Shown: piece after piece, positions 1 through 64,000 of the stretch | Layout: each line of letters opens with the position of its first letter | Numbering within the stretch: the stretch's first letter is position 1 | Origin: a virus | IMG/VR virus record: IMGVR_UViG_3300042197_004429 | Location: 64,001 to 128,000 of that record | Direction: 5' to 3' (one strand) | DNA length: 64,000 nucleotides | Position numbers and translations under genes: made by a program | The notes under the pieces: generated by a model | What the model saw: the letters and a program-made list of their open reading frames with translations, nothing else | Databases searched by the model: none | Told to the model about the DNA's origin: nothing

Positions 1-2
1 AA

Positions 3-515
3 ATGGTGGAGATGATATTTGCCGAAGAGTCAGATTTTGTTTTTTTATCAGATGAATTTAAACAAATACGAGAACAAAAATATAATTTAATTGATAGTGA
101 ATATCTTTACAAAAGTTTGTTAGGATATATTCAAAATGAAAAAAAACTAGCAAACGGAGAAAGAACTGGAAATTTGGGCAGTAAAAGAAAAAACACATTA
201 GATGCTTTTGGTTATAGTCCTAAGAATTTTTCTCACCTTTTTAGGTTGTCTTTTTGTGGTCAAACTTTTTTTGAAACTGGCGTCTACCCAGTTAACCTGA
301 ATCGATTTGATAAACAGTTCAGAGATCTTGTTTTCTCCATAAAAACAGAGCCTGAAAAATACAATAAAGAATATTTGAATATGTTATGCGAAAAATCATT
401 GCAAAAATTAACAATATCGTTCAACAACAGAAAAGATAACTTTAAATTTGACGTTTCTTTGGCTAATGAGTTTTGCAGAAAATTTTACCTTCCTTTTTTG
501 GAAACAAGCTATTGA
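3..515 (+). CDS. C-terminal part of a putative phage nucleotidyltransferase (RlaP/DNA pol beta superfamily-like), 5'-truncated by the window edge
   Basis: ORF open at window start; segment FGYSPKNFSHLFRL...G.YPV resembles the helical C-terminus of phage nucleotidyltransferases; catalytic N-terminus not visible. Confidence 0.45.
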   Translation: MVEMIFAEESDFVFLSDEFKQIREQKYNLIDSEYLYKSLLGYIQNEKKLANGERTGNLGSKRKNTLDAFGYSPKNFSHLFRLSFCGQTFFETGVYPVNLNRFDKQFRDLVFSIKTEPEKYNKEYLNMLCEKSLQKLTISFNNRKDNFKFDVSLANEFCRKFYLPFLETSY

Positions 516-539
516 CAAAAAAAATAAAATAATTAATAT
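512..539 (+). promoter_or_regulatory. sigma70-type promoter for the downstream structured RNA
   Basis: TTGACA at 512-517, 16-nt spacer, TAATAT at 534-539. Confidence 0.6.
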
Positions 540-550
540 ATAGTCTTATT

Positions 551-699
551 GCCAGTAGGGGTTGGTTGTTGTGTCACCCCTTGCTGGTTGTTAGATGTTG
601 TCAACTTACCGGCAAAGTTGACCGCTGTTCAGCCGGTTAACAGCGTTACGTCCCCCACCGGGTAGAGAACCTCGTCCCTTCTCCCCGGTGGGGTTTTTT
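551..699 (+). ncRNA. Putative structured ncRNA: four hairpins with complementary (kissing) loops
   Basis: GC-rich intergenic island. Stems 551-561/577-588, 600-607/615-622, 623-629/639-645 and 653-669/679-693 followed by a T run. Loop ACCGGC (608-613) is the reverse complement of loop GCCGGT (632-637). Confidence 0.65.
653..699 (+). terminator. Intrinsic terminator-like hairpin closing the ncRNA
   Basis: CCCCACCGGG...CCCGGTGGGG stem followed by TTTTTT. Confidence 0.65.
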
Positions 700-713
700 G
701 TTATAATATTTTT

Positions 714-1667
714 ATGAGTTGGCAAGAAAAAATACAATTATTGCGATTAGGTGATTATGAAAAAGGTTGGCCTGATCACGAAGACGTTGTGGTCGGAACT
801 GGTAGTAACGTCTTTTGTTCCTCCCCAGATTACGGCAAGCCGGTTTGGTGTGGTCAAAAAGAGGATATTGTTCTATTGATAGATGCTCTTTTTGGTGATG
901 GTGACACCATTCAATTTTTTAGATTTGTTGAAGAGGCTAGAAAAAGAGTTAAAAAAATAATTTTACATTGTAATCAAGAGTTTGATAATTTATTTAGCGA
1001 ATTTGAGGTCTCAGATAAACAAAAACATCCATTAAATTTTGATAAAGTTATTCATATGATGGCTTTGCCAAAAGTTTTAAAAATTAAAAAAAATGAAATA
1101 AAAGGTTTTCCATATTTAACGCCAAACGACGCCGCTTCTCCAAACCCAGCAATTCAAGTTTTGCCCTTGTTAAAATTTCCAAAAGTTGGAGTTTGTTGGT
1201 GTGGCAATCCATTTAATGCTCTTGATTACAAAAGATCAGTACCTGTTAATTTGCTTGAAATTTTGAATGTTTGTGACAATTTCAAATTTTTTAGTTTGTG
1301 TAGAATTTTTGGTCCCCCAAAAAATTATTTTGATTATCGAAATGCAATGACAGATTGGAACCAAACAGCACACTTGGTTAAAAATATGGATTTGGTGATT
1401 ACTGTAGATACATCGGTGGCCCACCTAGCAGGATCTATGGGCGTGAAGACTTGGCTTTTGTTGGACCCTGAGGTTGGTGAATGGAGATGGGGAGATGATC
1501 AAAAAACAATTTGGTACGATAGCGTACAAGTATTTAGAAAGAAAAACGACTGGCGAACATTGCTTTCTGAGTTGAGCGAGATCTTAAAAGTATTTTTAGA
1601 GGATCATCAAAAAAATAAAAAAGAATGCATTTGTAAACCGTCAGCTATTCTTGAGTCTTTTATTTAG
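714..1667 (+). CDS. GT-B glycosyltransferase (GT9/heptosyltransferase-like, TPR-associated type)
   Basis: DLVITVDTSVAHLAGSMG, VGVCWCGNP and WRW motifs. Confidence 0.75.
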   Translation: MSWQEKIQLLRLGDYEKGWPDHEDVVVGTGSNVFCSSPDYGKPVWCGQKEDIVLLIDALFGDGDTIQFFRFVEEARKRVKKIILHCNQEFDNLFSEFEVSDKQKHPLNFDKVIHMMALPKVLKIKKNEIKGFPYLTPNDAASPNPAIQVLPLLKFPKVGVCWCGNPFNALDYKRSVPVNLLEILNVCDNFKFFSLCRIFGPPKNYFDYRNAMTDWNQTAHLVKNMDLVITVDTSVAHLAGSMGVKTWLLLDPEVGEWRWGDDQKTIWYDSVQVFRKKNDWRTLLSELSEILKVFLEDHQKNKKECICKPSAILESFI

Positions 1668-2011
1668 TTTTTTTTCAAAACTTTGTTTTTGATTTCGGCT
1701 TCTTCAACTCTTGAACTTTTTAAAAGCCATTCTAGAAGATTGTTTTTTTCTCTTCTTGTGAAGAGTGTAATTTCATATTGATTATTTGTTTTATCGACTT
1801 GACGTATTTCTTTGAGTCGGCAGTCCACAGGCACAATTTGCCTTAAAGCAAAAAAAGGATCTTCGTTATCTTTTAAACTTACAACAACTTTGATTTCTTG
1901 TTGGGCAAATTCGTTATATCCTATTGTTCCTAGTGTAACCAATAAAGCGAGACACGCAATTCCTGCTAGTATTTTGTCTAACACAATATTTAACTTTATT
2001 TTTTCTATCAT
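1664..2011 (-). CDS. Hypothetical protein with N-terminal transmembrane helix
   Basis: Hydrophobic ILAGIACLALLVTLGTIGY segment; 115-aa ORF. Confidence 0.55.
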   Translation of the reverse strand: MIEKIKLNIVLDKILAGIACLALLVTLGTIGYNEFAQQEIKVVVSLKDNEDPFFALRQIVPVDCRLKEIRQVDKTNNQYEITLFTRREKNNLLEWLLKSSRVEEAEIKNKVLKKN

Positions 2012-2054
2012 AATCTACCTTTTAATTATTTATCACCAATTTCATAAATATTGT

Positions 2055-2513
2055 ATGTCTTCTTTCAAAGAATTTAATAATTTTATTGATTCTATAATAA
2101 ATGAGTTTGATAACAATCAAACTCAACCAGTTCAATTGCAGCCGCAGCAACAAAATATCGAGGTTGAAGAAAAACTCTGGTCGGCTAAAAAAGCGGACAT
2201 TTTGAGATTTTGGAAAACACTTAAACCCGACATGCCCATAGTAATAAAACCCATGACAGAAAAGCCAGACGGTGTTGAACGATCAAGTTACGGAGAAGAT
2301 GGAATAAGAATCTCAGGATCTTATGAGTTCATAGTTTCTGTGCTTGGTAAAATAAAACAAATTTTGACTTATGAAAACCCAAACACAAGACTGAGACTTA
2401 TTTTTAGGGCTGTTGATCGTAGTAAATTATTAGTACCTAATAAAAGATCATACGTATTTTATATTAATTTAGAAAATAGATCTAAAAAAAGAAAAAGAAA
2501 AAATATAATCTAA
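2055..2513 (+). CDS. Hypothetical phage protein, possibly virion-internal (MSSFKEF N-terminus)
   Basis: Start moved from 1812 to ATG 2055, 4 nt after ATAAATA; the longer ORF overlaps the antisense gene. Confidence 0.65.
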   Translation: MSSFKEFNNFIDSIINEFDNNQTQPVQLQPQQQNIEVEEKLWSAKKADILRFWKTLKPDMPIVIKPMTEKPDGVERSSYGEDGIRISGSYEFIVSVLGKIKQILTYENPNTRLRLIFRAVDRSKLLVPNKRSYVFYINLENRSKKRKRKNII

Positions 2514-2528
2514 AAACTAATATATTCT

Positions 2529-2732
2529 ATGCGTATAGAAGACATTAAAAAATTAAACGACGATTTGGTTGATTTTGAAAAAGATATTAACAAAGTCACC
2601 GTCAATATTGTCGTTAAAGATGGACAAAAGCCCTCAGATCTTTTGCAGAAAATAAAAAAAATGGGCTACGCAGCTTTTCTTAGAGCGGATGCTTTTGGAA
2701 TAGAAATTGTGATCACTGATTCTTTGAAGTGA
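2529..2732 (+). CDS. Small hypothetical protein
   Basis: 67-aa ORF filling the gap in the same orientation. Confidence 0.55.
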   Translation: MRIEDIKKLNDDLVDFEKDINKVTVNIVVKDGQKPSDLLQKIKKMGYAAFLRADAFGIEIVITDSLK

Positions 2733-2851
2733 TTTTTGAATCGATACACGATTGAATAATCTCTGCGATTATTTATTATAAATATGTTGTGTAAAAACAT
2801 ACAAGATTTATCTTCGTATAAAATTTTCATAGCTTCCCCAGGATGGGGATT

Positions 2852-3556
2852 TCATGGATGGTTTTGCATGATGCAAAGAGGCAAGGATGCCTCAATTTTT
2901 TTTGCAATAACTAAAATATAACTTCTATTTGCTTTTAATTGATAATTTTTATTTTCTTTTTTAATATTAATTTTTTCTAGATAATCTTCAATATATTTTT
3001 TATTAGAAAATTTTTGTTTGTAATTTTCTTCCTTTATTTCTACTTTAAATTTTGAAAAATATTCAAATATTTCTTGTTTAGAAAAAAATATTTTTTCTCT
3101 AGTTTTTAAATCTAATAAATTATTTAAATCACTTTTTTCTTGAATCCTTAATATCGCTAATCCGCCTTTTTTTAACCTATTGATGAAGATATCAGATAGG
3201 TGGCTTAGATTAACGTAATCTTTTCTTATGGCACAATCACTCACTATCACATCAAATGATTTGTTTATCTTTTTCCAAGAAACTGGGTCGCCAAAATCTC
3301 CAGAAACAAAATTAATTGAAGAATTTAACTCAGAAGATTTTTCAATTAAATTTTTGCATAAATCTATTCCATAAACTTTTTTAAATAAAGGTTCGATATA
3401 TTTTGTTAACCGACCACCGGCACACCCTAAGTCAATCGCAATTGAGTCTTTGTTTTGATGTTTGTAAATTTCTTGCCGAAGTATATTTGGAACTTTACTT
3501 TTTTTTAGCCAATATTGTTCGTTAGGACTCAGGCCATTGGTGGTCGATTTTTCCAT
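2852..3556 (-). CDS. Class I SAM-dependent methyltransferase
   Basis: IDLGCAGG motif I, YGIDLC motif II, FDVIVS motif IV. Confidence 0.8.
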   Translation of the reverse strand: MEKSTTNGLSPNEQYWLKKSKVPNILRQEIYKHQNKDSIAIDLGCAGGRLTKYIEPLFKKVYGIDLCKNLIEKSSELNSSINFVSGDFGDPVSWKKINKSFDVIVSDCAIRKDYVNLSHLSDIFINRLKKGGLAILRIQEKSDLNNLLDLKTREKIFFSKQEIFEYFSKFKVEIKEENYKQKFSNKKYIEDYLEKINIKKENKNYQLKANRSYILVIAKKIEASLPLCIMQNHP

Positions 3557-5733
3557 TTGAAAAAACTATCTGAGTAATGATCTGCTGTGCGTCTGGCAAT
3601 TTCTTTGCCAATCTCTGGTCCTGGTTTTGTTAGACCTAAATCTCTTTGTATTTCTTGACCACTTAAAATTGGTGGTTCGTAATCGCCAAGATGAGACAAA
3701 TGATCTGAATCTACTTCGTGTCCTATCATTGGGTGAAAGCCACGTATTAACTCTTTTCTGAAATCGGGGTTTTTCTTTGAAAAAGATGTAGCATGTTGGC
3801 TTATATTTTGTGGTGTGGGATTTTGTAGTATAGACCAAGTTTGCATTAAAAAAGCAACTTCGTCAACTATGTCATTTGGCCAATTTAATTTATTTAGTTT
3901 ATTTCTAACTTCTTGAGGCGTACCGGATTTTCTCAAGAGTGTCGCAAGAGTTAGGATAACTTTCTTTTTGTTATGGTTTTTTTCAATTTTATCTTGTTCT
4001 TTTGCTTCTAAGCCAGAAACATTCGGCAGACTTGGAAGATTTGCTAGGTGATCAACCGCTTCCATGTCTAAAACCAATCCAGGAAACATATAAGGCAATG
4101 CTCCTATAGATTCAAATCCATGTAAAATAACCTTTGGATCTCTTGCCTTCAACAACGCTGCCACAAACTCTGCTTGTATTCTCTCGGGGGAAACCCCTTC
4201 AAGAGTGCTAAATTTTTTCATGGCTTCAAAAGTTTCTGGGTCAACGATGTCTTTTAAATTTTCTTTGTTGAATATTCCATGAAATCTAACCCCTCTTAAA
4301 ACTCTAAGTCGGTCTTCGCCAAAACGATCTTCTGCACTCCCGACCGGCCTGATCTTTTTTTGTTTAATGTCTTTAAGTCCTTGCCCTTTGCCGTAATCAA
4401 TTATTGTTCCTTGTCCCCCAAATTCATTTGGCATCTCATAGTATAAAGCATTTATGGTAAAGTCTCTGCGACGATAATCATTCTTTGCATCAGATGGTTT
4501 TACTGTGTCTGGTCTTCTGTTGTCGGAGTAGCCTGATTCTTCACGAAATGTTGCTATCTCATATTCTATTTTGTCTATAACTGCTGAGATTACTCCAAAA
4601 GATTCGCCTTTTGCAATAGGTTCTATGCCCATGTTGATTAGCACTTGTTTAACTTCGTCAGAGGTTGCATTTGTGGCAAAATCTACGTCTTTAATTTTAA
4701 ATGGCACATCATGAAATTGACTCATAAGATAATCACGAACTGTTCCGCCAACTATATAAATTGTGAATCCTGCGCTCTTAAAATTATCGGATATCAATTG
4801 AGCGCCTTTTTGAAATTTTCCAAGAGGAATGTTTGCCTCCATCGTGGAAGGTTTATCCTCCTCAGATTCGAAAAATACTTTGAATTTCATCCGTGATTCG
4901 CCCAGAAGTTGTGTGATCTCTGTGTCGGTTAAATTTGGAAATCGCCCTCGTAAAGCCGACCGGATTATTTCATTGGGTTTTCCTTTTTCACGCATACTAG
5001 AAACAAAACCAACTGGATCGCTAGACATTGGCTTACTTGCACGAGAGGCTATTTTGTCAAGATCTTGTTTATACATAGATGCCGTTGCATCTATGCCCTC
5101 CAAACCTCTCGCTGCTGCTGATGTGTTACCTTGAGCAAATTGCTTGGCTTTCTGCCAAGGAATTCCACTTTCTCCTCCACGACCCATGCGGTCCATTAAC
5201 AAAAATACCAATAGTAATTTAATTTTACGGTCAGGTTTGTATTTTCCTTGATCATCTAGTATTTCTTTTTTTAAAGATTTATTTTGAAAACCCTCTTTGT
5301 CTTTGAGACTCATATGATACTTGATAACCCACCACAGATCGTCCTTATCAGATTGGTTGGATTGGCTATACATTTGATGCCATATTGGTCCCAATCTTTG
5401 CATGGCTTTTTCAAAGTTTTCTGGATCTTCATGACCATGGGCACTCAACTTCACAGGGTCTAATGTGTCTCCCTTGCCTATGTCGTGCAATAAACCAGCA
5501 AGACGCAATATGTTCATATCCTCTGAAGCGAAACTTAAATCTAGATTGGAAAGTGGACCACTTGGGTCATTTTTTTGTTTTTCTTGTAAAATTTTTATTG
5601 CTGGTTCTAGAGACGAACGCACCATCATGGTGTGACGATCCACGCCCCCCTCAGGATGATGCTTGGGGTTTTGAGGCACTTTTAATTGTTGTCTAAGTGA
5701 AGACTCAGATAGCCATTCATTAAAACATTTCAT
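3529..5733 (-). CDS. cca: HD-domain / CCA-adding tRNA nucleotidyltransferase fusion with HD at the N-terminus
   Basis: HHPEGGVDRHT and LAGLLHDIGK (CCA-type HD domain); VGGTVRD, DVDFAT, FREESGYSDNRRP, RRDFTINAL, EDRLRVLRGVRF (class II CCA core); C-terminal LSGQEIQRDLGLTKPGPEIG. Confidence 0.9.
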   Translation of the reverse strand: MKCFNEWLSESSLRQQLKVPQNPKHHPEGGVDRHTMMVRSSLEPAIKILQEKQKNDPSGPLSNLDLSFASEDMNILRLAGLLHDIGKGDTLDPVKLSAHGHEDPENFEKAMQRLGPIWHQMYSQSNQSDKDDLWWVIKYHMSLKDKEGFQNKSLKKEILDDQGKYKPDRKIKLLLVFLLMDRMGRGGESGIPWQKAKQFAQGNTSAAARGLEGIDATASMYKQDLDKIASRASKPMSSDPVGFVSSMREKGKPNEIIRSALRGRFPNLTDTEITQLLGESRMKFKVFFESEEDKPSTMEANIPLGKFQKGAQLISDNFKSAGFTIYIVGGTVRDYLMSQFHDVPFKIKDVDFATNATSDEVKQVLINMGIEPIAKGESFGVISAVIDKIEYEIATFREESGYSDNRRPDTVKPSDAKNDYRRRDFTINALYYEMPNEFGGQGTIIDYGKGQGLKDIKQKKIRPVGSAEDRFGEDRLRVLRGVRFHGIFNKENLKDIVDPETFEAMKKFSTLEGVSPERIQAEFVAALLKARDPKVILHGFESIGALPYMFPGLVLDMEAVDHLANLPSLPNVSGLEAKEQDKIEKNHNKKKVILTLATLLRKSGTPQEVRNKLNKLNWPNDIVDEVAFLMQTWSILQNPTPQNISQHATSFSKKNPDFRKELIRGFHPMIGHEVDSDHLSHLGDYEPPILSGQEIQRDLGLTKPGPEIGKEIARRTADHYSDSFFKWKNRPPMA

Positions 5734-5800
5734 ATTATTATTTAGTTTTTTGTTTTAAAATTAAAGACTGCTAATATCCATACATATTTTTGATTTTAAA

Positions 5801-6097
5801 TTGGAGAACTATATGGCTATAAAAGTTAAAAATGACAATTTAGTCTCTACGTATGACCTAAGATTGCCTCACCCCGATATTGTTGACATGATGAATGATC
5901 CTCATGTTTTAATTGAGGGTGGTAATGTTGCCAACAATCAAGTTTTTGAAATAGTTGTTCGAAAATCTAACGGCACCGAGGTTTCCTTCAACAAAACAAT
6001 AGACCCAACAGACACTTTGATTATAAGGTACAAAAAGGTTACAATAACTGAGGTTGCTAATAATTTGGGTGATGTTGATGTTTTGCCCGTTACTTGA
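5801..6097 (+). CDS. Hypothetical protein
   Basis: 98-aa ORF, divergent from cca. Confidence 0.5.
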   Translation: MENYMAIKVKNDNLVSTYDLRLPHPDIVDMMNDPHVLIEGGNVANNQVFEIVVRKSNGTEVSFNKTIDPTDTLIIRYKKVTITEVANNLGDVDVLPVT

Positions 6098-6100
6098 GAT

Positions 6101-6295
6101 ATGTTATTTTTAGATATGTTACTTTTAGTATTTTCGGTATGTTTATTTGTGTATTTTATTGAGTGTTATGTGTTTTTAACACAAAATAATTCTCATAATG
6201 TTTTAAACAATATTAATCATTATATCGCAAATGATTATCCATTAAAAAATAAAGAATCGAATAAAAACATAAATTGGAAAAAAGAGGGCTTTTAA
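6101..6295 (+). CDS. Small membrane protein ending in WKKEGF
   Basis: N-terminal hydrophobic helix; stop overlaps the ATG of the next gene (TAATG). Confidence 0.55.
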   Translation: MLFLDMLLLVFSVCLFVYFIECYVFLTQNNSHNVLNNINHYIANDYPLKNKESNKNINWKKEGF

Positions 6296-6921
6296 TGACT
6301 TTAACATTACAACAAAGAAAATGTTTAGTATTGAACAAAAATTGGAGACCGATTTCTGCAATCGGACTTGATGATGCTATTTGTAAATTATTTTGTGAGT
6401 ACTCTGATGGTACTCCCAAGGCGACAATAATAGAACCTAAGACTTATCAAACTTTCACTTGGGCAGATTGGAGTCGATTAGAGCCTATTGAAAACGAAGA
6501 CAGAATTTATACTAGTTCATATAGTTTTAAAATTCCAGAAATTATATTGTTGAGTCGATATGAAAAATTACCAAAGCCAAAAGTTCATTTTTCCAGAAGA
6601 AATTTATATAAAAGAGACGCCAATCAATGTCAATATTGCGGTTGTAAACCAGGAACAGAGGAACTAACAATAGAACACGTTGTTCCTAGATCTCATGGTG
6701 GTGAAACAACTTGGGAAAATTGCGTTATCGCCTGTGTCTCCTGCAATAGACGAAAAGCAGACAGAACACCAGATCAAGCAGGAATGAAACTTTTAAAGCA
6801 TCCAAAAAAACCAGAGGGACACTCGTTTAGATTTAGCGATTGTAAGCCTGTAAAGTCCTGGCAAGCCTTTCTGGGTCAGGCTTATTGGCTTGTTGAATTA
6901 GAAAATAAAAATATTGATTAG
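6295..6921 (+). CDS. HNH endonuclease (McrA-like family)
   Basis: LVLNKNWRP N-terminus; RD...CQYCG...LTIEHVVPRSHGG..TWENCVIACVSCNRRK; start set at ATG 6295. Confidence 0.9.
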   Translation: MTLTLQQRKCLVLNKNWRPISAIGLDDAICKLFCEYSDGTPKATIIEPKTYQTFTWADWSRLEPIENEDRIYTSSYSFKIPEIILLSRYEKLPKPKVHFSRRNLYKRDANQCQYCGCKPGTEELTIEHVVPRSHGGETTWENCVIACVSCNRRKADRTPDQAGMKLLKHPKKPEGHSFRFSDCKPVKSWQAFLGQAYWLVELENKNID

Positions 6922-6930
6922 GAGAAAATT

Positions 6931-7077
6931 ATGAGTGCTTGGCTTATTCTTGTAACTGGCTTGATTTACGCTTATGTTGCTTTAGAGCAATTATACAAAG
7001 GAAATACTGGTATGTTTATAGCATATAGTGGATATAGTTTTTCAAATATCGGTTTGTATATGCTGGCTTCCAAGTGA
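6931..7077 (+). CDS. Small membrane protein (48 aa, not in ORF track)
   Basis: GGAG RBS, then MSAWLILVTGLIYAYVALEQLYKGNTGMFIAYSGYSFSNIGLYMLASK*. Confidence 0.6.
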   Translation: MSAWLILVTGLIYAYVALEQLYKGNTGMFIAYSGYSFSNIGLYMLASK

Positions 7078-7250
7078 ATTACTTGTTGTCCGGTACTCAA
7101 AACTTACAAAAATCTACAAGTAGGTTTTTTGTTTGATTCTGGTTTCTACGACGATCACCTGTTGATTTCTCAACATGAACCTTATCATCTACACCAGCGT
7201 TAATTCCCGTGTACCTCACGGTATATAATTCTAAATTTTTTGCTGCGTTA
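7070..7250 (-). ncRNA. Predicted TnpB omegaRNA (scaffold over tnpB 3' end and right end, guide from flank)
   Basis: Position inferred from known TnpB biology; predicted guide ACAACAAGTAATTCACTTGG; 5' boundary uncertain. Confidence 0.55.
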
Positions 7251-8302
7251 AAATCACGGTCAATTTCTAATCCGCAATTGTAGCAAGAATAAGTTCTATC
7301 CGCAAGGGTCAAGTCCTCTTTCTTGTTTCCACAATAAGAACATAACTTTGAACTTGCATAAAACCTATCAGCAACAATTAATTCCTTGCCGTACCAAGAA
7401 CATTTATATTCTAATTGTCTTCTGAATTCATAGAATCCAATATTTGCAATTGATTTGGCTAAATTGTGATTCTTTAACATTCCGTTTACATTCAAATCTT
7501 CAATAACAATTTTATTGTTTGATTTGGTTTTCACCAAACAAGATGTTGTTTTATGAAGAATATCTTTTCTGTGGTTGCTAATATTAAAATGAACCTTTGC
7601 TATCTTTTCTTTCGTTTTTTTTCTTGAATTGCTATCTTTTTGTTGACGAGATAATTTTCGTTGTAATCTCTTTAACTGTTTTTCTTTGTTTTTTAGTTTT
7701 TTTGATGATTCAAATATTTCACCATCACTTGTGATTGCAAGGTGTTTAATTCCTAAATCAACGCCAACAACTTTATTTTCATATTGTTTTTGTTCTGTCT
7801 CTACTTCGTATCGTATTGAGACGAACCATCTGTTTGCTCTTAAAGATATAGTTGCTGATTTAGGCTTGCCTTCTGGGATATAATCATGTTCTTTTAAGTT
7901 TACCCAACCAATTTTTGGCAACTTAATCTTATTGTTTTTCAAAATTATTGGAGCGTCAAGTGTGAATGAATCTTTTTGTCCTTTTTTCTTGAATTTAGGA
8001 AAAGCATTTTGTTTTTTGAAAAACTTCTTATACGCAGTCTCAAGGTTTCTGAGTGAGTTTTGTGGACACCACTTGCTTATTTCTTTAATCCACTTGAATT
8101 CATCGTTCTTTTTAGCGACCAAAATCTTGTGTAATGTAATTGCCGAGGGCTTAATTTTCTTTTCTAATTTATAATCTTCTTGCAACAGAGCCAACGCCCA
8201 GTTATAAACAAATCTTGCAGTTCCAGCATATTGTTTGAATAGTGTTTTTTGTTTATTGTTAGGTTTTAGTTCTATTTTGAAGGATTTATAAATCATTTGC
8301 AA
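7097..8302 (-). CDS. tnpB: TnpB RNA-guided endonuclease
   Basis: N-terminal HTH (KQYAGTARFVYNWAL); RuvC VGVDLGIK / IVIEDLNV / DRDFNAAKNL; CSYCG...CYNCG zinc finger; all catalytic residues present. Confidence 0.95.
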   Translation of the reverse strand: MQMIYKSFKIELKPNNKQKTLFKQYAGTARFVYNWALALLQEDYKLEKKIKPSAITLHKILVAKKNDEFKWIKEISKWCPQNSLRNLETAYKKFFKKQNAFPKFKKKGQKDSFTLDAPIILKNNKIKLPKIGWVNLKEHDYIPEGKPKSATISLRANRWFVSIRYEVETEQKQYENKVVGVDLGIKHLAITSDGEIFESSKKLKNKEKQLKRLQRKLSRQQKDSNSRKKTKEKIAKVHFNISNHRKDILHKTTSCLVKTKSNNKIVIEDLNVNGMLKNHNLAKSIANIGFYEFRRQLEYKCSWYGKELIVADRFYASSKLCSYCGNKKEDLTLADRTYSCYNCGLEIDRDFNAAKNLELYTVRYTGINAGVDDKVHVEKSTGDRRRNQNQTKNLLVDFCKF

Positions 8303-8916
8303 GTTTCCTTCTTTTTACGATTTTTAGCAGCCCTTCTACTGTATATTTTTGCAGAGAAAGATGCCATTAAAGAAAGAATATCTTCTACTAATTCTTGTTC
8401 ATAAGACTTACCCAAAACCTCTTCTGTCCATATTACATTGACTCCATGCGATTCAAAAAATTTAACAAGATAATCAAACATGAATCTTGTTAATCTATCT
8501 TTGTGTTCAATCAAAACTATATCAATTTGCTTGTTGATGGCTAAGTCCATCATCTTATGAAGTTTTGGTCTTTTATCATTCATGCCCGAAGCAACCTCAG
8601 ATATTATTGAAACTATCACTAGTTTTCTTTTAACTGCCTCTGATGAAAGTCTACTTACTTGTCTATCTAAGTCTCCGTGTTGTTTTTGTTCTCCTGTTGA
8701 TACACGGGCATATATTGCACAACGGTTTTTGACTGTATTTATATCTATAGGACAATCATCACCCGCCAAGGCGTTAATGTCTTCTTGTCTATATCTCCTG
8801 TGTCCCCCGGCAGTGTAGATTGCTTTTATTTTTCCTTGCTTTTCCCATTTTCTCAAAGAATTTTGAGAAGAATGAAGTTGTTCGGCAGCCTTTTTAATTG
8901 GTATAAGTTTGCTCAT
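8293..8916 (-). CDS. tnpA: IS607 TnpA serine recombinase
   Basis: MerR-like HTH (LRKWEKQGKI...TAGGHRRY), YARVST, SEVASG, EHKDRLTRF, ELVEDILSLMASFSAKIY. Confidence 0.95.
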   Translation of the reverse strand: MSKLIPIKKAAEQLHSSQNSLRKWEKQGKIKAIYTAGGHRRYRQEDINALAGDDCPIDINTVKNRCAIYARVSTGEQKQHGDLDRQVSRLSSEAVKRKLVIVSIISEVASGMNDKRPKLHKMMDLAINKQIDIVLIEHKDRLTRFMFDYLVKFFESHGVNVIWTEEVLGKSYEQELVEDILSLMASFSAKIYSRRAAKNRKKKETCK

Positions 8917-9083
8917 TCCAACAACTCCTTTTGTTGAAACAATCTAAACCATTGATCGTAAATCTCTTGAAATTCTTCTATAGATGGAATTTCCTCAAGT
9001 TCAAAAGGAATAGGGTGTATTACCCCGTCTTCTGTTTCAAATTCTGTTTTTGTAATTTTGACGATCATTTTTGGTTTTCTCAA
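8913..9083 (-). CDS. Small acidic ORF inside IS607, translationally coupled to tnpA (51-56 aa, not in ORF track)
   Basis: GAAAGGTAGG RBS; (LRKPK)MIVKITKTEFETEDGVIHPIPFELEEIPSIEEFQEIYDQWFRLFQQKELLE*; ATGA overlap with tnpA start. Confidence 0.6.
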   Translation of the reverse strand: MRKPKMIVKITKTEFETEDGVIHPIPFELEEIPSIEEFQEIYDQWFRLFQQKELLE

Positions 9084-9168
9084 ATGAATCCTACCTTTCT
9101 ATATAGTAGTTCATTATAAAAAAATTATAAAATTTGTCAAACAATTGTAAATTTTTGTAGAATTTACT

Positions 9169-11007
9169 CTATCTGTTTCCATCCCAGTAATCCAATAATC
9201 CCAAAACATCTTGCCAATCCACTGATTCTTTTGGATAATCGCCTGGATTGCCAAACAAAGGACGATCTTCTTCTCGTCTTTTTTGTGCTGCCTTGAGTCT
9301 GGCCATTTGAGTGCTTAACTTGCTTCCGTACATGCTTCCGGCTGGCGTTCCATCATCGCTTCTGTCTACTTCAGCCAATTCGTCTTTGGTTTTGACATAG
9401 ACTCTTGTTTTTGGATCTGTGATATCGGCACCTTTTTCAACTTTGAAAAAGTTAAACGGTCTTTGGTATGCTTGAACCATCTCTGGTCCATCTTCTCTGC
9501 CGATACCAGAAGAGGTGCTTCTGTTGGGATTTCCCAACTCAAAACTGCTTCTTTTTCTTGTTGGGTTTCTTAAAGGTTGCTGACCACGAGGTCTGCCGCC
9601 CATTGGTTGCTCTTCTGCTTTTTTGCGTGTTCTTGAAACTTTTATCATATAAGAAACCGCAGCCAAATCAGATTCATCTACTAGTTTTCTTTCAAGGCCA
9701 CCCCTTAGTCCACCGTCTACTAAACTTGTTAGTTTTTCTGCCAGTGCTTCGATTGTTCCTTTAAATCCTTGAACTCTTTCTAGTTGTTTTTCAAACTTCA
9801 AGGCACGAACAATCACAGGAATCATGTCAGGGTTGGATTCTGAAGGTGCAGCAAGAGCTTGTCTGTAAGTGATGTTGTACTCTGGTTCTTCGCCTTCTCT
9901 TGATATTCTCAACAAACTAAGAACATATCTGAATACTTTTTGAAAGTCCACAGCGGCCATAACAAGTTCTTGAACTTTGCTTGTTCTTTCTTTTGCTGCT
10001 TCGCCTCTTGATCCTTCTAGGGACACTTCAAACTCCCCAGTTTTGATTGCTTCTTTCGGACCATCCGCACTATTGTATGTTTGCAAGTCTACTTCTTTGT
10101 TGTTGACAAAGTATAATGTTTTAACTGGCGGCATCACATAAGGCATGTTTAATTCTTCTATGGCAAGACGAGTGTAAAAACTGTACGCTGTGCCTCTTAA
10201 AGCTCCATTATAAAATTCTAAATTCTCAGCTACTCTGCTGAATTCACTTTGAGAAAGTGGTTTGCTTCTAGATTTGGCAATTGCCACGTTGGGATCTGGG
10301 CCTTTTGGTGTGTTTTGTGCGATTGCGTCTTTGTCCAATTCAACTGGGTTGGCAGTATCGCTTCCTTGATCTTCTTCACCTTCGGCTGGAAGTGCATCCT
10401 CTATTGCTTCTTCTACGCTTGAATAAACACTTCTTGGATCAGTTTTTCTTGCTTTGTCATTTAAGTAAGAGAAGAGATCTGTTTCCACGCCTTTTTCTTT
10501 GTCGTTTGTTTCTTCCCCTGTATTTGGATCAACCAATACTTTTTCCGCTTGCAACATGATGGCAATTTTTTTTACACTTTTTGTTTTTTTTCTTGCGTTT
10601 AAAACTAAATTCGTAAAGCGGTCCCAGGCTTGTTGATATTTTTTTAAGTTCTCTGTGCGTTGAAGTTCCGCTATGGCTGCTGCTTTTTTCTCTTGTTGCT
10701 TCGCCAGTTCTTTTTCACTACGTTGGTCAACCTGTGATTGAACCAAAGGATCCACTTCTCTTGAAGGTTTTGATGGCTCCTTCATCTGCTCCAGTTCTTC
10801 TGGCGTGTAGTCCACCCATTTTCCATTCACAACTCTGCCTGAATTATGACTGCGAATTGTTCCAGATTCTGGATGAGGATTTTCTTTTGAATATTGAGGC
10901 TTTGGCTCAACTGCTGGCTCAACTGTTGCGTTTGGTTCTACGCCTGCGTCTTTAACAGTTGATTTTTTTGCTTCTAACAATCCCAACATTTCAAAAAAAG
11001 ATAACAT
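9169..11007 (-). CDS. Large hypothetical protein, possibly virion-associated
   Basis: 612-aa ORF, GAGGAG RBS, MLSFFEMLGLLEA N-terminus; last codons supplied by the IS left end. Confidence 0.7.
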   Translation of the reverse strand: MLSFFEMLGLLEAKKSTVKDAGVEPNATVEPAVEPKPQYSKENPHPESGTIRSHNSGRVVNGKWVDYTPEELEQMKEPSKPSREVDPLVQSQVDQRSEKELAKQQEKKAAAIAELQRTENLKKYQQAWDRFTNLVLNARKKTKSVKKIAIMLQAEKVLVDPNTGEETNDKEKGVETDLFSYLNDKARKTDPRSVYSSVEEAIEDALPAEGEEDQGSDTANPVELDKDAIAQNTPKGPDPNVAIAKSRSKPLSQSEFSRVAENLEFYNGALRGTAYSFYTRLAIEELNMPYVMPPVKTLYFVNNKEVDLQTYNSADGPKEAIKTGEFEVSLEGSRGEAAKERTSKVQELVMAAVDFQKVFRYVLSLLRISREGEEPEYNITYRQALAAPSESNPDMIPVIVRALKFEKQLERVQGFKGTIEALAEKLTSLVDGGLRGGLERKLVDESDLAAVSYMIKVSRTRKKAEEQPMGGRPRGQQPLRNPTRKRSSFELGNPNRSTSSGIGREDGPEMVQAYQRPFNFFKVEKGADITDPKTRVYVKTKDELAEVDRSDDGTPAGSMYGSKLSTQMARLKAAQKRREEDRPLFGNPGDYPKESVDWQDVLGLLDYWDGNR

Positions 11008-11055
11008 TTCTCATCTCCTCAAATATTTTAATATTTTAAGTTATATATAATCCAA

Positions 11056-11439
11056 ATGAAAAGTTTTAATGAATATAAATCAGGAAATAACCTGGGTTCT
11101 TTTTTTGGAAAATCATTCGCTGTAAGACAAAATGCTCATATTTTGCACCTATCTTCCAAAAGTTACGCTGAACATAAGGCTTTAGGCTCATTTTATGAAC
11201 AACTAACAGATCTTATGGATCAACTGATTGAAACATATCAAGGTCAATATGGCTTGGTTGAAGTTGATGTATCTACTTCAAAAGAAAAGAATGCAATTTC
11301 TCTTTTGAATGATTTTGCTGAAGAAGCAATGAATTCTCGTGATTTGTTTGATAAAAAAGACACTCATTTACATAATATTTTAGATGAAATATTGAGTTTA
11401 ACTTACCAAACTCTTTATAAATTAAAATTTCTCAAATAA
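11056..11439 (+). CDS. Ferritin/Dps-like four-helix protein (DUF5856-like)
   Basis: AHILHL...YAEHKALGSFYEQLTDLMDQLIETYQGQYG pattern; MKSFNEY N-terminus. Confidence 0.65.
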   Translation: MKSFNEYKSGNNLGSFFGKSFAVRQNAHILHLSSKSYAEHKALGSFYEQLTDLMDQLIETYQGQYGLVEVDVSTSKEKNAISLLNDFAEEAMNSRDLFDKKDTHLHNILDEILSLTYQTLYKLKFLK

Positions 11440-12373
11440 TATGTAGGCCATTTATTAATTTCATTAATTCATAATGGCCTTTTTCATTTTTTATCCACTC
11501 CAAATAGTCTGCATTTTCAAGCAGACTAAATCTTTTATTTTCAAAATAGTTCAGATTTTTTTCACCGAAAATATTAATTAGGTCGTGTTGGTTTAGTATT
11601 TTTGTAATTTTTTCATAAAATTCTTTAATCATTAAACACAACAAGCCCCTTGAATGATTTTCTTCACAAGTCGGGCTGGGCACATAAGATCCATTTCCGT
11701 GAAAAACTTTTACTTTATTAATTTTTGATTGACAAAGATTTCGACTTGTGGCGTGTTCTTCAACACAAATGAAATTAAAAAGATCCGGGTGTTTGTTTTT
11801 CATGTAGCCCAAAACCATCTCATCCCAAACTTCATACCAATCGTCATATCCAATATATTTCTTCATAGACTGTCTGGTTTCATTGGAGTGTATGGCTTCT
11901 ATTGTGTATTTTTTAAATAAATCAAAGAATTGTTTGTATTTTTCTTCATTTGGATTGAAATAAAAATAGCCTGTGTTCCAGCCGTCGTAGCAAAAACGGT
12001 TTGTTGGCTTTTCTAAAGGAAGTGGATTATTAAAGAAAAAAACGTCAGAGTCCACGTAAATTACATCGCCAATATATTTGTTGCTTTCGCACCAATTGTG
12101 AACATCAAAAATTCTTGATAAATGTTTGTATCCTTTTACCAAACTTGAGTATTGCTCAAGAAAAAACTCAGTTTTAATTACTTGAAAATTTAATTTTTCT
12201 TGTAGATGACTCCAATGATGTGGTCTATGCGGACTGCAATCTAAAACTACAATATCAACATCCGAAACACTTCGTAGTGTTGCTATAGAAGGAACCACAC
12301 TGGTTCTTAAATTCTTATAAGGATCGGGTTCGTGATCAAGTGACCAACAATGGTAAATCGCTGTTGTTTTCAA
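11432..12373 (-). CDS. GT-A glycosyltransferase-like protein; paralog of 49104-50042
   Basis: YVDSDVFF DxD motif, WNTGYFYF, WDEM; shared SIATLRS motif. Confidence 0.65.
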   Translation of the reverse strand: MKTTAIYHCWSLDHEPDPYKNLRTSVVPSIATLRSVSDVDIVVLDCSPHRPHHWSHLQEKLNFQVIKTEFFLEQYSSLVKGYKHLSRIFDVHNWCESNKYIGDVIYVDSDVFFFNNPLPLEKPTNRFCYDGWNTGYFYFNPNEEKYKQFFDLFKKYTIEAIHSNETRQSMKKYIGYDDWYEVWDEMVLGYMKNKHPDLFNFICVEEHATSRNLCQSKINKVKVFHGNGSYVPSPTCEENHSRGLLCLMIKEFYEKITKILNQHDLINIFGEKNLNYFENKRFSLLENADYLEWIKNEKGHYELMKLINGLHII

Positions 12374-12374
12374 A

Positions 12375-13157
12375 CTACATCAACTTTCTATTATTTTCTA
12401 TTTCTTCTTTAAACCAATCAGGGTATTCAGCATTCCATTTTTTGCAATATCTAATTCCATTATTTATAAATAATCTTTTTTGATTTGTTTTTCCATAGGT
12501 TTGTGATGGGTGCCAAAGATGTAATTCCGTCTCAGGTCTAAAGGTCGATTTAACACCTATTTCATTCATTTTGTTTGTCATATCGCTGTCTGCCCAGCCA
12601 TATCCAATATAACCTTCATCCATCAGATCTGCTTCAAAGAAATCATCACGCCAAAAGGCCGTGTTACCCGACCACATGTTTCTTAATCCAATATGGTTTT
12701 CTTCACTTCGGTATTCGTCTTTATATTCAAAAGATTCATTTGTTATTTCTTCGTCATTTGCAGTTTTGGTTAATTTTTTCATACACTTACAAGTGATGCA
12801 AGTTTTTGGTTTTATTTCTTTTTCTATATTTTTGAAATAATCTTTGGGAAGAATTCTGTCGCTCTCCAGAACCACAACCTTGTTTAAAGAACAATTTCTT
12901 ACTCCTACGTTTATCATCTTGGCAAGAATCATTTCATTTTCTTCCATGTTGAAATGTTTTTTGATTTTAAATCTATCCGATAGTTTACAAAGTTCCTTTG
13001 TTTGATCGTCCGCCAAAAACTCTATAGAATCCTGACAAACAGTGACCAACTCAGAATTTAAAACAACATCACGCTGGTTTATCAACAAAAATCTCAATGT
13101 TTGTAAGAGATTTTCAAATCTTGCTGTGTGGAACGGTATTATAAAAGAAATGTTCAT
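12375..13157 (-). CDS. GT2/GT7-like glycosyltransferase
   Basis: ISFIIPF, NVGVR, LESDRIL, MDEGYIGYGWADSD, HLWH. Confidence 0.75.
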   Translation of the reverse strand: MNISFIIPFHTARFENLLQTLRFLLINQRDVVLNSELVTVCQDSIEFLADDQTKELCKLSDRFKIKKHFNMEENEMILAKMINVGVRNCSLNKVVVLESDRILPKDYFKNIEKEIKPKTCITCKCMKKLTKTANDEEITNESFEYKDEYRSEENHIGLRNMWSGNTAFWRDDFFEADLMDEGYIGYGWADSDMTNKMNEIGVKSTFRPETELHLWHPSQTYGKTNQKRLFINNGIRYCKKWNAEYPDWFKEEIENNRKLM

Positions 13158-13192
13158 ATTATAAATATGTACTTTAAAATAATTAAAATTTT

Positions 13193-13537
13193 ATGTTAAA
13201 TTCACAAGATATATTAAGAACACAATTTATTAATAAAGATTTTGAAATAACTTATATTACACAAGAAAGAATGTTTAATTGGAAAAAAATTTGGAATAAA
13301 ACTTTTTTTTCTATAGATGGTGTTCAATTATTGGAAAAAATATCACAAAATAAAATTTTTAGTTTCTATTGCACAGACACAGATCCTGTTTTGTTGTGGG
13401 TTGGTTTGACATTACGATTTGGCCCTCAAACCTCAGAAAATAAATGTTTTTTTATAAAAAAAAATAATTTTTTAGATTTTGTAGATGAAATTAAATTTGG
13501 TAAAAAAAAATTGATTTGGCTACAGGAAGGTTTTTGA
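13193..13537 (+). CDS. Hypothetical protein ending in WLQEGF
   Basis: 114-aa ORF heading the WbqC operon. Confidence 0.5.
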   Translation: MLNSQDILRTQFINKDFEITYITQERMFNWKKIWNKTFFSIDGVQLLEKISQNKIFSFYCTDTDPVLLWVGLTLRFGPQTSENKCFFIKKNNFLDFVDEIKFGKKKLIWLQEGF

Positions 13538-13542
13538 CATTT

Positions 13543-14181
13543 ATGAAAATTGCAATAATGCAACCTTACTTTTTTCCTTATATAGGTTATTTTGAATTAA
13601 TCAAACACGTCGATATTTTTGTTTTTTTAAATGATGTTCAATTTACAAAAAGAGGATGGATTAACAGAAATAGAATAAGGTCTTCGCATAAAGAAAATGA
13701 AAATATAGTCATACCGGTAAAGAGCCACAGACAAAAAACTAATATTAGCGAAATAACACCCGCTTCCTCAGATTGGAATGATCACATATACAAGAAAATA
13801 ATTTGCACTTACGGAATTAAGAATAAAATATTTTTAAATTATTTTTTATCCCTTTCGGGCCACGCAAAATTAAAAGATATTCTTTGTGATTCAATAATTT
13901 GGACATCACAATACTTGGGTTTGGATGTAAATTTTAAACACTCAGAAAATATATCAAAACAGTCAGGTTTTAAAAAACTGATTGAAATTTGCAAGTATTT
14001 CAATTGCGATCATTATGTCAATGCTTGTGGTGGAATCAATCTTTACAATAGAGAGGATTTTGAAAAAGAAGGAATATTTTTAGAATTTTTAGATCCTACT
14101 AAATTTAGCAATAAACTTTCTATAATAGATTTGATATTAACACAAGAAGAAGAAACTAAATTATGGCTCAAAAAGTCCTAA
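13543..14181 (+). CDS. WbqC-like protein
   Basis: MKIAIMQPYFFPYIGYF, DDVQ-like NDVQF..RGWINRNRI, YVNACGG, LSIIDL. Confidence 0.9.
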   Translation: MKIAIMQPYFFPYIGYFELIKHVDIFVFLNDVQFTKRGWINRNRIRSSHKENENIVIPVKSHRQKTNISEITPASSDWNDHIYKKIICTYGIKNKIFLNYFLSLSGHAKLKDILCDSIIWTSQYLGLDVNFKHSENISKQSGFKKLIEICKYFNCDHYVNACGGINLYNREDFEKEGIFLEFLDPTKFSNKLSIIDLILTQEEETKLWLKKS

Positions 14182-14801
14182 TATTCGGCACAGAGGACAC
14201 ATCCTCACTAGCCAGTTTTTATTTAAAAAATGATTCCCAGTACGAGCCTGTGGCTTTTTGTGTTGATGGCGATTTTTTAAAAGAAGCTAATTTTGAAGGT
14301 CTTCCTGTTGTTCCTTTTGAGGAAGTAGACGAACAATTTTCAAATAATGAATTTAAATTTTTTGCTTCAATATATGACAATCAATTTAGGTCAAAAAAAA
14401 GCAATGAAATCAAACAAAGGGGATATGAATTGATATCGTATGTCAGCAGCAGATCTTCTGTGTTTTCTCCCGTAGGCGAAAATTGTTTTATTATGGAAGA
14501 CAACACAATTCAGCCTTTTGTTAAGGTTGGCAACAACATTATTATGTGGTCTGGGAATCACATAGGACACCACTCTGTAATTGAGGATAATAATTTTTTA
14601 TCCTCGCACGTTGTTGTGTGCGGTCATTGTCACATTAAACCTTTTTGTTGGATAGGCGTTAATTCCTCAATTAGAGATCATATTGTTTTGGAGGAGGGTA
14701 CATTCGTTGCGATGTCATCTATGGTTACAAAAAACACAAAGCCCTACAAAAAGTATACGGGAGTTCCAGCCAAAGAGTATGGCGATAATCTTAACCGGTA
14801 A
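14163..14801 (+). CDS. Sugar acetyltransferase (PglD/NeuD-like hexapeptide repeat)
   Basis: N-terminal Rossmann-like segment, left-handed beta-helix hexapeptides, IGHH, YTGVPAK. Confidence 0.85.
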   Translation: MAQKVLIFGTEDTSSLASFYLKNDSQYEPVAFCVDGDFLKEANFEGLPVVPFEEVDEQFSNNEFKFFASIYDNQFRSKKSNEIKQRGYELISYVSSRSSVFSPVGENCFIMEDNTIQPFVKVGNNIIMWSGNHIGHHSVIEDNNFLSSHVVVCGHCHIKPFCWIGVNSSIRDHIVLEEGTFVAMSSMVTKNTKPYKKYTGVPAKEYGDNLNR

Positions 14802-15183
14802 GGGTTTAAATTCTTTATTTGTTGCAAAAACAATTTCAAATAATTTAGATATTCCTATTAAATTTATTGAAGATGATCCAAAAATAGATCAATATGATGA
14901 ATTTTTTTTTGTTGTTTCCAATAGAGGCGATGAAGAGTTACCGGAGTGCTTTGAAAATTTTTTAAATAATTTGATTACTTTAAATAAAAAGTATTACATT
15001 TGTGAAATAGGAAATTATTTTGGTTTTGAATATGAATTTTTTGGTAGTAGAAAAATAGTTGATTTTATTTTAAAAAGATTAGGTTGGGAAGAAGTCTCAT
15101 CCTTGTCAGTCGATTCCATGCCAGCAATTGATGAAGAAAGATTGATTGATTGGATCGATCAAATCAAAAAGGATTCTCTATGA
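14779..15183 (+). CDS. Flavodoxin-like protein
   Basis: Short alpha/beta protein; VVSNRGDEELP and ICEIGNYFG resemble flavodoxin loops; start set at ATG 14779. Confidence 0.45.
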   Translation: MAIILTGKGLNSLFVAKTISNNLDIPIKFIEDDPKIDQYDEFFFVVSNRGDEELPECFENFLNNLITLNKKYYICEIGNYFGFEYEFFGSRKIVDFILKRLGWEEVSSLSVDSMPAIDEERLIDWIDQIKKDSL

Positions 15184-15881
15184 AATTAATTACAGAACTG
15201 GATTGTGATAATAGAATAGGCAAAAAAATAAAAAAAAATTTGCATGATTATAAAGTTGTTATCGTTCGAAATTCGCCAACCACCAACACGTTTTGGATCG
15301 AACAAGCCTCTGAAATTGGAAAATTAGTTCCCATGAAGGAGGATATAAAAACAGGAAACAAAACGGGAGAATTTTGGACCGATATTAAATATGATGCTAA
15401 ACTATCACATACTTTTTCTCACTCTAACACACGCCAGCCTTTGCACACAGATGGTTCTTATGAGTCACTTGCTCCTAATATTACTTTTTTCTTTTGTCTA
15501 AAGCCCGCTAAAGTAGGAGGATCTACTACTTGTTTAGATTTAGATCTTTTAAAAAAATGTTTAAAAATAGAAAAGCCGGAATTGCTCGAAAGATTAAAAA
15601 CAACTGAGATTCTTTTTTCTAAAGGAAACGATTTTAAAACAAGCAAAATTATAAATGAAAATAAATGTAATTGGAATTATTTTAGAGCAGCCAAAAGCGA
15701 TTTAACGGAGGAGTTTCACATTTATTTAGAGCAAAGAATAATACAAATGGGTGTTTTAACTAATATTAATCTTAAAAAAGGCGATGCTGTTTTTTTTAAT
15801 GATGAGTTAATTCTTCATGGAAGAAATGCTTTTATAGGTGATCGTTGGTTGAAAAAAGGAGGATTGATATGGAGTGGTTAA
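15180..15881 (+). CDS. TauD/TfdA-family Fe(II)/2-oxoglutarate dioxygenase
   Basis: LHTDGSY HxD motif, GGSTT, GDAVFFND..ILHGRNAF. Confidence 0.85.
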   Translation: MKLITELDCDNRIGKKIKKNLHDYKVVIVRNSPTTNTFWIEQASEIGKLVPMKEDIKTGNKTGEFWTDIKYDAKLSHTFSHSNTRQPLHTDGSYESLAPNITFFFCLKPAKVGGSTTCLDLDLLKKCLKIEKPELLERLKTTEILFSKGNDFKTSKIINENKCNWNYFRAAKSDLTEEFHIYLEQRIIQMGVLTNINLKKGDAVFFNDELILHGRNAFIGDRWLKKGGLIWSG

Positions 15882-16669
15882 AAGGGCCAGACCTAAGTTT
15901 CTTTAATCCGGATAATCCTTTTGAAAATGACATACGCCACCTCCCAAATAAACACGAAATAGTTACAAAATTTGTTGATCTAGATTATTTAAAAACGGTT
16001 AACTTAAGAAAATGCCGATTAAGTTACCTCCCTGTTTTTAAAAGTAAACAAATTGAGTCTCTAGATTTAAGCTGCAATAATTTAAGTGTTTTCCCAGAGT
16101 GGATATTGGATTTAAAAAATTTAAAGTATTTAAATTTGGGTTCAAATTTTTTTGAACATTTGCCAAATTTAGAAAATTTGCCTTTAGAGACTTTAAAATT
16201 ACACAAAAACAAGTTCTCTTATTTACAAATTCCTAAAACTATAAAGTGTTTAAATCTTTACCTAAACAATTTCTTAGATATACCTGACATAACCCATTTA
16301 AAAGATTTGGAGTTTTTTTCATTTGGTGTGACTAAAATTACAAGACTACCGGACTGGATTTGTGATTTTAAAAATCTAAAGTGGTTGTCTTTAGTTGTGA
16401 ATGATATAGAATACCTTCCTGAAAATTTTTGTAATTTACAAAATTTAATTGGTTTAAGACTTGCAAAAAATAAATTAAAAAAATTACCAAATAATATTGG
16501 TCTTTGTAAAAGTTTAAAAGAAATCACTCTTTACTCTAATTGTATTAGTTGTCTCCCAGATTCTTTTTATCAATTAGATTTAGAAAAACTCAATTTATCC
16601 AAAAATTATTTAATTGATAAAAATAAAATAATAAATAAATTTTCGAATATAAATTTTTTTTCCTGTTAG
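15869..16669 (+). CDS. Leucine-rich repeat protein
   Basis: About 9 LxxLxLxxNxL repeats (e.g. LKYLNLGSNFFEHLP, LIGLRLAKNKLKKLP); GGAGG RBS. Confidence 0.9.
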   Translation: MEWLKGPDLSFFNPDNPFENDIRHLPNKHEIVTKFVDLDYLKTVNLRKCRLSYLPVFKSKQIESLDLSCNNLSVFPEWILDLKNLKYLNLGSNFFEHLPNLENLPLETLKLHKNKFSYLQIPKTIKCLNLYLNNFLDIPDITHLKDLEFFSFGVTKITRLPDWICDFKNLKWLSLVVNDIEYLPENFCNLQNLIGLRLAKNKLKKLPNNIGLCKSLKEITLYSNCISCLPDSFYQLDLEKLNLSKNYLIDKNKIINKFSNINFFSC

Positions 16670-16676
16670 GGATCTT

Positions 16677-17288
16677 ATGTCGATAGCTTATAAAGTGGTT
16701 CGTGATTTTGAAGAAGCCATGGCAGAATACGTCGGCAGTAGATATGCTGTTGCGGTGGATAGCTGCACCAACGCTTTGTTTTTATGTTGTTACTACTTAA
16801 AAGTTCAACAAGTTACCATTCCATCTAGAACTTATATCTCGGTGCCCTGTTCTATTATTCATGCAGGAGGCTCAGTTGTTTTTGAAGACATTAAATGGAT
16901 TGGAAGTTATCAATTAAAACCATATCCGATTTACGATAGCGCTTGCAAACTATCAAGGGGAATGTACGAATCGGGAACTTTTCAATGTGTGTCTTTTAGT
17001 CCAAATAAAATTTTGAATATAGGCAAAGGTGGCATGATATTCACCGATGATGAAATTGCGAGAAATTGGTTTAAACTTGCTAGGTATGAAGGTAGGGAGG
17101 AAGTATCATTGATGCAACAAGATATTTTTGAAGTTATTGGTTGGAATATGTATATGACACCAGAGCAAGGGGCAAGAGGTTTAATTTTGTCAACATTTTT
17201 GAAAGACGAAAATATAAAGAATCCAAACTACCCCGATTTGTCTTTGAGATTTAGGCCAAAACAAAAATCAACCCACAACCTCAGCTAA
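16677..17288 (+). CDS. Short DegT/DnrJ/EryC1/StrS-family aminotransferase
   Basis: AVAVDSCTNAL, IYDSAC, SFSPNKILNIGKGGMIFTDD with PLP lysine; only 203 aa. Confidence 0.8.
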   Translation: MSIAYKVVRDFEEAMAEYVGSRYAVAVDSCTNALFLCCYYLKVQQVTIPSRTYISVPCSIIHAGGSVVFEDIKWIGSYQLKPYPIYDSACKLSRGMYESGTFQCVSFSPNKILNIGKGGMIFTDDEIARNWFKLARYEGREEVSLMQQDIFEVIGWNMYMTPEQGARGLILSTFLKDENIKNPNYPDLSLRFRPKQKSTHNLS

Positions 17289-18146
17289 ACCTATGCCTGT
17301 TTTTCCGAATCCGTTTCCATTATAGAACAAATATTTCCCGCACATAGCGGTATAGCACACCATCTCGGAGTCCCAACCATGTGGCGATTTTTCTAAGCCT
17401 TGCAAACATTCATTCATAATATTCCATTTTTTCCCACAAGCAGACTCGGCATAACCTAGACAGTAACTTTTTTTCGGATTTTTTCTGTAGTCTTTAGCAC
17501 TTCTATAAGAGAAAATCATTTTATATTTGTCTTCTTGTTGCCAAACCATCGGCCACCCTATTGCTCCCATTTCTTTTGAATAATTTATACACGGCTCAGA
17601 AAATCTCTTCCAATAAAAACCATCCAAAGACTCTGCGTATCTTATCAAGTAGACGGGGTCTCTTCTTTTTATCCAACCCGTACAAGAACAATACCACATT
17701 TTAAAAATTTTACAATTATTGTCATAAACGACACACGGACTGGTGCAGAAATAAGGTTCATCAAAACATCTGTCCATCACAGGTGATTCTTTCTTTATCC
17801 ACCCGTTCTCACCACACTCCGCAACTCCTATTGACAATTGGTAGGGCGGCGATGTTTTTTTGTTCCAGCCGATTAAATACATGAGTTTTTTTTCATTGCA
17901 ACTAACAATGCACCTTGCGGCGTGGCCATCTTGATCAAAAGACCCAGACTTTCCAAGATCAAACAATGGCCCTGAGATATTTTTTTTTATAATTTTTGGA
18001 TTTTTTTGACATAACTCAATCTTGTATATTTTAGATTTGTTATGCTTAACTTTAGAAAAATAAAGAATAATTTCTTTTTTATTTATATCAACAGTTGGGT
18101 AACGTGCTTGCCCTCTATAAACTAAACCTATTTTTTTATAATTCAT
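17268..18146 (-). CDS. Beta-propeller glycoside hydrolase-like protein (GH32/43/130-like)
   Basis: Repeated blades MWYCS, YAESLDGFYW, GYAES..GKKW, LFYNGNGFGKTGIG. Confidence 0.65.
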   Translation of the reverse strand: MNYKKIGLVYRGQARYPTVDINKKEIILYFSKVKHNKSKIYKIELCQKNPKIIKKNISGPLFDLGKSGSFDQDGHAARCIVSCNEKKLMYLIGWNKKTSPPYQLSIGVAECGENGWIKKESPVMDRCFDEPYFCTSPCVVYDNNCKIFKMWYCSCTGWIKRRDPVYLIRYAESLDGFYWKRFSEPCINYSKEMGAIGWPMVWQQEDKYKMIFSYRSAKDYRKNPKKSYCLGYAESACGKKWNIMNECLQGLEKSPHGWDSEMVCYTAMCGKYLFYNGNGFGKTGIGLAEVVG

Positions 18147-18178
18147 AAAGTTATAATAGAAATATATAATATAAATTT

Positions 18179-18790
18179 ATGCTTTTTTTAGATGAAAAAC
18201 GCTGTTTTGGTGATTTTATTTTTTTACACATACCAAAAACCGGTGGTACTAGTATAGAGAGATCTCTAGGTATTCATGGATGTAATTGTCATTGGCACAC
18301 GAAATCGGGAAATTTTCTATTCGGTGAAAAGATTGACATAATAAAAACAAAGATAAAAAATTGGGAAAAAAAAATTAAATTTTGCTTTGTTAGAAACCCT
18401 TGGGATAGACTTGTTTCTACTTTTTTTTATTTAAAAAATTTAAAAAATTTAAAACACCAGCCACTGAGTAGCCACAAAACAGTCTATTTGTCAAAAGTTA
18501 CTACTTTTGAAGATTGGATTATTAAACACGAAAATAAAGAACAAGGATTAGAAAATTTAAATGGCTTTTGGTTGTCGCCTCAAACAAACTGGGTGGGCGA
18601 AAATTTTTTTGATTTTATAGGTAGGTTTGAAAATTTAGAAATAGATTTTAAAAAATTATTTGATAAAAATTTGCCACATTTAAATAAAACTTTTCACGAA
18701 AATTACAAAAAATATTACACACTTAGAACTCAAGAAATTGTAGAAAAGTGGTATTTTGAGGATATCAAAAAATTTAATTATAAATTTTAA
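18179..18790 (+). CDS. Sulfotransferase family 2
   Basis: FLHIPKTGGTSI, FVRNPWDRLVS, IGRFENL. Confidence 0.9.
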   Translation: MLFLDEKRCFGDFIFLHIPKTGGTSIERSLGIHGCNCHWHTKSGNFLFGEKIDIIKTKIKNWEKKIKFCFVRNPWDRLVSTFFYLKNLKNLKHQPLSSHKTVYLSKVTTFEDWIIKHENKEQGLENLNGFWLSPQTNWVGENFFDFIGRFENLEIDFKKLFDKNLPHLNKTFHENYKKYYTLRTQEIVEKWYFEDIKKFNYKF

Positions 18791-19752
18791 AGAAACAAAA
18801 TTTTTTGATAATAAAAATTTTTTGATATTTCTTTAAAATTTGCATCAACAAAATCTTCTATTAATGATATTTTTTTTCCTATTTTTTTATTGAACGACCT
18901 TCTTGTTAATTGATCGCACCATATTTGAAAAGCTAATCTAGAAAAACCCCCGACAGAAGGAATTATATCTAATCCTCTCGCCAAAACAAACAAGTCAATC
19001 ACCGCATTTTCTAAAATTTTAGGATTTTCATTTCCCTCGGAGTGAAGATTTTTCTTGTTTAATTGAAAAATTATTTCCTCATTAAATAAGAAACTTTTAT
19101 TTGTTTTTTTTAGTAGCAAATCTAAAATACGAGCGTCATCCGTAGAAACATATATTGGAATTTTTGATTGATTTATTTGTATTGAAACTTTTTCAATGTA
19201 TTCATTTACATTACTAAATCCGTATTTCTTATAGTCATCAGATCTGTCGGTCCCTCTTATGTGTACCGACATGTAATCTTGATTGAGTTTATTTTTTTTT
19301 ATGTAATTTTTTAATTTAATTTTAAATTTTTCTTTTAATTCTAAATTTTTTAATGCAAGAAAAGATCCAAAGTTGGTTTCATAACAACAATTAAAAACAT
19401 CCTCCGGAATTATTTTTTTGTTTAAGTATTTTTTTATACAAACGCAATTATTAGCCCTACAGTGATCGCAAAAAAAACAATAATTATTTCCATTTATTTT
19501 TTTTTTATATTGATCTTGAAAATATTGTGAATTTTCAAAATTTAATTTTTTTTCACCATAAGCAAATGGAATATCAAAATTAAATTTAAAAATATTAAAA
19601 AAATTAGAAGATTTATAGTATTCGGTTTCAAAATGTATTAAATTAAAATTATTTTTTTTGCAGTAAATATAGGTTCTATAAAACCCTCGGAGAATATCCG
19701 CAAGTCCCCCGGTGGCATATAGATAGGCTTTTTGCATATATAATATATGCAA
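18787..19752 (-). CDS. NodZ/O-fucosyltransferase-like glycosyltransferase
   Basis: GGLADIL, SVHIRGTD, IYVSTDD, AVIDLFVLA, GGFS. Confidence 0.7.
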   Translation of the reverse strand: MHILYMQKAYLYATGGLADILRGFYRTYIYCKKNNFNLIHFETEYYKSSNFFNIFKFNFDIPFAYGEKKLNFENSQYFQDQYKKKINGNNYCFFCDHCRANNCVCIKKYLNKKIIPEDVFNCCYETNFGSFLALKNLELKEKFKIKLKNYIKKNKLNQDYMSVHIRGTDRSDDYKKYGFSNVNEYIEKVSIQINQSKIPIYVSTDDARILDLLLKKTNKSFLFNEEIIFQLNKKNLHSEGNENPKILENAVIDLFVLARGLDIIPSVGGFSRLAFQIWCDQLTRRSFNKKIGKKISLIEDFVDANFKEISKNFYYQKILFL

Positions 19753-20451
19753 AATTTATCTCAAATTTCAAGCAAATATTTTACCGGTGATTCTAAGGGT
19801 GGTGATAAATGCATAAGACACAATTATTGTGATAAATATGATTTGCACTTTTTAAAATATCGATATAAAAAATTAAACCTACTTGAAATAGGAGTAATGC
19901 AAGGGCGATCATTGGTCGCATGGCGAGACTATTTCCCAAATGCAAATATATTGGGAATAGACATTAAACATTATTGTAAACAATATGAAGATGATAGAAT
20001 AAAAATAGAAATTGGAGATCAAAAAGACAAATCTTTTCTTGCTAAAGTAGAAAAAAAACATGGTCCATTTGAAGTCATAATAGATGATGGAAGCCATTTT
20101 TGGATGGATGTTGTGACTTCTTTTAAGTTTTTGTTTCCATTGTTAAAAGAAGGCGGGATCTATGTTATAGAAGACCTTCACACTTCTTATTGTGAACAAT
20201 GTTCAAAAGATTGTGAAATCTCACCGATAGAATATTTAAAAAAAAGCATAGACAAAATTAATATGTTTGGGAAATACACACCCCATAACGTCGGTATGTT
20301 CGCTAGAGCCGCAGATAAACAAAAGTCTGTTTTGGATTCAGGCTTATCCAAAACAGACTGTGATTATGATATTTATTCTATGAGTTTTTATCCAAGCATA
20401 TGTTTTATAGAAAAAGAAAATTATGAAAAACATAAAAGAAAAATTTATTGA
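19747..20451 (+). CDS. Class I SAM-dependent (sugar O-)methyltransferase
   Basis: LLEIGV..GRSL..WRDYFPNA.ILGIDI, GDQ, IIDDGSH, GGIYVIEDL. Confidence 0.85.
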   Translation: MQNLSQISSKYFTGDSKGGDKCIRHNYCDKYDLHFLKYRYKKLNLLEIGVMQGRSLVAWRDYFPNANILGIDIKHYCKQYEDDRIKIEIGDQKDKSFLAKVEKKHGPFEVIIDDGSHFWMDVVTSFKFLFPLLKEGGIYVIEDLHTSYCEQCSKDCEISPIEYLKKSIDKINMFGKYTPHNVGMFARAADKQKSVLDSGLSKTDCDYDIYSMSFYPSICFIEKENYEKHKRKIY

Positions 20452-21214
20452 AGAGGGTTTTGTTTTAGTTAAAAATTTTTTTACCAAAAAAGAAATTTAT
20501 ATAGTCAAAAATGATATTGATGAAATTTTTGAAACATACAATAAAAATTGTAGTGATTTTTCAATTATGGAATTGTTCGAAAAAGATTTTGATGGATTTC
20601 ATGGATGCGCCAAGGCATCTCAAAACTTGATCTCATTAATCAGAATGTCAACTTGTGATAAACTCATAAAATTACTTAAAAAAATAGGAATTAATTTTCC
20701 ATCCATCAACACTAGACCACTAGTTTCATTTAGCTCACAGAGAACCGCAAAAAGAGAAACAAACTGGAAAGTTCCCGCTCATCAAGATTGGCCCTCTGTT
20801 CAAGGTAGTCTTAATGGTGTGACTTGTTGGATTCCACTTATAAATATCAACAAAGATTTGGGTTATCTCGAAATAGCAAAAGGAAGCCACAAAAGAGGTT
20901 ATATTGAACACAATTTAGAACATGTTCCATTGTTGGATAATAAAAAAATAAAAAATGAAATTTTTACACCGATTAAGATGGATTTGGGAGATATTTTATT
21001 ATTCAATTTTTTTACCATACACCGCTCTGGTTTGAATAAAACAAAGGATAAGATAAGGATTACCACTCATTTTAGATATAACGACTTAAAAGAAGAGACT
21101 TTTATAAAAAGAAAAATGCCCCACCATAGGGTTGATACTTTCAAAAGTGAAATTTTATTTCCTAATTTTCCAAGTGAAAAAGAAATGAAATTGTTCTTAA
21201 AAAAACAAATATGA
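20423..21214 (+). CDS. PhyH-family 2OG-Fe(II) dioxygenase
   Basis: PAHQDW, WIPL, GYLEIAKGSH, GDILLF...IHRS. Confidence 0.85.
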   Translation: MKNIKEKFIEEGFVLVKNFFTKKEIYIVKNDIDEIFETYNKNCSDFSIMELFEKDFDGFHGCAKASQNLISLIRMSTCDKLIKLLKKIGINFPSINTRPLVSFSSQRTAKRETNWKVPAHQDWPSVQGSLNGVTCWIPLININKDLGYLEIAKGSHKRGYIEHNLEHVPLLDNKKIKNEIFTPIKMDLGDILLFNFFTIHRSGLNKTKDKIRITTHFRYNDLKEETFIKRKMPHHRVDTFKSEILFPNFPSEKEMKLFLKKQI

Positions 21215-22119
21215 ATTTTTATTGTTATCATTCCGATTCTTTAATTAAAAAAATTAAATTAAAGACTAATAATGTAACCTTACATAAAGAATTTAGTCAT
21301 CCTTGTAATGATTTTTTAAGAGAAGTGTTTAAAAACTCAAGCATTGTTAAAAAAGATTCTTATTTTTTTGTGCCTGTGGTTATAAGAGCTAAAAAACAAG
21401 CCTCAATTGGAGAAATAGATGCTTGTTTTTCTCATTTAATTAAAAATTTAGAATATTTTCAAGACTATAGAAGTAAACACATTTTTTTTTGGGTGGGAGA
21501 CAGTTTCCTGTTTTCTAGTTTGTCAAATTGCGAAAATTTTTTTATGCAATCTTGTCATAACAAGTACTGTTGTAAGCCCCTGCACTATATTTCTCCAATT
21601 TGTAAATATTTAGCAAATTCAAAAAATATAGAGTTAACTGATATAGATGTTTCTTTTCAAGGAAATTTAAAAACTCATAGGTGCAGAGAAAAATTCAAAG
21701 ATATAAATTTAAAATTCAAGACAAAAATTGTATTTAGTCCACCAAATCAACCTCAAAATTACCCCAAATATCTCATAGATTCTTATATTGATTCTATAGA
21801 AAATAGTAAATTTGTATTGTGTCCGAGAGGGCAAGGCTTGAACTCCATTAGATTTTTTGAAGCAGTTGCAGCAGGGAGGATTCCTATTTTAATATCCGAT
21901 AATGTTAAATTACCATTGAGCGATATGATTGATTGGTCTAGTGTGATAATTCAATTAAGTGAAGATTTTGAATGCGAAGATTTAAATTTTAAAATTAAAC
22001 ATTTTATAGATAAAAATAATTTACTTGATGTTTCTAACAAATTAAAAAAAATTTGGAATAATTATTTTTTAGATTTTAAAAATTTTTTTATATTAAATCT
22101 TTTTAAGATTTTTAATTAA
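21211..22119 (+). CDS. Exostosin-like (GT47) glycosyltransferase
   Basis: SKFVLCPRGQG.NSIRFFEAVAAGRIPILISD..KLP. Confidence 0.85.
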   Translation: MNFYCYHSDSLIKKIKLKTNNVTLHKEFSHPCNDFLREVFKNSSIVKKDSYFFVPVVIRAKKQASIGEIDACFSHLIKNLEYFQDYRSKHIFFWVGDSFLFSSLSNCENFFMQSCHNKYCCKPLHYISPICKYLANSKNIELTDIDVSFQGNLKTHRCREKFKDINLKFKTKIVFSPPNQPQNYPKYLIDSYIDSIENSKFVLCPRGQGLNSIRFFEAVAAGRIPILISDNVKLPLSDMIDWSSVIIQLSEDFECEDLNFKIKHFIDKNNLLDVSNKLKKIWNNYFLDFKNFFILNLFKIFN

Positions 22120-22123
22120 ATTT

Positions 22124-22858
22124 TTACCAATTAATTTCCTTATTTAAAATTAATTTTAAATCTTTTATAGTATTAGAATAATAATTCTTTAGAACTTCTT
22201 TGTCGGTGTCTTTAATTTTTTTATTACTTATATTTTGATATAATTCTTCCAAGTTATAATCGCTAACCGCACCCGGCATCCATTTTCTATTAAAAAATTT
22301 TGATTTGTGTTTTTTTATATTTATGAATTGATAAATTTCATTAATGAAATGATTTGAATTTTTTAATAAATCATCAAACAATAATATTTTAAAATTTTTA
22401 TCTACTTCATAGTATTTTAAAAAATTTTTTAAATGTATTTCGTATAGTCCACAGGTTCTAATGTTATTCCAGTCCTCGCTCCAGCTTTCTAAAAAATTTT
22501 TTTTACAATTTCCAATATATGTTCCAAATTTCCAATGCGAATAAGCTCTATCTATGGGGTTTCTCAAACACACAATCAAATTAGAATTTGGTAAAACATC
22601 TTTTATTCTTTTTGCGCAATTCCAATAAAAATAATCTGGGGTTGTGTCTATGATTATTTTCTTATTAGTTACAAATTGATTTTTGTACCAACTTTTTCCT
22701 TTATAGTAGTTTTTGTTAAAAAAATAAATTTCTTTTTTTGGATTGACATACACCTCTGGGTGGTCACTTAATTGCTTCCAAATCCAACTAGTTCCCGATT
22801 TTCTAACTCCTATTATTAAATGAGTTGGATAATTTTCTTTTAAATTGTAAAATAGCAT
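22124..22858 (-). CDS. Sulfotransferase family 1
   Basis: IIGVRKSGTS, KEIYFF, TPDY, LRNPIDRAYSHW. Confidence 0.9.
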   Translation of the reverse strand: MLFYNLKENYPTHLIIGVRKSGTSWIWKQLSDHPEVYVNPKKEIYFFNKNYYKGKSWYKNQFVTNKKIIIDTTPDYFYWNCAKRIKDVLPNSNLIVCLRNPIDRAYSHWKFGTYIGNCKKNFLESWSEDWNNIRTCGLYEIHLKNFLKYYEVDKNFKILLFDDLLKNSNHFINEIYQFINIKKHKSKFFNRKWMPGAVSDYNLEELYQNISNKKIKDTDKEVLKNYYSNTIKDLKLILNKEINW

Positions 22859-22865
22859 TATTTTT

Positions 22866-24410
22866 TTATAATTTAATATTGTTCTTGATTATTTCGTTTC
22901 CGAAAACAATAGCGTCTAACCCATTCATTTCTAGACACTGTTTTTTTGAAGAAACTATTGGCTTGCCCATGACATTAAATGAAGTGTTCAACAAAACAGG
23001 AACCCCACTCAGATCTTTGTATTCTTTAATCAATTGATAAAAGCAAGGGTTGTCTGACTCCTCCACCGTTTGAACCCTACAGGTTTTATCTATATGTGTT
23101 ATGGATGGTATTTTTTTTTCATCTAAAACTTTGCAAGCATATAGCATATATTTGCTTTGATTTATATCAAAGTAAGAACTTGAATCCTCCTGCAACACAG
23201 ATCCCGCAAATGGTCTCCATGGCTCTCTCATTTTGACTTTTTTATTTATTTCATCTTTGTTTAATTTGTTTATTGGAGACATAAGGATAGACCTATTTCC
23301 AAGCGCTCTTGGTCCTAATTCTCCTGAACCCTGAATCCAACCTATAATTTTATTTTCATTTAACATTTTTGCCATTAATTTTATAGTCTTATCTGTTGGA
23401 ATCTGTTCAATATTATCATCTTGCCAATATGGAAAACCAATGCGATTGAACTGGTTTTCTCCAAAGTATAATCTTAAAAACTCTAAGCAACCCAAAGGTA
23501 TTCCTCCGTCATAGCAATGTGGTATAGGGAACAAATTAGGGAATTCTTTTTTAATTTTTTGGTTGAATACGGTATTTTGAACACAGCCGCCGGAATAACT
23601 TATAATAGAATTTTTTTCTAAGTAAGAAAATGTGTTTTTTAAAATATAATTTAGCCAAAAATTATGCCACTCTGAATAAGTTTTATAAAATTCTTTTTTG
23701 ATCATCTCATGACATCTACACATCTCTGGCAACATGTATTTATAATTTTTTATATATTTGTTTATACGATTTGAATTTATGTCTAGTTCAAGAAGTTTGG
23801 GCAAACCGAATTCTTTTATTTGATCCTCTGAGTATGCTTGCAAACCCATTATTTTACCTGCGAAATCAATCCCTACGGCTCCTGTTTCTTTTGTTTCTTT
23901 TGCAGAAGCTCCGAACCCCATAAGACCAGCAATCGCCCGAAATTCTAAACCTACAGAAGAGCCAAATTCTTCATAAACAACCTCTGGATTTGTTTTTAGA
24001 TTCCTTATTACTGTTGTTGATTTTTCATTGTCGCCTTTTCCATCTATGCATACTCCATAATTTGTATTTGTTGTTGACACCACCGGCCAACAACTTAAGA
24101 TGTGGGCAAAGTGATGGTCAATATTAAAACTTCTTATACCCAAGCCCAATTTTTCAAGTTGCCCTTTGCAAAATAATTCTTTTTTCGAACACTTACCAAG
24201 CCCCGTTCTCCCCCCATCTGAATATGCTATACATTTAATGTCTTTTAATTTTATTCCCCAATCCTCTAAAGCTTTGTAAACAAAATTAAAATTTCCTTTT
24301 TGATGTTTAACTCCGTGAAGTCTCTCGAATTTTCTATATTTTATGTTGCCATCCACCGAAACGGCAACACTGGCGTCGTGTCCTAGATAAAAAGATACAA
24401 ATATTGACAT
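22866..24410 (-). CDS. O-carbamoyltransferase (NodU/CmcH/TobZ family)
   Basis: GHDAS, DHHFAH, DGKGD, GKIMGL, ELGPRALGNRSIL, KMREPWRPFA, THIDKTCRVQTV, LNTSFN. Confidence 0.9.
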   Translation of the reverse strand: MSIFVSFYLGHDASVAVSVDGNIKYRKFERLHGVKHQKGNFNFVYKALEDWGIKLKDIKCIAYSDGGRTGLGKCSKKELFCKGQLEKLGLGIRSFNIDHHFAHILSCWPVVSTTNTNYGVCIDGKGDNEKSTTVIRNLKTNPEVVYEEFGSSVGLEFRAIAGLMGFGASAKETKETGAVGIDFAGKIMGLQAYSEDQIKEFGLPKLLELDINSNRINKYIKNYKYMLPEMCRCHEMIKKEFYKTYSEWHNFWLNYILKNTFSYLEKNSIISYSGGCVQNTVFNQKIKKEFPNLFPIPHCYDGGIPLGCLEFLRLYFGENQFNRIGFPYWQDDNIEQIPTDKTIKLMAKMLNENKIIGWIQGSGELGPRALGNRSILMSPINKLNKDEINKKVKMREPWRPFAGSVLQEDSSSYFDINQSKYMLYACKVLDEKKIPSITHIDKTCRVQTVEESDNPCFYQLIKEYKDLSGVPVLLNTSFNVMGKPIVSSKKQCLEMNGLDAIVFGNEIIKNNIKL

Positions 24411-24416
24411 GTTAAT

Positions 24417-25070
24417 TTATAAAAAAAATTTTTGATTGTGCAAGGGTAAGTTTCTAATTTTTGAATTAGAATAAGAACATTTTTTCTCTTTTTGTTTTTG
24501 ATTTCTCCAATCAACATGTATTACATTAATGTAATTGGTTAGATTTTTTACATTTATATCACTCTCGACAGCAGCAGTCCTAAATCTACTTTCGCAATGC
24601 CAGTATCCTAGTTTAAAATCGCAATAAAATTCTTGAAGATTTTCTTTATATGCCCAAGCATCTTGAGAACACCTGGAATTAATTTTTTTTCCAGAGTTGT
24701 AAGATACTTCGCTTTCGATTATTTCGCCTTTTTTTGTTAAATCTTTTCTTGATAAAATTACTAAAGTGTTTTTCCAGTCAATTTTGAGTAAACAAACAAT
24801 AGTTTCATCAAAATACACATCTGAATTAGCTAAAATTTTTACACCTTTGGTTTTTTTTGAAAAATCAAACCAGTCTTTGTACGAAATTCTTTTATTGACT
24901 TCTACAAATTCAATTTTTTCTTTATCAAACAGGGGAGTGTCGCAATTTTTTTCAAAAAATAATACTATTTTGTTTACAAATTTATTTTTTAAATTTTTAT
25001 TCAAACAGTACAGGTTGTAACATTCTACTTCCGGCGTGCATTTAAATATTTGTTGGTAAAGAGTTATCAT
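24417..25070 (-). CDS. Glycosyltransferase-like hypothetical protein
   Basis: ILANSDVYFD, SQDAW, LGYWHCE, HVD pattern. Confidence 0.5.
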   Translation of the reverse strand: MITLYQQIFKCTPEVECYNLYCLNKNLKNKFVNKIVLFFEKNCDTPLFDKEKIEFVEVNKRISYKDWFDFSKKTKGVKILANSDVYFDETIVCLLKIDWKNTLVILSRKDLTKKGEIIESEVSYNSGKKINSRCSQDAWAYKENLQEFYCDFKLGYWHCESRFRTAAVESDINVKNLTNYINVIHVDWRNQKQKEKKCSYSNSKIRNLPLHNQKFFL

Positions 25071-25073
25071 TTA

Positions 25074-25931
25074 TTATAGAAAATATTTTATTTTATTAAA
25101 ACTATAGATTTTATCCAAACAATACTTAATATTATAATTTTCACAATTATAATATTTTTTGTATAAATTTTTAATATTTTTTTCATTATAGTAATGAAAA
25201 ATTTTTATTTTTTTCGTATCTATGACACCCCCACCTGCAAAGACCTCTTCGATACTACTTGAAAAATTATATTCGTAATTCAAATTTTTAATCGGTATTC
25301 CAGACTCCAAAACAGACAGGCAAAGACATATCTGAGCTTTAAATTTATTTTTTAAATTATTTAAAGAATAAACATATTTTTTTATATAAGGTGCTAATTT
25401 ATGCATTAATTTTTTATTTAAAACTATAAAACCATTATTAAAATAACATGGCGGGCAATAGTCATTGTTTTTTATTTGTTTTTTGAATGATTTCAATTCA
25501 ATTTTTAGATTAAATTTTTTTAAAATAGTGTCCCAACTTAGTTGTTCTTTTTTAAAAGGACTTTCATGTGCTAAAACTCCGTAAATCCCCAACTCAGACC
25601 TAGCTTTTTTGATTATTTCTTTTAAAGAATCTAATACTAGGATGTCTGCATCCAGTAATACACAAACGGTCGATTTTGATTCTAAAAAATATCTTATTGC
25701 TCCGCTCCATTTTGGTTTTAAACCATCTTTATTTTCATAATAAACAACATTTGAGTTTTTTATTATGAAATTGTTTTTTATTTTTTGGTCTTTTGGCAAC
25801 ATTATTGTAAAATAATAATCATCAAGATCGCTAAAAAATTCTATTGATTTCATTAATGCAAAAACATTTTCTTCCATGTGTTCTTCTATTTTTAGGAAAA
25901 AATGAGCATCATTTTTTAAAGTTTTCATCAT
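25074..25931 (-). CDS. GT8-like glycosyltransferase
   Basis: LLDADIL, YFNNGF, AQICL, YNF, IFHY. Confidence 0.7.
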   Translation of the reverse strand: MMKTLKNDAHFFLKIEEHMEENVFALMKSIEFFSDLDDYYFTIMLPKDQKIKNNFIIKNSNVVYYENKDGLKPKWSGAIRYFLESKSTVCVLLDADILVLDSLKEIIKKARSELGIYGVLAHESPFKKEQLSWDTILKKFNLKIELKSFKKQIKNNDYCPPCYFNNGFIVLNKKLMHKLAPYIKKYVYSLNNLKNKFKAQICLCLSVLESGIPIKNLNYEYNFSSSIEEVFAGGGVIDTKKIKIFHYYNEKNIKNLYKKYYNCENYNIKYCLDKIYSFNKIKYFL

Positions 25932-26028
25932 TTTAGTAAAAGTATTTATAATTAAAAATAAAAAACAAGAGTCAATTATCCGTAAAATTTTGGAATAAAT
26001 TAAAAAAGATGCATTATATTAATGATAT

Positions 26029-26790
26029 GTGGAAAATATCCCGAGAAGCCATGGTGTAACATTGAATTTAAAATATATTGTTACCGGCACTGGTCGTTGC
26101 GGCACAGTTTTTTTGGCTCGTTTTTTAACGAGTGTGGGGGTTCCCTGCGGTCACGAATCAATTTTTGGCCCAGAAGGCTTAGAGTTAGCCAAATACAGAT
26201 CATCTGGTTTGTCCACACCTTGCTTAAGCTACTGTTCAAAAAATATTTTGAAAGGTGGCAAGTGGGAACCTCTTCCGGATTGGATCACAGAAATAGAAAA
26301 AATACAGGCTGATTCTAGTTACTTGGCTGCTCCTTTTCTTCAGGAAAGTTGTTTAGAAAATTGTAAGAAAATTCATTTAGTTAGAGATCCAATTAAGGTA
26401 ATTCATTCTTTTTGTAATCATATTGAATATTTCAAATCTGATGAGCCTAAAGATAAATTTGAAAAATTTATTTACGAGAATGTACCAGAGTTGCAAACAA
26501 AAATGCCCCAATATGATCGTGCTTGTTTGTTTTATGTTCTTTGGAACAATATGATAGAAAAAAATAACATCGATTTGTTTTACAGAGTAGAAGATCCAGT
26601 TAACGTTTTGTTTGATTTTTTAGATTTAGAAAAAAAAGAACACTTCTCGGATAACACCATAAACACTCATAAAAAATGGTCAAAAGAAAATTTTGATGTT
26701 CATTTGATAGAAAGCAAGGAAATAAAAAGTGAATTTGTAAAAATTGGCAGACGATACGGATACAAAATGGTGTCTGCGTTCATGGTTTAG
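26029..26790 (+). CDS. Sulfotransferase-like protein
   Basis: VTGTGRCGT P-loop-like PSB motif, GHE, HLVRDPIKVIHS; start uncertain. Confidence 0.65.
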   Translation: MENIPRSHGVTLNLKYIVTGTGRCGTVFLARFLTSVGVPCGHESIFGPEGLELAKYRSSGLSTPCLSYCSKNILKGGKWEPLPDWITEIEKIQADSSYLAAPFLQESCLENCKKIHLVRDPIKVIHSFCNHIEYFKSDEPKDKFEKFIYENVPELQTKMPQYDRACLFYVLWNNMIEKNNIDLFYRVEDPVNVLFDFLDLEKKEHFSDNTINTHKKWSKENFDVHLIESKEIKSEFVKIGRRYGYKMVSAFMV

Positions 26791-27803
26791 TATATTTGCT
26801 TGTTTGCACTATCAGATGGCATTTCCAGAACATAGTCTATAAAATCAATTTCCATATAACTTTGTAAAACGTCTACATTTTGCCACACACGACACAATCT
26901 ATCTAAAATAGATTGATAATTTACAAAAAAGTCCTCCACACTGGTTTTGCTAACAAATTCATTTTTTACAAAAAGACCAGATTCTTTAAACCAGTGTCTG
27001 TATGTTTCAAGTGGATTTACAACTTTGATATTGGGTTCACTTTGTAGTCCCAAGCATCTCATTAATTCAATATCGTCTAAAATTAAATGAATAAACGCTT
27101 TGTTCTTGCTGGTGTAAAGATGCGACCCATGCCTGCTTGACCAAGGATGATTCCTGACATAAATTCTTCCTTCGCCGGAAAGTAATCCTGATGCTTGCCT
27201 CAAGGCTTCTATTGGGTCAATTAAAGAGATATGATCCAATACATCATGCATTAAAATAATATCAAATGGAGCATTACATTTTACTAAATCAAAGTTGCCC
27301 GCAAAGTGATTCGGATCGAATTGGTATTTACTTGCATCAACATCATACCCGATAGCCAAAGAACATTCACGAGTTAAAGCGGCTGGAATTGTGTGGCCTT
27401 CTCCACATCCAAAATCTAAAAATCTTTTGTTTTTCATTCTTTCGCCAATTAGCAAATCCATGATGCTATCGGCTCTTTTTTGTTTATCTTCATTTGTAAC
27501 ACAAAGAAGATGCGGCTCTACGGCGTAAGGCCACTCCTCGGTTTCTAAAAGTTTCCTTATTTCTTCCAGAGATTTTTCGTATTCGCTTGCTTGTGGTAAG
27601 CCATATTTTTTGAGGTTATTTGAAAGTTCCGCCATATCTCTTCGAATTTTGGCGTTTTCAAATAATAATTGTTTTTCTTGACTTTCTCGGAGTGCATTTA
27701 TTGATTCTTTGACTTCTTTTAAAACACCCATGAAACTTTCTAATTTTCTCAAATGAGCGTCTATTTCATACGCAATTCCGTCAATTCTTTTCATATCTAA
27801 CAT
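26787..27803 (-). CDS. SAM methyltransferase with N-terminal coiled coil (paralog 1 of 3)
   Basis: WPYAV, FLDFGCGEGH, DVLDH, HPWSSRHGSHL. Confidence 0.8.
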   Translation of the reverse strand: MLDMKRIDGIAYEIDAHLRKLESFMGVLKEVKESINALRESQEKQLLFENAKIRRDMAELSNNLKKYGLPQASEYEKSLEEIRKLLETEEWPYAVEPHLLCVTNEDKQKRADSIMDLLIGERMKNKRFLDFGCGEGHTIPAALTRECSLAIGYDVDASKYQFDPNHFAGNFDLVKCNAPFDIILMHDVLDHISLIDPIEALRQASGLLSGEGRIYVRNHPWSSRHGSHLYTSKNKAFIHLILDDIELMRCLGLQSEPNIKVVNPLETYRHWFKESGLFVKNEFVSKTSVEDFFVNYQSILDRLCRVWQNVDVLQSYMEIDFIDYVLEMPSDSANKQIY

Positions 27804-27850
27804 AACAATTATTCCAGATAAAAACTATAATAGAATAAAGGAGTAAAAAG

Positions 27851-28651
27851 ATGGCCAAACCGTTATTCCGCTGGACTTGCGGCAGTTGTTTGCAGCAAGG
27901 ATTGGATATTCTTGCTGAATCTATTAATCGAACAACAAAAAGTTTAGGTATACATAATTTTGATTGGGTTATATGTTACAACAACCTTTATAGAGACGAT
28001 CTTGCTTTTTTGCAAAAAGCAATAGGTGATAAGCCTATTCAACTAATAGCTCAAAATTGGTCAACTTGTCCGGTTGACGATAATTGCCAGAATCCTCGTC
28101 GCAAAGACGGTAGTTTTGAATGGAATGGCAATCGTTGTGGCGGAACCATGTGGAAGGTTTGTCCTCCGAGATTGCGAATGGAGACGCATGAAATTGTCAT
28201 GGACAACGATATAATTTTACTTAAAAAATTTCATCAAATTGATGATTTTTTAAATCAAACAAAAAAATGTCTAGTTTTAGAAGAACCCATTAGATTTTAT
28301 GGAAGATACGATTGTTTATTTGGAGACGCAACGACTTTTTTGAATTCAGGATTTATGGGTTTTCCACCAGGATACGATTATGGAGCCGAGTTGTTTAAAG
28401 TTTGGACAAAATATTCAAAATACATGAACCTAACACAGGCTGACGAGCAAGGTCTATTGATGTTCACCCTGGACCAGCAGCCCAATATTCGCATTAAAAA
28501 AGAACAAATGGTTGAAGTTTTAAATCGTGATTTCAAAGCCATCATAACAGGCCACGAAGAAGGAATACACTTTACTCAAGCAAATCGAATACCCAATCAC
28601 TTTGCCTGGAAAATGTATCAAGAAGTTATTGGAAATCACACTATAATCTAA
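27851..28651 (+). CDS. GT-A (GT8-like) protein; paralog of 60830-61543
   Basis: MDNDII, NSGFMGFPP, DEQGL motifs; GGAG RBS. Confidence 0.55.
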   Translation: MAKPLFRWTCGSCLQQGLDILAESINRTTKSLGIHNFDWVICYNNLYRDDLAFLQKAIGDKPIQLIAQNWSTCPVDDNCQNPRRKDGSFEWNGNRCGGTMWKVCPPRLRMETHEIVMDNDIILLKKFHQIDDFLNQTKKCLVLEEPIRFYGRYDCLFGDATTFLNSGFMGFPPGYDYGAELFKVWTKYSKYMNLTQADEQGLLMFTLDQQPNIRIKKEQMVEVLNRDFKAIITGHEEGIHFTQANRIPNHFAWKMYQEVIGNHTII

Positions 28652-28664
28652 TAGGATTAAAAAA

Positions 28665-29705
28665 ATGAATGAAGTAGAAGTTCGCAGATATTTAAACGTG
28701 ATTAAGCGTGCTGTTTCGTTGATAGAAGGCATGCTAGATAACGATGACGGTGGGTTGCTTGAATCCCTAATGCCACAGAATATACAGGAAGTGGTGGCAA
28801 CAGCAGCGGCACAGGCTGTTGCTCAGGTCGTTGCGAACAAACCGATTGTCCAACAATCAACAAATCAAGTTGAGCAACCAGTTCAGGCGCAGCAGGAGCC
28901 AAAGCCTGTTAATGAAGCGGCAAAACTGGCACGCAAGAAACATATTGGCGATTTGATGGCGATTGATTGTTGGCCAGAGTCTGTTCCTCAATTCTTGGTT
29001 GCCAAAGATGCCTCTTTTGAAGATCAAGTGAATCGGGCAAATGCCGTTTTGGATATGCTTTTAGACAGACACGTGACGGGGTTGAATTTTCTAGACTTTG
29101 GTTGTGGCGAAGGGTGGATAGCCCAGCAAATATTGAAACGTGGTGCGATTGAGTCGATTGGCTATGATATCAAGCAATATGATTCTTGGTCTAATTTAAA
29201 AGACGTTAAGTTTACGACAAATTTTAACGACCTAAAGCCTAATTATTTCGATGTGATATTTTTATATGATGTTCTAGATCATTGTGAAGACCCTGTTTTT
29301 TTAATGAGTCAGGTGCAAAATTTAATTAAACCCAGTGGTGTTGTTTATGTTAGGTGTCACCCTTGGACAAGCAAACATGCAACTCATTTATACAAACAAG
29401 GTTTAAACAAAGCATATGTTCATCTTTTTATGTCATATGACGAATTAAAAGAATTAATTCAGCAAGATCCAAATTTTACACGCATGGAAAAAAACCCCGT
29501 CGAGGCTTACCACTGGTGGTTTAACAACTTCGACATCAAGAAAGAAAGAGAAGTAAAAGAGCCAGTGAATGGTTTTTTTCACGTTCCTGCTTTTAAAGAA
29601 TTGTTGGCAAATGAGCAACAAATTCCAATGAAAGATATCGACAACTTCTTGAGACTGATGGAGATACAGTTTGTTGATTTTTGTTTAGTTCCTAAAAAAT
29701 CATGA
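28665..29705 (+). CDS. SAM methyltransferase with N-terminal extension (paralog 2 of 3)
   Basis: WPESV, FLDFGCGEGW, DVLDH, HPWTSKHATHL. Confidence 0.8.
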   Translation: MNEVEVRRYLNVIKRAVSLIEGMLDNDDGGLLESLMPQNIQEVVATAAAQAVAQVVANKPIVQQSTNQVEQPVQAQQEPKPVNEAAKLARKKHIGDLMAIDCWPESVPQFLVAKDASFEDQVNRANAVLDMLLDRHVTGLNFLDFGCGEGWIAQQILKRGAIESIGYDIKQYDSWSNLKDVKFTTNFNDLKPNYFDVIFLYDVLDHCEDPVFLMSQVQNLIKPSGVVYVRCHPWTSKHATHLYKQGLNKAYVHLFMSYDELKELIQQDPNFTRMEKNPVEAYHWWFNNFDIKKEREVKEPVNGFFHVPAFKELLANEQQIPMKDIDNFLRLMEIQFVDFCLVPKKS

Positions 29706-30514
29706 AAAAAAAATTAACTTTTGTTTTGATGACTTGCGGCGAACTTGCGGAGAAAAAATGTGTAGAGGCCATCAAACCCCACCTTCATGAAGTCGAATTT
29801 TTTGAAGTTAGAAATGTTTTTCCTCAAATAAAAGCTTTAAATCAAATGATAAAGAAAGTCAGAACCGACTTTTTTATTCCTTTAGATGCTGATATTGTGC
29901 TTGATAAAGATGCTTATCCAAGAATTAAAAACGCAATCAACAAAAATGAACATGATCCAAAGTGGCATTCGATTCTTTTTCCCTTGTATGACACACTCAC
30001 AGAGAAAAGGATATTGGCATTAAAGATTTTGAGAACCAAAGTAATGAAACAAAATCTTTTTAAACAAAGCGCCACACCCGATGTTGAGCATTATCAAAGA
30101 CTGACTGGTTTAGGCTATTCTTGTATTCACGATTATCTCAATCAAAGAACTATTGGAAAACATATTGTGGCTGGTAAACATTTTTGTTACCATAAATTTA
30201 GAGATGTTTATCAAACTTATAGAAATTATAATTTTGAGTGGGATAGTGGGGTTTTTATGGGGGGAAACGATCTAAGAAGTCACGCCAAAGCACATTATGA
30301 TTTTTTTATGAAAAAATGGACAAAAACGGGCAATAAAGATTATTTACATTGCATCGCAGGCATGATGGATGGCATACTTTCCCCTGTAGAAAACAAATCA
30401 AAAACTTTAAAATCAAAAAAATATAATATTAAAACAAAGTGGGCAATTCATGCTTTTTTAGATTGGTATATGGCACCAATGTCCACATCCAAATCAGGCA
30501 GCATGTTGTTTTAG
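29702..30514 (+). CDS. GT2-like glycosyltransferase
   Basis: TFVLMT, ALNQ, LDADIVL. Confidence 0.6.
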   Translation: MKKKLTFVLMTCGELAEKKCVEAIKPHLHEVEFFEVRNVFPQIKALNQMIKKVRTDFFIPLDADIVLDKDAYPRIKNAINKNEHDPKWHSILFPLYDTLTEKRILALKILRTKVMKQNLFKQSATPDVEHYQRLTGLGYSCIHDYLNQRTIGKHIVAGKHFCYHKFRDVYQTYRNYNFEWDSGVFMGGNDLRSHAKAHYDFFMKKWTKTGNKDYLHCIAGMMDGILSPVENKSKTLKSKKYNIKTKWAIHAFLDWYMAPMSTSKSGSMLF

Positions 30515-31173
30515 GATTGATAAGGCATCGAAGCAAAATTAGGAACATTTGAGTTAGACAACGCAGTGGAGACAACATTCCTGGCCACGTTGTCCACACC
30601 GCCGGTTAGTTGACTTTGTTTTTCAAATTTTCTTTCCAACTCCACCGATTGTTTTTTAGCTTCTTCCATTAGTTGTTTCAATTTTTTTGTGTCCAGATCG
30701 TAATACGAACCTGTAGGATCTGGATTGCGTTTTATTACATTTATGCTTGGTGACATAGCCATTGTTAGTTGTACAAATTTTATTGAAGGATATCTTCCGA
30801 TGATATCTTTTTGTGGCAACTTGCTTAAAACTCCAGTTTTTTCATCGTATTCAATTCCTCGCATATACCGCTCAGAGGTTGCGTCATTCATGGGATTGTT
30901 TTTTCTGGCTTCGTAAGCTGAAAATGCATTCTCGGCCAATGCTGCCAACTTATCTAAAAGATCTTTTCTTTCTTCTAATTGTTTTTTTTCAGGCGTTGTT
31001 TCTTTTTGAAATTGCTGTAGTTGGCTTAGTGATTTAAAACCACCTACAGGAACTTTTGTGGGATCATATTTGTCGTGCATATCAGGAAACTGAAAATGAC
31101 CACTATAATACATTTCATTTTTTAGAAATGCTTTATTTTCATTAGAATAAAAAAATTCACGAAATTTTCTCAT
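30511..31173 (-). CDS. Hypothetical protein, possibly virion-internal (MRKFREF N-terminus)
   Basis: 220-aa ORF. Confidence 0.55.
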   Translation of the reverse strand: MRKFREFFYSNENKAFLKNEMYYSGHFQFPDMHDKYDPTKVPVGGFKSLSQLQQFQKETTPEKKQLEERKDLLDKLAALAENAFSAYEARKNNPMNDATSERYMRGIEYDEKTGVLSKLPQKDIIGRYPSIKFVQLTMAMSPSINVIKRNPDPTGSYYDLDTKKLKQLMEEAKKQSVELERKFEKQSQLTGGVDNVARNVVSTALSNSNVPNFASMPYQS

Positions 31174-31212
31174 GTAATATATAGGCAGACTTCATCAGAT
31201 TAGAGGCAAAAA

Positions 31213-32085
31213 TTGATAAGCATTTTTATAATGTATTCGACCGACAGATTTCAAGCATTAGAATATACCATTTCTTGCTTGGAGCAAATGCCTTTATACT
31301 CGAAGTGCCAAAAAACATTAATTGTTGATGGGAAAATTGATCAAATTCCAAATGATTGGGAAAGCATACAGGTTCCTAGGATAAATGATGATTTTTGTTG
31401 GGGAAGAATGTGGGACGCTGGCGTTTGCTCTGCGAAATATGAAAAAATACTCTATCTAGATTCTGATCGCCTTCTTTCTAAGTCTTTTTTGAAATTGATT
31501 GAAGAATATGTAGTCGATAATGTTTTTGCGTTTACTTCTAAACATTTTATGATGAAAAATAAAATTTCTGTAGGTGAATGCAAAAAAGCCCTTCTAGAAG
31601 ACGACCTACAACAAATGTTTGTAAAAAATCCTGATATTTCTTCTTTTTTACAATACGAAACACGCCACGAACAACCCTTTCACGGTCCTGGAAAAAATGT
31701 TATGTCGGGAAGCACTGCTTTTACTAGGGACACCTATTTAAAACTTGGTGGTGTTGATCAATGGTATTGTGGTCACGGTGCATTTGCCGATAGTGATTTC
31801 CATATGCAAGCCGCTTGTACTGGTTGTAGTTTTTTGGATTTAGGCACACCAGAACTTCATTTTCCGCATGAAAAATTAGATAATCAAAATACCAGCCTAA
31901 CAGACAAGCAGATTTGGAAATTGAGTTTGGATAACTTTATTTATTATTGCATTAAATGGAAATTACCTATAGCCCTGGCTGAGAGTTTTGCCGTGAGATG
32001 CGAAATTAAAAAACCATCCTCTTACGTCAACAAGAAAGTTAAAGAGATCAAGGCAAACGCCAAGGTATTTTTTGAAAAAGTTTAG
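31213..32085 (+). CDS. GT2-like glycosyltransferase
   Basis: WDAGV, YLDSDRLL, LGGVDQWYCGHGAFADSDF. Confidence 0.7.
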   Translation: MISIFIMYSTDRFQALEYTISCLEQMPLYSKCQKTLIVDGKIDQIPNDWESIQVPRINDDFCWGRMWDAGVCSAKYEKILYLDSDRLLSKSFLKLIEEYVVDNVFAFTSKHFMMKNKISVGECKKALLEDDLQQMFVKNPDISSFLQYETRHEQPFHGPGKNVMSGSTAFTRDTYLKLGGVDQWYCGHGAFADSDFHMQAACTGCSFLDLGTPELHFPHEKLDNQNTSLTDKQIWKLSLDNFIYYCIKWKLPIALAESFAVRCEIKKPSSYVNKKVKEIKANAKVFFEKV

Positions 32086-32749
32086 CCTTATCTTCTAAGA
32101 GATTCACATCAGGAAAATCTTCTTGTCTTGCTTCCAGATGGCTACCGTGCCAATGGTGATAAATGACTGGTGTTCCTTCAATATTCCATTCTTCTCCATT
32201 GATTGTGCTGTATCGATTTTCAGATGATTGTAAAAATCCAATATTGAAACCATCAGCCATGATTTTATAATATGCTTTTATTCCAACATCGTACCCACCA
32301 GGAGTCACCCTGTTTCCTTTAAAGCCCTCTGAAGGTTCCCAATCATATTTTGAGAGTTCTCTTTTCATAAACATGCACGCCGGTCTTATTGGCTTTGATG
32401 CAACTCCTTTGCCACCAAAAAGATCAAATTTTTTCATTTGTTCTATAAAAAGTTTTTCCCAACCATAATTTAGAATGTGACAATCTACATCCAAAAACAT
32501 CATGTAGGGATACCTTTTGCAAATCTCATCGGCTTTTGCCACTCCAAGATTAAGCCCCTTACCGTGTCCCACATTCTCTGGTAAAACAAACTGATGGGTA
32601 TTTGGATAATCAAACTTTAAACGACTTTGAGGATCGCTATTGTCTATAACAATTAATTTATACTCTAATGTAGAGTAGCGATCTAGCGACTCCATCAATA
32701 GCCATAAAAAATCGTAAGAATTATAATTTACTGTAACAATTCCTATCAT
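32048..32749 (-). CDS. GT2-like glycosyltransferase
   Basis: VTVNYNS, VIDNSD, NVGHGKGLN, FLDVDC, DVG, HHWHG. Confidence 0.8.
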   Translation of the reverse strand: MIGIVTVNYNSYDFLWLLMESLDRYSTLEYKLIVIDNSDPQSRLKFDYPNTHQFVLPENVGHGKGLNLGVAKADEICKRYPYMMFLDVDCHILNYGWEKLFIEQMKKFDLFGGKGVASKPIRPACMFMKRELSKYDWEPSEGFKGNRVTPGGYDVGIKAYYKIMADGFNIGFLQSSENRYSTINGEEWNIEGTPVIYHHWHGSHLEARQEDFPDVNLLEDKAKLFQKIPWRLP

Positions 32750-32769
32750 GACTTAAAGGAGTAATTATC

Positions 32770-33240
32770 TTGCACTTTGAACCTTCGGATAATCGAATAG
32801 TAATTTGGGGCATGAGTTGTGTTGGCAAAACTACATTTGCCAACACAATGAAAAGTCACACTTATTATTGTTTTGATGCCCTATTTCAGTGGCATTTAAT
32901 TGAAACATTTGGCTTATCAAGTGCAGAAAACTTTAAATATATTCAAAAAACTTGCGATGCAAATAAGTTTGTTATAGACGGCTGGAATTTGGCTGATAAG
33001 AGAGGAGAATTTTTCCCAAAAGGCTGCGTTGTGTATTTGCTTTGGGCACCTTATGAAAAAATTATTTCACAATATAGAGTGCCGGTTTTGAATCATTTAG
33101 AACATAAAAATATGTATAAAAAATGGTATCATGAAATTGATGTTTCTTTTTTCCCAAAAGTCAAATTCTTTTTGAATAACGGAGTCTTCTCAGAAATATC
33201 TAAAAAAGATTATCTTACTTTTTTAGAACATAATCAATGA
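32770..33240 (+). CDS. P-loop kinase-like protein
   Basis: Walker A GMSCVGKTT, FVIDG. Confidence 0.6.
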   Translation: MHFEPSDNRIVIWGMSCVGKTTFANTMKSHTYYCFDALFQWHLIETFGLSSAENFKYIQKTCDANKFVIDGWNLADKRGEFFPKGCVVYLLWAPYEKIISQYRVPVLNHLEHKNMYKKWYHEIDVSFFPKVKFFLNNGVFSEISKKDYLTFLEHNQ

Positions 33241-34180
33241 AGTCCATTCCAAGTTGAAATTCTGGAAATTGCTTGGTTTTAACGGTCGTCATTATCCTCT
33301 CTGCTATTTTTGGTATTTTAAAGAAAGGATCAACTTTTGATGTTATTTCTCTTCGGTGAACTTTTGTTAAACCGGCATTCTCAATAAATTTATCATAAGT
33401 TGCTAAAGGTGTGGTTACCCCTATGCTATCTTCTTCGTATTTTCTTTCGGGTATTAATTTGTTAAGCTCATCTGGGGTAAACACAAGGTGAATATAAGAT
33501 TTATTTAAATGGTGATAGAGATGAGTTGCGTGTTTTGATGTGAAGGGGTGACACCTCATGTAAATCTGCCCGTCTGGTGCCAAAGCATCTTTTGCTTTTT
33601 TCAAAAAATCTATTGGGTTTTCATTTTTTAAATGGTCCAAAACATCAAATATTACAATTACATTAAATGGGCCTTGTGACAAAACCTCATTAAAATTAGT
33701 TGTTAAAAGTAAACCTTCTCTTTTTAAAGATTCCCATTTACTATTCTCTTCGATGTCATACCCTACCGATATTAAAGGCTCATACTCTGCGGCAACATGG
33801 GCAACATGACCTTCTCCACAACCTAAATCTAAAACTTTTAATCCTTTTAAATCTGGTTCGATCATAAGTTCAACTATTCCACGCCCACGCTCCAATTTGT
33901 CATTCTCATTATCTGGGTCGCAAATTAGATTGGGATTAACAGCTTCAGGCCATTTTTCGCTATCAAGTGCTTTTTTAAGTGCTTCAAAACTCTCCAGGTC
34001 TTCACCAGCATATTCAGGAGGTATCTCTGGGCTTTTTTGAGGTGAAACATTATTGGCTTGAAAAGATTGATTTGTTGTTGTGGTTGGAGAGTCGCCATCT
34101 TCCAAAATGGCTTGTTTTAGATCTAATAATCCTTTCATTATCAAATCTATTGTCGCATTAACTTTTTGCATATTTGGCAT
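33215..34180 (-). CDS. SAM methyltransferase with N-terminal extension (paralog 3 of 3)
   Basis: WPEAV, VLDLGCGEGH, DVLDH, HPFTSKHATHL. Confidence 0.8.
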   Translation of the reverse strand: MPNMQKVNATIDLIMKGLLDLKQAILEDGDSPTTTTNQSFQANNVSPQKSPEIPPEYAGEDLESFEALKKALDSEKWPEAVNPNLICDPDNENDKLERGRGIVELMIEPDLKGLKVLDLGCGEGHVAHVAAEYEPLISVGYDIEENSKWESLKREGLLLTTNFNEVLSQGPFNVIVIFDVLDHLKNENPIDFLKKAKDALAPDGQIYMRCHPFTSKHATHLYHHLNKSYIHLVFTPDELNKLIPERKYEEDSIGVTTPLATYDKFIENAGLTKVHRREITSKVDPFFKIPKIAERIMTTVKTKQFPEFQLGMDFIDYVLKK

Positions 34181-34235
34181 GTTTACCTCAAATTTTTTAA
34201 TTTGTTTCTATTATTATAGTGATTAATTTTAAAAA

Positions 34236-35054
34236 TTGGATTATTTAGTGATAAATTTAGCAGTTGTTTTAAATGTTCACAACAAACCAGATGTGGTAAG
34301 GGACACAATAGATTCTATACAAACTTTTGCAACTAAAAATATAGTTGTCTTAGTTGATGGTGCTTGTTGGTCCAAAATGAAAAAAGAACCAATGGAAGCG
34401 GCTAAAGTAGAAGGATTTTATCACAACACTCATAAGGCACCATATCGAAACGTCGCACTTTCGTTACAAACAATCACAGATGTTTACCCAGAATCAGATT
34501 GGTACTGTTACACAGAGTACGATGTGCTTTTTGCCTCGGAGAGATTCAAACACAATTTAAAAATGGCAGAGGAAAGGGGGGTATGGATGCTAGGCAATGA
34601 TGGTCGTGTAGACTATGAAAAAATGCCTTTGGTGCAAGCCATGTTTGACAAGCCTTTTAAAAGCATTTATTATTTGCTTGGTTGTTGTTTATTTTTTCAT
34701 AAAAACTTCATAAACAAATTAAAAGAAATTGATTTTTTTAATCGTTTTTTAAATTTGACTAACGGTTTTACTGGAGGGTTTTTTCCTTTTTATAGAGGTT
34801 ACGATCTAAGCGAACATTTATATCCAACAATTTGCAGACACCTTGGCGGCAACATAGGTGTTTTTGCACATTACGAACAATCAGGAAATTGGCACGGATC
34901 TCATAAATTTTTTCCTGTTCGTTGGATGCCGGAAATCGACCCTGTAAAAGAAAATTTTCCCGAAGCTAGCATAATACATCCATTAAAATCTTTTGATCAT
35001 CCAATTCGTGTTCATCATCGTGAAAAGAGGAAAAATGCAAAACTCTCAATTTGA
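34236..35054 (+). CDS. Glycosyltransferase-like protein
   Basis: LVDG, YRN, TEYDVLF, SEH, IIHPLK; GT-A-like layout. Confidence 0.5.
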   Translation: MDYLVINLAVVLNVHNKPDVVRDTIDSIQTFATKNIVVLVDGACWSKMKKEPMEAAKVEGFYHNTHKAPYRNVALSLQTITDVYPESDWYCYTEYDVLFASERFKHNLKMAEERGVWMLGNDGRVDYEKMPLVQAMFDKPFKSIYYLLGCCLFFHKNFINKLKEIDFFNRFLNLTNGFTGGFFPFYRGYDLSEHLYPTICRHLGGNIGVFAHYEQSGNWHGSHKFFPVRWMPEIDPVKENFPEASIIHPLKSFDHPIRVHHREKRKNAKLSI

Positions 35055-35634
35055 AGCAAAAAGTTTAGGAGTCGTTTTTGATTTATCAGCAAGACTCGGA
35101 AAAGAAGGAAAACGAATTGTTGATGTTGTCAAAAAAAACATGATTGATATTGTTAGACAATGTTTAATCGATGGCGAAGACAGCATGTATCTTTACAACC
35201 CTGATTTGATAGATGTTTATTTTAAACATGGAGAGCAAGTTTGTGCTTTAGGAAATTACAATACAGATGGTTATTCGTTTGATCTTTCCATGGCTTTTAG
35301 ACAAACTCTGTATGTCTTAATGTCGGAAGATGACGATTTTCAAAAGTATTTGTTATTTATTACAGATAGGCTCTCGGATGAATTTCCTCTAGAAAAAGCT
35401 TTTAATATTAATAAAAAAGAAAAAATAGAATGCAAGTTCATATTAGTTGGAGTGGGCGATTACTATAATAAAAATATATTAGAAAATTATGCCCAAAAAG
35501 AGAATGCTTTTTATATTCATTTAAACAACCCCGCAGAATTAAAATTCCCCCAAATTAAGGAGTATTTGGATGGCAAAATCCAATCATGTTGCAAGACCGA
35601 TGAACGATGTGAGCTTATTCAACTCTCAAGTTGA
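35035..35634 (+). CDS. vWA-fold-like hypothetical protein
   Basis: VVFDLS, LLFITD, FILVGVG; GAGG RBS; start set at ATG 35035. Confidence 0.45.
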   Translation: MQNSQFEAKSLGVVFDLSARLGKEGKRIVDVVKKNMIDIVRQCLIDGEDSMYLYNPDLIDVYFKHGEQVCALGNYNTDGYSFDLSMAFRQTLYVLMSEDDDFQKYLLFITDRLSDEFPLEKAFNINKKEKIECKFILVGVGDYYNKNILENYAQKENAFYIHLNNPAELKFPQIKEYLDGKIQSCCKTDERCELIQLSS

Positions 35635-36379
35635 TATCATAGTGCCTTTTCATGGTCAATATGATAAAGTGATGAAGTTGATTGATAGTCTTTTTAGATT
35701 GACTAGAAGCAATTATTATCAACTTATTTTAGTAGACGATTGTTCTCCTAATCCAGATTTTATAAGAAATATAGATTTAAATTCTCAAAAAAATTCACAA
35801 AGATTGCGACAAAGAAATGTTGTCAAGGCAATAAGAACTGAGGAGCAAAAAGGTTTTGCTGGTGCTTGCAAAGTCGGTTTCGAATCTGGTGAAAGTCCAT
35901 ACGTTTGTTTTTTAAATTCTGACTGCATTATAGAGGATGCTGGTTGGTTAAAAAACATGGGCGAAAGTTTGCTAAAATTAAAGGCCGAAGGAGTTCGTGT
36001 TGTTTCGGCTGTGACTAATAACCCTGTTGGCGGAGACGCTTCTCAAAAAGGCGAAAGATTCGTTCGAGAAGAAAACGATGTAATTCTTAAAGACGATAGT
36101 TTTTTAAGTTTGTTTTGTTTTATGTGCCACAGAGAGTTGTTTTCTAGAATTGATGGTTTTATTAAAGAATATCCTTTTGGTTATTATGAAGATGAAGAAT
36201 TCGCAGCAAGATTAAAAAAATATAGTTTCAAACAAGCAGTCTGTAAAAGTGCTTATGTTTACCACGAGGGACAGGCGACAGTTCATCATATTTGGAGGTC
36301 GCATCCAACAGCAAGAAAAATTATGGAAGAAGATAACAGAAAACGGTGCATAGAAGACATGAAATTGCTCAAATCTTAG
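35570..36379 (+). CDS. GT2 glycosyltransferase
   Basis: DIIVPFHG, LVDDCS, QKGFAGACK.G, FLNSDC, YYEDEE, VYHEG. Confidence 0.9.
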   Translation: MAKSNHVARPMNDVSLFNSQVDIIVPFHGQYDKVMKLIDSLFRLTRSNYYQLILVDDCSPNPDFIRNIDLNSQKNSQRLRQRNVVKAIRTEEQKGFAGACKVGFESGESPYVCFLNSDCIIEDAGWLKNMGESLLKLKAEGVRVVSAVTNNPVGGDASQKGERFVREENDVILKDDSFLSLFCFMCHRELFSRIDGFIKEYPFGYYEDEEFAARLKKYSFKQAVCKSAYVYHEGQATVHHIWRSHPTARKIMEEDNRKRCIEDMKLLKS

Positions 36380-36455
36380 ACCTGTCCCTGTTTTGAAATG
36401 CAAATAATTAATCATAGATATTTGCGAAACCGGTATTCTAAACAGGAGGTATAAA

Positions 36456-36695
36456 ATGGCTGCTATTTTAGTTCCAGCTATCACTGGAAACAAATGTGTT
36501 GGTTCTTACACCGATGGCAGTGTGCTTCGCAAACATTTTTGCAAAAAAGGCACTGACGCCAATGGTGATGCGATTTACACTTGTGCCACATGGCGCAGAT
36601 TTAGAGTGAATTGCCCAAAAATTAATTTCCAATGCAGTTCTTTGTCGGAAGCTTGGGTGGCTGCTGCCGTGGTTTGTCGTCAAAGACTCTTCTAA
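36456..36695 (+). CDS. Small Cys-rich protein (79 aa, 6 Cys)
   Basis: Strong AGGAGGT RBS and own terminator. Confidence 0.6.
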   Translation: MAAILVPAITGNKCVGSYTDGSVLRKHFCKKGTDANGDAIYTCATWRRFRVNCPKINFQCSSLSEAWVAAAVVCRQRLF

Positions 36696-36721
36696 ATCAT
36701 CAAAATTTTGTTAAGATGGTT

Positions 36722-36754
36722 AAGAGACGCACTTTTTGTGCGTCTCTTTTTTTT
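36722..36754 (+). terminator. Intrinsic terminator
   Basis: AAGAGACGCAC-TTTTT-GTGCGTCTCTT followed by T run. Confidence 0.85.
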
Positions 36755-36758
36755 GAAG

Positions 36759-36786
36759 TTGACAACCCGCATCCTTTACGTAGAAT
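36759..36786 (+). promoter_or_regulatory. sigma70-type promoter for the ParB-like gene
   Basis: TTGACA (36759-36764), 16 nt, TAGAAT (36781-36786). Confidence 0.7.
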
Positions 36787-36929
36787 GTTCGCCAGTTCGG
36801 ATTTTTTGGTCCGAAAAAGCCAACTGGATGGCTTGAATATTCTCAGCCATACGCTGGTTTTTCGATTTGGATCTCAAAAATTTTACCAACATGCGTTGGT
36901 GTTTTTGGGCTTTTTGAAAGGATGCTACT

Positions 36930-38399
36930 ATGCAATCGAAAATTAATCGTAACGACTCAGCCTCAAACAAGTTCAGCCTTATTCCGCTTTCAGAAATAGA
37001 TATTGTGGAAAGACCAGCGGAAGGCGAGGAAAATGAAAAATTATTTTTCAATCCTCGTGGTCCAAGTTCCTTCACCCCAGATCGGATGATGCAACTTCAA
37101 TATTCAATCCGCACTGACGGCATTCAACAACCTCCAATTGTAAGATTAAATAGCGATTCTTATGAATTGATTGCTGGCGAACGAAGGATTCGATCCTGTC
37201 AGGCAATTGTGGAGAACGATCTGCCGTGTTTTGATGAAGATAATCCTCGTCGTGATTCTTACGACAAAGGAGACGTTGTTCTTTACAAGGGTCGTTTTGG
37301 CACAGTTGTTAAAGAACTGAGCGATGAGATCATCGTGGATTTTGATGATGATTGTGTTGGTTCACAAGAAAGAAAAAATTGTCCTATTGAAGATGTTTTC
37401 GCCACAGTTTCCGGTAGCGAACTGTACGAGAATGTGCCTTGCAAAATTGTTACCGATTGTTCTGATCAACGAGCATTAAGACTTGCCTTTACAGAAAATG
37501 ACCAATCGGAACCTCTAACGATTGCCGAAGAGGTTGCTTTGGTCGAACGACTTTCAAGATCTGGCTTGAAGCAAGAAGAAATCGCTGAGTTGCTTGGTTC
37601 AAACATTACCTGGGTTTGCCAAACAGGAAATTTCAGATCCCAATTGCCTAAGAAAGCATTTGACAAACTCATTAAAGGAGAAATGACTCGTCATGTTGCT
37701 GTGAATTTCTTGAGTTACTCACCTGACGATAGAGAAGAATTATTTCAAGCAACAATTGAGGCTGAAACCCAAGAGACTCAAGAAAAAATTGCTGAACTTA
37801 CTGAAGAAAAAGAGCGTTTTGAGGACGAAGAAGAAATAGCAATATCGGACGCAATCAAGGCCGACGATGATGGCGACGAAAAGACTGCTAGAAAACTTCG
37901 CAAGAAGGCCGCTGGTCTTGCTTCGAAGGCGACGAAGGCCGCTGGTCGCCTTGAGCGTGTAAAGCGTGACAAGGGCAATATTAAACAAGGTCACGTTAAG
38001 TCTGGTGCCAAAGCGAAAGGTTTGCAGCCCAAGAAAATCAAATCGTTAGATAAGAACGATATTGAAACCATCTTTGTAGATGGAATTCAAGAGTTTCTTG
38101 AAGGCGAAGGGGTTTGTGATATAACCGGAGAAACTGTCCCAGCAGAATATGCTGCAATTGTCTTGTCAACCGCCAAGGCAATTATTGCCGGAATCTCGGA
38201 TCCTATTCATCCAATTCGTGAATACATGTGCGAGATGGGTGTGTGGGAATTGCCCAAGCGCAAAAAGAAAAAGAAGGAAGAATCTTCTTTCGAAGACAGT
38301 ATCGAAGAGGATGAACCTATTAGCGAAGATGATGATTTTGAAAATCATTTGAAAAGTTACGATGATGATGAAGAAGACGAGCAGTTTGATGATGAGTGA
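36930..38399 (+). CDS. ParB/Spo0J-like protein with insertion, HTH, coiled coil and acidic tail
   Basis: SIRTDGIQQPPIVR, YELIAGERRIRS, AFTENDQSEPLT, LKQEEIAELLG..ITWV. Confidence 0.8.
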   Translation: MQSKINRNDSASNKFSLIPLSEIDIVERPAEGEENEKLFFNPRGPSSFTPDRMMQLQYSIRTDGIQQPPIVRLNSDSYELIAGERRIRSCQAIVENDLPCFDEDNPRRDSYDKGDVVLYKGRFGTVVKELSDEIIVDFDDDCVGSQERKNCPIEDVFATVSGSELYENVPCKIVTDCSDQRALRLAFTENDQSEPLTIAEEVALVERLSRSGLKQEEIAELLGSNITWVCQTGNFRSQLPKKAFDKLIKGEMTRHVAVNFLSYSPDDREELFQATIEAETQETQEKIAELTEEKERFEDEEEIAISDAIKADDDGDEKTARKLRKKAAGLASKATKAAGRLERVKRDKGNIKQGHVKSGAKAKGLQPKKIKSLDKNDIETIFVDGIQEFLEGEGVCDITGETVPAEYAAIVLSTAKAIIAGISDPIHPIREYMCEMGVWELPKRKKKKKEESSFEDSIEEDEPISEDDDFENHLKSYDDDEEDEQFDDE

Positions 38400-38422
38400 T
38401 CGTCTTTTAAATTAATAATATG

Positions 38423-38459
38423 AACGGCTCCGATGTTTTCATCGGAGCCGTTTTTTTTT
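38423..38459 (+). terminator. Intrinsic terminator
   Basis: AACGGCTCCGATG-TTTT-CATCGGAGCCGTT followed by T run. Confidence 0.9.
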
Positions 38460-38476
38460 AAATTTTGATATATATT

Positions 38477-38764
38477 ATGATGCTAATTATGTGTCCTTAT
38501 TGTGGCTACAACTTATCTAAACCATTAACAAATGGAATATGCTCTTGCGTTAATTGCAAAAGAGTATTTGATAGTTCTAGACTCAACTCTCTTCTTGCCG
38601 CTAGTTGGGTTGTAAAAAGAAAAAACATCACCAATTCATTAGACCTTGCTAATCGATGCAAGATTTCTGAGGATGATGCGAATCTCGTGATCAACTTAGT
38701 CAATGATCAATGTTATGATTTCCAAGAATTTTTAAAGATTCTCGAAAACATGGTTGAGCAATAA
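38477..38764 (+). CDS. Small zinc-ribbon protein
   Basis: CPYCG...CVNC. Confidence 0.6.
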   Translation: MMLIMCPYCGYNLSKPLTNGICSCVNCKRVFDSSRLNSLLAASWVVKRKNITNSLDLANRCKISEDDANLVINLVNDQCYDFQEFLKILENMVEQ

Positions 38765-38814
38765 TTTTTTTTGTGTTATGATTTTGTTTTGTCATTAATT
38801 CAAACCAAAATTTT

Positions 38815-39810
38815 ATGGAATACAAACTCTCCGAAAGATTTAGACTTTTTGCTTTAAATAATTGCTCTGATTATGGAAACGAGGTCGCAAGGTGCTTGGG
38901 CGTTTCGCTTTCCTCTCATATAGAAAAAAATTTCGAAGATGGCGAAACTTATGTACGCTCAAATGAAAATGTAAGAGGCGGGGATGTTTATATTATTAGT
39001 TCCCTATATGGAGATGATCACGAAACAGTCAATGAAAAATTAATTAAATTATTGTTTTTTATAGGATCTTTACGAGACGCCTCAGCCCAGAGAATAACTG
39101 CAATTATTTTATCTTTTGCTTATGCTCGACAAGATAGAAAAGTTGAAAGCCGAGCACCCATCAGTAGTAAATATGTCGCCGGTCTGTTGCAAGCAATGTC
39201 TTGTTCTCATGTTTTAACTTTGGATGTTCATAATTTAGCGGTTCTTCAAAATTCTTTTGGTTTAAGTTGTCCAGTTGATAATCTTGAGTGTAAGAATTTA
39301 CATGCTGATTGGTGTGCAAATAATCTTGCTGACAAAAAGTTAGTAGTGCTATCTCCAGATGCTGGTGGTTATCAAAGAGCCGAAAGATTCAGGGCCGCAT
39401 TGTATAAGCGTATTAAATCGAATGTTGGAATTGCTATTTTAGACAAGCTTAGAATCAACGGTGAGGTTCATGGTGGTCGTATAGTAGGTGATGTTGGCGG
39501 TGCCGATGTTATTATTTATGATGATATTATCTCCACAGGCAGTACAATTAGTAAAGCCTGCGAATCTGTAAAGAATCATGGCGGAGAAGTAGCTGCCGTG
39601 TGTGCCACTCACGGATTGTTTGTCGGTAATGCAAACAAATATTTGGAAAAAATAAATGGAAGTATAGTAGTTTCAGATTCAATAAAACCTTTTAGATTAA
39701 ATTCAATTAATACTAAAAAATTGTCTATAGTTAGCACAAGTTCAATGGTTGCTGAAGCTATCTGGAGAATACATTCTGGAATAGGATCTATTAGTGAGTT
39801 ATTGCTGTGA
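38815..39810 (+). CDS. prs: Ribose-phosphate pyrophosphokinase (PRPP synthetase)
   Basis: FEDGETYVR, YARQDRK, LDVH, SPDAGG, DKLR, DDIISTGST, THGLF. Confidence 0.95.
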   Translation: MEYKLSERFRLFALNNCSDYGNEVARCLGVSLSSHIEKNFEDGETYVRSNENVRGGDVYIISSLYGDDHETVNEKLIKLLFFIGSLRDASAQRITAIILSFAYARQDRKVESRAPISSKYVAGLLQAMSCSHVLTLDVHNLAVLQNSFGLSCPVDNLECKNLHADWCANNLADKKLVVLSPDAGGYQRAERFRAALYKRIKSNVGIAILDKLRINGEVHGGRIVGDVGGADVIIYDDIISTGSTISKACESVKNHGGEVAAVCATHGLFVGNANKYLEKINGSIVVSDSIKPFRLNSINTKKLSIVSTSSMVAEAIWRIHSGIGSISELLL

Positions 39811-39837
39811 AATAATTTACTTTAATTTGAATTTAAA

Positions 39838-40779
39838 TTATGTACTCAAACCAAGAAAATCGGATATTTTTTTCTCAATACAATTATACTCTTTATAAGT
39901 AATTATTAAAAGTGGAATTTTGTTTTTTTCACACCATTCTTTTTTTATTTTATCTCTTTTCTTTATATTTTTAAATTCATTTCTTGTTTTTTTCCAACTA
40001 CCAGAGCATTCTTTAAAATGTTGTTGTCCTTGAAATTCTATAAGATATTTTTGTGATTTAAACTCAATCATAAAATCAAAAGGTAAAGGTTTTTTATTCC
40101 TACACTCTTTAATTCTATATTGTGGTTGGAAAATAATTTTTGTTAATTCAAGATATTTTTTTATTCTCATCTCTCCTTTTGATTTTTTACAAAGAGGACA
40201 CCCATTGTTGTCGAAAATATGATTGAGAGGAGTTTGATAAAAATCACCATGTTTGCTACAAGTTATTGTTACCTTTTTATGCATTGTTTCATATAGAGAT
40301 TTTTCATAAATATATTCACTACCGTGAATTTTTCTCGCTCTATCAACGAATTCTTTTGTTGTTAGCCTTCGCTGCTCTGCTGCTTTTAGAATTCCGCATT
40401 CTTTACACCCCTTTCCACTCAAGTGGTCTGTCGCTGTTTGGGAGAAATCGCCATGTGAAGGACAAATAATTGTTATTTTATTGTGAGAACCGGAGTAGCA
40501 AGAATTTGAATAATCGTATTTTTCCCCATGAATTTTTTTTGCTTTTTGAATAAATTCTTTTAAATTAGAAGTTTTTAACTCAGAAAGTGTTTTTTTCTTA
40601 CACTCCCTGCAACCCCTTCCTGACAAGTGGTCATTTGGCGTTTGTTTAAAAACACCATGAAAAGGGCAAACAATTTTAACTTTGATATCACTCCTTCTGT
40701 AAATTGCTAGATTATAGTCGTATTTATTTTTATGAATTTTTTTGGCTTTTTTTATGAATTCATTTGTTTTGTTTTTCAT
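39838..40779 (-). CDS. Putative homing endonuclease (three zinc-binding repeats plus PD-(D/E)xK-like domain)
   Basis: Three copies of FI.KA..IH...YDY...I.C..HG.F.Q....H..G.GC..C; SKGE; PFDF; LIEFQGQQH. Confidence 0.8.
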   Translation of the reverse strand: MKNKTNEFIKKAKKIHKNKYDYNLAIYRRSDIKVKIVCPFHGVFKQTPNDHLSGRGCRECKKKTLSELKTSNLKEFIQKAKKIHGEKYDYSNSCYSGSHNKITIICPSHGDFSQTATDHLSGKGCKECGILKAAEQRRLTTKEFVDRARKIHGSEYIYEKSLYETMHKKVTITCSKHGDFYQTPLNHIFDNNGCPLCKKSKGEMRIKKYLELTKIIFQPQYRIKECRNKKPLPFDFMIEFKSQKYLIEFQGQQHFKECSGSWKKTRNEFKNIKKRDKIKKEWCEKNKIPLLIITYKEYNCIEKKISDFLGLST

Positions 40780-40817
40780 TTTAGTTGTATTTTTTATTGA
40801 AATTTTAATTAGAACTA

Positions 40818-41066
40818 TCTATTCAGGAAAATGGTGGTAAAGTTTGGTCGATATGTGCTACACACGGATTATTCTGTGGTAAAGCCAATGAAGTGTTAAA
40901 AGATATAGATGCAAAAGTAGTTGTTACTGATACTGTGGAGCCTTTTAGACTAACAGATGAAAATAGAAATAAATTGTATATTGTAGACACTTCAAAAATG
41001 GTAGCCGATGCCGTCAAAAGAATTCATAACGGCACCGGCTCCATAAGCGAACTTCTTCGCACTTAG
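40818..41066 (+). pseudogene. prs: Orphan second copy of the prs 3' end
   Basis: SIQENGGKVWSICATHGLFCGKANEVL...VVTDTVEPFRL...TSKMVADAVKRIHNGTGSISELLRT* aligns to prs codons from 39565; no start codon. Confidence 0.9.
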
Positions 41067-41269
41067 TTCGTTGTCAAATCGCTTAAAGCATTAAGGCTTG
41101 AGGTGTTTTTGTCAACTAACTCACTCCTAAGAATGGTAACAGAGTCTGAGGCTTGAATGCCTAATCTGACTTTGTTTGAATCAATTCTAACCACGGTCAG
41201 TTCGACTTGTTCTTTTTCGTTCAATTTCAAAAGGATTTTTTCATCCCTCTTTCTGGATAGGACTAGCAA
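41063..41269 (-). CDS. csrA: Carbon storage regulator (translational regulator)
   Basis: MLVLSRK..E.I...V.LTVV.I....VRLGI.A...V.ILR.EL; GGAGG RBS. Confidence 0.9.
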   Translation of the reverse strand: MLVLSRKRDEKILLKLNEKEQVELTVVRIDSNKVRLGIQASDSVTILRSELVDKNTSSLNALSDLTTN

Positions 41270-41344
41270 ATTGGGCCTCCCTTCTCTAGTGTCCTAATAA
41301 TAGAGTAGTTATCCAAGAAAATTTAAATTTTTTTTGCAAAGGTC

Positions 41345-41372
41345 TTGTCGTCGTGTTTTTCGAACGTATACT
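41345..41372 (+). promoter_or_regulatory. sigma70-type promoter
   Basis: TTGTCG (41345-41350), 16 nt, TATACT (41367-41372). Confidence 0.5.
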
Positions 41373-41458
41373 GTTAGTGTGATGCCGGAAAAAACAGATG
41401 TGGCCAGTTTTTCCAGGCATTTTAAAAAAAATTGGCCGCTTTGTTTAAGGGTTGATCA

Positions 41459-42058
41459 ATGAAGACGATGACTAAGGGTGGTTTTGGTGTTCAGTTTCAG
41501 CAAATTGAGCAGATTCAGCAAGAGGCTCGTGAAAAGTTTCAAGAGTACCAGCGATCTCTCAAGGAAGCTCAGGTTGCTTTGAGAAAGTTGGCCGAGGTTG
41601 CATCGGAAACTTGTGATCACGTTGGAGAGGGAGTTGATTTTGCCACCATGGCCCCGGTGAAGCGGCGGAAAGTCCGTCCAGCAAAGGCCAAGGCCACTGT
41701 GGTCAAGAATGGTCGCAGAAAGTCACGCAAAATTGGTGCTAAGACCAAGACCCGTGTACGTGCTGCTGCCGCCAATGGCGAGAACAAGATCAGCCTGAAG
41801 CGTTATACTTTTGAATTGCTTGGTCGTCCTGCGGCTAGCATCAAAAAGGCGATCTCAGGCTATCCTGAGAGTGGTAAGGGTCTAAAGGTCAGCGAGATCA
41901 AGGAGATCATCGAGAACGAAGGCAAGTGGAGTACCGATAGCGAGATCGGACCTCAAATCCACAACGCCTTGTTTGCTCTACGCAATGCCAAGAAGGTTGA
42001 GCGTAACGAAGAAGATCGTCGCTACCACCTTGTTGAAGGTGCCGAATACGACGCCTGA
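41459..42058 (+). CDS. Basic putative DNA-binding protein (coiled coil, K/R/A-rich linker, winged-helix-like C-terminus)
   Basis: APVKRRKVRPAKAKATVVKNGRRKSRK linker; GLKVSEIKEII...IHNALFALR..KKVER...YHL; higher GC than neighbours. Confidence 0.6.
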   Translation: MKTMTKGGFGVQFQQIEQIQQEAREKFQEYQRSLKEAQVALRKLAEVASETCDHVGEGVDFATMAPVKRRKVRPAKAKATVVKNGRRKSRKIGAKTKTRVRAAAANGENKISLKRYTFELLGRPAASIKKAISGYPESGKGLKVSEIKEIIENEGKWSTDSEIGPQIHNALFALRNAKKVERNEEDRRYHLVEGAEYDA

Positions 42059-42090
42059 TAATTGTTCCAAAAAATACAATTATTCGAGGG

Positions 42091-42119
42091 AAAAGCCCAA
42101 CCTTGTGTTGGGCTTTTTT
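42091..42119 (+). terminator. Intrinsic terminator
   Basis: AAAAGCCCAAC-CTTGT-GTTGGGCTTTT(TT). Confidence 0.85.
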
Positions 42120-42149
42120 CTTTTTGTACCCCAGTTACTAAAGTATTTT

Positions 42150-42974
42150 ATGATCAATGCTCAAGAATCACTTCCAAAAATTAGTTGCTTAATGGTCACA
42201 GCAAATAATCGTTTTGATTATTTTAAAAAAAGTGTGCAGTGTTATGCTGATCAGACTTATCCAAACCGTGAATTGGTTATAGTAACTGAAGCTCCAAAAG
42301 ATTATCAAAAAAAGATTAAAGATTACCTATCAGGGAGGGATGATGTTCATTTTATTTTTTTAAATGGATGGTATTCTTTAGGTGCATTGAGAAATATCTC
42401 TATGTCTTTGTGTTATGGAGATGTTTTTGTTCAATGGGACGATGACGATTTTAACTCCCCAGAAAGACTCGCTGTACAATACAGTTATTTATCTAGACAT
42501 CCAAAAGCACGTGTTTGTTTTTTGTCTGATCAATTACATTACTATTTTAATTCTGGTTATTTATTTTGGGAAGATTGGGCACAATATTGTTCAAATGGCA
42601 TTAAAAAATGTAGTTTAATTCCGGGAACGATCATGGCCTACAGGAGACATTTTCATAATAAATACCCATCTTCTGGAAGTTATTGTTCTGCTGGCGAAGA
42701 CTCTGTTTTAACCACAACTCTATGTGAAAATGATATTGATAATGACCAAGTGGTTTTGATGTCTAACTATGGATATATGCAAATGTATACATTTCATGGC
42801 AATAATGTTTGGGACGAAGAACATCATTTGAAAATATCAAAAAATAGATCCCTACCCGTGAGTTATATTAACAGGCATAGGCAAAGAATCTGCGAAACAA
42901 TAAATTATTTGGAACTTGAAGGAACAATAAAAGTCATGGGTCGAGAGGGCTTGGCTTTTACACATGAGGTTTAA
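42150..42974 (+). CDS. GT2 glycosyltransferase
   Basis: ISCLMVT, Q.YPN.ELVIV, LGALRN, QWDDDD, GED; start set at ATG 42150. Confidence 0.9.
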   Translation: MINAQESLPKISCLMVTANNRFDYFKKSVQCYADQTYPNRELVIVTEAPKDYQKKIKDYLSGRDDVHFIFLNGWYSLGALRNISMSLCYGDVFVQWDDDDFNSPERLAVQYSYLSRHPKARVCFLSDQLHYYFNSGYLFWEDWAQYCSNGIKKCSLIPGTIMAYRRHFHNKYPSSGSYCSAGEDSVLTTTLCENDIDNDQVVLMSNYGYMQMYTFHGNNVWDEEHHLKISKNRSLPVSYINRHRQRICETINYLELEGTIKVMGREGLAFTHEV

Positions 42975-42976
42975 AA

Positions 42977-43795
42977 ATGATTTCGGGAAAATTGCCATTA
43001 ATTTCTTGTGTTTGTGTTACTAAAGATCGTTTTGAATTACTTAAAAAATCAATTTTTTGTTATTTAAATCAAAATTATCAAAATAAAAATTTAATTATAT
43101 TGAGTCAAAGCAATGATGAAACAAATAAAAAAATAGAAAAACATATCAAAGATTTATCAAGAGATGACATTCTTTTTCTACCCGCTCCCACCATGTTGAC
43201 ATTGGGGGCCATGAGAAACGCATCCATCGAGTTGGCCACAGGTGAAATAATTTGTCAGTGGGATGATGATGATTTATATCATCCTAATAGATTGACAAAT
43301 CAATACAAATGCTTAAAGAGCGACAATAGGAATGTTGCTTCTTTGTATTCAAATTTTTTAAAGTATTTTGCCAATTCAAAAGAAGTGTATTGGTGCGATT
43401 GGTTGAACGAATCAGAGTATTCTCATAGATTTCTGTGCGGCTCTGTGATGTTTTACAAATCTCTTTTTCATATGTGGGAAAATTTTTACCCAGAGCGTGG
43501 TGCTCAGAGTTGTTGCGAAGAAGATCTAAATGTTCTTGAGAAGTTGATGTTAAAAGGGTCCATAGCACCAGTTTTGGATGGAAATGAGTATGTTTATGTT
43601 TACCACGGTGTTAACACTTACGATTTAGATCACCACAAATTAACTTTGGATATTCGTTGGGGTAAAAAAGTCTACACTACCGAAGATTTATTGAAAAAGC
43701 AAAGTTTAATCGAAGAAACTTTTGATTTGATACAAATGGATGATATGGTTAAAATTAAAAGTTTAGGAGAGGTTGCTTTCACTTACACCATATGA
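42977..43795 (+). CDS. GT2 glycosyltransferase (tandem paralog)
   Basis: ISCVCVT, LGAMRN, QWDDDDLYHPNRL, EED. Confidence 0.9.
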   Translation: MISGKLPLISCVCVTKDRFELLKKSIFCYLNQNYQNKNLIILSQSNDETNKKIEKHIKDLSRDDILFLPAPTMLTLGAMRNASIELATGEIICQWDDDDLYHPNRLTNQYKCLKSDNRNVASLYSNFLKYFANSKEVYWCDWLNESEYSHRFLCGSVMFYKSLFHMWENFYPERGAQSCCEEDLNVLEKLMLKGSIAPVLDGNEYVYVYHGVNTYDLDHHKLTLDIRWGKKVYTTEDLLKKQSLIEETFDLIQMDDMVKIKSLGEVAFTYTI

Positions 43796-44814
43796 AATTT
43801 GAACAAAAATATCAAAACTCTTCATCAAATGAGAGATTTGAATTTGAATATTCTTACGTGACCAAAAGTCCAAAACTAGGACAATGCCGTTGGTGTTCTT
43901 CTTTTACAAAGTGGATAGATGTCCTTTTTCAAGTTCATGTTTGTAGTGAAGAGTGCAACGCTGAGATGTGGCACCGCTATAGGAATGATCAAAAATTAAA
44001 TGGTACTTATGAAAATTTTGAAAATCATTTTGAACAAGTAAAAAAAGAATTGAAATTAGTAGAGGAAACCACAGATGATTGGAAAGATATATTGATCGTT
44101 GTTCGTGATCAACTTGATTACATTAAAGATTGTGTTGAATCGATACAAAAATACACAAAAAATTATCACTTATTTATTTGGGACAACGCATCTGGCAAAG
44201 AGACTCAAGAATATATACAAAATTTATTGTTAAAGTACGATTCAAATAAAGATAAACATTATAAATTAACAACAATAAGACGAGAGAAAAATGTTGGATT
44301 TGTGTTTCCAAATAATGAGATGATCGCTCTCGGAGAAAGTCCTTACATCATCCTGCTAAATTCGGATACTAAGGTTTTTGAAAATTGGGACAAAACCATG
44401 ATAGCATTTTTAAAAAACAACCCCGATTATGCCCAGGTTGGTTATTGGGGAGGACACCTTAACGCTGATGGTCGTGGGTTTGGCGGGGCTAATGGAGAGC
44501 GTGTTGACTATATCCCAGGTTGGTGTTTTTGCATATCACGTGAAACCTACGATCATTTTGGTTTGTTTGATGAACATCTTAAATTTGCTTATTGCGAAGA
44601 TTCTGATTTTTCTTTGAGACTCAAAGAAGGTGGAAAAAAGATTTATTCGCTTCATGCTCCACTTGTTCATCACTATCAAAACAAAACAGTAAAACAGGTT
44701 GAAAAAGAAGGCGAATTAGATCTTCAAGCAACTTTTGACCACAATCATTCCTACTTTAAAAATCGTTGGAAAGAATATTTGGCTAAAAATCGAGTTCTTT
44801 TGGATCAAAAATAA
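43792..44814 (+). CDS. GT2 glycosyltransferase with Cys-containing N-terminal extension
   Basis: CRWC...CSEEC; WDNAS, NVGFVFPNN, LLNSDT, YCEDSDFSLR. Confidence 0.85.
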   Translation: MKFEQKYQNSSSNERFEFEYSYVTKSPKLGQCRWCSSFTKWIDVLFQVHVCSEECNAEMWHRYRNDQKLNGTYENFENHFEQVKKELKLVEETTDDWKDILIVVRDQLDYIKDCVESIQKYTKNYHLFIWDNASGKETQEYIQNLLLKYDSNKDKHYKLTTIRREKNVGFVFPNNEMIALGESPYIILLNSDTKVFENWDKTMIAFLKNNPDYAQVGYWGGHLNADGRGFGGANGERVDYIPGWCFCISRETYDHFGLFDEHLKFAYCEDSDFSLRLKEGGKKIYSLHAPLVHHYQNKTVKQVEKEGELDLQATFDHNHSYFKNRWKEYLAKNRVLLDQK

Positions 44815-44871
44815 TTATTGTTTCGGCCAACCTTTACGTCGCTCTTTTTTTCCGTAAAATAAAGGTATCCC

Positions 44872-46188
44872 ATGAGTGAAACTTTCAAGGAAAATAAAAT
44901 GAGTGCGTGCTGTTTTTGCGGACAAACCAAGAAGATGACCGGTCCTTTGGTTCAAGGAAACGGTCTTGGAGACGAACACCCTGTCTACATTTGTTATAGT
45001 TGTATTAAAAGTTGCGAAGAGGCACTTGCTGAAAAAATTTCAAGCATGCGATCAGAGGACTTAAAAAAATTAAATGTTCCAAGTCCTTTAGAATTGTATC
45101 AACACCTCAATCGTTATGTAATCGGTCAAGATGTTGCCAAAAAGAAACTATCAGTTGAGGTCAGTAACCACTATCAAAGACTAATAGATAGTTACGAATT
45201 AAAATCTTTTAAAAACTCTGGCGAGTGTTCTATAGAAGACCCAGAACTTAAAGATGTTGAGATTGAAAAAAACAACATCCTTCTTGTTGGACCAACGGGT
45301 AGTGGCAAAACTTTATTGGCAAAAAGTCTGGCTGAAAAACTTAATGTTCCTTTTGCAATTGGTGATGCTACAACACTCACCGAGGCTGGTTATGTTGGAG
45401 AAGATGTTGAGAATTTGCTTTTAAAACTTTTAGTCGCAGCAGACTATAACGTTGAGGAAGCACAAAGAGGCATTATTTATATCGATGAAATTGATAAAAT
45501 TCGATCTACTGGTGGAAATGTTTCTATCACAAGAGATGTGAGCGGACAAGGTGTTCAGCAAAGTCTTCTTAAAATGATAGAAGGAACAGTTTGTAATGTT
45601 CCGCCTCAAGGGGGTCGTAAACACCCAGAGCAGAATTACATTCAAATTGACACAACGCACATCTTGTTTATTGTTGGTGGCGCTTTCGTTGGTTTAGAAG
45701 ACATTATTCGTCGTCGTTTAAGAAAGACTGCTATTGGTTTTAATGTTGAAAATCAGGTTGTTGATGAAAGAAAAGAATACAACGATGTGATGAAGCAAGT
45801 TCGCCAAGATGATTTTATTGAGTTTGGCATGATACCTGAATTAATTGGTAGGCTTCCCGTGATTAGTTCTTTAGAAGAACTCTCTGTGGACGATTTGGTT
45901 CGTGTTTTAAAAGAGCCCAAAAACGCCCTGCTGAAACAGGAGCGGAAGAAGATGTCTTACAAGGGCGTTGATCTCCAATTCACCGATGAAGCCGTCACAA
46001 AAATTGCGGAGATCGCTATTGAAAAAGAAATTGGAGCACGGGCTTTAAGAAGTGTTCTTGGCGAATTCATGACAGACCTTTACTTTGATCTTTCAGATGA
46101 CTGTTCTGGAAAGTCCTATCTGGTCGATGTTGATGTTGTTTTGAATAAAAAGAAGCCCGAGTTGATGAGCAAAAACGAAGCCGCTTAG
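44872..46188 (+). CDS. clpX: ATP-dependent Clp protease ATPase subunit ClpX
   Basis: N-terminal C4 zinc finger; VIGQ; GPTGSGKT; TEAGYVGEDVE; IDEIDKI; RDVSGQGVQQ; IGF loop; PELIGRLP; GARAL. Confidence 0.97.
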   Translation: MSETFKENKMSACCFCGQTKKMTGPLVQGNGLGDEHPVYICYSCIKSCEEALAEKISSMRSEDLKKLNVPSPLELYQHLNRYVIGQDVAKKKLSVEVSNHYQRLIDSYELKSFKNSGECSIEDPELKDVEIEKNNILLVGPTGSGKTLLAKSLAEKLNVPFAIGDATTLTEAGYVGEDVENLLLKLLVAADYNVEEAQRGIIYIDEIDKIRSTGGNVSITRDVSGQGVQQSLLKMIEGTVCNVPPQGGRKHPEQNYIQIDTTHILFIVGGAFVGLEDIIRRRLRKTAIGFNVENQVVDERKEYNDVMKQVRQDDFIEFGMIPELIGRLPVISSLEELSVDDLVRVLKEPKNALLKQERKKMSYKGVDLQFTDEAVTKIAEIAIEKEIGARALRSVLGEFMTDLYFDLSDDCSGKSYLVDVDVVLNKKKPELMSKNEAA

Positions 46189-46467
46189 TCATAGATTATT
46201 CAAATAATCAACCTCTTCTTGTGTTAAATCATCAATATTTATTTGATTTTTAATTTTAGATAAAATTTGATGTGCTATTGTTGTAGAGTGATCCGCTAAG
46301 TTTAACTCAATTTCGATGTTTTCAATTTTTTGAGTATAATTTTTATAGAAAGATATTATTTTTTCTTTTTTGTCTTTTGAATAATAACCAATAGCAACAA
46401 ATAATGATGCCACAATAGTTGTTGTGGTTAACAATTCGAGAAGAGAAGTTCCTTTGCGTCCTTGCAT
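46189..46467 (-). CDS. Type IV pilin-like small protein
   Basis: MQGRKG|TSLLELL prepilin-like N-terminus followed by a hydrophobic helix. Confidence 0.55.
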   Translation of the reverse strand: MQGRKGTSLLELLTTTTIVASLFVAIGYYSKDKKEKIISFYKNYTQKIENIEIELNLADHSTTIAHQILSKIKNQINIDDLTQEEVDYLNNL

Positions 46468-46542
46468 TTTTCTCCCATTTACAAAAACAATCTTTGTTTT
46501 TGAGTTTATTTACTACTATTAATTTGTGTTTGGAGAATTTTA

Positions 46543-46899
46543 ATGGCCGATTTTTTTTGTTATGGCACTTTGAAAAAGGGATTTAGCGCCCACAGAATAT
46601 TAAAAAATGCCCCAGCCGCTTTTTTAGGCGAAGTAACTACAAATGAAGATTATCATTTGTATGATGTTGGAAGTTTTCCCGGCATGGTTTTTGATTCAAC
46701 AACAAAAGGCGGCGTTAAGGGAGAGTTGTATAAAATTCCAGAGCGTGCTTTTAATGACTTGGATCGTTACGAATGTGTGAACACAGGTCTTTTTCGTCGT
46801 GAGGAAATAATTTTACAAGATGGCAACAAAGCCTATGCTTACATATTTAATTCTAATCTAGACAATGCAATTAAAATCGAAGATGGCTTGTGGAAATAA
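46543..46899 (+). CDS. Gamma-glutamylcyclotransferase (AIG2-like)
   Basis: FFCYGTL, FPG, V.GELY, LDRYE, Y/FRR. Confidence 0.9.
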   Translation: MADFFCYGTLKKGFSAHRILKNAPAAFLGEVTTNEDYHLYDVGSFPGMVFDSTTKGGVKGELYKIPERAFNDLDRYECVNTGLFRREEIILQDGNKAYAYIFNSNLDNAIKIEDGLWK

Positions 46900-46932
46900 T
46901 ACATATTATTAATTAATGTAGAAAGGTTTTTC

Positions 46933-47994
46933 ATGTGGGGCGATGCTTTTTGTGCTTTTCCATTTAATAGACTAAGAATAACATCCGAAGGTAACGCTTC
47001 TTTTTGTTGTTTTATGAGACCTGATCCTCTTAAAGAAGAGGCAGATGCTTATATTGGCAATGTTTTAGAAAACACTTTTGATGAGGTTTGGTTTGGAGAA
47101 ATTGCCGAAGAAATAAGACACGAAACCCTAAAGGGCAATTTGCACAAAAAGTGCCAATGCCCAGGTTGTCCTTATTTGCCTCTTAAAAAACCATACCCGA
47201 TCCAGAACTTTATCTACAACGAGTATCCTAATTTTCTAGAAATAGACCTACCGAATACTCATTGTAATGTTGGTGGGTTAAAACCTCACCCAGAAAACTC
47301 ACCAGCATGCGTGATGTGCGAGCGTTCAAGTCCAGTTTTTCGTCCAGAGAAAAATCATCTTTTTGAAGTTCTTGAAAAGATTAAACACATCGTTCCTAAT
47401 CTCTATCAGATACACATTCAGGGAATAGCAGAACCTTTCTATCAAACAAGACAAGATGGCTTTTTTTTGTTTGAGATTATGGATATTTTGGAATATGACA
47501 ACCACGCCGAACAAATTACTTTGAGCATCACCACTAATGGAACTTTGCTAAAACAAAATGTACGTGAGCAGTATCTTAGGCGTGCCCCAAACTCTATAAC
47601 AAATTTTTCAATAGATGCCGCTACACCAGAAACTTTTAAGGCTATAAGAATATTTGATTGTTTTGATAAAGTTTTGGAAAATATGTACGCTTTTGACCAA
47701 GAGCGTGTTCGTGAGAAGCAGTTTCTGCGTATCCACAATAATATTAACATAATGAACGTGCATGAGGTTGTTGAGATGTGTCGAATTGCACACAAGGCAA
47801 GGGCAGAACACGTTGAATTTAATCCAACAAATGGATTTAATCACAAAATTTTAGTTAATGAAAAAAATTGTGGTTTATTTGCTAAAGCCCAACAAGATAT
47901 TATCGAAGAGTGCAAGAAACTAGGACAGCCGGTTAACTTTTTGCGTCCTTTAGATTTGGGCTACACCGAACGACTAATACAGTTGACTATATAG
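46933..47994 (+). CDS. Radical SAM protein with N-terminal SPASM/twitch domain, CX14CX2C
   Basis: FCAFPF...CC...IGN...W...C.CPGCP; HCNVGGLKPHPENSPACVMC; GIAEPF; TTNG; SIDAAT. Confidence 0.85.
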   Translation: MWGDAFCAFPFNRLRITSEGNASFCCFMRPDPLKEEADAYIGNVLENTFDEVWFGEIAEEIRHETLKGNLHKKCQCPGCPYLPLKKPYPIQNFIYNEYPNFLEIDLPNTHCNVGGLKPHPENSPACVMCERSSPVFRPEKNHLFEVLEKIKHIVPNLYQIHIQGIAEPFYQTRQDGFFLFEIMDILEYDNHAEQITLSITTNGTLLKQNVREQYLRRAPNSITNFSIDAATPETFKAIRIFDCFDKVLENMYAFDQERVREKQFLRIHNNINIMNVHEVVEMCRIAHKARAEHVEFNPTNGFNHKILVNEKNCGLFAKAQQDIIEECKKLGQPVNFLRPLDLGYTERLIQLTI

Positions 47995-49081
47995 TTAATT
48001 GTATCAAATCGCTACCGACTACTTGTTCAAATTCTCTCACCATTTTAATGGGCATGTTTATTTCTTTTGCTTTTGCTTTTTGAGAATTTTCTAAAAAAAT
48101 GGAAATGTTATCTTTAGTTACCATTATATCTTGTATGGTTTTTTCTGAAGTTAAAGATCCACAATCGTGGGTGGGATTAAATTGAATTTCATTAAAATTA
48201 TTATCTTTAGCAAAGACCACCATGTCTTCCATTTCTTTCACGTTTAAAGTATTTATGTTGTTATACATTATACTTCGGTGATTTTCTCCTTTTGTTTTGT
48301 TATATAAGTTCAGATTTTTTTGAATTATTTCAAAAAAATCTCTCCTCCTGATTGCTTTATAAGTTTCCTTTGTGGCAGCATCTATTGAAAAATAAATAAA
48401 TGATTTTTTTACTATTTCTAGATATTTTTTTTGTAAAAATTCATTAAAAATAGAACCGTTACTATATGTCCAAAAATTAATATTATTTTGATATTTTTTA
48501 AATTCTATTTCTTCAAAAATTTCAAAAATCAAGTCCTTATAAAAAGGCTCGGCCACACCCAAAACAGAAAACAAAATTAAATTTGGGACAATACATTTTA
48601 TTGATTCTATAATTTTTTTTGTATTATTCAATTTGAAATTTTCGCTTTTTCGAAAAACATCAAAATTTCTGGGGCACATTATGCAAGCTTGATTTTTATC
48701 ATTTGGATTTTCTCCGCCTATGTTGCAATGTGTTGGCGGCAAATCTATCTCTAAAGATATTGGATGATTTTCTAAAAAAACTACTTTTTGATTGTTTTCT
48801 TTTAAATTTTTATTTAGATAAGGACACCCTCCCCATTCTTGACAGTTACTGTGCAACTCTCCATTTAAAGTTTTTTTTCTTATTTCTTTTGAAATACTAT
48901 TGTTCCATATTTCTATGATGTTGTCTTTAAAAACATTGCCTAGAAATTTTTCTTGATAACAACACATTGTCACATCGCCTGTGACGTTTATTTTTACGTG
49001 TCTAAACGGCATTTCACAAAAACTGTAGATTATGTGTTTTTTATTTTTAAAGTTGGGGTTTTGATCTTGATGTTTAAGCAT
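47987..49081 (-). CDS. Radical SAM protein with N-terminal SPASM/twitch domain, CX13CX2C
   Basis: FCEMPF...CC; HCNIGGENPNDKNQACIMC; GVAEPF; SNGS; SIDAAT; start set at ATG 49081. Confidence 0.85.
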   Translation of the reverse strand: MLKHQDQNPNFKNKKHIIYSFCEMPFRHVKINVTGDVTMCCYQEKFLGNVFKDNIIEIWNNSISKEIRKKTLNGELHSNCQEWGGCPYLNKNLKENNQKVVFLENHPISLEIDLPPTHCNIGGENPNDKNQACIMCPRNFDVFRKSENFKLNNTKKIIESIKCIVPNLILFSVLGVAEPFYKDLIFEIFEEIEFKKYQNNINFWTYSNGSIFNEFLQKKYLEIVKKSFIYFSIDAATKETYKAIRRRDFFEIIQKNLNLYNKTKGENHRSIMYNNINTLNVKEMEDMVVFAKDNNFNEIQFNPTHDCGSLTSEKTIQDIMVTKDNISIFLENSQKAKAKEINMPIKMVREFEQVVGSDLIQLTI

Positions 49082-49103
49082 TTTAATAATTCTAAATAAA
49101 TTT

Positions 49104-50042
49104 ATGTTAAATATTTGCAATGAAAACAATAAACATGTCATTTATCATTGGTGGAATGATAATATTAATATTAAACCATATGAAGATTTAAGAAATCCCG
49201 TGGTCTTATCTATTGCCACACTTAGATCTTTTCATAAAAAAATTCCGATTACGATTTTAGATGTTAGTGATTTTGAAAGACCAAAAGAAGATTGGGTTGA
49301 ATTTCAAAAAGCGTTAAATTTTCAAGTTGTAAAAACCAAAACAAGTATTGACACCTCGTCTCCAAGATATTGGAAAGTCTGTTCTAAGGTATCAGATATT
49401 TCTAAAAATATTCAATTTTTAAAAGAGGATAATATAATTTTTGTAGACTCCGATATTTTTTTTGTTAAACCTATTTTGCCTTTATCGTATGAAGATCACC
49501 TCGTTGATAAATTTTGTTGCTTACCTTACAACACCGGATTTTTTTATTTTAATCATAAATTAGAAAAAAATCAAAAAGTGCTTGAAATTTGGAACGAGAC
49601 AATAGTTGAAGCTTTAAAAAATGAAAACTTTTATGAAGAACTTCACAAAGTGATACCATATTATCCTTCTAAGAGTTTACATGATGAAATTTGTATGCAT
49701 TATTTGTTTAAACAAAAAAAGATAAATAATATAAAAAAATTAGATTTTGATGAAAGTTTTATATTTTCACAAGAACATATTTTTCTTGCAAACTACGGTA
49801 AATTTGATAATTTTGAGTTAATATTTAAAAAAATAAAATTTATACACGCTATTACCGCTTTTAATGGCAATAAAAGAGGAATTTTATGTTTATTGATTAA
49901 GGAGATAAATGATTTGATCAATAAATCTTTAAACAAGCGTTTGATCAAAAAAATATTTAGACACGAAATGCCCTTACCTTCTTATTGTATGTCGTCTATA
50001 ATGAGAATGACAAACAAGCAATTTAATTGTCTACTTAATTAA
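49104..50042 (+). CDS. GT-A glycosyltransferase-like protein; paralog of 11432-12373
   Basis: IYHWW, SIATLRS, FVDSDIFF, YNTGFFYF, HDE. Confidence 0.65.
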   Translation: MLNICNENNKHVIYHWWNDNINIKPYEDLRNPVVLSIATLRSFHKKIPITILDVSDFERPKEDWVEFQKALNFQVVKTKTSIDTSSPRYWKVCSKVSDISKNIQFLKEDNIIFVDSDIFFVKPILPLSYEDHLVDKFCCLPYNTGFFYFNHKLEKNQKVLEIWNETIVEALKNENFYEELHKVIPYYPSKSLHDEICMHYLFKQKKINNIKKLDFDESFIFSQEHIFLANYGKFDNFELIFKKIKFIHAITAFNGNKRGILCLLIKEINDLINKSLNKRLIKKIFRHEMPLPSYCMSSIMRMTNKQFNCLLN

Positions 50043-51553
50043 TCATCTAAAGGAATTGAAATTAATTCTATTTCCTTATCCTTAAAATCCGACAGGGCAT
50101 CGTTATAGGTGTTACATATAGGTTTTCCCGGACCATTTAAACTTGTATTTATTAAGCACTCGCTCCCGGTCATTTTTCCATATTCGACAAGTAATTCATG
50201 TAACCAAGGATCTTTATTTTTATTCACAACCTGAGGTCTGCTGCTGTTGTCTTTGTGTACTATGGCCGGACACTCGGTTTGTGCTGCAAGGGTGCATTCA
50301 CACTTGAATTGCATGTATTCTCCCTTTGGTCCAATAAAGTATCGATCAAAACTCTCTTCTGTGACCATCGGAGCAAGTGGGCGATAATATTCTCTTCCTT
50401 TTAGATCTTGTGAAACACGTTTCAAATTTTGGTATTTACTAGCGTTTGCCAAAATGGATCTAAATCCTAAAGCCCTAGGCCCGCACTCAGCTTTTCCACG
50501 AAGTAAGCCGACCACTTTATCTTGCGCAATTAATTTTGCTATTTCTTTTGGCTCTTGAACCCCAGTTTTCGGCAAAGGCTCTTGAAGATACATAATTGAA
50601 GGAGTGTTCAAAGCTGGTGGCCATCTTCCTTTATCTAGAAAATAACCATAGCACGCTGCACCTAAAGCCAATCCGCTATCATTCACAGGCGGTCCAAAAA
50701 CAAAGTCTTTTGTAAGATTTGATATATTTGTATTTAATTCAAGTGCCAAACATGTTCCGCCACCAACTACTATGCCTAATTCTTTGTTGGGTGTAAAATT
50801 TTGTAAGTTTATTAGAATTTTTTCCCAAGTAAAATCCATCCATAATTTATATAATTTAGCCGATAATATCATGTCATTTTTACTAATATTTTTATTTTTA
50901 TTGAAATTAGGAACATCTAAGGGCCAAACTTTTTCAAAAATTGAGTAAATCAAACTTGAAACCTCACTGTTTTTAAATGAACCTAAATCTTCATTTAAAA
51001 ACCCAACGAGACCCATTGTTTTTCCAGCAGTGTCTCCTCCCAACAAATTTCCAACAATCCCGCTTGTTGGTATCTTTGGTTCTAGAACTTTTAAAGAAAA
51101 ACCATCTTCACCAATAAATCCCCCCAAACAAGAAGATGTCTCCCCATTTGCTGTTGATCCAGACCCATCATAGGCCATACAAAATCTTGTGTCATCATTT
51201 TCTCTAAATGACCAAGAACTCAAAATATGACATAAATGATGGTTTATGCAAAAATTTGGAAAATAATCACTCGGCAGATGGGAGCCTATACTCGTATCCG
51301 ACCACTTTGTTGCTATTATTGGATTAATCCAATAATTTATTGGGTTTGGGTTATTAAAAAAAGAAGGAAGACAAATGATGTCTTTTTTTTGAGGTTTTGG
51401 TAAAAATTTTAAAATGGGATTAATGTTATTGTAATACTTTTGTTTACTAAACCGAGATACTTCGGCATAGAACTCTAGTTCGCCATTTTCATTCAAAACA
51501 ACTGCCCCGAGGTCGTGGTTATAGGGATTTATACCAAAATATTTTTTTGTCAT
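50039..51553 (-). CDS. O-carbamoyltransferase (NodU/CmcH family)
   Basis: NHD, NHHLCH, YDGSG, GKTMGL, GGG, GPRALGFRSIL, GREYYRP, VHKDNSSRPQ, INTSLN. Confidence 0.9.
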   Translation of the reverse strand: MTKKYFGINPYNHDLGAVVLNENGELEFYAEVSRFSKQKYYNNINPILKFLPKPQKKDIICLPSFFNNPNPINYWINPIIATKWSDTSIGSHLPSDYFPNFCINHHLCHILSSWSFRENDDTRFCMAYDGSGSTANGETSSCLGGFIGEDGFSLKVLEPKIPTSGIVGNLLGGDTAGKTMGLVGFLNEDLGSFKNSEVSSLIYSIFEKVWPLDVPNFNKNKNISKNDMILSAKLYKLWMDFTWEKILINLQNFTPNKELGIVVGGGTCLALELNTNISNLTKDFVFGPPVNDSGLALGAACYGYFLDKGRWPPALNTPSIMYLQEPLPKTGVQEPKEIAKLIAQDKVVGLLRGKAECGPRALGFRSILANASKYQNLKRVSQDLKGREYYRPLAPMVTEESFDRYFIGPKGEYMQFKCECTLAAQTECPAIVHKDNSSRPQVVNKNKDPWLHELLVEYGKMTGSECLINTSLNGPGKPICNTYNDALSDFKDKEIELISIPLDD

Positions 51554-51597
51554 AATTAAAATCTCAATAAACAAATTTATAAATTATATATAATCTT

Positions 51598-52662
51598 ATG
51601 GCTATAATTAAATCTTTTTGTAATCTTCCTTGGACCAGAATGAAGATTCACTACAATGGTGATGTTTCTATGTGTTGTCATCAATCTTATTTTAGATTGG
51701 GAAATATATTAGAAGAAGATTGGGATAAAATATGGTTTGGTTCAAAAGCAAAAGAAATTAGAGAAACAACTTTGAAAAATCAACTACATGATAATTGTAA
51801 AAAACCTGAGTGTCCTTTCTTCAACGCAGACTTAAACAAAACACGGTTATTCGACATAAACGATAACGAATACCCATCAGAAATAGAATTTGATCTTCAT
51901 GCTTCTCATTGTAATTTTGGAGGTAAAAAAGCTGATCCTGAAAATACATGTATTATGTGTCCCAGATCCTATCCGGAGGTCGCTCAATCTCTAGGCTTAA
52001 TAAAAGATAATGCAAATATTATAGTTGAAAAAATTAAACCCATTTTACCGCATATCAATAGTTTGGCTGTCATGGGATTGGCAGAAATTTTTTGGCAAAA
52101 CAAAATATTTGAAATTTTTGATTTGTTGTCTTTTAAAGATTATAATAATAAAATTTCTTTTTGGGCCAATACGAATGGATCAGTATTTGACCAAAAATCC
52201 GCAGAAAAATTTTCTGATTATGTTCGAAAAAGTGTTATTTGTTTTTCAATTGACGCCTCTAACAAAGAAACTTATCTTAAGATAAGAAAAAATAATGTTT
52301 TTGATAAAGTAATAAGTAATCTTAAAAACTGGAATAAAATTAGAAAAAATTTAAACAAACTAGGAGACGACCATCAACTTTCTATTTACAATAATATAAA
52401 TCTACTAAATGTAAATGAAGTCTCTGACATGGTGGTAATGGCCAAGGAACTTGAAGTCGATGCAATTTATTTAACTCTTACCCATAATGTTGGTAATTTG
52501 CAAAATTTGAATACTCTTGTAATCAATAGTAAGAATTGGCGAATTTTCAGTGAAGCCGAGGAACGGGCAAGAAAAATTGGCGAACAGTTGAATTTCAAAG
52601 TTCACATTTGCAGACCTTTCGATGCAGGTTTTTCACAAAAACTTTATAATATAAGTTTTTAA
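51598..52662 (+). CDS. Radical SAM protein with N-terminal SPASM/twitch domain, CX12CX2C
   Basis: FCNLPW...CC; HCNFGGKKADPENTCIMC; GLAE; NTNGS; SIDAS. Confidence 0.85.
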   Translation: MAIIKSFCNLPWTRMKIHYNGDVSMCCHQSYFRLGNILEEDWDKIWFGSKAKEIRETTLKNQLHDNCKKPECPFFNADLNKTRLFDINDNEYPSEIEFDLHASHCNFGGKKADPENTCIMCPRSYPEVAQSLGLIKDNANIIVEKIKPILPHINSLAVMGLAEIFWQNKIFEIFDLLSFKDYNNKISFWANTNGSVFDQKSAEKFSDYVRKSVICFSIDASNKETYLKIRKNNVFDKVISNLKNWNKIRKNLNKLGDDHQLSIYNNINLLNVNEVSDMVVMAKELEVDAIYLTLTHNVGNLQNLNTLVINSKNWRIFSEAEERARKIGEQLNFKVHICRPFDAGFSQKLYNISF

Positions 52663-54197
52663 TAGACTCTACTATTGAAATTTTTACAGAATTTACTGGC
52701 TTGTTCAGGTATTGAGATTAAATCTAATTCTTTTCCATCCATATCGCTCACAGCATGCTCATAAGTATTACAAATAGGTTTTCCTGCTCTATTTAATGAT
52801 GTGTTTATGAAACATTGATGACCTGTAATTTTCCCATACTCTGTGAGAATTTCATGTAACCAAGGATCTTTTTCTTTGTAAACAACTTGCGGCCTTGAAG
52901 ATAGATCACGATGCACAATTGCAGGCAAATGTTCTTGACATTCTTTTGTACATTCACACCGATACTGCATGTATTCTCCCTTCGGTCCAATAAAGTATTT
53001 GTTAAACTCTTCATTTGTTACTATGGGTGCAACGGGCCTATAGAACTCTCGTCCTTTTATCGTCTCAGAAACTATTTTTAAATTTTCGTATTTTGTTGCC
53101 GATGCAAAAATTGAACGAAAACCCAAAGCACGAGGCCCAGCCTCGCTTTTTCCACGAAGTAATCCCACCACTTTATCTTGCGCAATTAATTTTGCTATTT
53201 CTTTTGGCTCTTGTGGGCCTTTTTGAGGCAAAGATTTATGAATATCATTAATTGCTGGCGTGCTTATCTTATTGGGCCAACTTTTATTCGCATGAAAATA
53301 ACCAAAGACAGCCGCCCCCAAACACAACCCGGTATCATTTATTGGTGGGCAAAAAACCACATCATCTGTGTATTTGGTAACCCTGGTGTTTAATTCTAAA
53401 GCGAGTGCTGTTCCTCCGCTTAATACAATTCCACGATTTTGTTTGTATTTTTCAATATTTTGTTTTAATTTTTCCCAAATTTCTTCAATAATAAATTTAT
53501 AAAAACCTGATATGAATTCCAAATCTGATTGGGATGGGTTATTAAAATGAGGAAAACATGGATCAAAATTATAATAATTCATTGTAGAATTTATTAACTT
53601 TAAAAAGTTTTCTTTGTTAAATTCTAATTTGTTTGGAATAAAACCCGACAGTCCCATTGCTTTTCCAGGTGTGTTGACTCCAAGCAAGTGAGACACGGGT
53701 ATACTTGTTGGAATTGCTATTGATTCGTCAAATTTTTTGAATTCATTTTGATTTATTAATCCTACCAAAGAAGATTTTAAAGGTTTTGAAAAATCTGCCG
53801 TTGGCCCACAGCCGTCAAAAGATATAAATAGTCTTTCGTTATCATTGGGTCTATAAAGCCAAGATGCAAAAGTATGTGCTAAATGATGATCTAAAACAAA
53901 ATGCAAGCTATTTCTACCATGTCCACCAAAAGGATTAGATTTTAATTGTCTAACCAACGTTTCATCGTATCCATCCACAGTAAAAGATTCTTCAAGTGCA
54001 TAAGTCGATGTAAAAATATATTCTTCGTTAATATCCAGAAGATGCGGGAAAGAGGCTAAAATTGGTCCAATGTTATTTGCCATGCATTTAAATCTTGGTT
54101 CATATCTTTCACTTTGTGCATAAAATTCTAAATCTCCATTTTCATCAATTATTGCAATTGATGAATCGTGACCCATATGATAGCCTACATATTTCAT
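52659..54197 (-). CDS. O-carbamoyltransferase (NodU/CmcH family)
   Basis: GHDSS, DHHLAH, FDGCG, GKAMGL, SGG, GPRALGFRSI, GREFYRP, VHRDLSSRPQ, INTSLN. Confidence 0.9.
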   Translation of the reverse strand: MKYVGYHMGHDSSIAIIDENGDLEFYAQSERYEPRFKCMANNIGPILASFPHLLDINEEYIFTSTYALEESFTVDGYDETLVRQLKSNPFGGHGRNSLHFVLDHHLAHTFASWLYRPNDNERLFISFDGCGPTADFSKPLKSSLVGLINQNEFKKFDESIAIPTSIPVSHLLGVNTPGKAMGLSGFIPNKLEFNKENFLKLINSTMNYYNFDPCFPHFNNPSQSDLEFISGFYKFIIEEIWEKLKQNIEKYKQNRGIVLSGGTALALELNTRVTKYTDDVVFCPPINDTGLCLGAAVFGYFHANKSWPNKISTPAINDIHKSLPQKGPQEPKEIAKLIAQDKVVGLLRGKSEAGPRALGFRSIFASATKYENLKIVSETIKGREFYRPVAPIVTNEEFNKYFIGPKGEYMQYRCECTKECQEHLPAIVHRDLSSRPQVVYKEKDPWLHEILTEYGKITGHQCFINTSLNRAGKPICNTYEHAVSDMDGKELDLISIPEQASKFCKNFNSRVY

Positions 54198-54272
54198 TTT
54201 TGCCTCACAAATCTTATATTTTATAAATGATTTTGAGTTTATTTTTTAATTGCACGTTATAATAAATAAAAT

Positions 54273-55394
54273 ATGTTAAAAACGTCCCACACAATCGAGT
54301 CTTTTTGTTCTTATCCTTTCACCAGACTAAAGTTTACTCCAGAGGGCGATGTTACCATGTGTTGTTTTCAAACTAGAAAGTGTTTGGGCAATATATTAGA
54401 AAAATCTCTTGAGCAAATTTGGTTTAGCGATTTGGCTAAAAAAATCAGATCAGAGACCGAGAAAGGCCGTCTTCATCGATTATGTGCCAACAATGTTTGT
54501 CCATTTTTTTACGACACAGACAAAAAAAACTTTGAATTTAATGCTTGTTCGTATCCCATCGAGTTTGAAATTGATCTTCCTACACAACATTGCAATATTG
54601 GCGGTGAAAATCCTAGCGCTAAAAATCCTGCTTGTATAATGTGCGAAAGAAATATGCCTTCATTCAAGCATCAAAAAGATTATTTAAATGAAATATGTAA
54701 AAAATTAAAGCCATATACAAGATATTTAAAAGCATTACATATACAAGGAATTGCTGAGTCTTTTTGGAAAGATAGAATTTTTGAAATTATAAATATTCTC
54801 GGTGTTGAAACTTATAAAAGAAAAATTCGTATTTCAACAACAACAAATGGAACTCTTATGAGCGAAAAAAGATCAAAAAGGTTTTTAGACTTTCCTCTTT
54901 CAACTATAGTGTGGTCTTTAGATGCATCTACTCCAGAAACTTATAAAAAAATAAGACAAGTAGACATGTATAATAAAATAATTGAAAATCTCAAATTCTA
55001 CGCAAAAGAAAGAGATCCTTGCAATCAATTTTTGCATATTCACAATACTATAAACACCATTAATTTAGATGAAGTTGTTGGCATGGTAGAGATTGCTGCT
55101 GAAGTCGGAGTTAATTGCTTAGAATTTAATGCTACTTATGGTGGTCTTGATATTTGTGTAAACAAAAATAATTTTCTTTTATTTAAAGATGCTCAAAATA
55201 AAATTATAGAAATTTCTCAAAAACTTGGAGTTTATACAATTTTTATGCGTGATTTATACTTGGATTTTGATTCTAATATTGAAAATAATCTTATTCAACT
55301 ACAGGTTACAAAAAAAGATGATAATCAAAGCCTTCCAGATTATTTAAAACCAATAGATATTAATTTGTCACCAGACGGACAACTATTTGATTAA
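54273..55394 (+). CDS. Radical SAM protein with N-terminal SPASM/twitch domain, CX13CX2C
   Basis: FCSYPF...CC; HCNIGGENPSAKNPACIMC; GIAE; TTNG; SLDAST. Confidence 0.85.
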   Translation: MLKTSHTIESFCSYPFTRLKFTPEGDVTMCCFQTRKCLGNILEKSLEQIWFSDLAKKIRSETEKGRLHRLCANNVCPFFYDTDKKNFEFNACSYPIEFEIDLPTQHCNIGGENPSAKNPACIMCERNMPSFKHQKDYLNEICKKLKPYTRYLKALHIQGIAESFWKDRIFEIINILGVETYKRKIRISTTTNGTLMSEKRSKRFLDFPLSTIVWSLDASTPETYKKIRQVDMYNKIIENLKFYAKERDPCNQFLHIHNTINTINLDEVVGMVEIAAEVGVNCLEFNATYGGLDICVNKNNFLLFKDAQNKIIEISQKLGVYTIFMRDLYLDFDSNIENNLIQLQVTKKDDNQSLPDYLKPIDINLSPDGQLFD

Positions 55395-55434
55395 CAATAG
55401 TAAATATAAGCAGGACATAATTAAAGGAGGATTT

Positions 55435-55683
55435 ATGTTTTATATACTTGGTTGGTTATTTTATGGTCTTTTAGTAGGCTTAATCGCAAAAGCATTTCAT
55501 CCCGGAGATGAAGCAAAAGGTTTTCTTCCAACAATTGGAATAGGTATAGCTGGCAGCTATGTTGGTGGATTAATCAATTATTTAATAGGCGCAGGTGGTA
55601 GCCCAATTTCGCCATCAGGTTTTTTGATGGGAATAGTTGGCGGCGTTTTGTTTTGTTGGATCTATAAAAAATATTTAGCCTAA
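55435..55683 (+). CDS. GlsB/YeaQ/YmgE (transglycosylase-associated) membrane protein
   Basis: W...GL.VGLIAK...PG...G...TI.IGIAGS.VGG...G....IVGGVL; AAGGAGG RBS. Confidence 0.85.
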   Translation: MFYILGWLFYGLLVGLIAKAFHPGDEAKGFLPTIGIGIAGSYVGGLINYLIGAGGSPISPSGFLMGIVGGVLFCWIYKKYLA

Positions 55684-55714
55684 ATTGTTTGGGGGCTTTT
55701 TGCCCCCAAACAAT
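55684..55714. terminator. Perfect 13-bp hairpin, probable terminator
   Basis: ATTGTTTGGGGGC-TTTTT-GCCCCCAAACAAT. Confidence 0.75.
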
Positions 55715-55734
55715 CTTTTGCAACGGAGGGAACC

Positions 55735-56059
55735 GTGCAAAAATTTTGCTTTTCAATCAAGCCATACACTCAAGGAAGTTTGTGGTTTTTTGACGATTTA
55801 AAAAATGGACTTGTCAAAGAACCCCTGACCGATGGTGTGCCACAGGTCATAACTAGGGCTTGCCAAAAAAAAATCATTAAATCAAAATATCCAAATACAT
55901 TTTTCAAATTTTGAATTTAGTGAATTTGTTCTTGATTTTCGAAAGCCACTTAGAAACGGAAATGTTTACCACTGGAAAAAAGAAGGTTTAACGTGTTGGT
56001 TTTGCCCAGCATTATTTAAATATTTTGTTGTTGCTCCTAAAAAATCTGGTTTTTTCTAA
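55735..56059 (+). pseudogene. Frameshifted DUF6717-like gene
   Basis: GGAGG RBS and GTG start; IKPY...WFFDD...GLVKEP..DGVP in one frame, FS...WFCPALFKYF...P in another; break at the A9 tract 55865-55873. Confidence 0.65.
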
Positions 56060-56090
56060 ACCAAACAAAAAACTAAAATCAAAATCAGAT

Positions 56091-56119
56091 TTGCTGATTA
56101 TATTATATTTTGGTATATT
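56091..56119 (+). promoter_or_regulatory. sigma70-type promoter
   Basis: TTGCTG (56091-56096), 17 nt, TATATT (56114-56119). Confidence 0.55.
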
Positions 56120-56122
56120 CCG

Positions 56123-56180
56123 GCCCGGTGGTGTGTACGATCTGGTTCAACTCCAGCCTCACATCATCGGGCTTTTTTTT
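56123..56180 (+). ncRNA. Putative T-loop minihelix small RNA or leader attenuator
   Basis: 13-bp stem GCCCGGTGGTGTG/CACATCATCGGGC enclosing CTGG-TTCAACT-CCAG (tRNA T-arm consensus), followed by T8. Confidence 0.5.
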
Positions 56181-56189
56181 GGAGATTTT

Positions 56190-57941
56190 ATGGAAAACCA
56201 ACAAGATGTACAGGCACACATTGAAAGAGAAGTTCAAAGAAAAACAAGTAGGCTTCTCATACAACACAATGAAGAAATTTCTGAACTAAAAAAAATTATT
56301 GAACAGTGCAAATCGGATTTGGTTCGTCAACATAACATAATATCCAAATTATCGTCCGAGCCTCTTGTTTATGGCTATTTACTTAAAGTCCACAAGTTAG
56401 TGGACCCTGCTTGTTTTAAAAATAATGATGAAATTATTGTCGTTGATGAAAATAGTCCTCATTTTCAAAAAGGTGGCAAAGTTATTCTTTCTTCAAGTTG
56501 GGATAGCGTTGTTGATCCGGACGGTAGTGTTTTAGTTAGATTATTGGACAACACAGAGGAAAGATTTTTTATAGGTTCAAAACAAGGCCAACCTGCACAA
56601 ATTCGTTTAACACAAAAAGCCGATGGAACATATGCCGTTGTGCAAATTGATGGCAAGCCGTGGGAGATACAAGGCTTGCCTTTTTTAGATCTTTGCGTAG
56701 GCGACTCAGTAAAAGTAAAACCTGACAACAAAGCCATAGTTGATAAAGCAGAGGATTTGCCCGCTGGTCCAATTTGCGTTGTGTCAACCGTTTTAGATCA
56801 AAATATAGAAGTTTTATACAAGGGCGATAAATTTTTAGTTTTCAATCCTAAAAACTTTACTTTAGAAGAGGGCGATAGAGTCCTAACCGACTATAATCTC
56901 TTTTCTGTTACAAAAAAACTCGAAAAAGAAAATCATTCTAAATATAAAATTTCAGAAGATTTGAATGTGAGTTGGGACGATGTTGGTGGGTTAGAAGTTG
57001 CAAAACAAGAATTAAAGAGTGCTTTAGAGTTTCCTTTTCTTTATCCTGATCTCTTTAAGCATTACAACATGGAAGGTTTGCGAGGAGTATTATTATACGG
57101 TCCTCCAGGTTGTGGTAAGACTCTTCTCGCAAGAGTTTGTGCTCATTCGATTGCAAAAACTCACGGAAAACAAGCAATAGACTCAGCGTACATTTATGTG
57201 AAATCACCAGAAATTTTAGATAAATGGGTCGGCAATACCGAAAGAGAAATTCGTGAATTGTTTGAACGTGGCAGAAGGCATTATCGTGAACATGGCTATA
57301 AGGCTATTCTTGCAATTGATGAAGCGGATGCAATTATGCCTCAGCGTGGCACACGCAGAAGTAGCGACATAGCCGATACTATAGTGCCAATGTTTTTAGG
57401 AGAAATGGACGGCATTGATAGCGTTCAAACAAAAGAGAATCCAATTGTCGTTTTGATGACTAATCGTGCCGATGTGTTGGACCCCGCTATTACTCGTCCG
57501 GGAAGAATTAGCCGTCATATCAAAATTGATAGACCAAACGAGATTACATCAATTGATATATTAAAAATTCACTCCGTTGAAGTTCCTTTTTCCAAAGAAG
57601 AAGAGAAAGAAGCGATCCTGACCATAACAACAGCCGACGTTTTTTCTAAAAATCATATCTTGTATAGAGTTAACAATGAACATGATTTTACACTTGGAAA
57701 TTGTGTTAACGGAGCCATGTTGTCGAATATTTTAGAAATCGCTAAAATGAATGCGTTGCATAGAGATATTGAAAACAACACAACTACCGGCGTGGATTTA
57801 GAAGACTTTCGCTTGGCGGTTAAAAAAGTTTATCGTCAACAAAGAGGATTAAATCACTCCTATGACTTACAAGACTTTGCTGAAAGTTTAGGAATTCAAC
57901 ATCAAAACATGCAAATTGAACGTTGCTTTGGATCTTTTTAA
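56190..57941 (+). CDS. ARC/Mpa-like (proteasome-type) AAA+ ATPase
   Basis: N-terminal coiled coil and OB-like region; VSWDDVGGL; VLLYGPPGCGKT; KSPEILDKWVGNTEREIRELF; IDEAD; LGEMDG; TNRADVLDPAITRPGR; start set at ATG 56190. Confidence 0.85.
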   Translation: MENQQDVQAHIEREVQRKTSRLLIQHNEEISELKKIIEQCKSDLVRQHNIISKLSSEPLVYGYLLKVHKLVDPACFKNNDEIIVVDENSPHFQKGGKVILSSSWDSVVDPDGSVLVRLLDNTEERFFIGSKQGQPAQIRLTQKADGTYAVVQIDGKPWEIQGLPFLDLCVGDSVKVKPDNKAIVDKAEDLPAGPICVVSTVLDQNIEVLYKGDKFLVFNPKNFTLEEGDRVLTDYNLFSVTKKLEKENHSKYKISEDLNVSWDDVGGLEVAKQELKSALEFPFLYPDLFKHYNMEGLRGVLLYGPPGCGKTLLARVCAHSIAKTHGKQAIDSAYIYVKSPEILDKWVGNTEREIRELFERGRRHYREHGYKAILAIDEADAIMPQRGTRRSSDIADTIVPMFLGEMDGIDSVQTKENPIVVLMTNRADVLDPAITRPGRISRHIKIDRPNEITSIDILKIHSVEVPFSKEEEKEAILTITTADVFSKNHILYRVNNEHDFTLGNCVNGAMLSNILEIAKMNALHRDIENNTTTGVDLEDFRLAVKKVYRQQRGLNHSYDLQDFAESLGIQHQNMQIERCFGSF

Positions 57942-57959
57942 CAAGGAAAAATAAAAATT

Positions 57960-58460
57960 ATGGACGCTTTAACATCTAAATTTAACATTTACGATATTGA
58001 AACTTTGATAGAGGCTATGGGCGACTGGGAAATGATGGGCAACCATGATTTTCATGTGTTACAAATGATAAAAAATGCACCCATGCCACCAGAAGACTCA
58101 GAGGCTTTTGATGTTATGAATCAAATAAAAGAAGTTTTTCGTTCAAGAGAAAAAGATATTTTAGCTGGAAGAGCTATGAGGCAAGAAAAGGCAATATTTC
58201 TTAAAGCCAAACTGCTAATGGTTCGCAGCAAACTTACGAGCGGTCAACTTTTTGACATGGGCGAAAATAGTGATGTTGCGAATCAAATAAACACGAAAGA
58301 ATCAGCAAAGGCAATTGTCAAAAAGAATTTAGAAAAATCAAACTTAGAAAAGAAACTTGAACTAGCCGAATATTTCATAAAAGATCTTGGGGTTTGGGAT
58401 CATTTTCAAAAGTTTCTATCGGATAGTGCGGGGGCTTTAGATAAAAACAAGACTAAATGA
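57960..58460 (+). CDS. Hypothetical helical protein
   Basis: 166-aa ORF with AAGGA RBS, co-oriented. Confidence 0.65.
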   Translation: MDALTSKFNIYDIETLIEAMGDWEMMGNHDFHVLQMIKNAPMPPEDSEAFDVMNQIKEVFRSREKDILAGRAMRQEKAIFLKAKLLMVRSKLTSGQLFDMGENSDVANQINTKESAKAIVKKNLEKSNLEKKLELAEYFIKDLGVWDHFQKFLSDSAGALDKNKTK

Positions 58461-59419
58461 AAAATGTAAATATATTTCAAGGCGATTGTATTGATATTGA
58501 CAAGAGAATCGCAAGCGAATCCGTTGATTTGGGAATTTTTGATCCCCCCTTTGGTTTGGGTGAGTCTACGTTTGATAAGCATTATAAACGAGACGAAAAT
58601 AATGTAATCGACGGATATAGAGAGGCACCCGAAGATTATGAAAAATGGACCTTTGATTGGCTATCAGAGGCGTGTCGTGTTTTGAAATCAAATGGTTCCA
58701 TGTACGTTTTCATGGGACACACCAATCTTCGACATCTTCTAAACGCTGCTCATAAGTTGAATCTTTTTGAGATTAACCATTTAATATGGAAATATAATTT
58801 TGGGGTTTACACAAATAAAAAATTTGTGACATCTCATTATCATGTTCTTTATTATAAGAAGTCTAAAAAATCTCAAGTTAAATTTAACACCTTCTGTAGA
58901 TTTGGCTCTCAAGAGAAAGACGATAAGAACGGATCTTTATTATATCAAGATTTAGAGGATGTGTTTTTTGTAAATCGTGAATATGCTTTTGGAGAGAAAA
59001 AAAATCAAAATAAGTTACCTGAAGAGGTGATTAGAAAATTAATATTGTATTCTTCAAATGAAAATGATCTTGTTTGTGATTTCTTTATGGGCAACTTCAC
59101 CACGGCTTTTGTGGCAAAAAAACTTGGCAGAAAGGTGACTGGATATGAGATTAATAAAAACTCTTATGAACTCAATATGCCCAAGTTAGAAACGGTTGAA
59201 TACGGTTGTGATTTGAAGAAATTAAAAAAGGTTGAAAATTTAAAACCTTTAAATCAAGGGAAAAAAATATCAAAAGAAGAAATTGATTCTATAAAAAAAG
59301 ATTATCTTTCGATGTTAGAAGAAGGATATAAAAAAGGTAATATTCATTTAGAATTACAAAAAAAATATGGGCGAGGTCGTTTTTCAATAAAAAATATTAT
59401 TGATAAATGTTTGTTTTAA
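58457..59419 (+). CDS. N6-adenine/N4-cytosine DNA methyltransferase (beta class) with C-terminal extension
   Basis: FQGDC, DPPF (motif IV) before DFFMGNFTT (motif I variant), IWKY, GYEI. Confidence 0.85.
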   Translation: MKNVNIFQGDCIDIDKRIASESVDLGIFDPPFGLGESTFDKHYKRDENNVIDGYREAPEDYEKWTFDWLSEACRVLKSNGSMYVFMGHTNLRHLLNAAHKLNLFEINHLIWKYNFGVYTNKKFVTSHYHVLYYKKSKKSQVKFNTFCRFGSQEKDDKNGSLLYQDLEDVFFVNREYAFGEKKNQNKLPEEVIRKLILYSSNENDLVCDFFMGNFTTAFVAKKLGRKVTGYEINKNSYELNMPKLETVEYGCDLKKLKKVENLKPLNQGKKISKEEIDSIKKDYLSMLEEGYKKGNIHLELQKKYGRGRFSIKNIIDKCLF

Positions 59420-59457
59420 CCACCAAATACTAAATATATTGTTTAGTATTTGGTGGT
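59419..59457 (+). promoter_or_regulatory. 16-bp inverted repeat containing a late-promoter-like box and the RBS of the next gene
   Basis: ACCACCAAATACTAAA-TATATTG-TTTAGTATTTGGTGGT; CTAAATA at 59430-59436; GGTGG 7 nt before ATG 59463. Confidence 0.6.
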
Positions 59458-59462
59458 AATAG

Positions 59463-60125
59463 ATGCCTTGTTGGAAGCCAGTTATAACAATCTCATGGAA
59501 ATTTGATTCTCTTGAATCTTATCAAAATTGTTTAAAAAAAGTTAAATCTCAAATAGATGAGATCATAGACACTGACCCTCATGGTCAAGATTTTGAAGAT
59601 TTTTCTATACAAGTAGATCTTGTCAAAATGAAAGATCGCAAAAAGTTAATTCACGTACAAAAATATGACCCGGATGAAATTTTTTCTTTAGTCACACAAG
59701 AAGATGAGAAAAAAGAATTTATTGTTGGAGAAAAAAGTTATTTTGTTCGAATGAATTCAAGTCGTTATCACGTTTTCAAATCTAACAAAAGTTGTGTGTC
59801 TTGTGGTTTACAAGGCAAATATATGATATTAGACATTAATCCAGGCGATATGTGTCCTCACTTTAATTTTTACGCTGAAGAAAATGGGAGACTTGTCTTG
59901 ATGACAAAAGATCACATAATTGCCAAATCCAAAGGCGGAACCAACGACCTGTCTAACTTTCAAACTTGCTGTGCTATTTGTAATAATTTAAAGGCTGATT
60001 ACGATTTAAGTTATGAAAAAGTCAAGGAATTAAGAAAAATTTATAAAAATGACGATAAACTTTCCAAAAAAGAACTTCGTGATTTATTAAATAAAACAAG
60101 AGAAAATATGGTTCCAAAAAATTAA
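59463..60125 (+). CDS. HNH endonuclease
   Basis: CVSCG, MTKDHIIAKSKGG.N...N.QTCCAICNNLK. Confidence 0.85.
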   Translation: MPCWKPVITISWKFDSLESYQNCLKKVKSQIDEIIDTDPHGQDFEDFSIQVDLVKMKDRKKLIHVQKYDPDEIFSLVTQEDEKKEFIVGEKSYFVRMNSSRYHVFKSNKSCVSCGLQGKYMILDINPGDMCPHFNFYAEENGRLVLMTKDHIIAKSKGGTNDLSNFQTCCAICNNLKADYDLSYEKVKELRKIYKNDDKLSKKELRDLLNKTRENMVPKN

Positions 60126-60128
60126 TTT

Positions 60129-60833
60129 TTACAAAAACTTAAATCTTGATTTTTGATCATCATAGTGGTTGTATTTTAAGTAATTTGATATCACAAAAGC
60201 CAGCACAGTACCCATGTTTGATGCTTCTTCCTTATTTTTTCTAAATTTATAAGGTATTTCTAGTTGCATTGATTGAACCATGGCATCATTGCTATGTTTT
60301 CTAAAATATTGATTTAAGTTGTTTGTATCTCTACCGGCATATTTGCCACCACCCTTTCCTTCAAATACACTTTTTTTAACAACATTTTCAAAACAATCAC
60401 AAAATAAATTTTTCCTCCATAATTGACAAGTGAGACTATCTTTTTTTATCCCCAATCCATAACCTACCACCATAGCAACTTCTTCACCGGCTCTTTTGTG
60501 AACTATGTCACCACACCCATGAATATAAAAAATATTTAATTCACTTATTTTGTGCCATTTATGAACAATTTTATTTTTTAATTTAATTATTGGCCTAAGA
60601 AACTCTTCGTAAACTACGTCTTGTTTGCAGTGATCAATTCTATTGCAGTTCGCTTTATCGTTGTTGACATCAACCAACTCTGATCTTTCAAAGCCCCTAT
60701 TTATAACGGCATAACAATTTAGTTCTTTTGCGGCTTGTTCAGCAATAATGTCTGTGTTGGTGTCATCTGCACCATGGGGTGCAACCAACATTACATTTTT
60801 TTTACCCAAGATTATAGACACACGTTCTTTCAT
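60129..60833 (-). CDS. N-formylglutamate amidohydrolase-like zinc hydrolase
   Basis: LVAPHG.DD.NT, DCNR-like ANCNR, FYIHG, SMQLEIP. Confidence 0.5.
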   Translation of the reverse strand: MKERVSIILGKKNVMLVAPHGADDTNTDIIAEQAAKELNCYAVINRGFERSELVDVNNDKANCNRIDHCKQDVVYEEFLRPIIKLKNKIVHKWHKISELNIFYIHGCGDIVHKRAGEEVAMVVGYGLGIKKDSLTCQLWRKNLFCDCFENVVKKSVFEGKGGGKYAGRDTNNLNQYFRKHSNDAMVQSMQLEIPYKFRKNKEEASNMGTVLAFVISNYLKYNHYDDQKSRFKFL

Positions 60834-61543
60834 AAATGAATTTTTCTCTTTTTGTTTTTAAAAATGTTAAAAGCTTCATGATTCTTTGTTCTGTTTAAGC
60901 CTATGAAATGATAACCTTTTCCTTCGCACAATGTATATTCGCAATTTGTTATTGATTCTTTAGGTATTATAATATAATTCTTATTATCCAAAAGTGCAAG
61001 AGCGACTAATCCTTGTTCGTCAAAAGTTTCATTTTTGTCATGCTCATATAGCGCATTTTTTTCCCATTTTTCCCCAACGTAAAATTTTATGTATTTTTCG
61101 AAATCGAAATTTGGAGGCATACCATAAACCCCACTGTTTATACAAAATTTTGGAGGAACATGATTTTCAAATCTCCCGTAAGTTCTCCCTAAATCTTCTA
61201 ACAACAAAGTGAAATTATCTTTTTCAAGAAAATCATCTATTTGCTCTATCCTGTCAGTCAGAATTATGTCATTGTCTATTGATATTTCGTGTCTTTTTGA
61301 ATCTAATCTTGGTGGGTATAGTTTCCAAGCAACACCCGTTGCTTCTGGCATTCCATTGATTTTTTTTTGTTGTTCTACTAAATTAAATTTTTTCACTTGT
61401 TGTGGAAGTTGATCTAATTCACAATTATAGCAAATAAACACATCGGCTTGGTAATACTTTAAAAATGAATTGATTGATTCTATCAAACATTCATATCCGT
61501 CTTTGCTTGTTTTTCCAATTGTCCACTTTGCTAAAGGTCTCAT
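60830..61543 (-). CDS. GT-A (GT8-like) protein; paralog of 27851-28651
   Basis: WKLYPPRL, HEISIDNDII, NSGVYGMPP, DEQGL, HFIG.NR. Confidence 0.55.
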   Translation of the reverse strand: MRPLAKWTIGKTSKDGYECLIESINSFLKYYQADVFICYNCELDQLPQQVKKFNLVEQQKKINGMPEATGVAWKLYPPRLDSKRHEISIDNDIILTDRIEQIDDFLEKDNFTLLLEDLGRTYGRFENHVPPKFCINSGVYGMPPNFDFEKYIKFYVGEKWEKNALYEHDKNETFDEQGLVALALLDNKNYIIIPKESITNCEYTLCEGKGYHFIGLNRTKNHEAFNIFKNKKRKIHL

Positions 61544-61870
61544 AAAAAAATTATTAATTATAGATAAATAATTCTAACAAAAAAGGTATTTTTGAAAAAC
61601 AAATCAAATATTATTGATTTAAGCGACTGCAATAAGATAGTTGTTTCCAAAATTATTCTATCTGTTGTGGGTTATTTTGAGTCTCAAGGAAAGAAAGTAA
61701 GTCTCAAAAAGAAACCACAAAAAACCCATAAAATCCTAACTGTACAAAAAACCACTTGACATAGTGCGTATAATGTATTGGTGGCCCAAAAATACACAGC
61801 CCCATAGCCCGCCCATAATTTTTTTGATACCAACTAGAGCGGCGTACCCCACCAACCGGAGAAACCGAAG

Positions 61871-63376
61871 ATGTCTGAGTGGTTTAGTGCCCATAAGGAT
61901 GGATTGCGTCAAATTGCGGAACGTTTAGTTGAACGCCGTGGATTCGGCATTGTAGGAGGAGAACTCTATCAGAACGTGATGGACACTAACGCAACCTCTT
62001 GCGTTATCACTCTGAATAAACTCGCTGGTCGTCCACTGGCTGAGTTGAGCGTTGAAGATAATGATCCTAATGGCTTTCCTGATTTGGCCCACGCCTGGAC
62101 TGTTTTTGCTCCTTCCTTGAAAAAGAGTGATCCTACTAAGGCTGGAAGATTTAATGTTGGCGAGAAAATGGTTCTTGCTTTTTGCAAAGAAGCCAAAATT
62201 CACACAACCAAAGGTCTTGTAGAGTTTAATCAAGAAGGTAGAAAAGAATATACTCGCAGGAAGAGAGAAGTCGGAACTGAATTTTGGGCTTTGATTGAGT
62301 GTAATCAAGAGCGTTATGATCAATTTATTGATTACATGAGAAAAATTATTGTTAGGCCAGGATTGACTTTGACGGTTAATGGAGAAATAATTCAATCTCG
62401 TGTCCCGCTCACTAAATTTGTTGAAAAACTACCCACAGAAATCGCTGGCGAGGATGGCATTCTTAGAAAATCAATACGCCAGACAGAACTTCAAATTTAT
62501 GAAGCATTGCCGGGAGAAGAGCCGTACTTGTATGAAATGGGAATTCCGGTGGTGGAAACCGGAGACAAGTGGCACTATAATGTTTTGCAAAAAGTTCCTT
62601 TGAATGTTGATAGGGATAACGTCACTCCTTCTTACCTAAGAAACTTGCGTGTTGTTGTTTTCAACAATATGCATGAAAAAATTGAAGAAAATGACGTTAC
62701 TTCTTCTTGGGTCAACGAAGCAGCAGATGATAAAAATTGCCTACCGGATGCTGTAGAAACTTTTCGTGTAAAGAGATACGGCGAGAAATCAGTTGCTTTT
62801 GATCCAACCAACCAAGAAGCAAATGCCGAGGCTGTGGCTCATGGCTATACTTTAATACCACCTAGGGGATTAAGTTCCGGTCAAAGAAAAAATCTTTACT
62901 CAGCAGGAACCCTGGTTTCTAGTAGTGATGCTTTTCCCTTGGCTGGCAAGGGTGCGTATAGCGATGATCCAAATGCAACGCCTGTTGAGGTCATCGAAAA
63001 AGATAAATGGACAGACGGAATGTGTTTGATCCACGAATATACAACAGAAGTTGCAAAAAGATTGCTGGGCAAGAAAGTAGATGTGAGATTCGTTAATTGT
63101 TCACGATACGCTTACAAGCCCTGGAGTGCGTGTTTTGCCAGAGGGCATTTGTTGTCAACTAGTTATTTTGATTACAACATTCACGCTCTAGGCAAAAAAT
63201 GGTTTTCAACAGGAGTTAATGAAAGCGTTGATGATTTAATTTTACACGAACTTGCTCATGAGTTTGAGTCTAATCACTTATCGGAAGATTATTATAAGGC
63301 TTGTACAAAACTAGGTGCCAGACTAAAGGCAGAGGTTTTGAGAGATTTTGATTGGTTTTTGAAGTTTGTTAAATAA
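61871..63376 (+). CDS. GHKL (HSP90/MORC-like) ATPase with C-terminal HExxH zincin-like motif
   Basis: ELYQNVMD, VEDND..GF, GRFNVGEK (GHKL motifs); LILHELAH; GGAG RBS. Confidence 0.75.
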   Translation: MSEWFSAHKDGLRQIAERLVERRGFGIVGGELYQNVMDTNATSCVITLNKLAGRPLAELSVEDNDPNGFPDLAHAWTVFAPSLKKSDPTKAGRFNVGEKMVLAFCKEAKIHTTKGLVEFNQEGRKEYTRRKREVGTEFWALIECNQERYDQFIDYMRKIIVRPGLTLTVNGEIIQSRVPLTKFVEKLPTEIAGEDGILRKSIRQTELQIYEALPGEEPYLYEMGIPVVETGDKWHYNVLQKVPLNVDRDNVTPSYLRNLRVVVFNNMHEKIEENDVTSSWVNEAADDKNCLPDAVETFRVKRYGEKSVAFDPTNQEANAEAVAHGYTLIPPRGLSSGQRKNLYSAGTLVSSSDAFPLAGKGAYSDDPNATPVEVIEKDKWTDGMCLIHEYTTEVAKRLLGKKVDVRFVNCSRYAYKPWSACFARGHLLSTSYFDYNIHALGKKWFSTGVNESVDDLILHELAHEFESNHLSEDYYKACTKLGARLKAEVLRDFDWFLKFVK

Positions 63377-63405
63377 TTCTTTTTCATTTTTCAAAGAAAG
63401 AAAAC

Positions 63406-64000
63406 ATGAATACTTTTGAGCATTATGCGCCCACAAAGTTATCTAAAGAAGAAAAAACTGAAATTGAAAACAAAATGAAAGAGGCTTTCTTTTGCTTCGA
63501 ATCTGTAGCGAAAGAAAAGTATGGGTTTCCGAATGTTAAAAAACTTAGAAATGATTACAAAAAAGGTTTGATCGATCTTTGTGGCGAAGCGAAAGAACTT
63601 ATGGAGTGGATGATTGCCAACGAACAAAGAATCATTGCTGGCTATATCAAAATGGTCAAGAAAATGGGTTTAACTCCAAGTTATCGAAGCAAAAGAAGAG
63701 GAGTTTCTTATAGCGACTATCTCCAAGAAGCCTGTTGTGCAATTTATGATGCGATGTATTTGTATAACGGAAAAAGTAAGTTCTCCACATATTGCTTTTG
63801 GTTAATCAAGAACAATATCATTAATTACAACAGATCCCAAGAAAGACAGGATGTTGTAGAGTATCATATTGATGAGATCAAACAACAGGTGTTCGATCTT
63901 CAAAGTCAAGGAATTACTGTTGAGAAGGCTGTTTCAAAATTATCCTCAACAGACGAATCTGTGTTTGGAACAATTCAGAAAGTTCAGTCCTCGCTTTTGG
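63406..64000 (+). CDS. Sigma70-family RNA polymerase sigma factor, 3'-truncated (not in ORF track)
   Basis: Open frame from ATG 63406 to window end; SDYLQEACCAIYDAMYLYNGKSKFSTYCFWLIKNNI matches region 2 (DLxQE...KFSTYAxWWI). Confidence 0.8.
   Translation, partial: MNTFEHYAPTKLSKEEKTEIENKMKEAFFCFESVAKEKYGFPNVKKLRNDYKKGLIDLCGEAKELMEWMIANEQRIIAGYIKMVKKMGLTPSYRSKRRGVSYSDYLQEACCAIYDAMYLYNGKSKFSTYCFWLIKNNIINYNRSQERQDVVEYHIDEIKQQVFDLQSQGITVEKAVSKLSSTDESVFGTIQKVQSSLL

What the first reader, a model, noticed from the sequence alone, without database searches (positions are those of the whole stretch)
551..699. Promoter-to-terminator ~150-nt RNA with two abutting hairpins whose loops are perfectly complementary
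Seen: a GC-rich non-coding island in AT-rich DNA, bracketed by a TTGACA promoter and a U-tailed hairpin. It has four stems. H2 (600-622, loop ACCGGCA) and H3 (623-645, loop CAGCCGGTT) are joined with no linker, and ACCGGC/GCCGGT can form a 6-bp kissing interaction. Known: loop-loop pairing underlies the SRP Alu domain, purine riboswitches and the ring-forming phi29 pRNA. Inference: hairpins with no linker would tend to stack coaxially and point their loops apart, favouring intermolecular pairing and oligomers. I cannot match it to any RNA family I recognise, so it may be a new phage ncRNA class.
Basis: partly seen in the sequence, partly recalled or inferred. Interest (0 to 1): 0.85.

Follow-up and report, generated by a model that had tools for sequence, protein, structure and literature searches.

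The report
New folded RNA of huge phages
The stretch encodes a real, evolutionarily maintained folded RNA of about 150 bases, found once per genome in a small group of very large freshwater phages and matching no catalogued RNA family. Its two hairpin tips always stay complementary, but its function is unknown.

Summary
**Observation:** confirmed. Window 546-699 (+) folds into a 5' hairpin H1 and a 5-bp helix P1 that closes a three-way junction. The junction carries two abutting hairpins, H2 and H3. A bulged hairpin H4 with a U-tract follows.

**Homologs:** I found them in about ten other contigs of huge phages (238-501 kb). They are single copy wherever a whole record could be scanned.

**Structure:** all helices keep pairing through compensatory changes. 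94.7% of cells are paired against 46-51% for slid controls, and 10 pairs change on both sides against 0-1. G-U pairs fix the RNA to the + strand.

**Sequence conservation:** the core is 98-100% identical between phages whose flanking coding DNA is 74-79% identical.

**Loops:** the 5-nt cores CCGGC and GCCGG are invariant and always complementary. No covariation exists to prove or disprove kissing.

**Searches:** Rfam, GenBank phages, and motif scans of bacterial genomes (which would miss diverged relatives) gave nothing.

**Context:**
- In one relative a convergent gene separates the RNA from the downstream glycosyltransferase-like gene.
- In another relative H4 has no U-tract.
- So H4 is part of the functional core rather than only a terminator, and a simple leader role is unlikely.

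**Reading:** best reading is a stand-alone structural RNA with loop-loop pairing. Whether that pairing is intra- or intermolecular remains open.

The scan had also noted this same stretch from an overlapping window.

The parts
512..539 (+). Sigma-70-type promoter candidate: TTGACA, 16-nt spacer, TAATAT.
   Evidence: scores it 10/12. Both hexamers are kept in L002 and L007 although the L007 spacer differs. L009 has a 12/12 consensus promoter upstream of its copy. Transcription has not been shown.
551..588 (+). H1, the variable 5' hairpin. It has an 11-bp lower stem, a short upper stem and a U/G-rich loop.
   Evidence: The fold is. Across window, L002 and L007, 100% of cells are paired and 3 pairs change on both sides. 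Three further variants seen in contigs of other runs (556 T>C, 576 A>G, 579 C>T) all preserve pairing. The sequence is not conserved in distant members, which carry a different hairpin at this position.
594..652 (+). Three-way junction. P1 pairs 594-598 with 648-652. H2 spans 600-622 with loop L2 at 608-614. H3 spans 623-645 with loop L3 at 630-638. No nucleotide lies between H2 and H3.
   Evidence: Counts are. P1 has one pair changed on both sides (U-A to C-G) and one on one side (U-G to C-G). In H2, 7 of 8 pairs change on both sides. In H3, one pair changes on both sides and several G-U variants occur. The junction strands vary in sequence and length: J12 is 0-2 nt, J23 0-1 nt and J31 1-3 nt.
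608..613 (+). L2 core. ACCGGC in the AT-rich members; CCGGC is invariant in every member.
632..637 (+). L3 core. GCCGG is invariant and complementary to the L2 core. The following U varies.
   Evidence: Duplex energy is -10.2 to -12.2 kcal/mol in all seven parsed members.
653..693 (+). H4. A 10-bp G+C-rich outer stem, a 2-nt bulge, a 4-5-bp inner stem and a C-rich apical loop. Its sequence is conserved.
   Evidence: One outer pair runs C-G, U-G, U-A across members and G-C in L037. The rest is nearly invariant down to L037.
694..699 (+). U-tract that completes an intrinsic-terminator shape.
   Evidence: Seen. It is present in all AT-rich members and absent in L037.
699..707 (+). Extended -10-like TGTTATAAT, ending 7 nt before the ATG at 714. 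This is context: a possible own promoter for the next gene.
   Evidence: Read from the sequence. The TATAAT hexamer is kept in L002, L007 and L008. The promoter function is inferred only.
714..1667 (+). Downstream glycosyltransferase-family-9-like gene (context, used as the synteny anchor).
   Evidence: Pfam PF01075 gives a weak match. Homologs occur on phage contigs of up to 618 kb.
3..515 (+). 3' part of the upstream RlaP-family nucleotidyltransferase gene (context).
   Evidence: Pfam PF10127 matches the full ORF, L001 742-1470.

Best explanation
Window 546-699 (+) is the gene for a stable, highly structured non-coding RNA. It belongs to an uncatalogued family carried once per genome by a small clade of huge freshwater phages.

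**Transcription unit (inferred).** In this genome it is an independent unit. Transcription starts from the sigma-70-type promoter at 512-539 and ends at H4 and its U-tract, giving about 150 nt.

**Functional core (shown by conservation).** The core is P1-H2-H3 plus H4. H1 is a variable accessory hairpin.

**Fold (inferred).** The invariant loop cores CCGGC (L2) and GCCGG (L3) pair through five mostly G-C pairs. This either clamps H2 against H3 inside one molecule or joins molecules head to tail.

**Function (inferred).** H4 stays invariant in sequence even where it is not a terminator. It therefore most likely acts as a recognition surface for a protein or another partner. I read the RNA as a trans-acting structural RNA or RNP component, not as a switch for the gene that follows it.

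**Confidence.** That this is a real, selected, structured RNA family on the + strand: about 0.9. The figure given below (0.45) is for the whole statement, including the stand-alone, trans-acting role.
For: **Structure**
- On the alignment fitted to the model, 94.7% of cells are paired against 46-51% when partners are slid. Ten pairs change on both sides against 0-1 for slid controls.
- A hand parse of seven members pairs every helix.
- H1 covaries on its own.

**Strand**
- G-U pairs occur in P1, H2, H3 and H4. They would be A-C mismatches on the other strand.

**Selection**
- The core is 98-100% identical to L002 and L007, while flanking coding DNA is 74-79% identical.

**Copy number**
- It is single copy in the three whole phage records scanned.

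**Independence from the downstream gene**
- In L033 a convergent 142-aa gene lies between the RNA and the GT9-like gene, yet the RNA is intact and carries a compensatory change in H4.
- GT9-like genes of sister phages lack the RNA altogether.
- The next gene appears to have its own -10 element.

**H4 is core, not only a terminator**
- It is kept in L037 without a U-tract.

**Loops**
- Complementarity is kept in all members although loop lengths range from 5-7 to 11 nt for L2 and from 9 to 13 nt for L3.
- The chance of such complementarity is about 0.001-0.04.

**Not coding**
- Only short TTG-start frames occur. Indels among homologs leave no common frame.
Against: - No transcript evidence exists. 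No RNA run is listed for this DNA.
- A promoter is evident only in this clade and in L009. L037 has no room for one, and none was detected in L010. In some phages the RNA must therefore be part of a longer transcript.
- In 6 of 8 loci whose downstream side is readable, the RNA lies directly upstream of the GT9-like gene in the same orientation. In L037 it precedes a NADAR-GT9 gene pair. This is what a cis-regulator would show.
- The loop cores never vary, so no covariation supports the loop-loop pairing. Their invariance could equally reflect binding of a protein or another RNA.
- No partner has been identified.
Confidence: 0.45

Rival explanations
1. It is a cis-acting 5' leader (a riboswitch-like or protein-dependent attenuator) that controls the downstream GT9-like gene. 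The three-way junction with docked loops would be the sensor and H4 the terminator.
For: - It has the same orientation as the GT9-like gene and lies 14-70 nt upstream of it in the window clade, the L009 clade and the L010 clade.
- In L037 it sits 21 nt before the start codon of a NADAR gene (a ribosome-binding motif lies in that gap), which the GT9-like gene follows.
- The layout of promoter, structured RNA, terminator and gene is the classic riboswitch layout.
- Phage motifs such as manA sit upstream of sugar-related genes (bioRxiv 10.64898/2026.07.01.735769).
Against: - In L033 a convergent gene separates the RNA from the GT9-like gene, yet the RNA is fully maintained.
- Junction nucleotides, where three-way-junction aptamers bind their ligands, vary in sequence and length.
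- I found no conserved antiterminator pairing. The only candidate, loop CCGG pairing with the CCGG in H4, is lost in L033, L010 and L034.
- H4 is conserved in sequence even without a U-tract in L037, which is unlike an expression platform.
- The H4 stem with six U is strong.
- The next gene has its own -10-like element.
- Related GT9-like genes do without the RNA.
Confidence: 0.25
2. It is a self-assembling RNA. H2 stacks coaxially on H3, so L2 and L3 point in opposite directions and pair only between molecules. This would give head-to-tail rings or filaments.
For: - The strand running from H2 into H3 has no linker nucleotide in the AT-rich members, while the other two junction strands have slack. 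This favours H2/H3 stacking, an inference from general three-way-junction behaviour.
- The loops are heterotypic, G+C-rich and complementary, at -10 to -12 kcal/mol.
- Natural phage-associated RNAs under 200 nt assemble through intermolecular kissing loops (manA, bioRxiv 10.64898/2026.07.01.735769).
- ROOL and GOLLD also form homo-oligomers (PMC12286853).
Against:
- H2 and H3 keep near-equal lengths (7-9 bp), as expected for side-by-side packing with an intramolecular contact.
- The loop cores do not covary, unlike the pRNA loops.
- It would not explain the strict conservation of H4.
Confidence: 0.2
3. It is a trans-acting antisense RNA. The exposed G+C-rich loops and the C-rich H4 apical loop would pair with a host or phage RNA, for example ribosomal RNA or ribosome-binding sites.
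For: - Invariant loop sequences, and a core far more conserved than structure alone requires, are what pairing to a conserved partner would produce.
- An earlier scan note (e1-5763264) reported a lake-phage RNA antisense to 23S rRNA.
Against: - Against the E. coli rrn operon, the longest exact sense or antisense match is 9 nt, which is chance level.
- The H4 apical loop is not conserved in the L010 clade.
- Neither the host nor any target is known.
Confidence: 0.1

Closest known systems
phi29-type packaging RNA (pRNA, Rfam RF00044)
   Same: A phage-encoded RNA of about 120-170 nt built on a three-way junction. Two hairpin loops are complementary to each other.
   Different: - It does not match the covariance model, even at E up to 10.
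- pRNA loops pair through 4 bp and covary between phages. Here a 5-nt core is invariant.
- pRNA belongs to small protein-primed phages and docks on their portal. This RNA is in phages of 238-501 kb, in an island of RNA-repair and sugar genes.
- pRNA has no counterpart of H4.
Purine riboswitch aptamer (RF00167) and SRP Alu 5' domain
   Same: A closing helix and two neighbouring hairpins of about 7-8 bp, whose loops can form G-C pairs that lock the hairpins side by side.
   Different: - No covariance-model match.
- The purine aptamer has long, conserved junction strands that form the ligand pocket. Here the junction strands are 0-3 nt and variable.
- The Alu domain has a conserved U-turn between its hairpins. 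Here there is no linker.
- Those loops form 2-3 inter-loop pairs, not 5.
manA, ROOL and GOLLD: orphan structured RNAs of phages and prophages
   Same: They are phage-borne, strongly structured, of unknown function and rich in loop-loop contacts. manA lies upstream of sugar-metabolism genes and self-assembles through heterotypic kissing loops.
   Different: - No sequence or structure similarity in the Rfam search.
- This RNA is much smaller than ROOL or GOLLD.
- Its architecture (H1, three-way junction, H4) is different.
- Oligomerisation is untested here.
T4 species 1 and species 2 RNAs (rnaC, rnaD)
   Same: Small stable phage RNAs of unknown function, encoded near RNA-related genes.
   Different: - Their folds and sequences are unrelated to this RNA.
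- The T4 RNAs are processed from the tRNA cluster transcript. No tRNA lies within this 64-kb window: the six tRNA genes of the 177-kb record are at 23-35 kb and 165 kb, the nearest 29 kb before the window start.

Membership tests
Any Rfam 15 family | Covariance-model score at or above the family's gathering threshold. | tested here: not met
   One search gave 0 matches in the whole window. In one search the best sub-threshold hits were 22 bits (gathering score 66) and 18.6 bits (gathering score 90), at E of 0.13 or worse.
phi29 pRNA (RF00044) | Match to the pRNA covariance model. | tested here: not met
   It is not among the matches at E up to 10.
phi29 pRNA (RF00044) | Two loops of one molecule are mutually complementary, and the complementarity is kept by covariation across phages. 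| tested here: inconclusive
   Complementarity is present in all members, but the cores are invariant, so there is no covariation.
phi29 pRNA (RF00044) | Encoded by a small phi29-like phage, and forms a ring on the portal of the packaging motor. | tested here: not met
   The carrier records are 177-501 kb. Ring formation cannot be tested here.
Purine riboswitch (RF00167) | Conserved junction nucleotides that form the ligand pocket. | tested here: not met
   Junction strands are 0-3 nt long and vary in sequence. There is no covariance-model match.
Guanidine-II riboswitch (mini-ykkC) | Two hairpins, each capped by a conserved ACGR tetraloop. | tested here: not met
   The loops carry CCGGC and GCCGG within 5-13 nt. 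There is no covariance-model match.
Rho-independent terminator | A G+C-rich hairpin directly followed by a U-tract. | tested here: met
   In the window, a 10-bp G+C-rich stem is followed by six U. The 3' half is listed as terminator-like in L033 and L009. The feature is not met in L037. Termination is therefore an added role of H4 rather than its defining role.
Riboswitch or attenuator leader | Always lies in the 5' UTR of the regulated gene, with alternative terminator and antiterminator pairings. | tested here: not met
   In L033 a convergent gene follows the RNA. I found no conserved alternative pairing. This was inspection, not an exhaustive search.
Antisense RNA to ribosomal RNA (lead from earlier scan note e1-5763264) | A long stretch that is the reverse complement of a conserved rRNA segment. 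| tested here: not met
   The longest exact match to E. coli 16S, 23S or 5S rRNA on either strand is 9 nt. Only E. coli rRNA was tested.

The most novel reading that the evidence does not exclude
The RNA is a natural self-assembling unit. H2 and H3 form one coaxial rod whose two ends carry complementary G+C-rich loops. Molecules would then chain head to tail into rings or filaments inside infected cells, with P1-H4 and H1 projecting as arms that bind proteins. It would be a compact (about 110-nt core) phage RNA with quaternary structure, analogous to pRNA and manA but evolutionarily unrelated to them.
Probability: 0.2. Interest if true: 0.85.

Novelty: new variant of a known kind. Interest (0 to 1): 0.6.

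Why it matters
- **A new conserved RNA in huge phages.** These phages are known almost only from metagenomes, and their non-coding RNAs are essentially uncharted. This compact RNA is under very strong purifying selection, with a core identical between phages whose neighbouring genes differ by a quarter of their bases. That marks a function important to them.
- **A small test case for RNA packing.** The design is a three-way junction with two equal hairpins and mutually complementary G+C-rich loops, plus an invariant bulged hairpin. It could help answer how loop-loop contacts decide between intramolecular and intermolecular packing. That question has become topical since manA, ROOL and GOLLD were shown to form RNA-only assemblies.
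- **A possible nanotechnology module.** If it self-assembles, it would be a new natural building block for RNA nanotechnology.
- **A possible handle on an unknown partner.** If it binds a protein, it points to an unknown RNP of huge phages.
- **Current value.** At present it is a well-supported orphan RNA family.

Tried and rejected
**Searches that found no known family or extra homolog**
- Rfam at gathering and at permissive thresholds gave nothing. ARAGORN found no tRNA or tmRNA in the window.
- blastn of the RNA against 50,697 GenBank phage records gave no match.
- Pattern scans of IMG/VR with the loops or with the H4 motif returned only the 458-kb and 238-kb relatives, plus chance hits in coding DNA.
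- A pattern scan of JGI metagenome contigs returned only the 458-kb relative again, plus 12 unrelated hairpins.
- Two pattern scans of 185,579 bacterial and archaeal genomes gave 0 and 109 stretches. All 109 were in G+C-rich coding DNA without the junction loops.
- Covariance models R1 and R2 found no second copy in three whole phage records, and none in six GT9-bearing loci that lack the RNA.

**Expression**
- No RNA holder is listed among the public runs that hold this DNA. Expression could therefore not be examined.
- Laying contigs of four DNA runs gave extra natural variants only.

**Readings considered and rejected**
- Small peptide gene: rejected. Only TTG-start frames occur, and indels in homologs leave no common frame.
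- DNA-level element: rejected, because G-U pairs are strand-specific.
- Antisense to rRNA: no support with E. coli rRNA.
- Relation to T4 rnaC or rnaD: none.
- An antiterminator formed by loop CCGG with the CCGG of H4: rejected, because that CCGG is not kept in L033, L010 and L034.
- A constant H2+H3 length as evidence for coaxial stacking: dropped, because H3 of L009 can be read as 7 or 8 bp.
- The omegaRNA of the TnpB at 7097-8302 lies about 6.4 kb away and is unrelated.

Full report
**1. What is in the sequence**

The window is bases 64001-128000 of a 177-kb IMG/VR virus record with 34% G+C.

At 512-539 lies a TTGACA / 16 nt / TAATAT promoter candidate. It overlaps the stop codon of an RlaP-family nucleotidyltransferase gene.

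From about 546 to 699 the DNA rises to 52-57% G+C against a 20-35% background. This is the joint highest G+C peak of the whole record.

The + strand RNA folds at -63.7 kcal/mol, z = -4.3, and none of 200 shuffles does as well. The fold contains:
- H1 at 551-588.
- A 5-bp helix P1, pairing 594-598 with 648-652.
- H2 at 600-622, with an 8-bp stem and a 7-nt loop.
- H3 at 623-645, with a 7-bp stem and a 9-nt loop. It abuts H2 with no linker.
- H4 at 653-693, directly after P1. It has a 10-bp outer stem, a 2-nt bulge, a 5-bp inner stem and a 9-nt loop, and is followed by six U.

The only addition is P1, which makes H2 and H3 two arms of a three-way junction.

The loops contain ACCGGC and GCCGGU, with a duplex energy of -11.6 kcal/mol. 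Random loops of these sizes and this composition reach 6 complementary bases with probability about 0.001, and 5 bases with about 0.01.

The minus strand folds nearly as well, so energy does not choose the strand.

**2. Not a known family**

- Rfam 15 gives nothing at gathering thresholds over the whole window. A permissive search gives only far sub-threshold noise.
- There is no tRNA or tmRNA in the window.
- blastn against GenBank phages finds nothing.
- No credible open reading frame lies in the stretch.

**3. Homologs**

The downstream gene (714-1667) is glycosyltransferase-family-9-like. It has many relatives on very large phage contigs. I fetched their contexts and read or scanned them.

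The same RNA turned up in:
- L002, a 458-kb phage.
- L007, a 501-kb contig.
- L008, cut at its 5' end.
- L009, L031 and L032.
- L033.
- L010, L011 and L034.
- L037, a 238-kb phage with a higher G+C content.

Contigs from four further sequencing runs added natural variants.

It is absent from six other GT9-bearing loci. It is single copy in the three whole phage records that could be scanned.

Motif scans of IMG/VR, JGI metagenomes and 185,579 prokaryote genomes added no further member. The runs that hold this DNA are mostly labelled freshwater or lake metagenomes.

**4. The structure is under selection**

*Pair counts on the core.* On the alignment fitted to the covariance model, 94.7% of pair cells are standard pairs. 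When the 3' partners are slid by 1-3 columns the figure is 46-51%. Ten pairs show changes on both sides, against 0-1 in the slid controls. No shuffle reaches the observed covariation score. This alignment was fitted to the structure, which favours it. I therefore also parsed seven members by hand, and every helix pairs in every member.

*Helix by helix.*
- H2 is the best supported, with 7 of 8 pairs changed on both sides.
- P1 changes U-A to C-G at one pair and U-G to C-G at another.
- H3 has one pair changed on both sides, plus several G-U variants.
- H4 has one outer pair that runs C-G, U-G, U-A. The same pair is G-C in L037.
- H1 was tested separately on three sequences. It is 100% paired, with three pairs changed on both sides. 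Three more natural variants preserve pairing.

*Strand.* G-U pairs occur in P1, H2, H3 and H4. They would be A-C mismatches on the opposite strand, so the RNA is read from the + strand.

*Sequence conservation.* The core 594-699 is 98.1% identical to L002 and 100% identical to L007. The flanking coding DNA of the same phages is 74-79% identical. Selection therefore acts on far more than base pairing.

**5. The loops**

In every member L2 contains CCGGC and L3 contains GCCGG. This holds although L2 ranges from 5-7 to 11 nt and L3 from 9 to 13 nt, and the other loop bases vary.

The predicted inter-loop duplex is -10.2 to -12.2 kcal/mol throughout.

The conserved interaction is therefore 5 bp.

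Because the cores never change, there is no covariation. The pairing is neither proven nor refuted. The invariance could also come from recognition by a protein or another RNA.

**6. Leader or stand-alone RNA**

*For a leader.* The RNA lies directly upstream of the GT9-like gene, in the same orientation, in most loci. In L037 it precedes a NADAR gene followed by the GT9-like gene.

*Against a leader.*
- In L033 the order is RlaP, the RNA, a convergent 142-aa gene (PF04120), then the GT9-like gene. The RNA there is intact and carries the compensatory U-A pair in H4.
- The same convergent gene sits next to GT9-like genes that have no RNA. That adjacency may therefore be ancestral.
- Junction strands are short and variable, so no junction ligand pocket is conserved.
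- I found no conserved antiterminator pairing.
- H4 is conserved nearly base for base. This includes its bulge and, in all clades but one, its apical loop. It is retained in L037 without any U-tract. That is the behaviour of a functional domain, not of an expression platform.
- In this genome the next gene has an extended -10-like TGTTATAAT ending 7 nt before its ATG.

*Limits on the stand-alone reading.*
- A clear promoter is seen only here, in L002 and L007, and in L009, where it is 12/12.
- None was detected in L010.
- L037 has only about 12 nt between the upstream stop codon and P1.
- In some phages the RNA must therefore be cut from, or act within, a longer transcript.

I put the stand-alone structural RNA reading ahead of the leader reading. 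I do not exclude the leader.

**7. Intra- or intermolecular loop pairing**

The strand that passes from H2 into H3 has no spare nucleotide in the AT-rich members, while the other two junction strands have 0-3. General three-way-junction behaviour then favours H2 stacking on H3.

There are recent precedents. manA RNAs under 200 nt, found in phages upstream of sugar genes, assemble through heterotypic kissing loops (bioRxiv 10.64898/2026.07.01.735769). ROOL and GOLLD form homo-oligomers (PMC12286853).

Against this, H2 and H3 keep near-equal lengths of 7-9 bp in all members. That geometry is the one used by the purine riboswitch and the SRP Alu domain (from my own knowledge) to dock two loops side by side within one molecule.

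No tool here models RNA tertiary structure, so the question stays open.

**8. Other leads tested**

- An earlier scan note described a lake-phage RNA antisense to 23S rRNA. Against the E. coli rrn operon, the longest exact match on either strand is 9 nt, which is chance level.
- Another note linked a kissing-loop RNA to T4 species 1 RNA. T4 rnaC and rnaD share neither fold nor loops with this RNA.
- The neighbourhood has an RNA-repair flavour. It holds RlaP, which adds one or two nucleotides to damaged RNA 3' ends (PMC12776372). It also holds an FtsJ-like methyltransferase and an HD plus poly(A)-polymerase-type enzyme. Nothing ties these proteins to the RNA beyond proximity. In L010 and L037 the upstream genes are different.

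**9. Verdict**

This is a genuine, strongly selected, structured RNA of an uncatalogued family, restricted so far to a small clade of huge freshwater phages.

Its architecture is shown by covariation. The loop-loop pairing is plausible and always possible, but unproven. Its function is unknown.

My best reading is a stand-alone structural RNA whose docked or linked loops and invariant H4 present a binding surface. The self-assembly reading remains a live and more exciting possibility.

Noticed in passing
whole 177-kb record (G000), including the window: The tetranucleotide CGCG does not occur at all (0 observed, 116 expected from a Markov estimate). GCGC (49 observed, 148 expected) and GGCC (148 observed, 277 expected) are strongly depleted. 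CCGG and GATC are not depleted. This looks like avoidance of host restriction sites and could help identify the host.
   Followed up: no
window 699-716: An extended -10-like TGTTATAAT ends 7 nt before the ATG of the GT9-like gene, and no ribosome-binding motif lies between them. The TATAAT is kept in L002, L007 and L008. The mRNA may be leaderless, or translated without a Shine-Dalgarno sequence.
   Followed up: partly
window 3-515, 2852-3556 (-), 3529-5733 (-): A cluster with an RNA-repair flavour surrounds the RNA: an RlaP nucleotidyltransferase, an FtsJ-like methyltransferase and a 734-aa protein carrying an HD domain plus a poly(A)-polymerase/CCA-type head domain. The same set recurs next to the GT9-like gene in L007, L009 and, in part, L010, L014 and L033.
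   Followed up: partly
window 6274-6921 (+) and 7097-8302 (-): An HNH endonuclease gene and an IS605/IS607-type TnpB gene (OrfB_IS605 plus a Cas12f-like TNB domain) lie about 6 kb downstream. They are unrelated to the RNA.
   Followed up: no
L033 2516-2944 (-), L014 2473-2901 (-), L016 2311-2724 (-): A small gene with a PF04120 (Iron_permease) match lies divergently next to the GT9-like gene in several huge-phage contigs. In L033 it separates the RNA from that gene.
   Followed up: partly
L037 783-3840: In the 238-kb relative the gene order is a GT2 glycosyltransferase, a histidine phosphatase, the RNA, a NADAR-domain protein, then the GT9-like protein. The RNA there is intercistronic, with no promoter room and no U-tract.
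   Followed up: partly
window 714-1667 and proteins P0001-P0120: The phage GT9-like protein (about 300-320 aa) corresponds to the C-terminal part of bacterial proteins that carry long TPR arrays at their N-termini. The phage versions lack the TPR part. They occur on contigs of up to 618 kb.
   Followed up: no
window 566-573 and 589-600; L010 4826-4843: U/G-rich runs of the UGUUGU type recur in the H1 loop and in the linker before P1. They also occur in the otherwise unrelated 5' hairpin of the L010 clade. They may be a single-stranded binding motif.
   Followed up: no

Follow-up and report, generated by a model that had tools for sequence, protein, structure and literature searches.

The locus lies at 46933-55394 of the window, the whole stretch of 64,000 nucleotides of viral DNA that was analysed. 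All seven open reading frames (ORFs) were present, with the coordinates and strands reported in an earlier note on this DNA, and they matched the alternation of radical SAM (rSAM), glycosyltransferase (GT) and carbamoyltransferase (CT) genes described there:

46933..47994, + strand: rS1, radical SAM protein with N-terminal twitch domain, CX14CX2C (Pfam SPASM and Radical_SAM)
47987..49141, - strand: rS2, N-terminal-twitch radical SAM protein, CX13CX2C (Pfam SPASM and Radical_SAM)
49104..50042, + strand: GT8-like retaining glycosyltransferase, GT-A fold, DxD motif D115/D117 (AF2 and Foldseek)
50039..51574, - strand: CT1, NodU/CmcH/TobZ-type O-carbamoyltransferase (Pfam, PHROG 1601)
51598..52662, + strand: rS3, N-terminal-twitch radical SAM protein, CX12CX2C (Pfam SPASM; Radical_SAM below cut-off)
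52659..54197, - strand: CT2, NodU/CmcH/TobZ-type O-carbamoyltransferase (Pfam, PHROG 1601)
54273..55394, + strand: rS4, N-terminal-twitch radical SAM protein, CX13CX2C (Pfam SPASM and Radical_SAM, AF2 model)

The four rSAM proteins are all intact. They belong to one radical SAM family and, at 33-41% pairwise identity, are paralogs that diverged long ago; no rSAM copies beyond these four were found on the 177 kb contig. In each of them, Pfam SPASM matched above the gathering score at residues ~7-100 (rS1, residues 7-79, E 3.6e-10; rS2, E 2.3e-10; rS3, E 7.3e-13; rS4, E 1.9e-11) and was followed by Radical_SAM, confirming that the SPASM/twitch cysteine cluster is N-terminal in all four. Radical_SAM exceeded its gathering score in rS1 (E 1.7e-7), rS2 (E 6.7e-9) and rS4 (E 2.5e-8) and fell below it in rS3. 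Translation of rS2 probably begins ~18-20 codons further downstream than the ATG at its listed coordinate. Five twitch cysteines were invariant in the alignment of the four paralogs (C7, C25, C26, C74 and C79, rS1 numbering), and four to five are conserved across the rSAM family. C7-x12-G20-x4-C25 fits the pattern CX9-15GX4C, and C74-x4-C79 forms a second pair. Since five conserved cysteines suffice for one cluster, the N-terminal domain is a twitch domain and not a full SPASM domain with seven to eight cysteines. The proteins thus have the cysteine domain of the SPASM/twitch subgroup (SFLD 17; RadicalSAM.org Megacluster-1-1), but in them it spans residues ~5-100 and precedes the barrel, whereas the subgroup is defined by an auxiliary domain C-terminal to it. 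Some members of Megacluster-1-1 have N-terminal conserved cysteines and are without available structures (PMC9477430).

The SAM-cluster motif, H110-C111-N112-x-G114-G115...C126-x-M128-C129 (rS1 numbering), was also invariant in the four paralogs, and the spacings CX14, CX13, CX12 and CX13 noted previously for rS1 to rS4 were identical in our alignment. The proteins therefore carry the three-cysteine motif of radical SAM enzymes, with non-canonical spacing. None of the sequences compared departed from C-x12-14-C-x2-C: it was kept by 4/4 paralogs, by 46/46 members of the alignment and by 120/120 metagenomic homologs. Moreover, G159/E162 of the GGE-like motif (G-I/V-A-E-P) and S215/D217 of the ribose motif S-x-D were invariant in 46 diverse members. 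The AF2 model of rS4 (203 homologs; pLDDT 89.4) was a radical SAM barrel, so that both the partial (beta/alpha)6 TIM-barrel fold and the SAM-binding motifs of the superfamily were found. Its Z score was about 15 (14-16) against many rSAM structures, and the matches to SuiB, SkfB, CteB, anSME, MoaA, BlsE, viperin and DesII were tied and non-specific.

We then considered the expanded spacing itself. The phage family motif, CN(I/V)GG-x8-10-C(I/V)MC, has the same beta1 context as CNLKC(V/I)MC of true members of the NCBIfam family NF033640. In the phage clade, strand beta1 ends with the first cluster cysteine (LEIDLPxxHC-N), and ahead of the C-x-M-C pair comes an inserted loop of 9-11 residues (GGxxPxxxNPA). 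Within this one clade the spacing ranged over X3 (in a few members), X5 and X11-15, with an identical beta1 context. The expanded motif thus amounts to a loop insertion of variable length, like that of QueE, and is not a fixed hallmark. The comparison with QueE was correct in that the CX14CX2C enzyme works and provides a precedent for expanded spacing (PMC4389238), and other expanded loops exist in the radical SAM superfamily (PMC9477430). However, QueE of Burkholderia multivorans belongs to an unrelated subfamily, has no twitch domain and differs in its barrel variant. The QueE of B. subtilis matched the rS4 model with a Z score of only 10.7. A non-canonical motif, together with the sub-threshold Radical_SAM match of rS3, could also indicate degenerate paralogs in which the insertion breaks the cluster site, some copies surviving as relics with a structural or regulatory role. 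We regard this as extremely improbable, given the invariance of the three cysteines, the GGE-like motif and S-x-D, the retention of the motif in every metagenomic homolog, the conserved orthologs that each paralog has in the tree, and the functional QueE precedent.

Among NCBIfam models, NF033640 (N_Twi_rSAM, "twitch domain-containing radical SAM protein") was the top match for three paralogs and joint top for rS4. The scores of 78.4, 79.8, 71.2 and 63.8 bits (rS1 to rS4) were well under the curated cut-off of 170, true members reaching 320-450 bits. The domain order was nevertheless that of NF033640, twitch first and barrel second, and profile positions 2-67 (twitch) and ~157-312 (barrel) were matched. 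Comparison of the phage family with the NF033640 family by hhalign (A2 versus A3) gave a probability of 98.2% and E 3.8e-14 over 270 columns covering both domains. The two also share the motif ends, "C-N...C-(V/I)-M-C", and both occur as adjacent paralog arrays near GT2 genes. In contrast, the phage proteins are ~100 aa shorter (353-384 versus 400-480 aa), lack a twitch insert of ~22 aa and other segments, and have a first loop of X12-14 in place of the X3 of canonical CX3CX2C. X3 was present in 26 of the 27 NF033640-type ORFs examined, and no motif was found in L035:2938-4311. NF033640 exceeded its cut-off in 78/301 Bdellovibrionota genomes, often at five copies or more per genome, whereas the phage family is distributed mainly over huge-phage contigs, plus one Bdellovibrionota subclade. 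In the tree, the phage family formed one separate clade (SH-aLRT 96). Each of the four window paralogs fell into a different subclade, rS1 in its own (SH-aLRT 98) and rS3 in an X12 subclade with L001b. By sequence comparison, the phage rSAM family is the sister clade of NF033640. The earlier note had proposed an undescribed rSAM subfamily. This stands insofar as the clade is coherent and experimentally undescribed; the N-terminal-twitch architecture, however, is already described, since NF033640 is a curated model for it. The same note had staked the proposal on the absence of a characterised family with this architecture, a point that goes only half against it because NF033640 is curated yet uncharacterised.

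The only significant sequence-profile match in the PDB was BtrN, the butirosin 2-deoxy-scyllo-inosamine dehydrogenase (PDB 4M7S/4M7T; E 4e-4). This match is twitch to twitch, with corresponding cysteine positions. BtrN has one auxiliary cluster and a sugar-like substrate and may thus serve as a model for the oxidation suggested below. Nevertheless, its twitch domain is C-terminal and its motif is canonical CX3CX2C, the phage family differing on both counts. The two barrels did not align significantly (1.7 bits), and BtrN was outside the top structural matches of the rS4 model.

The product of 49104-50042 had no match in Pfam, NCBIfam or PHROG. Its AF2 model (pLDDT 86, pTM 0.90) matched glycogenin, GlyE, LARGE1 and GT8 in Foldseek (E 2.5e-8, prob 1.00), with 10-14% identity and a TM of about 0.5 to GT8 structures, and D115-x-D117 was invariant. 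Only six homologs are known. Both the GT-A fold and the DxD motif of GT8 are therefore present, and membership is at fold level only because there is no sequence-HMM match. The gene has a paralog at 11432-12373(-) with 32% identity. CT1 and CT2, which are 48% identical, both have the YrdC-like C-terminal domain, matching Carbam_trans_C (E 1.2e-48 and 4.2e-48) and, over their full length, PHROG 1601, "Nol-like carbamoyltransferase" (E 2e-68 and 2e-74). The metal motifs HD(S/L)(S/G) and HHxxH of NodU/CmcH/TobZ are kept, as HDLG and HHLCH in CT1 and HDSS and HHLAH in CT2, and place both in this family. Their N-terminal Kae1-like half is divergent (Carbam_trans_N, weak, E 2e-5 and 8e-4), and they are far under the NodU equivalog cut-off (127 versus 1000 bits).

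Further genes of the window bear on the context of the array:

41973..44814, + strand: three consecutive GT2 genes, 41973-42974, 42977-43795 and 43792-44814 (Pfam, synteny)
44872-46188, + strand: ClpX-like ATPase (Pfam)
46543-46899, + strand: GGACT/AIG2-like cyclotransferase (Pfam)
12866..34410, no strand assigned: separate glycan biosynthesis/tailoring island of ~20 kb (Pfam of the identical L050 region)
22866-24410, - strand: CT0, a third, more distant carbamoyltransferase (Pfam, PHROG)

The GT2 trio lies upstream of the rSAM array and is syntenic in all related huge-phage contigs. Pfam Glycos_transf_2 was matched in 43792-44814, and the GT2 orthologs in L001, L049 and L053 carry the annotation PF00535. 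The order GT2-ClpX-GGACT-rSAM recurs in L001, L011, L012, L013, L049 and L053, the ClpX-like ATPase and GGACT genes being conserved neighbours with at most a putative functional link. Besides CT0, the separate island holds GT2, GT8, GT47, three methyltransferase and three sulfotransferase-family genes, as well as DegT, WbqC, a hexapeptide acyltransferase, PhyH and TauD. With three GT2 genes, the GT8-like transferase, the O-carbamoyltransferases and this island, the neighbourhood is of glycan type, as had been suggested. NF033640 arrays of Bdellovibrionota had GT2, PMT_2 or DegT genes nearby in 5/8 regions, and no glycan gene among the annotated genes in 3/8. Also weighing against a glycan role, bacterial representatives of the expanded-loop clade (L047/L051 and L002) lie outside obvious glycan clusters.

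Close relatives differed in their modules. rS1 is the constant member of the array: in relatives it invariably comes first after GGACT, and its orthologs in L013, L011, L001, L012 and L049 are 61-99% identical. L013 has an rS2 ortholog (94%, 366 aa) and flanks of 94-97% identity; its GT8-like gene is 61%, its CT 62% and its last rSAM 43% identical. In L049, rS1 and rS4 are 99% and 100% identical and CT1/rS3/CT2 83-87%, and rS2 and the GT8-like gene are missing through a single 2.0 kb indel. In L053, the CTs are replaced by methyltransferases. Thus, relatives with flanks of 93-100% identity had lost rS2 and GT8, swapped their CTs or carried methyltransferases instead, and the CT position could also hold a weak sulfotransferase-like gene or nothing. 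The pairing of rSAM enzymes with carbamoyltransferases put forward earlier is therefore not conserved, and carbamoylation is not an obligate partner, since relatives lose, swap or replace modules of the cassette.

Taken together, we give about even odds to the reading in which 46933-55394 is a huge-phage cassette, mosaic in make-up, that tailors a glycan through radical SAM chemistry on sugar. The glycan assignment is an indirect one, based on the gene neighbourhood. Each rSAM protein would bind a SAM-cleaving [4Fe-4S] cluster via C-x12-14-C-x2-C, like QueE with its CX14CX2C, and a second [4Fe-4S] cluster in its twitch domain. The 5'-deoxyadenosyl radical would abstract hydrogen from a sugar, which may be a nucleotide sugar or a residue of a glycan made by the neighbouring transferases, and the electron would pass to the twitch cluster as in BtrN. 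Overall, the sugar could be oxidised to a keto-sugar, epimerised or deoxygenated, and the four subclades may differ in regio- or substrate specificity. Carbamoyltransferases would next cap hydroxyls with carbamoyl, methyltransferases taking that place in other strains. In this way, a virion or host-envelope glycan would receive a decoration that varies from strain to strain. More generally, and more tentatively, huge phages possibly carry serotype-like recombining cassettes whose several specialised radical SAM enzymes edit the sugars of viral or host glycans, while the enzymes that add a carbamoyl, methyl or sulfo cap are interchangeable.

Characterised SPASM/twitch enzymes, however, are mostly peptide or protein maturases or act on cofactors, which speaks against a glycan. 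The paralogs might instead act on the side chains of amino acids in a protein or peptide, whether from phage or host, being anSME-, sactisynthase- or epimerase-like, while the GTs and CTs modify the same protein or are unrelated neighbours. SuiB, SkfB, CteB and anSME were indeed among the top structural matches, the GT8-like gene resembles the protein-glycosylating glycogenin and GlyE, and the conserved neighbours that separate GT2 from rSAM, namely ClpX, GGACT and, in relatives, an M50 protease, fit a protein or peptide target too. We nevertheless judge such a target rather unlikely: BlsE, DesII and viperin, which act on sugars or nucleotides, tied with those structural matches, a recognition domain of RRE/PqqD type was not found, the tightly packed cassette has no candidate precursor ORF, and GT2, DegT and PMT_2 genes surround the bacterial sister family.

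Phage carbamoyltransferases and rSAM enzymes act in some base hypermodification pathways. The cassette could accordingly decorate hydroxymethyl-pyrimidine or glycosylated bases and so evade host restriction, an arms race driving the swapping. Its hypervariability, a Nuc_deoxyri_tr2 gene that follows it at a distance of a few genes in L001 and L053, and a DNA methylase nearby are in line with this. Yet no evidence of a DNA-modification pathway was found, whether for the earlier idea of glycosylated DNA as the target or for hydroxymethylcytosine-containing DNA: the ThyA-family protein of the relative G003 has the dUMP-type Asn (SLWNP) and not the Asp of dCMP-hydroxymethylases, the neighbours are not dNMP kinases or DNA transferases but classical enzymes of glycan metabolism (GT2 and GT8, with DegT, WbqC and sulfotransferases in other places), and the bacterial sister family lies in chromosomal glycan clusters. 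We hence consider a DNA target quite unlikely. A search of G000, G002 and G003 for TET/JBP gave zero matches, with the search's control also silent.

A BtrN-like twitch rSAM, a BtrG-like GGACT and a TobZ-like carbamoyltransferase, with a DegT aminotransferase in the other island, also make up an aminoglycoside-like set, and the island might produce a diffusible aminoglycoside- or nucleoside-like metabolite instead of decorating a polymer. This resemblance is at superfamily level only, however, no cyclitol/scaffold synthase, exporter or resistance gene was seen, and three GT2 genes with GT47/GT8 fit polymer assembly better, making such a metabolite very unlikely.

To our knowledge, no reaction is known for the large family of N-terminal-twitch radical SAM proteins (NF033640 and the phage clade). 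If the glycan-tailoring reading is true, glycan editing would be the first reaction for this family, which is massively expanded in Bdellovibrionota, and the chemistry could be new for twitch enzymes. With a virion or host glycan as target, giant-virus-like glycan tailoring, including radical chemistry, would extend to phages, and glycan diversification would be implicated as a driver of huge-phage genome mosaicism. Should these be ordinary tailoring enzymes of known type, annotation would still be gained for about 200 unnamed metagenomic protein clusters. The phage clade offers natural experiments in near-isogenic phages set apart by one rSAM, GT or CT module, and its X3, X5 and X13 variants could test the role of the inserted loop; together, these could tie each paralog to a chemical change.

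All seven open reading frames that the earlier note had assigned to the cassette were found, on the strands it had named, and its proposal of a glycan-type context was borne out by three GT2 genes upstream and by a GT8-like gene and carbamoyltransferases (CTs) within the cassette.

12866-34410 (~12.9-34.4 kb): glycan island, apart from the cassette
41973-44814: three GT2 genes, directly upstream of the cassette
44872-46188: ClpX-like ATPase gene
46543-46899: GGACT gene
46933-47994, + strand: rS1, radical SAM (rSAM) paralog
47987-49141, - strand: rS2, rSAM paralog
49104-50042, + strand: GT8-like gene
50039-51574, - strand: CT1, NodU/TobZ-type carbamoyltransferase
51598-52662, + strand: rS3, rSAM paralog
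52659-54197, - strand: CT2, NodU/TobZ-type carbamoyltransferase
54273-55394, + strand: rS4, rSAM paralog

In each of the four rSAM proteins, Pfam placed SPASM at the N terminus (E 4e-10 to 7e-13) and Radical_SAM after it, in agreement with the N-terminal SPASM-type cysteine domain described before; the Radical_SAM match of rS3 scored below the Pfam gathering score. The paralogs were 33-41% identical in pairwise comparisons, and no further rSAM copy of the family was found elsewhere in the 177,312-bp contig. In their alignment, C7, C25, C26, C74 and C79 were invariant (rS1 numbering), with C7-x12-G-x4-C25 matching the CX9-15GX4C signature. Since five conserved cysteines suffice for one cluster, the N-terminal domain was assigned as a twitch domain and not as a full SPASM domain. 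Its counterpart in a profile search was the twitch domain of BtrN (PDB 4M7S, E 4e-4), with four cysteines in equivalent places. BtrN was found with the family profile; a phmmer search of PDB sequences with rS4 returned only spurious cystatin matches, and PHROGs gave no rSAM family match except a weak one for rS1. AlphaFold2 produced a confident model of rS4 (pLDDT 89.4, pTM 0.85), which matched the rSAM barrel of known structures at Z 14-16 (DUF512, SkfB, Mmp10, SuiB, BlsE, viperin, PFL-AE, NifB, anSME and MoaA). Structure searches with this model (Foldseek and VIA-align wide) gave many tied generic-barrel matches and no specific functional neighbour.

The architecture itself, which the earlier note had taken to be new, is already catalogued as the curated though uncharacterised NCBIfam family NF033640 ("N_Twi_rSAM, twitch domain-containing radical SAM protein"). 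This model was the top NCBIfam match of three paralogs and the joint-top match of rS4. Scores were 64-80 bits, where the cut-off is 170, and the twitch domain and the barrel were matched as separate stretches. Profile-profile comparison of the phage family with NF033640 covered both domains (98.2% probability, E 3.8e-14, 270 columns) and aligned the C-x-M-C ends of the motifs. The strand before the motif was equivalent ("IDLPTQHC-N" in the phage family, "VDLRLGTKC-N" in NF033640), whereas the motif differed, true NF033640 members having the canonical C-N-L-K-C-(V/I)-M-C and the phage family C-N-(I/V)-G-G-x8-10-C-(I/V)-M-C. None of the papers listed by our literature searches dealt with N-terminal twitch rSAM proteins or with rSAM proteins that have a CX12/13CX2C motif, and none had "radical SAM" together with "N-terminal SPASM"; conserved cysteines N-terminal to the barrel have been described for some SPASM/twitch-cluster members without available structures (PMC9477430).

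NF033640 scored above its cut-off in 78 of 301 sampled Bdellovibrionota genomes (320-450 bits), and these genomes often had five or more such genes, which frequently lay side by side. Arrays of two to five adjacent paralogs with GT2 genes were seen at loci L041-L048 (genomes G165, G045, G278, G027, G252, G187 and G077). At least one glycan gene, namely GT2, a PMT_2 GT-C transferase or DegT, stood beside the array in five of the eight regions examined; GT2 was the largest partner family. Other neighbours were an FAD oxidoreductase and two further uncharacterised rSAM families, one with CNYKCSYC (~380 aa) and one with CNA[AS]CPxC (~365-425 aa).

We then considered the cluster motif. The spacings that had been claimed were correct: H-C111-N-x-G-G...C126-x-M-C129 was invariant in the alignment (rS1 numbering), with X14, X13, X12 and X13 between the first two cysteines of rS1 to rS4. 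All 120 retrieved homologs had the expanded motif (X13, n=95; X12, n=16; X14, n=9). C107, N108, G110, C121, M123 and C124 (rS4 numbering) were invariant in a 46-sequence alignment, as were a GGE-like G-(I/V)-A-E-P motif and an S-x-D motif. That the paralogs are degenerate is hardly to be expected. Representatives with scores of 200-380 bits against the phage-family profile included X3 forms (CNTTCIMC, CNTACLMC, CNTACMMC) and X5 forms such as CNINPPCIMC; the context "LEIDLPxxHC-N" was common to all of them.

In a quick maximum-likelihood tree with SH-aLRT support only, the phage-type family formed a single clade (SH-aLRT 96), from which NF033640 and other canonical N-twitch proteins were separate. 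Each of rS1 to rS4 fell in a subclade of its own, together with orthologs from further huge-phage contigs. Forms with X3 and X5 nested among expanded forms, and the Bdellovibrionota members made up one subclade inside the clade. The four subclades with their orthologs, the nested X3 and X5 forms and the common beta1 context thus point to old duplications and to a first cysteine fixed in position, behind which the loop grows and shrinks. Judged from sequence, the expanded motif is a length-variable loop with structural precedent in QueE (CX14CX2C; PMC4389238), and not the novelty that it had been held to be; X4-X11 loops occur in other clusters of the radical SAM superfamily (PMC9477430). New here are the clade, which consists of N-twitch rSAM enzymes with an expanded loop and comes mostly from huge phages, and its occurrence as several anciently duplicated copies within a tailoring cassette that recombines.

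Fusion partners were considered as a clue to function and rejected. The ~270 aa N-terminal extensions of Bdellovibrionota proteins, ~230-310 aa in the expanded-loop members from Bdellovibrionales (L016/L047, L018, P0135, P0141, P0144, P0145), and the C-terminal extension of P0128 had no Pfam, NCBIfam or Atlas match, and the long proteins of 800-1900 aa were tandem rSAM/SPASM repeats. Four metagenomic proteins of 1200-1900 aa (P0211, P0218, P0226, P0228) contained three or four tandem rSAM+SPASM units per polypeptide, all with canonical CX3CX2C, and one of them had a weak CBM_6 match.

As to the partner genes, CT1 and CT2 (48% identical) both matched Carbam_trans_C (E~1e-48) and, over their full length, PHROG 1601 "Nol-like carbamoyltransferase", and kept the HDxx and HHxxH motifs. 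The GT8-like protein had no HMM match, PHROGs included, and only six homologs were retrieved, with D115-x-D117 invariant; in structure comparison its model (pLDDT 86, pTM 0.90) resembled glycogenin, GlyE and LARGE1, which are GT8 enzymes, with a probability of 1.00. The separate glycan island encoded a third carbamoyltransferase (22866-24410), GT2, GT8 and GT47 transferases, three methyltransferases and a hexapeptide acyltransferase, together with three sulfotransferase-family genes, DegT, WbqC, PhyH and TauD dioxygenases and an LRR protein, a repertoire resembling the glycosylation gene sets of giant viruses.

Placement in the family, conservation of cysteines and SAM motifs, fold, neighbourhood and mosaicism are established by the data; the chemistry is inferred. 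The reading that we favour, with middling confidence, is radical SAM and twitch-cluster chemistry on a sugar residue, followed by carbamoyl capping. In each paralog, C-x12-14-C-x2-C would bind the SAM-cleaving cluster and the twitch domain a second one. Hydrogen would be taken from a sugar residue, either in a nucleotide sugar or in the glycan assembled by the adjacent transferases, with the twitch cluster as electron acceptor, as in BtrN; the outcome could be oxidation, epimerisation or deoxygenation, and hydroxyls would subsequently be capped by the CTs. That the cassette instead makes a small aminoglycoside-like metabolite appears very improbable. Modification of a peptide or protein, the usual role of SPASM/twitch enzymes, would accord with ClpX, M50 and GGACT as neighbours, but both an RRE domain and a candidate precursor ORF were absent, and we regard it as unlikely.

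The source contig is a single linear IMG/VR virus contig of 177,312 bp, 74% complete by CheckV estimate, and is probably a fragment of a larger phage genome. Proteins flanking the cassette were 94-97% identical to those of the close relative G002 (locus L013), a contig of 458,813 bp with an estimated completeness of 91%; the window lineage is therefore a huge phage. The GenBank phage collection gave no match to the region by megablast (10 kb) or by tblastn with rS4. The phage also carries an intact TnpB/IS605 OrfB-type gene (7097-8302, - strand; PHROG 506, E 1e-128; OrfB_IS605 plus a Cas12f-like TNB domain) and two AAA+ ATPases, the ClpX-like unfoldase, which has a zinc finger, and a second one at 56025-57941.

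The order GT2 (two or three genes)-(M50)-ClpX-GGACT-rSAM array recurred in six related loci (L001, L011, L012, L013, L049, L053), with a different array content each time and rS1 as the constant member. The M50 site-2 protease is an extra gene of relatives, between the GT2 genes and ClpX. In L013, rS1 (95%) and rS2 (94%) were conserved, but identity was only 61% for the GT8-like gene, 62% for the one CT present and 43% for the last rSAM. A LAGLIDADG homing endonuclease gene (L013:6695-7468, - strand; Pfam E 5e-33), absent from the window, lies exactly at the rS1/rS2 junction of L013 and possibly drives local recombination. In L049, rS1 was 99% and rS4 100% identical to the window, and CT1, rS3 and CT2 83-87%; a 2.0-kb segment with rS2 and the GT8-like gene (about 48000-50037 in the window) was cleanly missing. 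Methyltransferases on the opposite strand alternated with rSAM genes in L053, L012 had a weak sulfotransferase-like gene within the array, and L001 had three rSAM genes and no transferase. The proposed carbamoyltransferase pairing was thus not conserved, and an obligate pair is ruled out, since the arrays of L001, L012 and L053 lack CTs; as array content varies between relatives, carbamoylation would be one of several capping chemistries. A variable cassette would also suit DNA hypermodification, which is nonetheless quite improbable: the cassette's neighbours are glycan enzymes, the ThyA-family gene of the relative G003 has the dUMP-type Asn, and no TET/JBP match was found, although control genomes were silent too in the same search.

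Convergent genes of the cassette ended in overlapping palindromic stops (47987-47994, 50039-50042 and 52659-52662), leaving no space for terminators between them. The rS1/rS2 overlap is CTATATAG, both proteins ending in ...LTI*, and the GT8-like/CT1 and rS3/CT2 pairs share TTAA, with TAA read on both strands. Promoter-like sites in the cassette were not commoner than in shuffles (45 versus 43.6), and terminator-like sites numbered 11 versus 5.4 ± 2.7, which is at most suggestive. Between ClpX and GGACT, a 92-aa ORF (46189-46467, - strand) has an N terminus, MQGRKGTSLLELLTTTTIVASLFV, resembling the prepilin signal of type IV pilins/pseudopilins; it was 72% conserved in L013, and in L049 a HODM-like oxidase gene and a Nucleotid_trans gene take its place.
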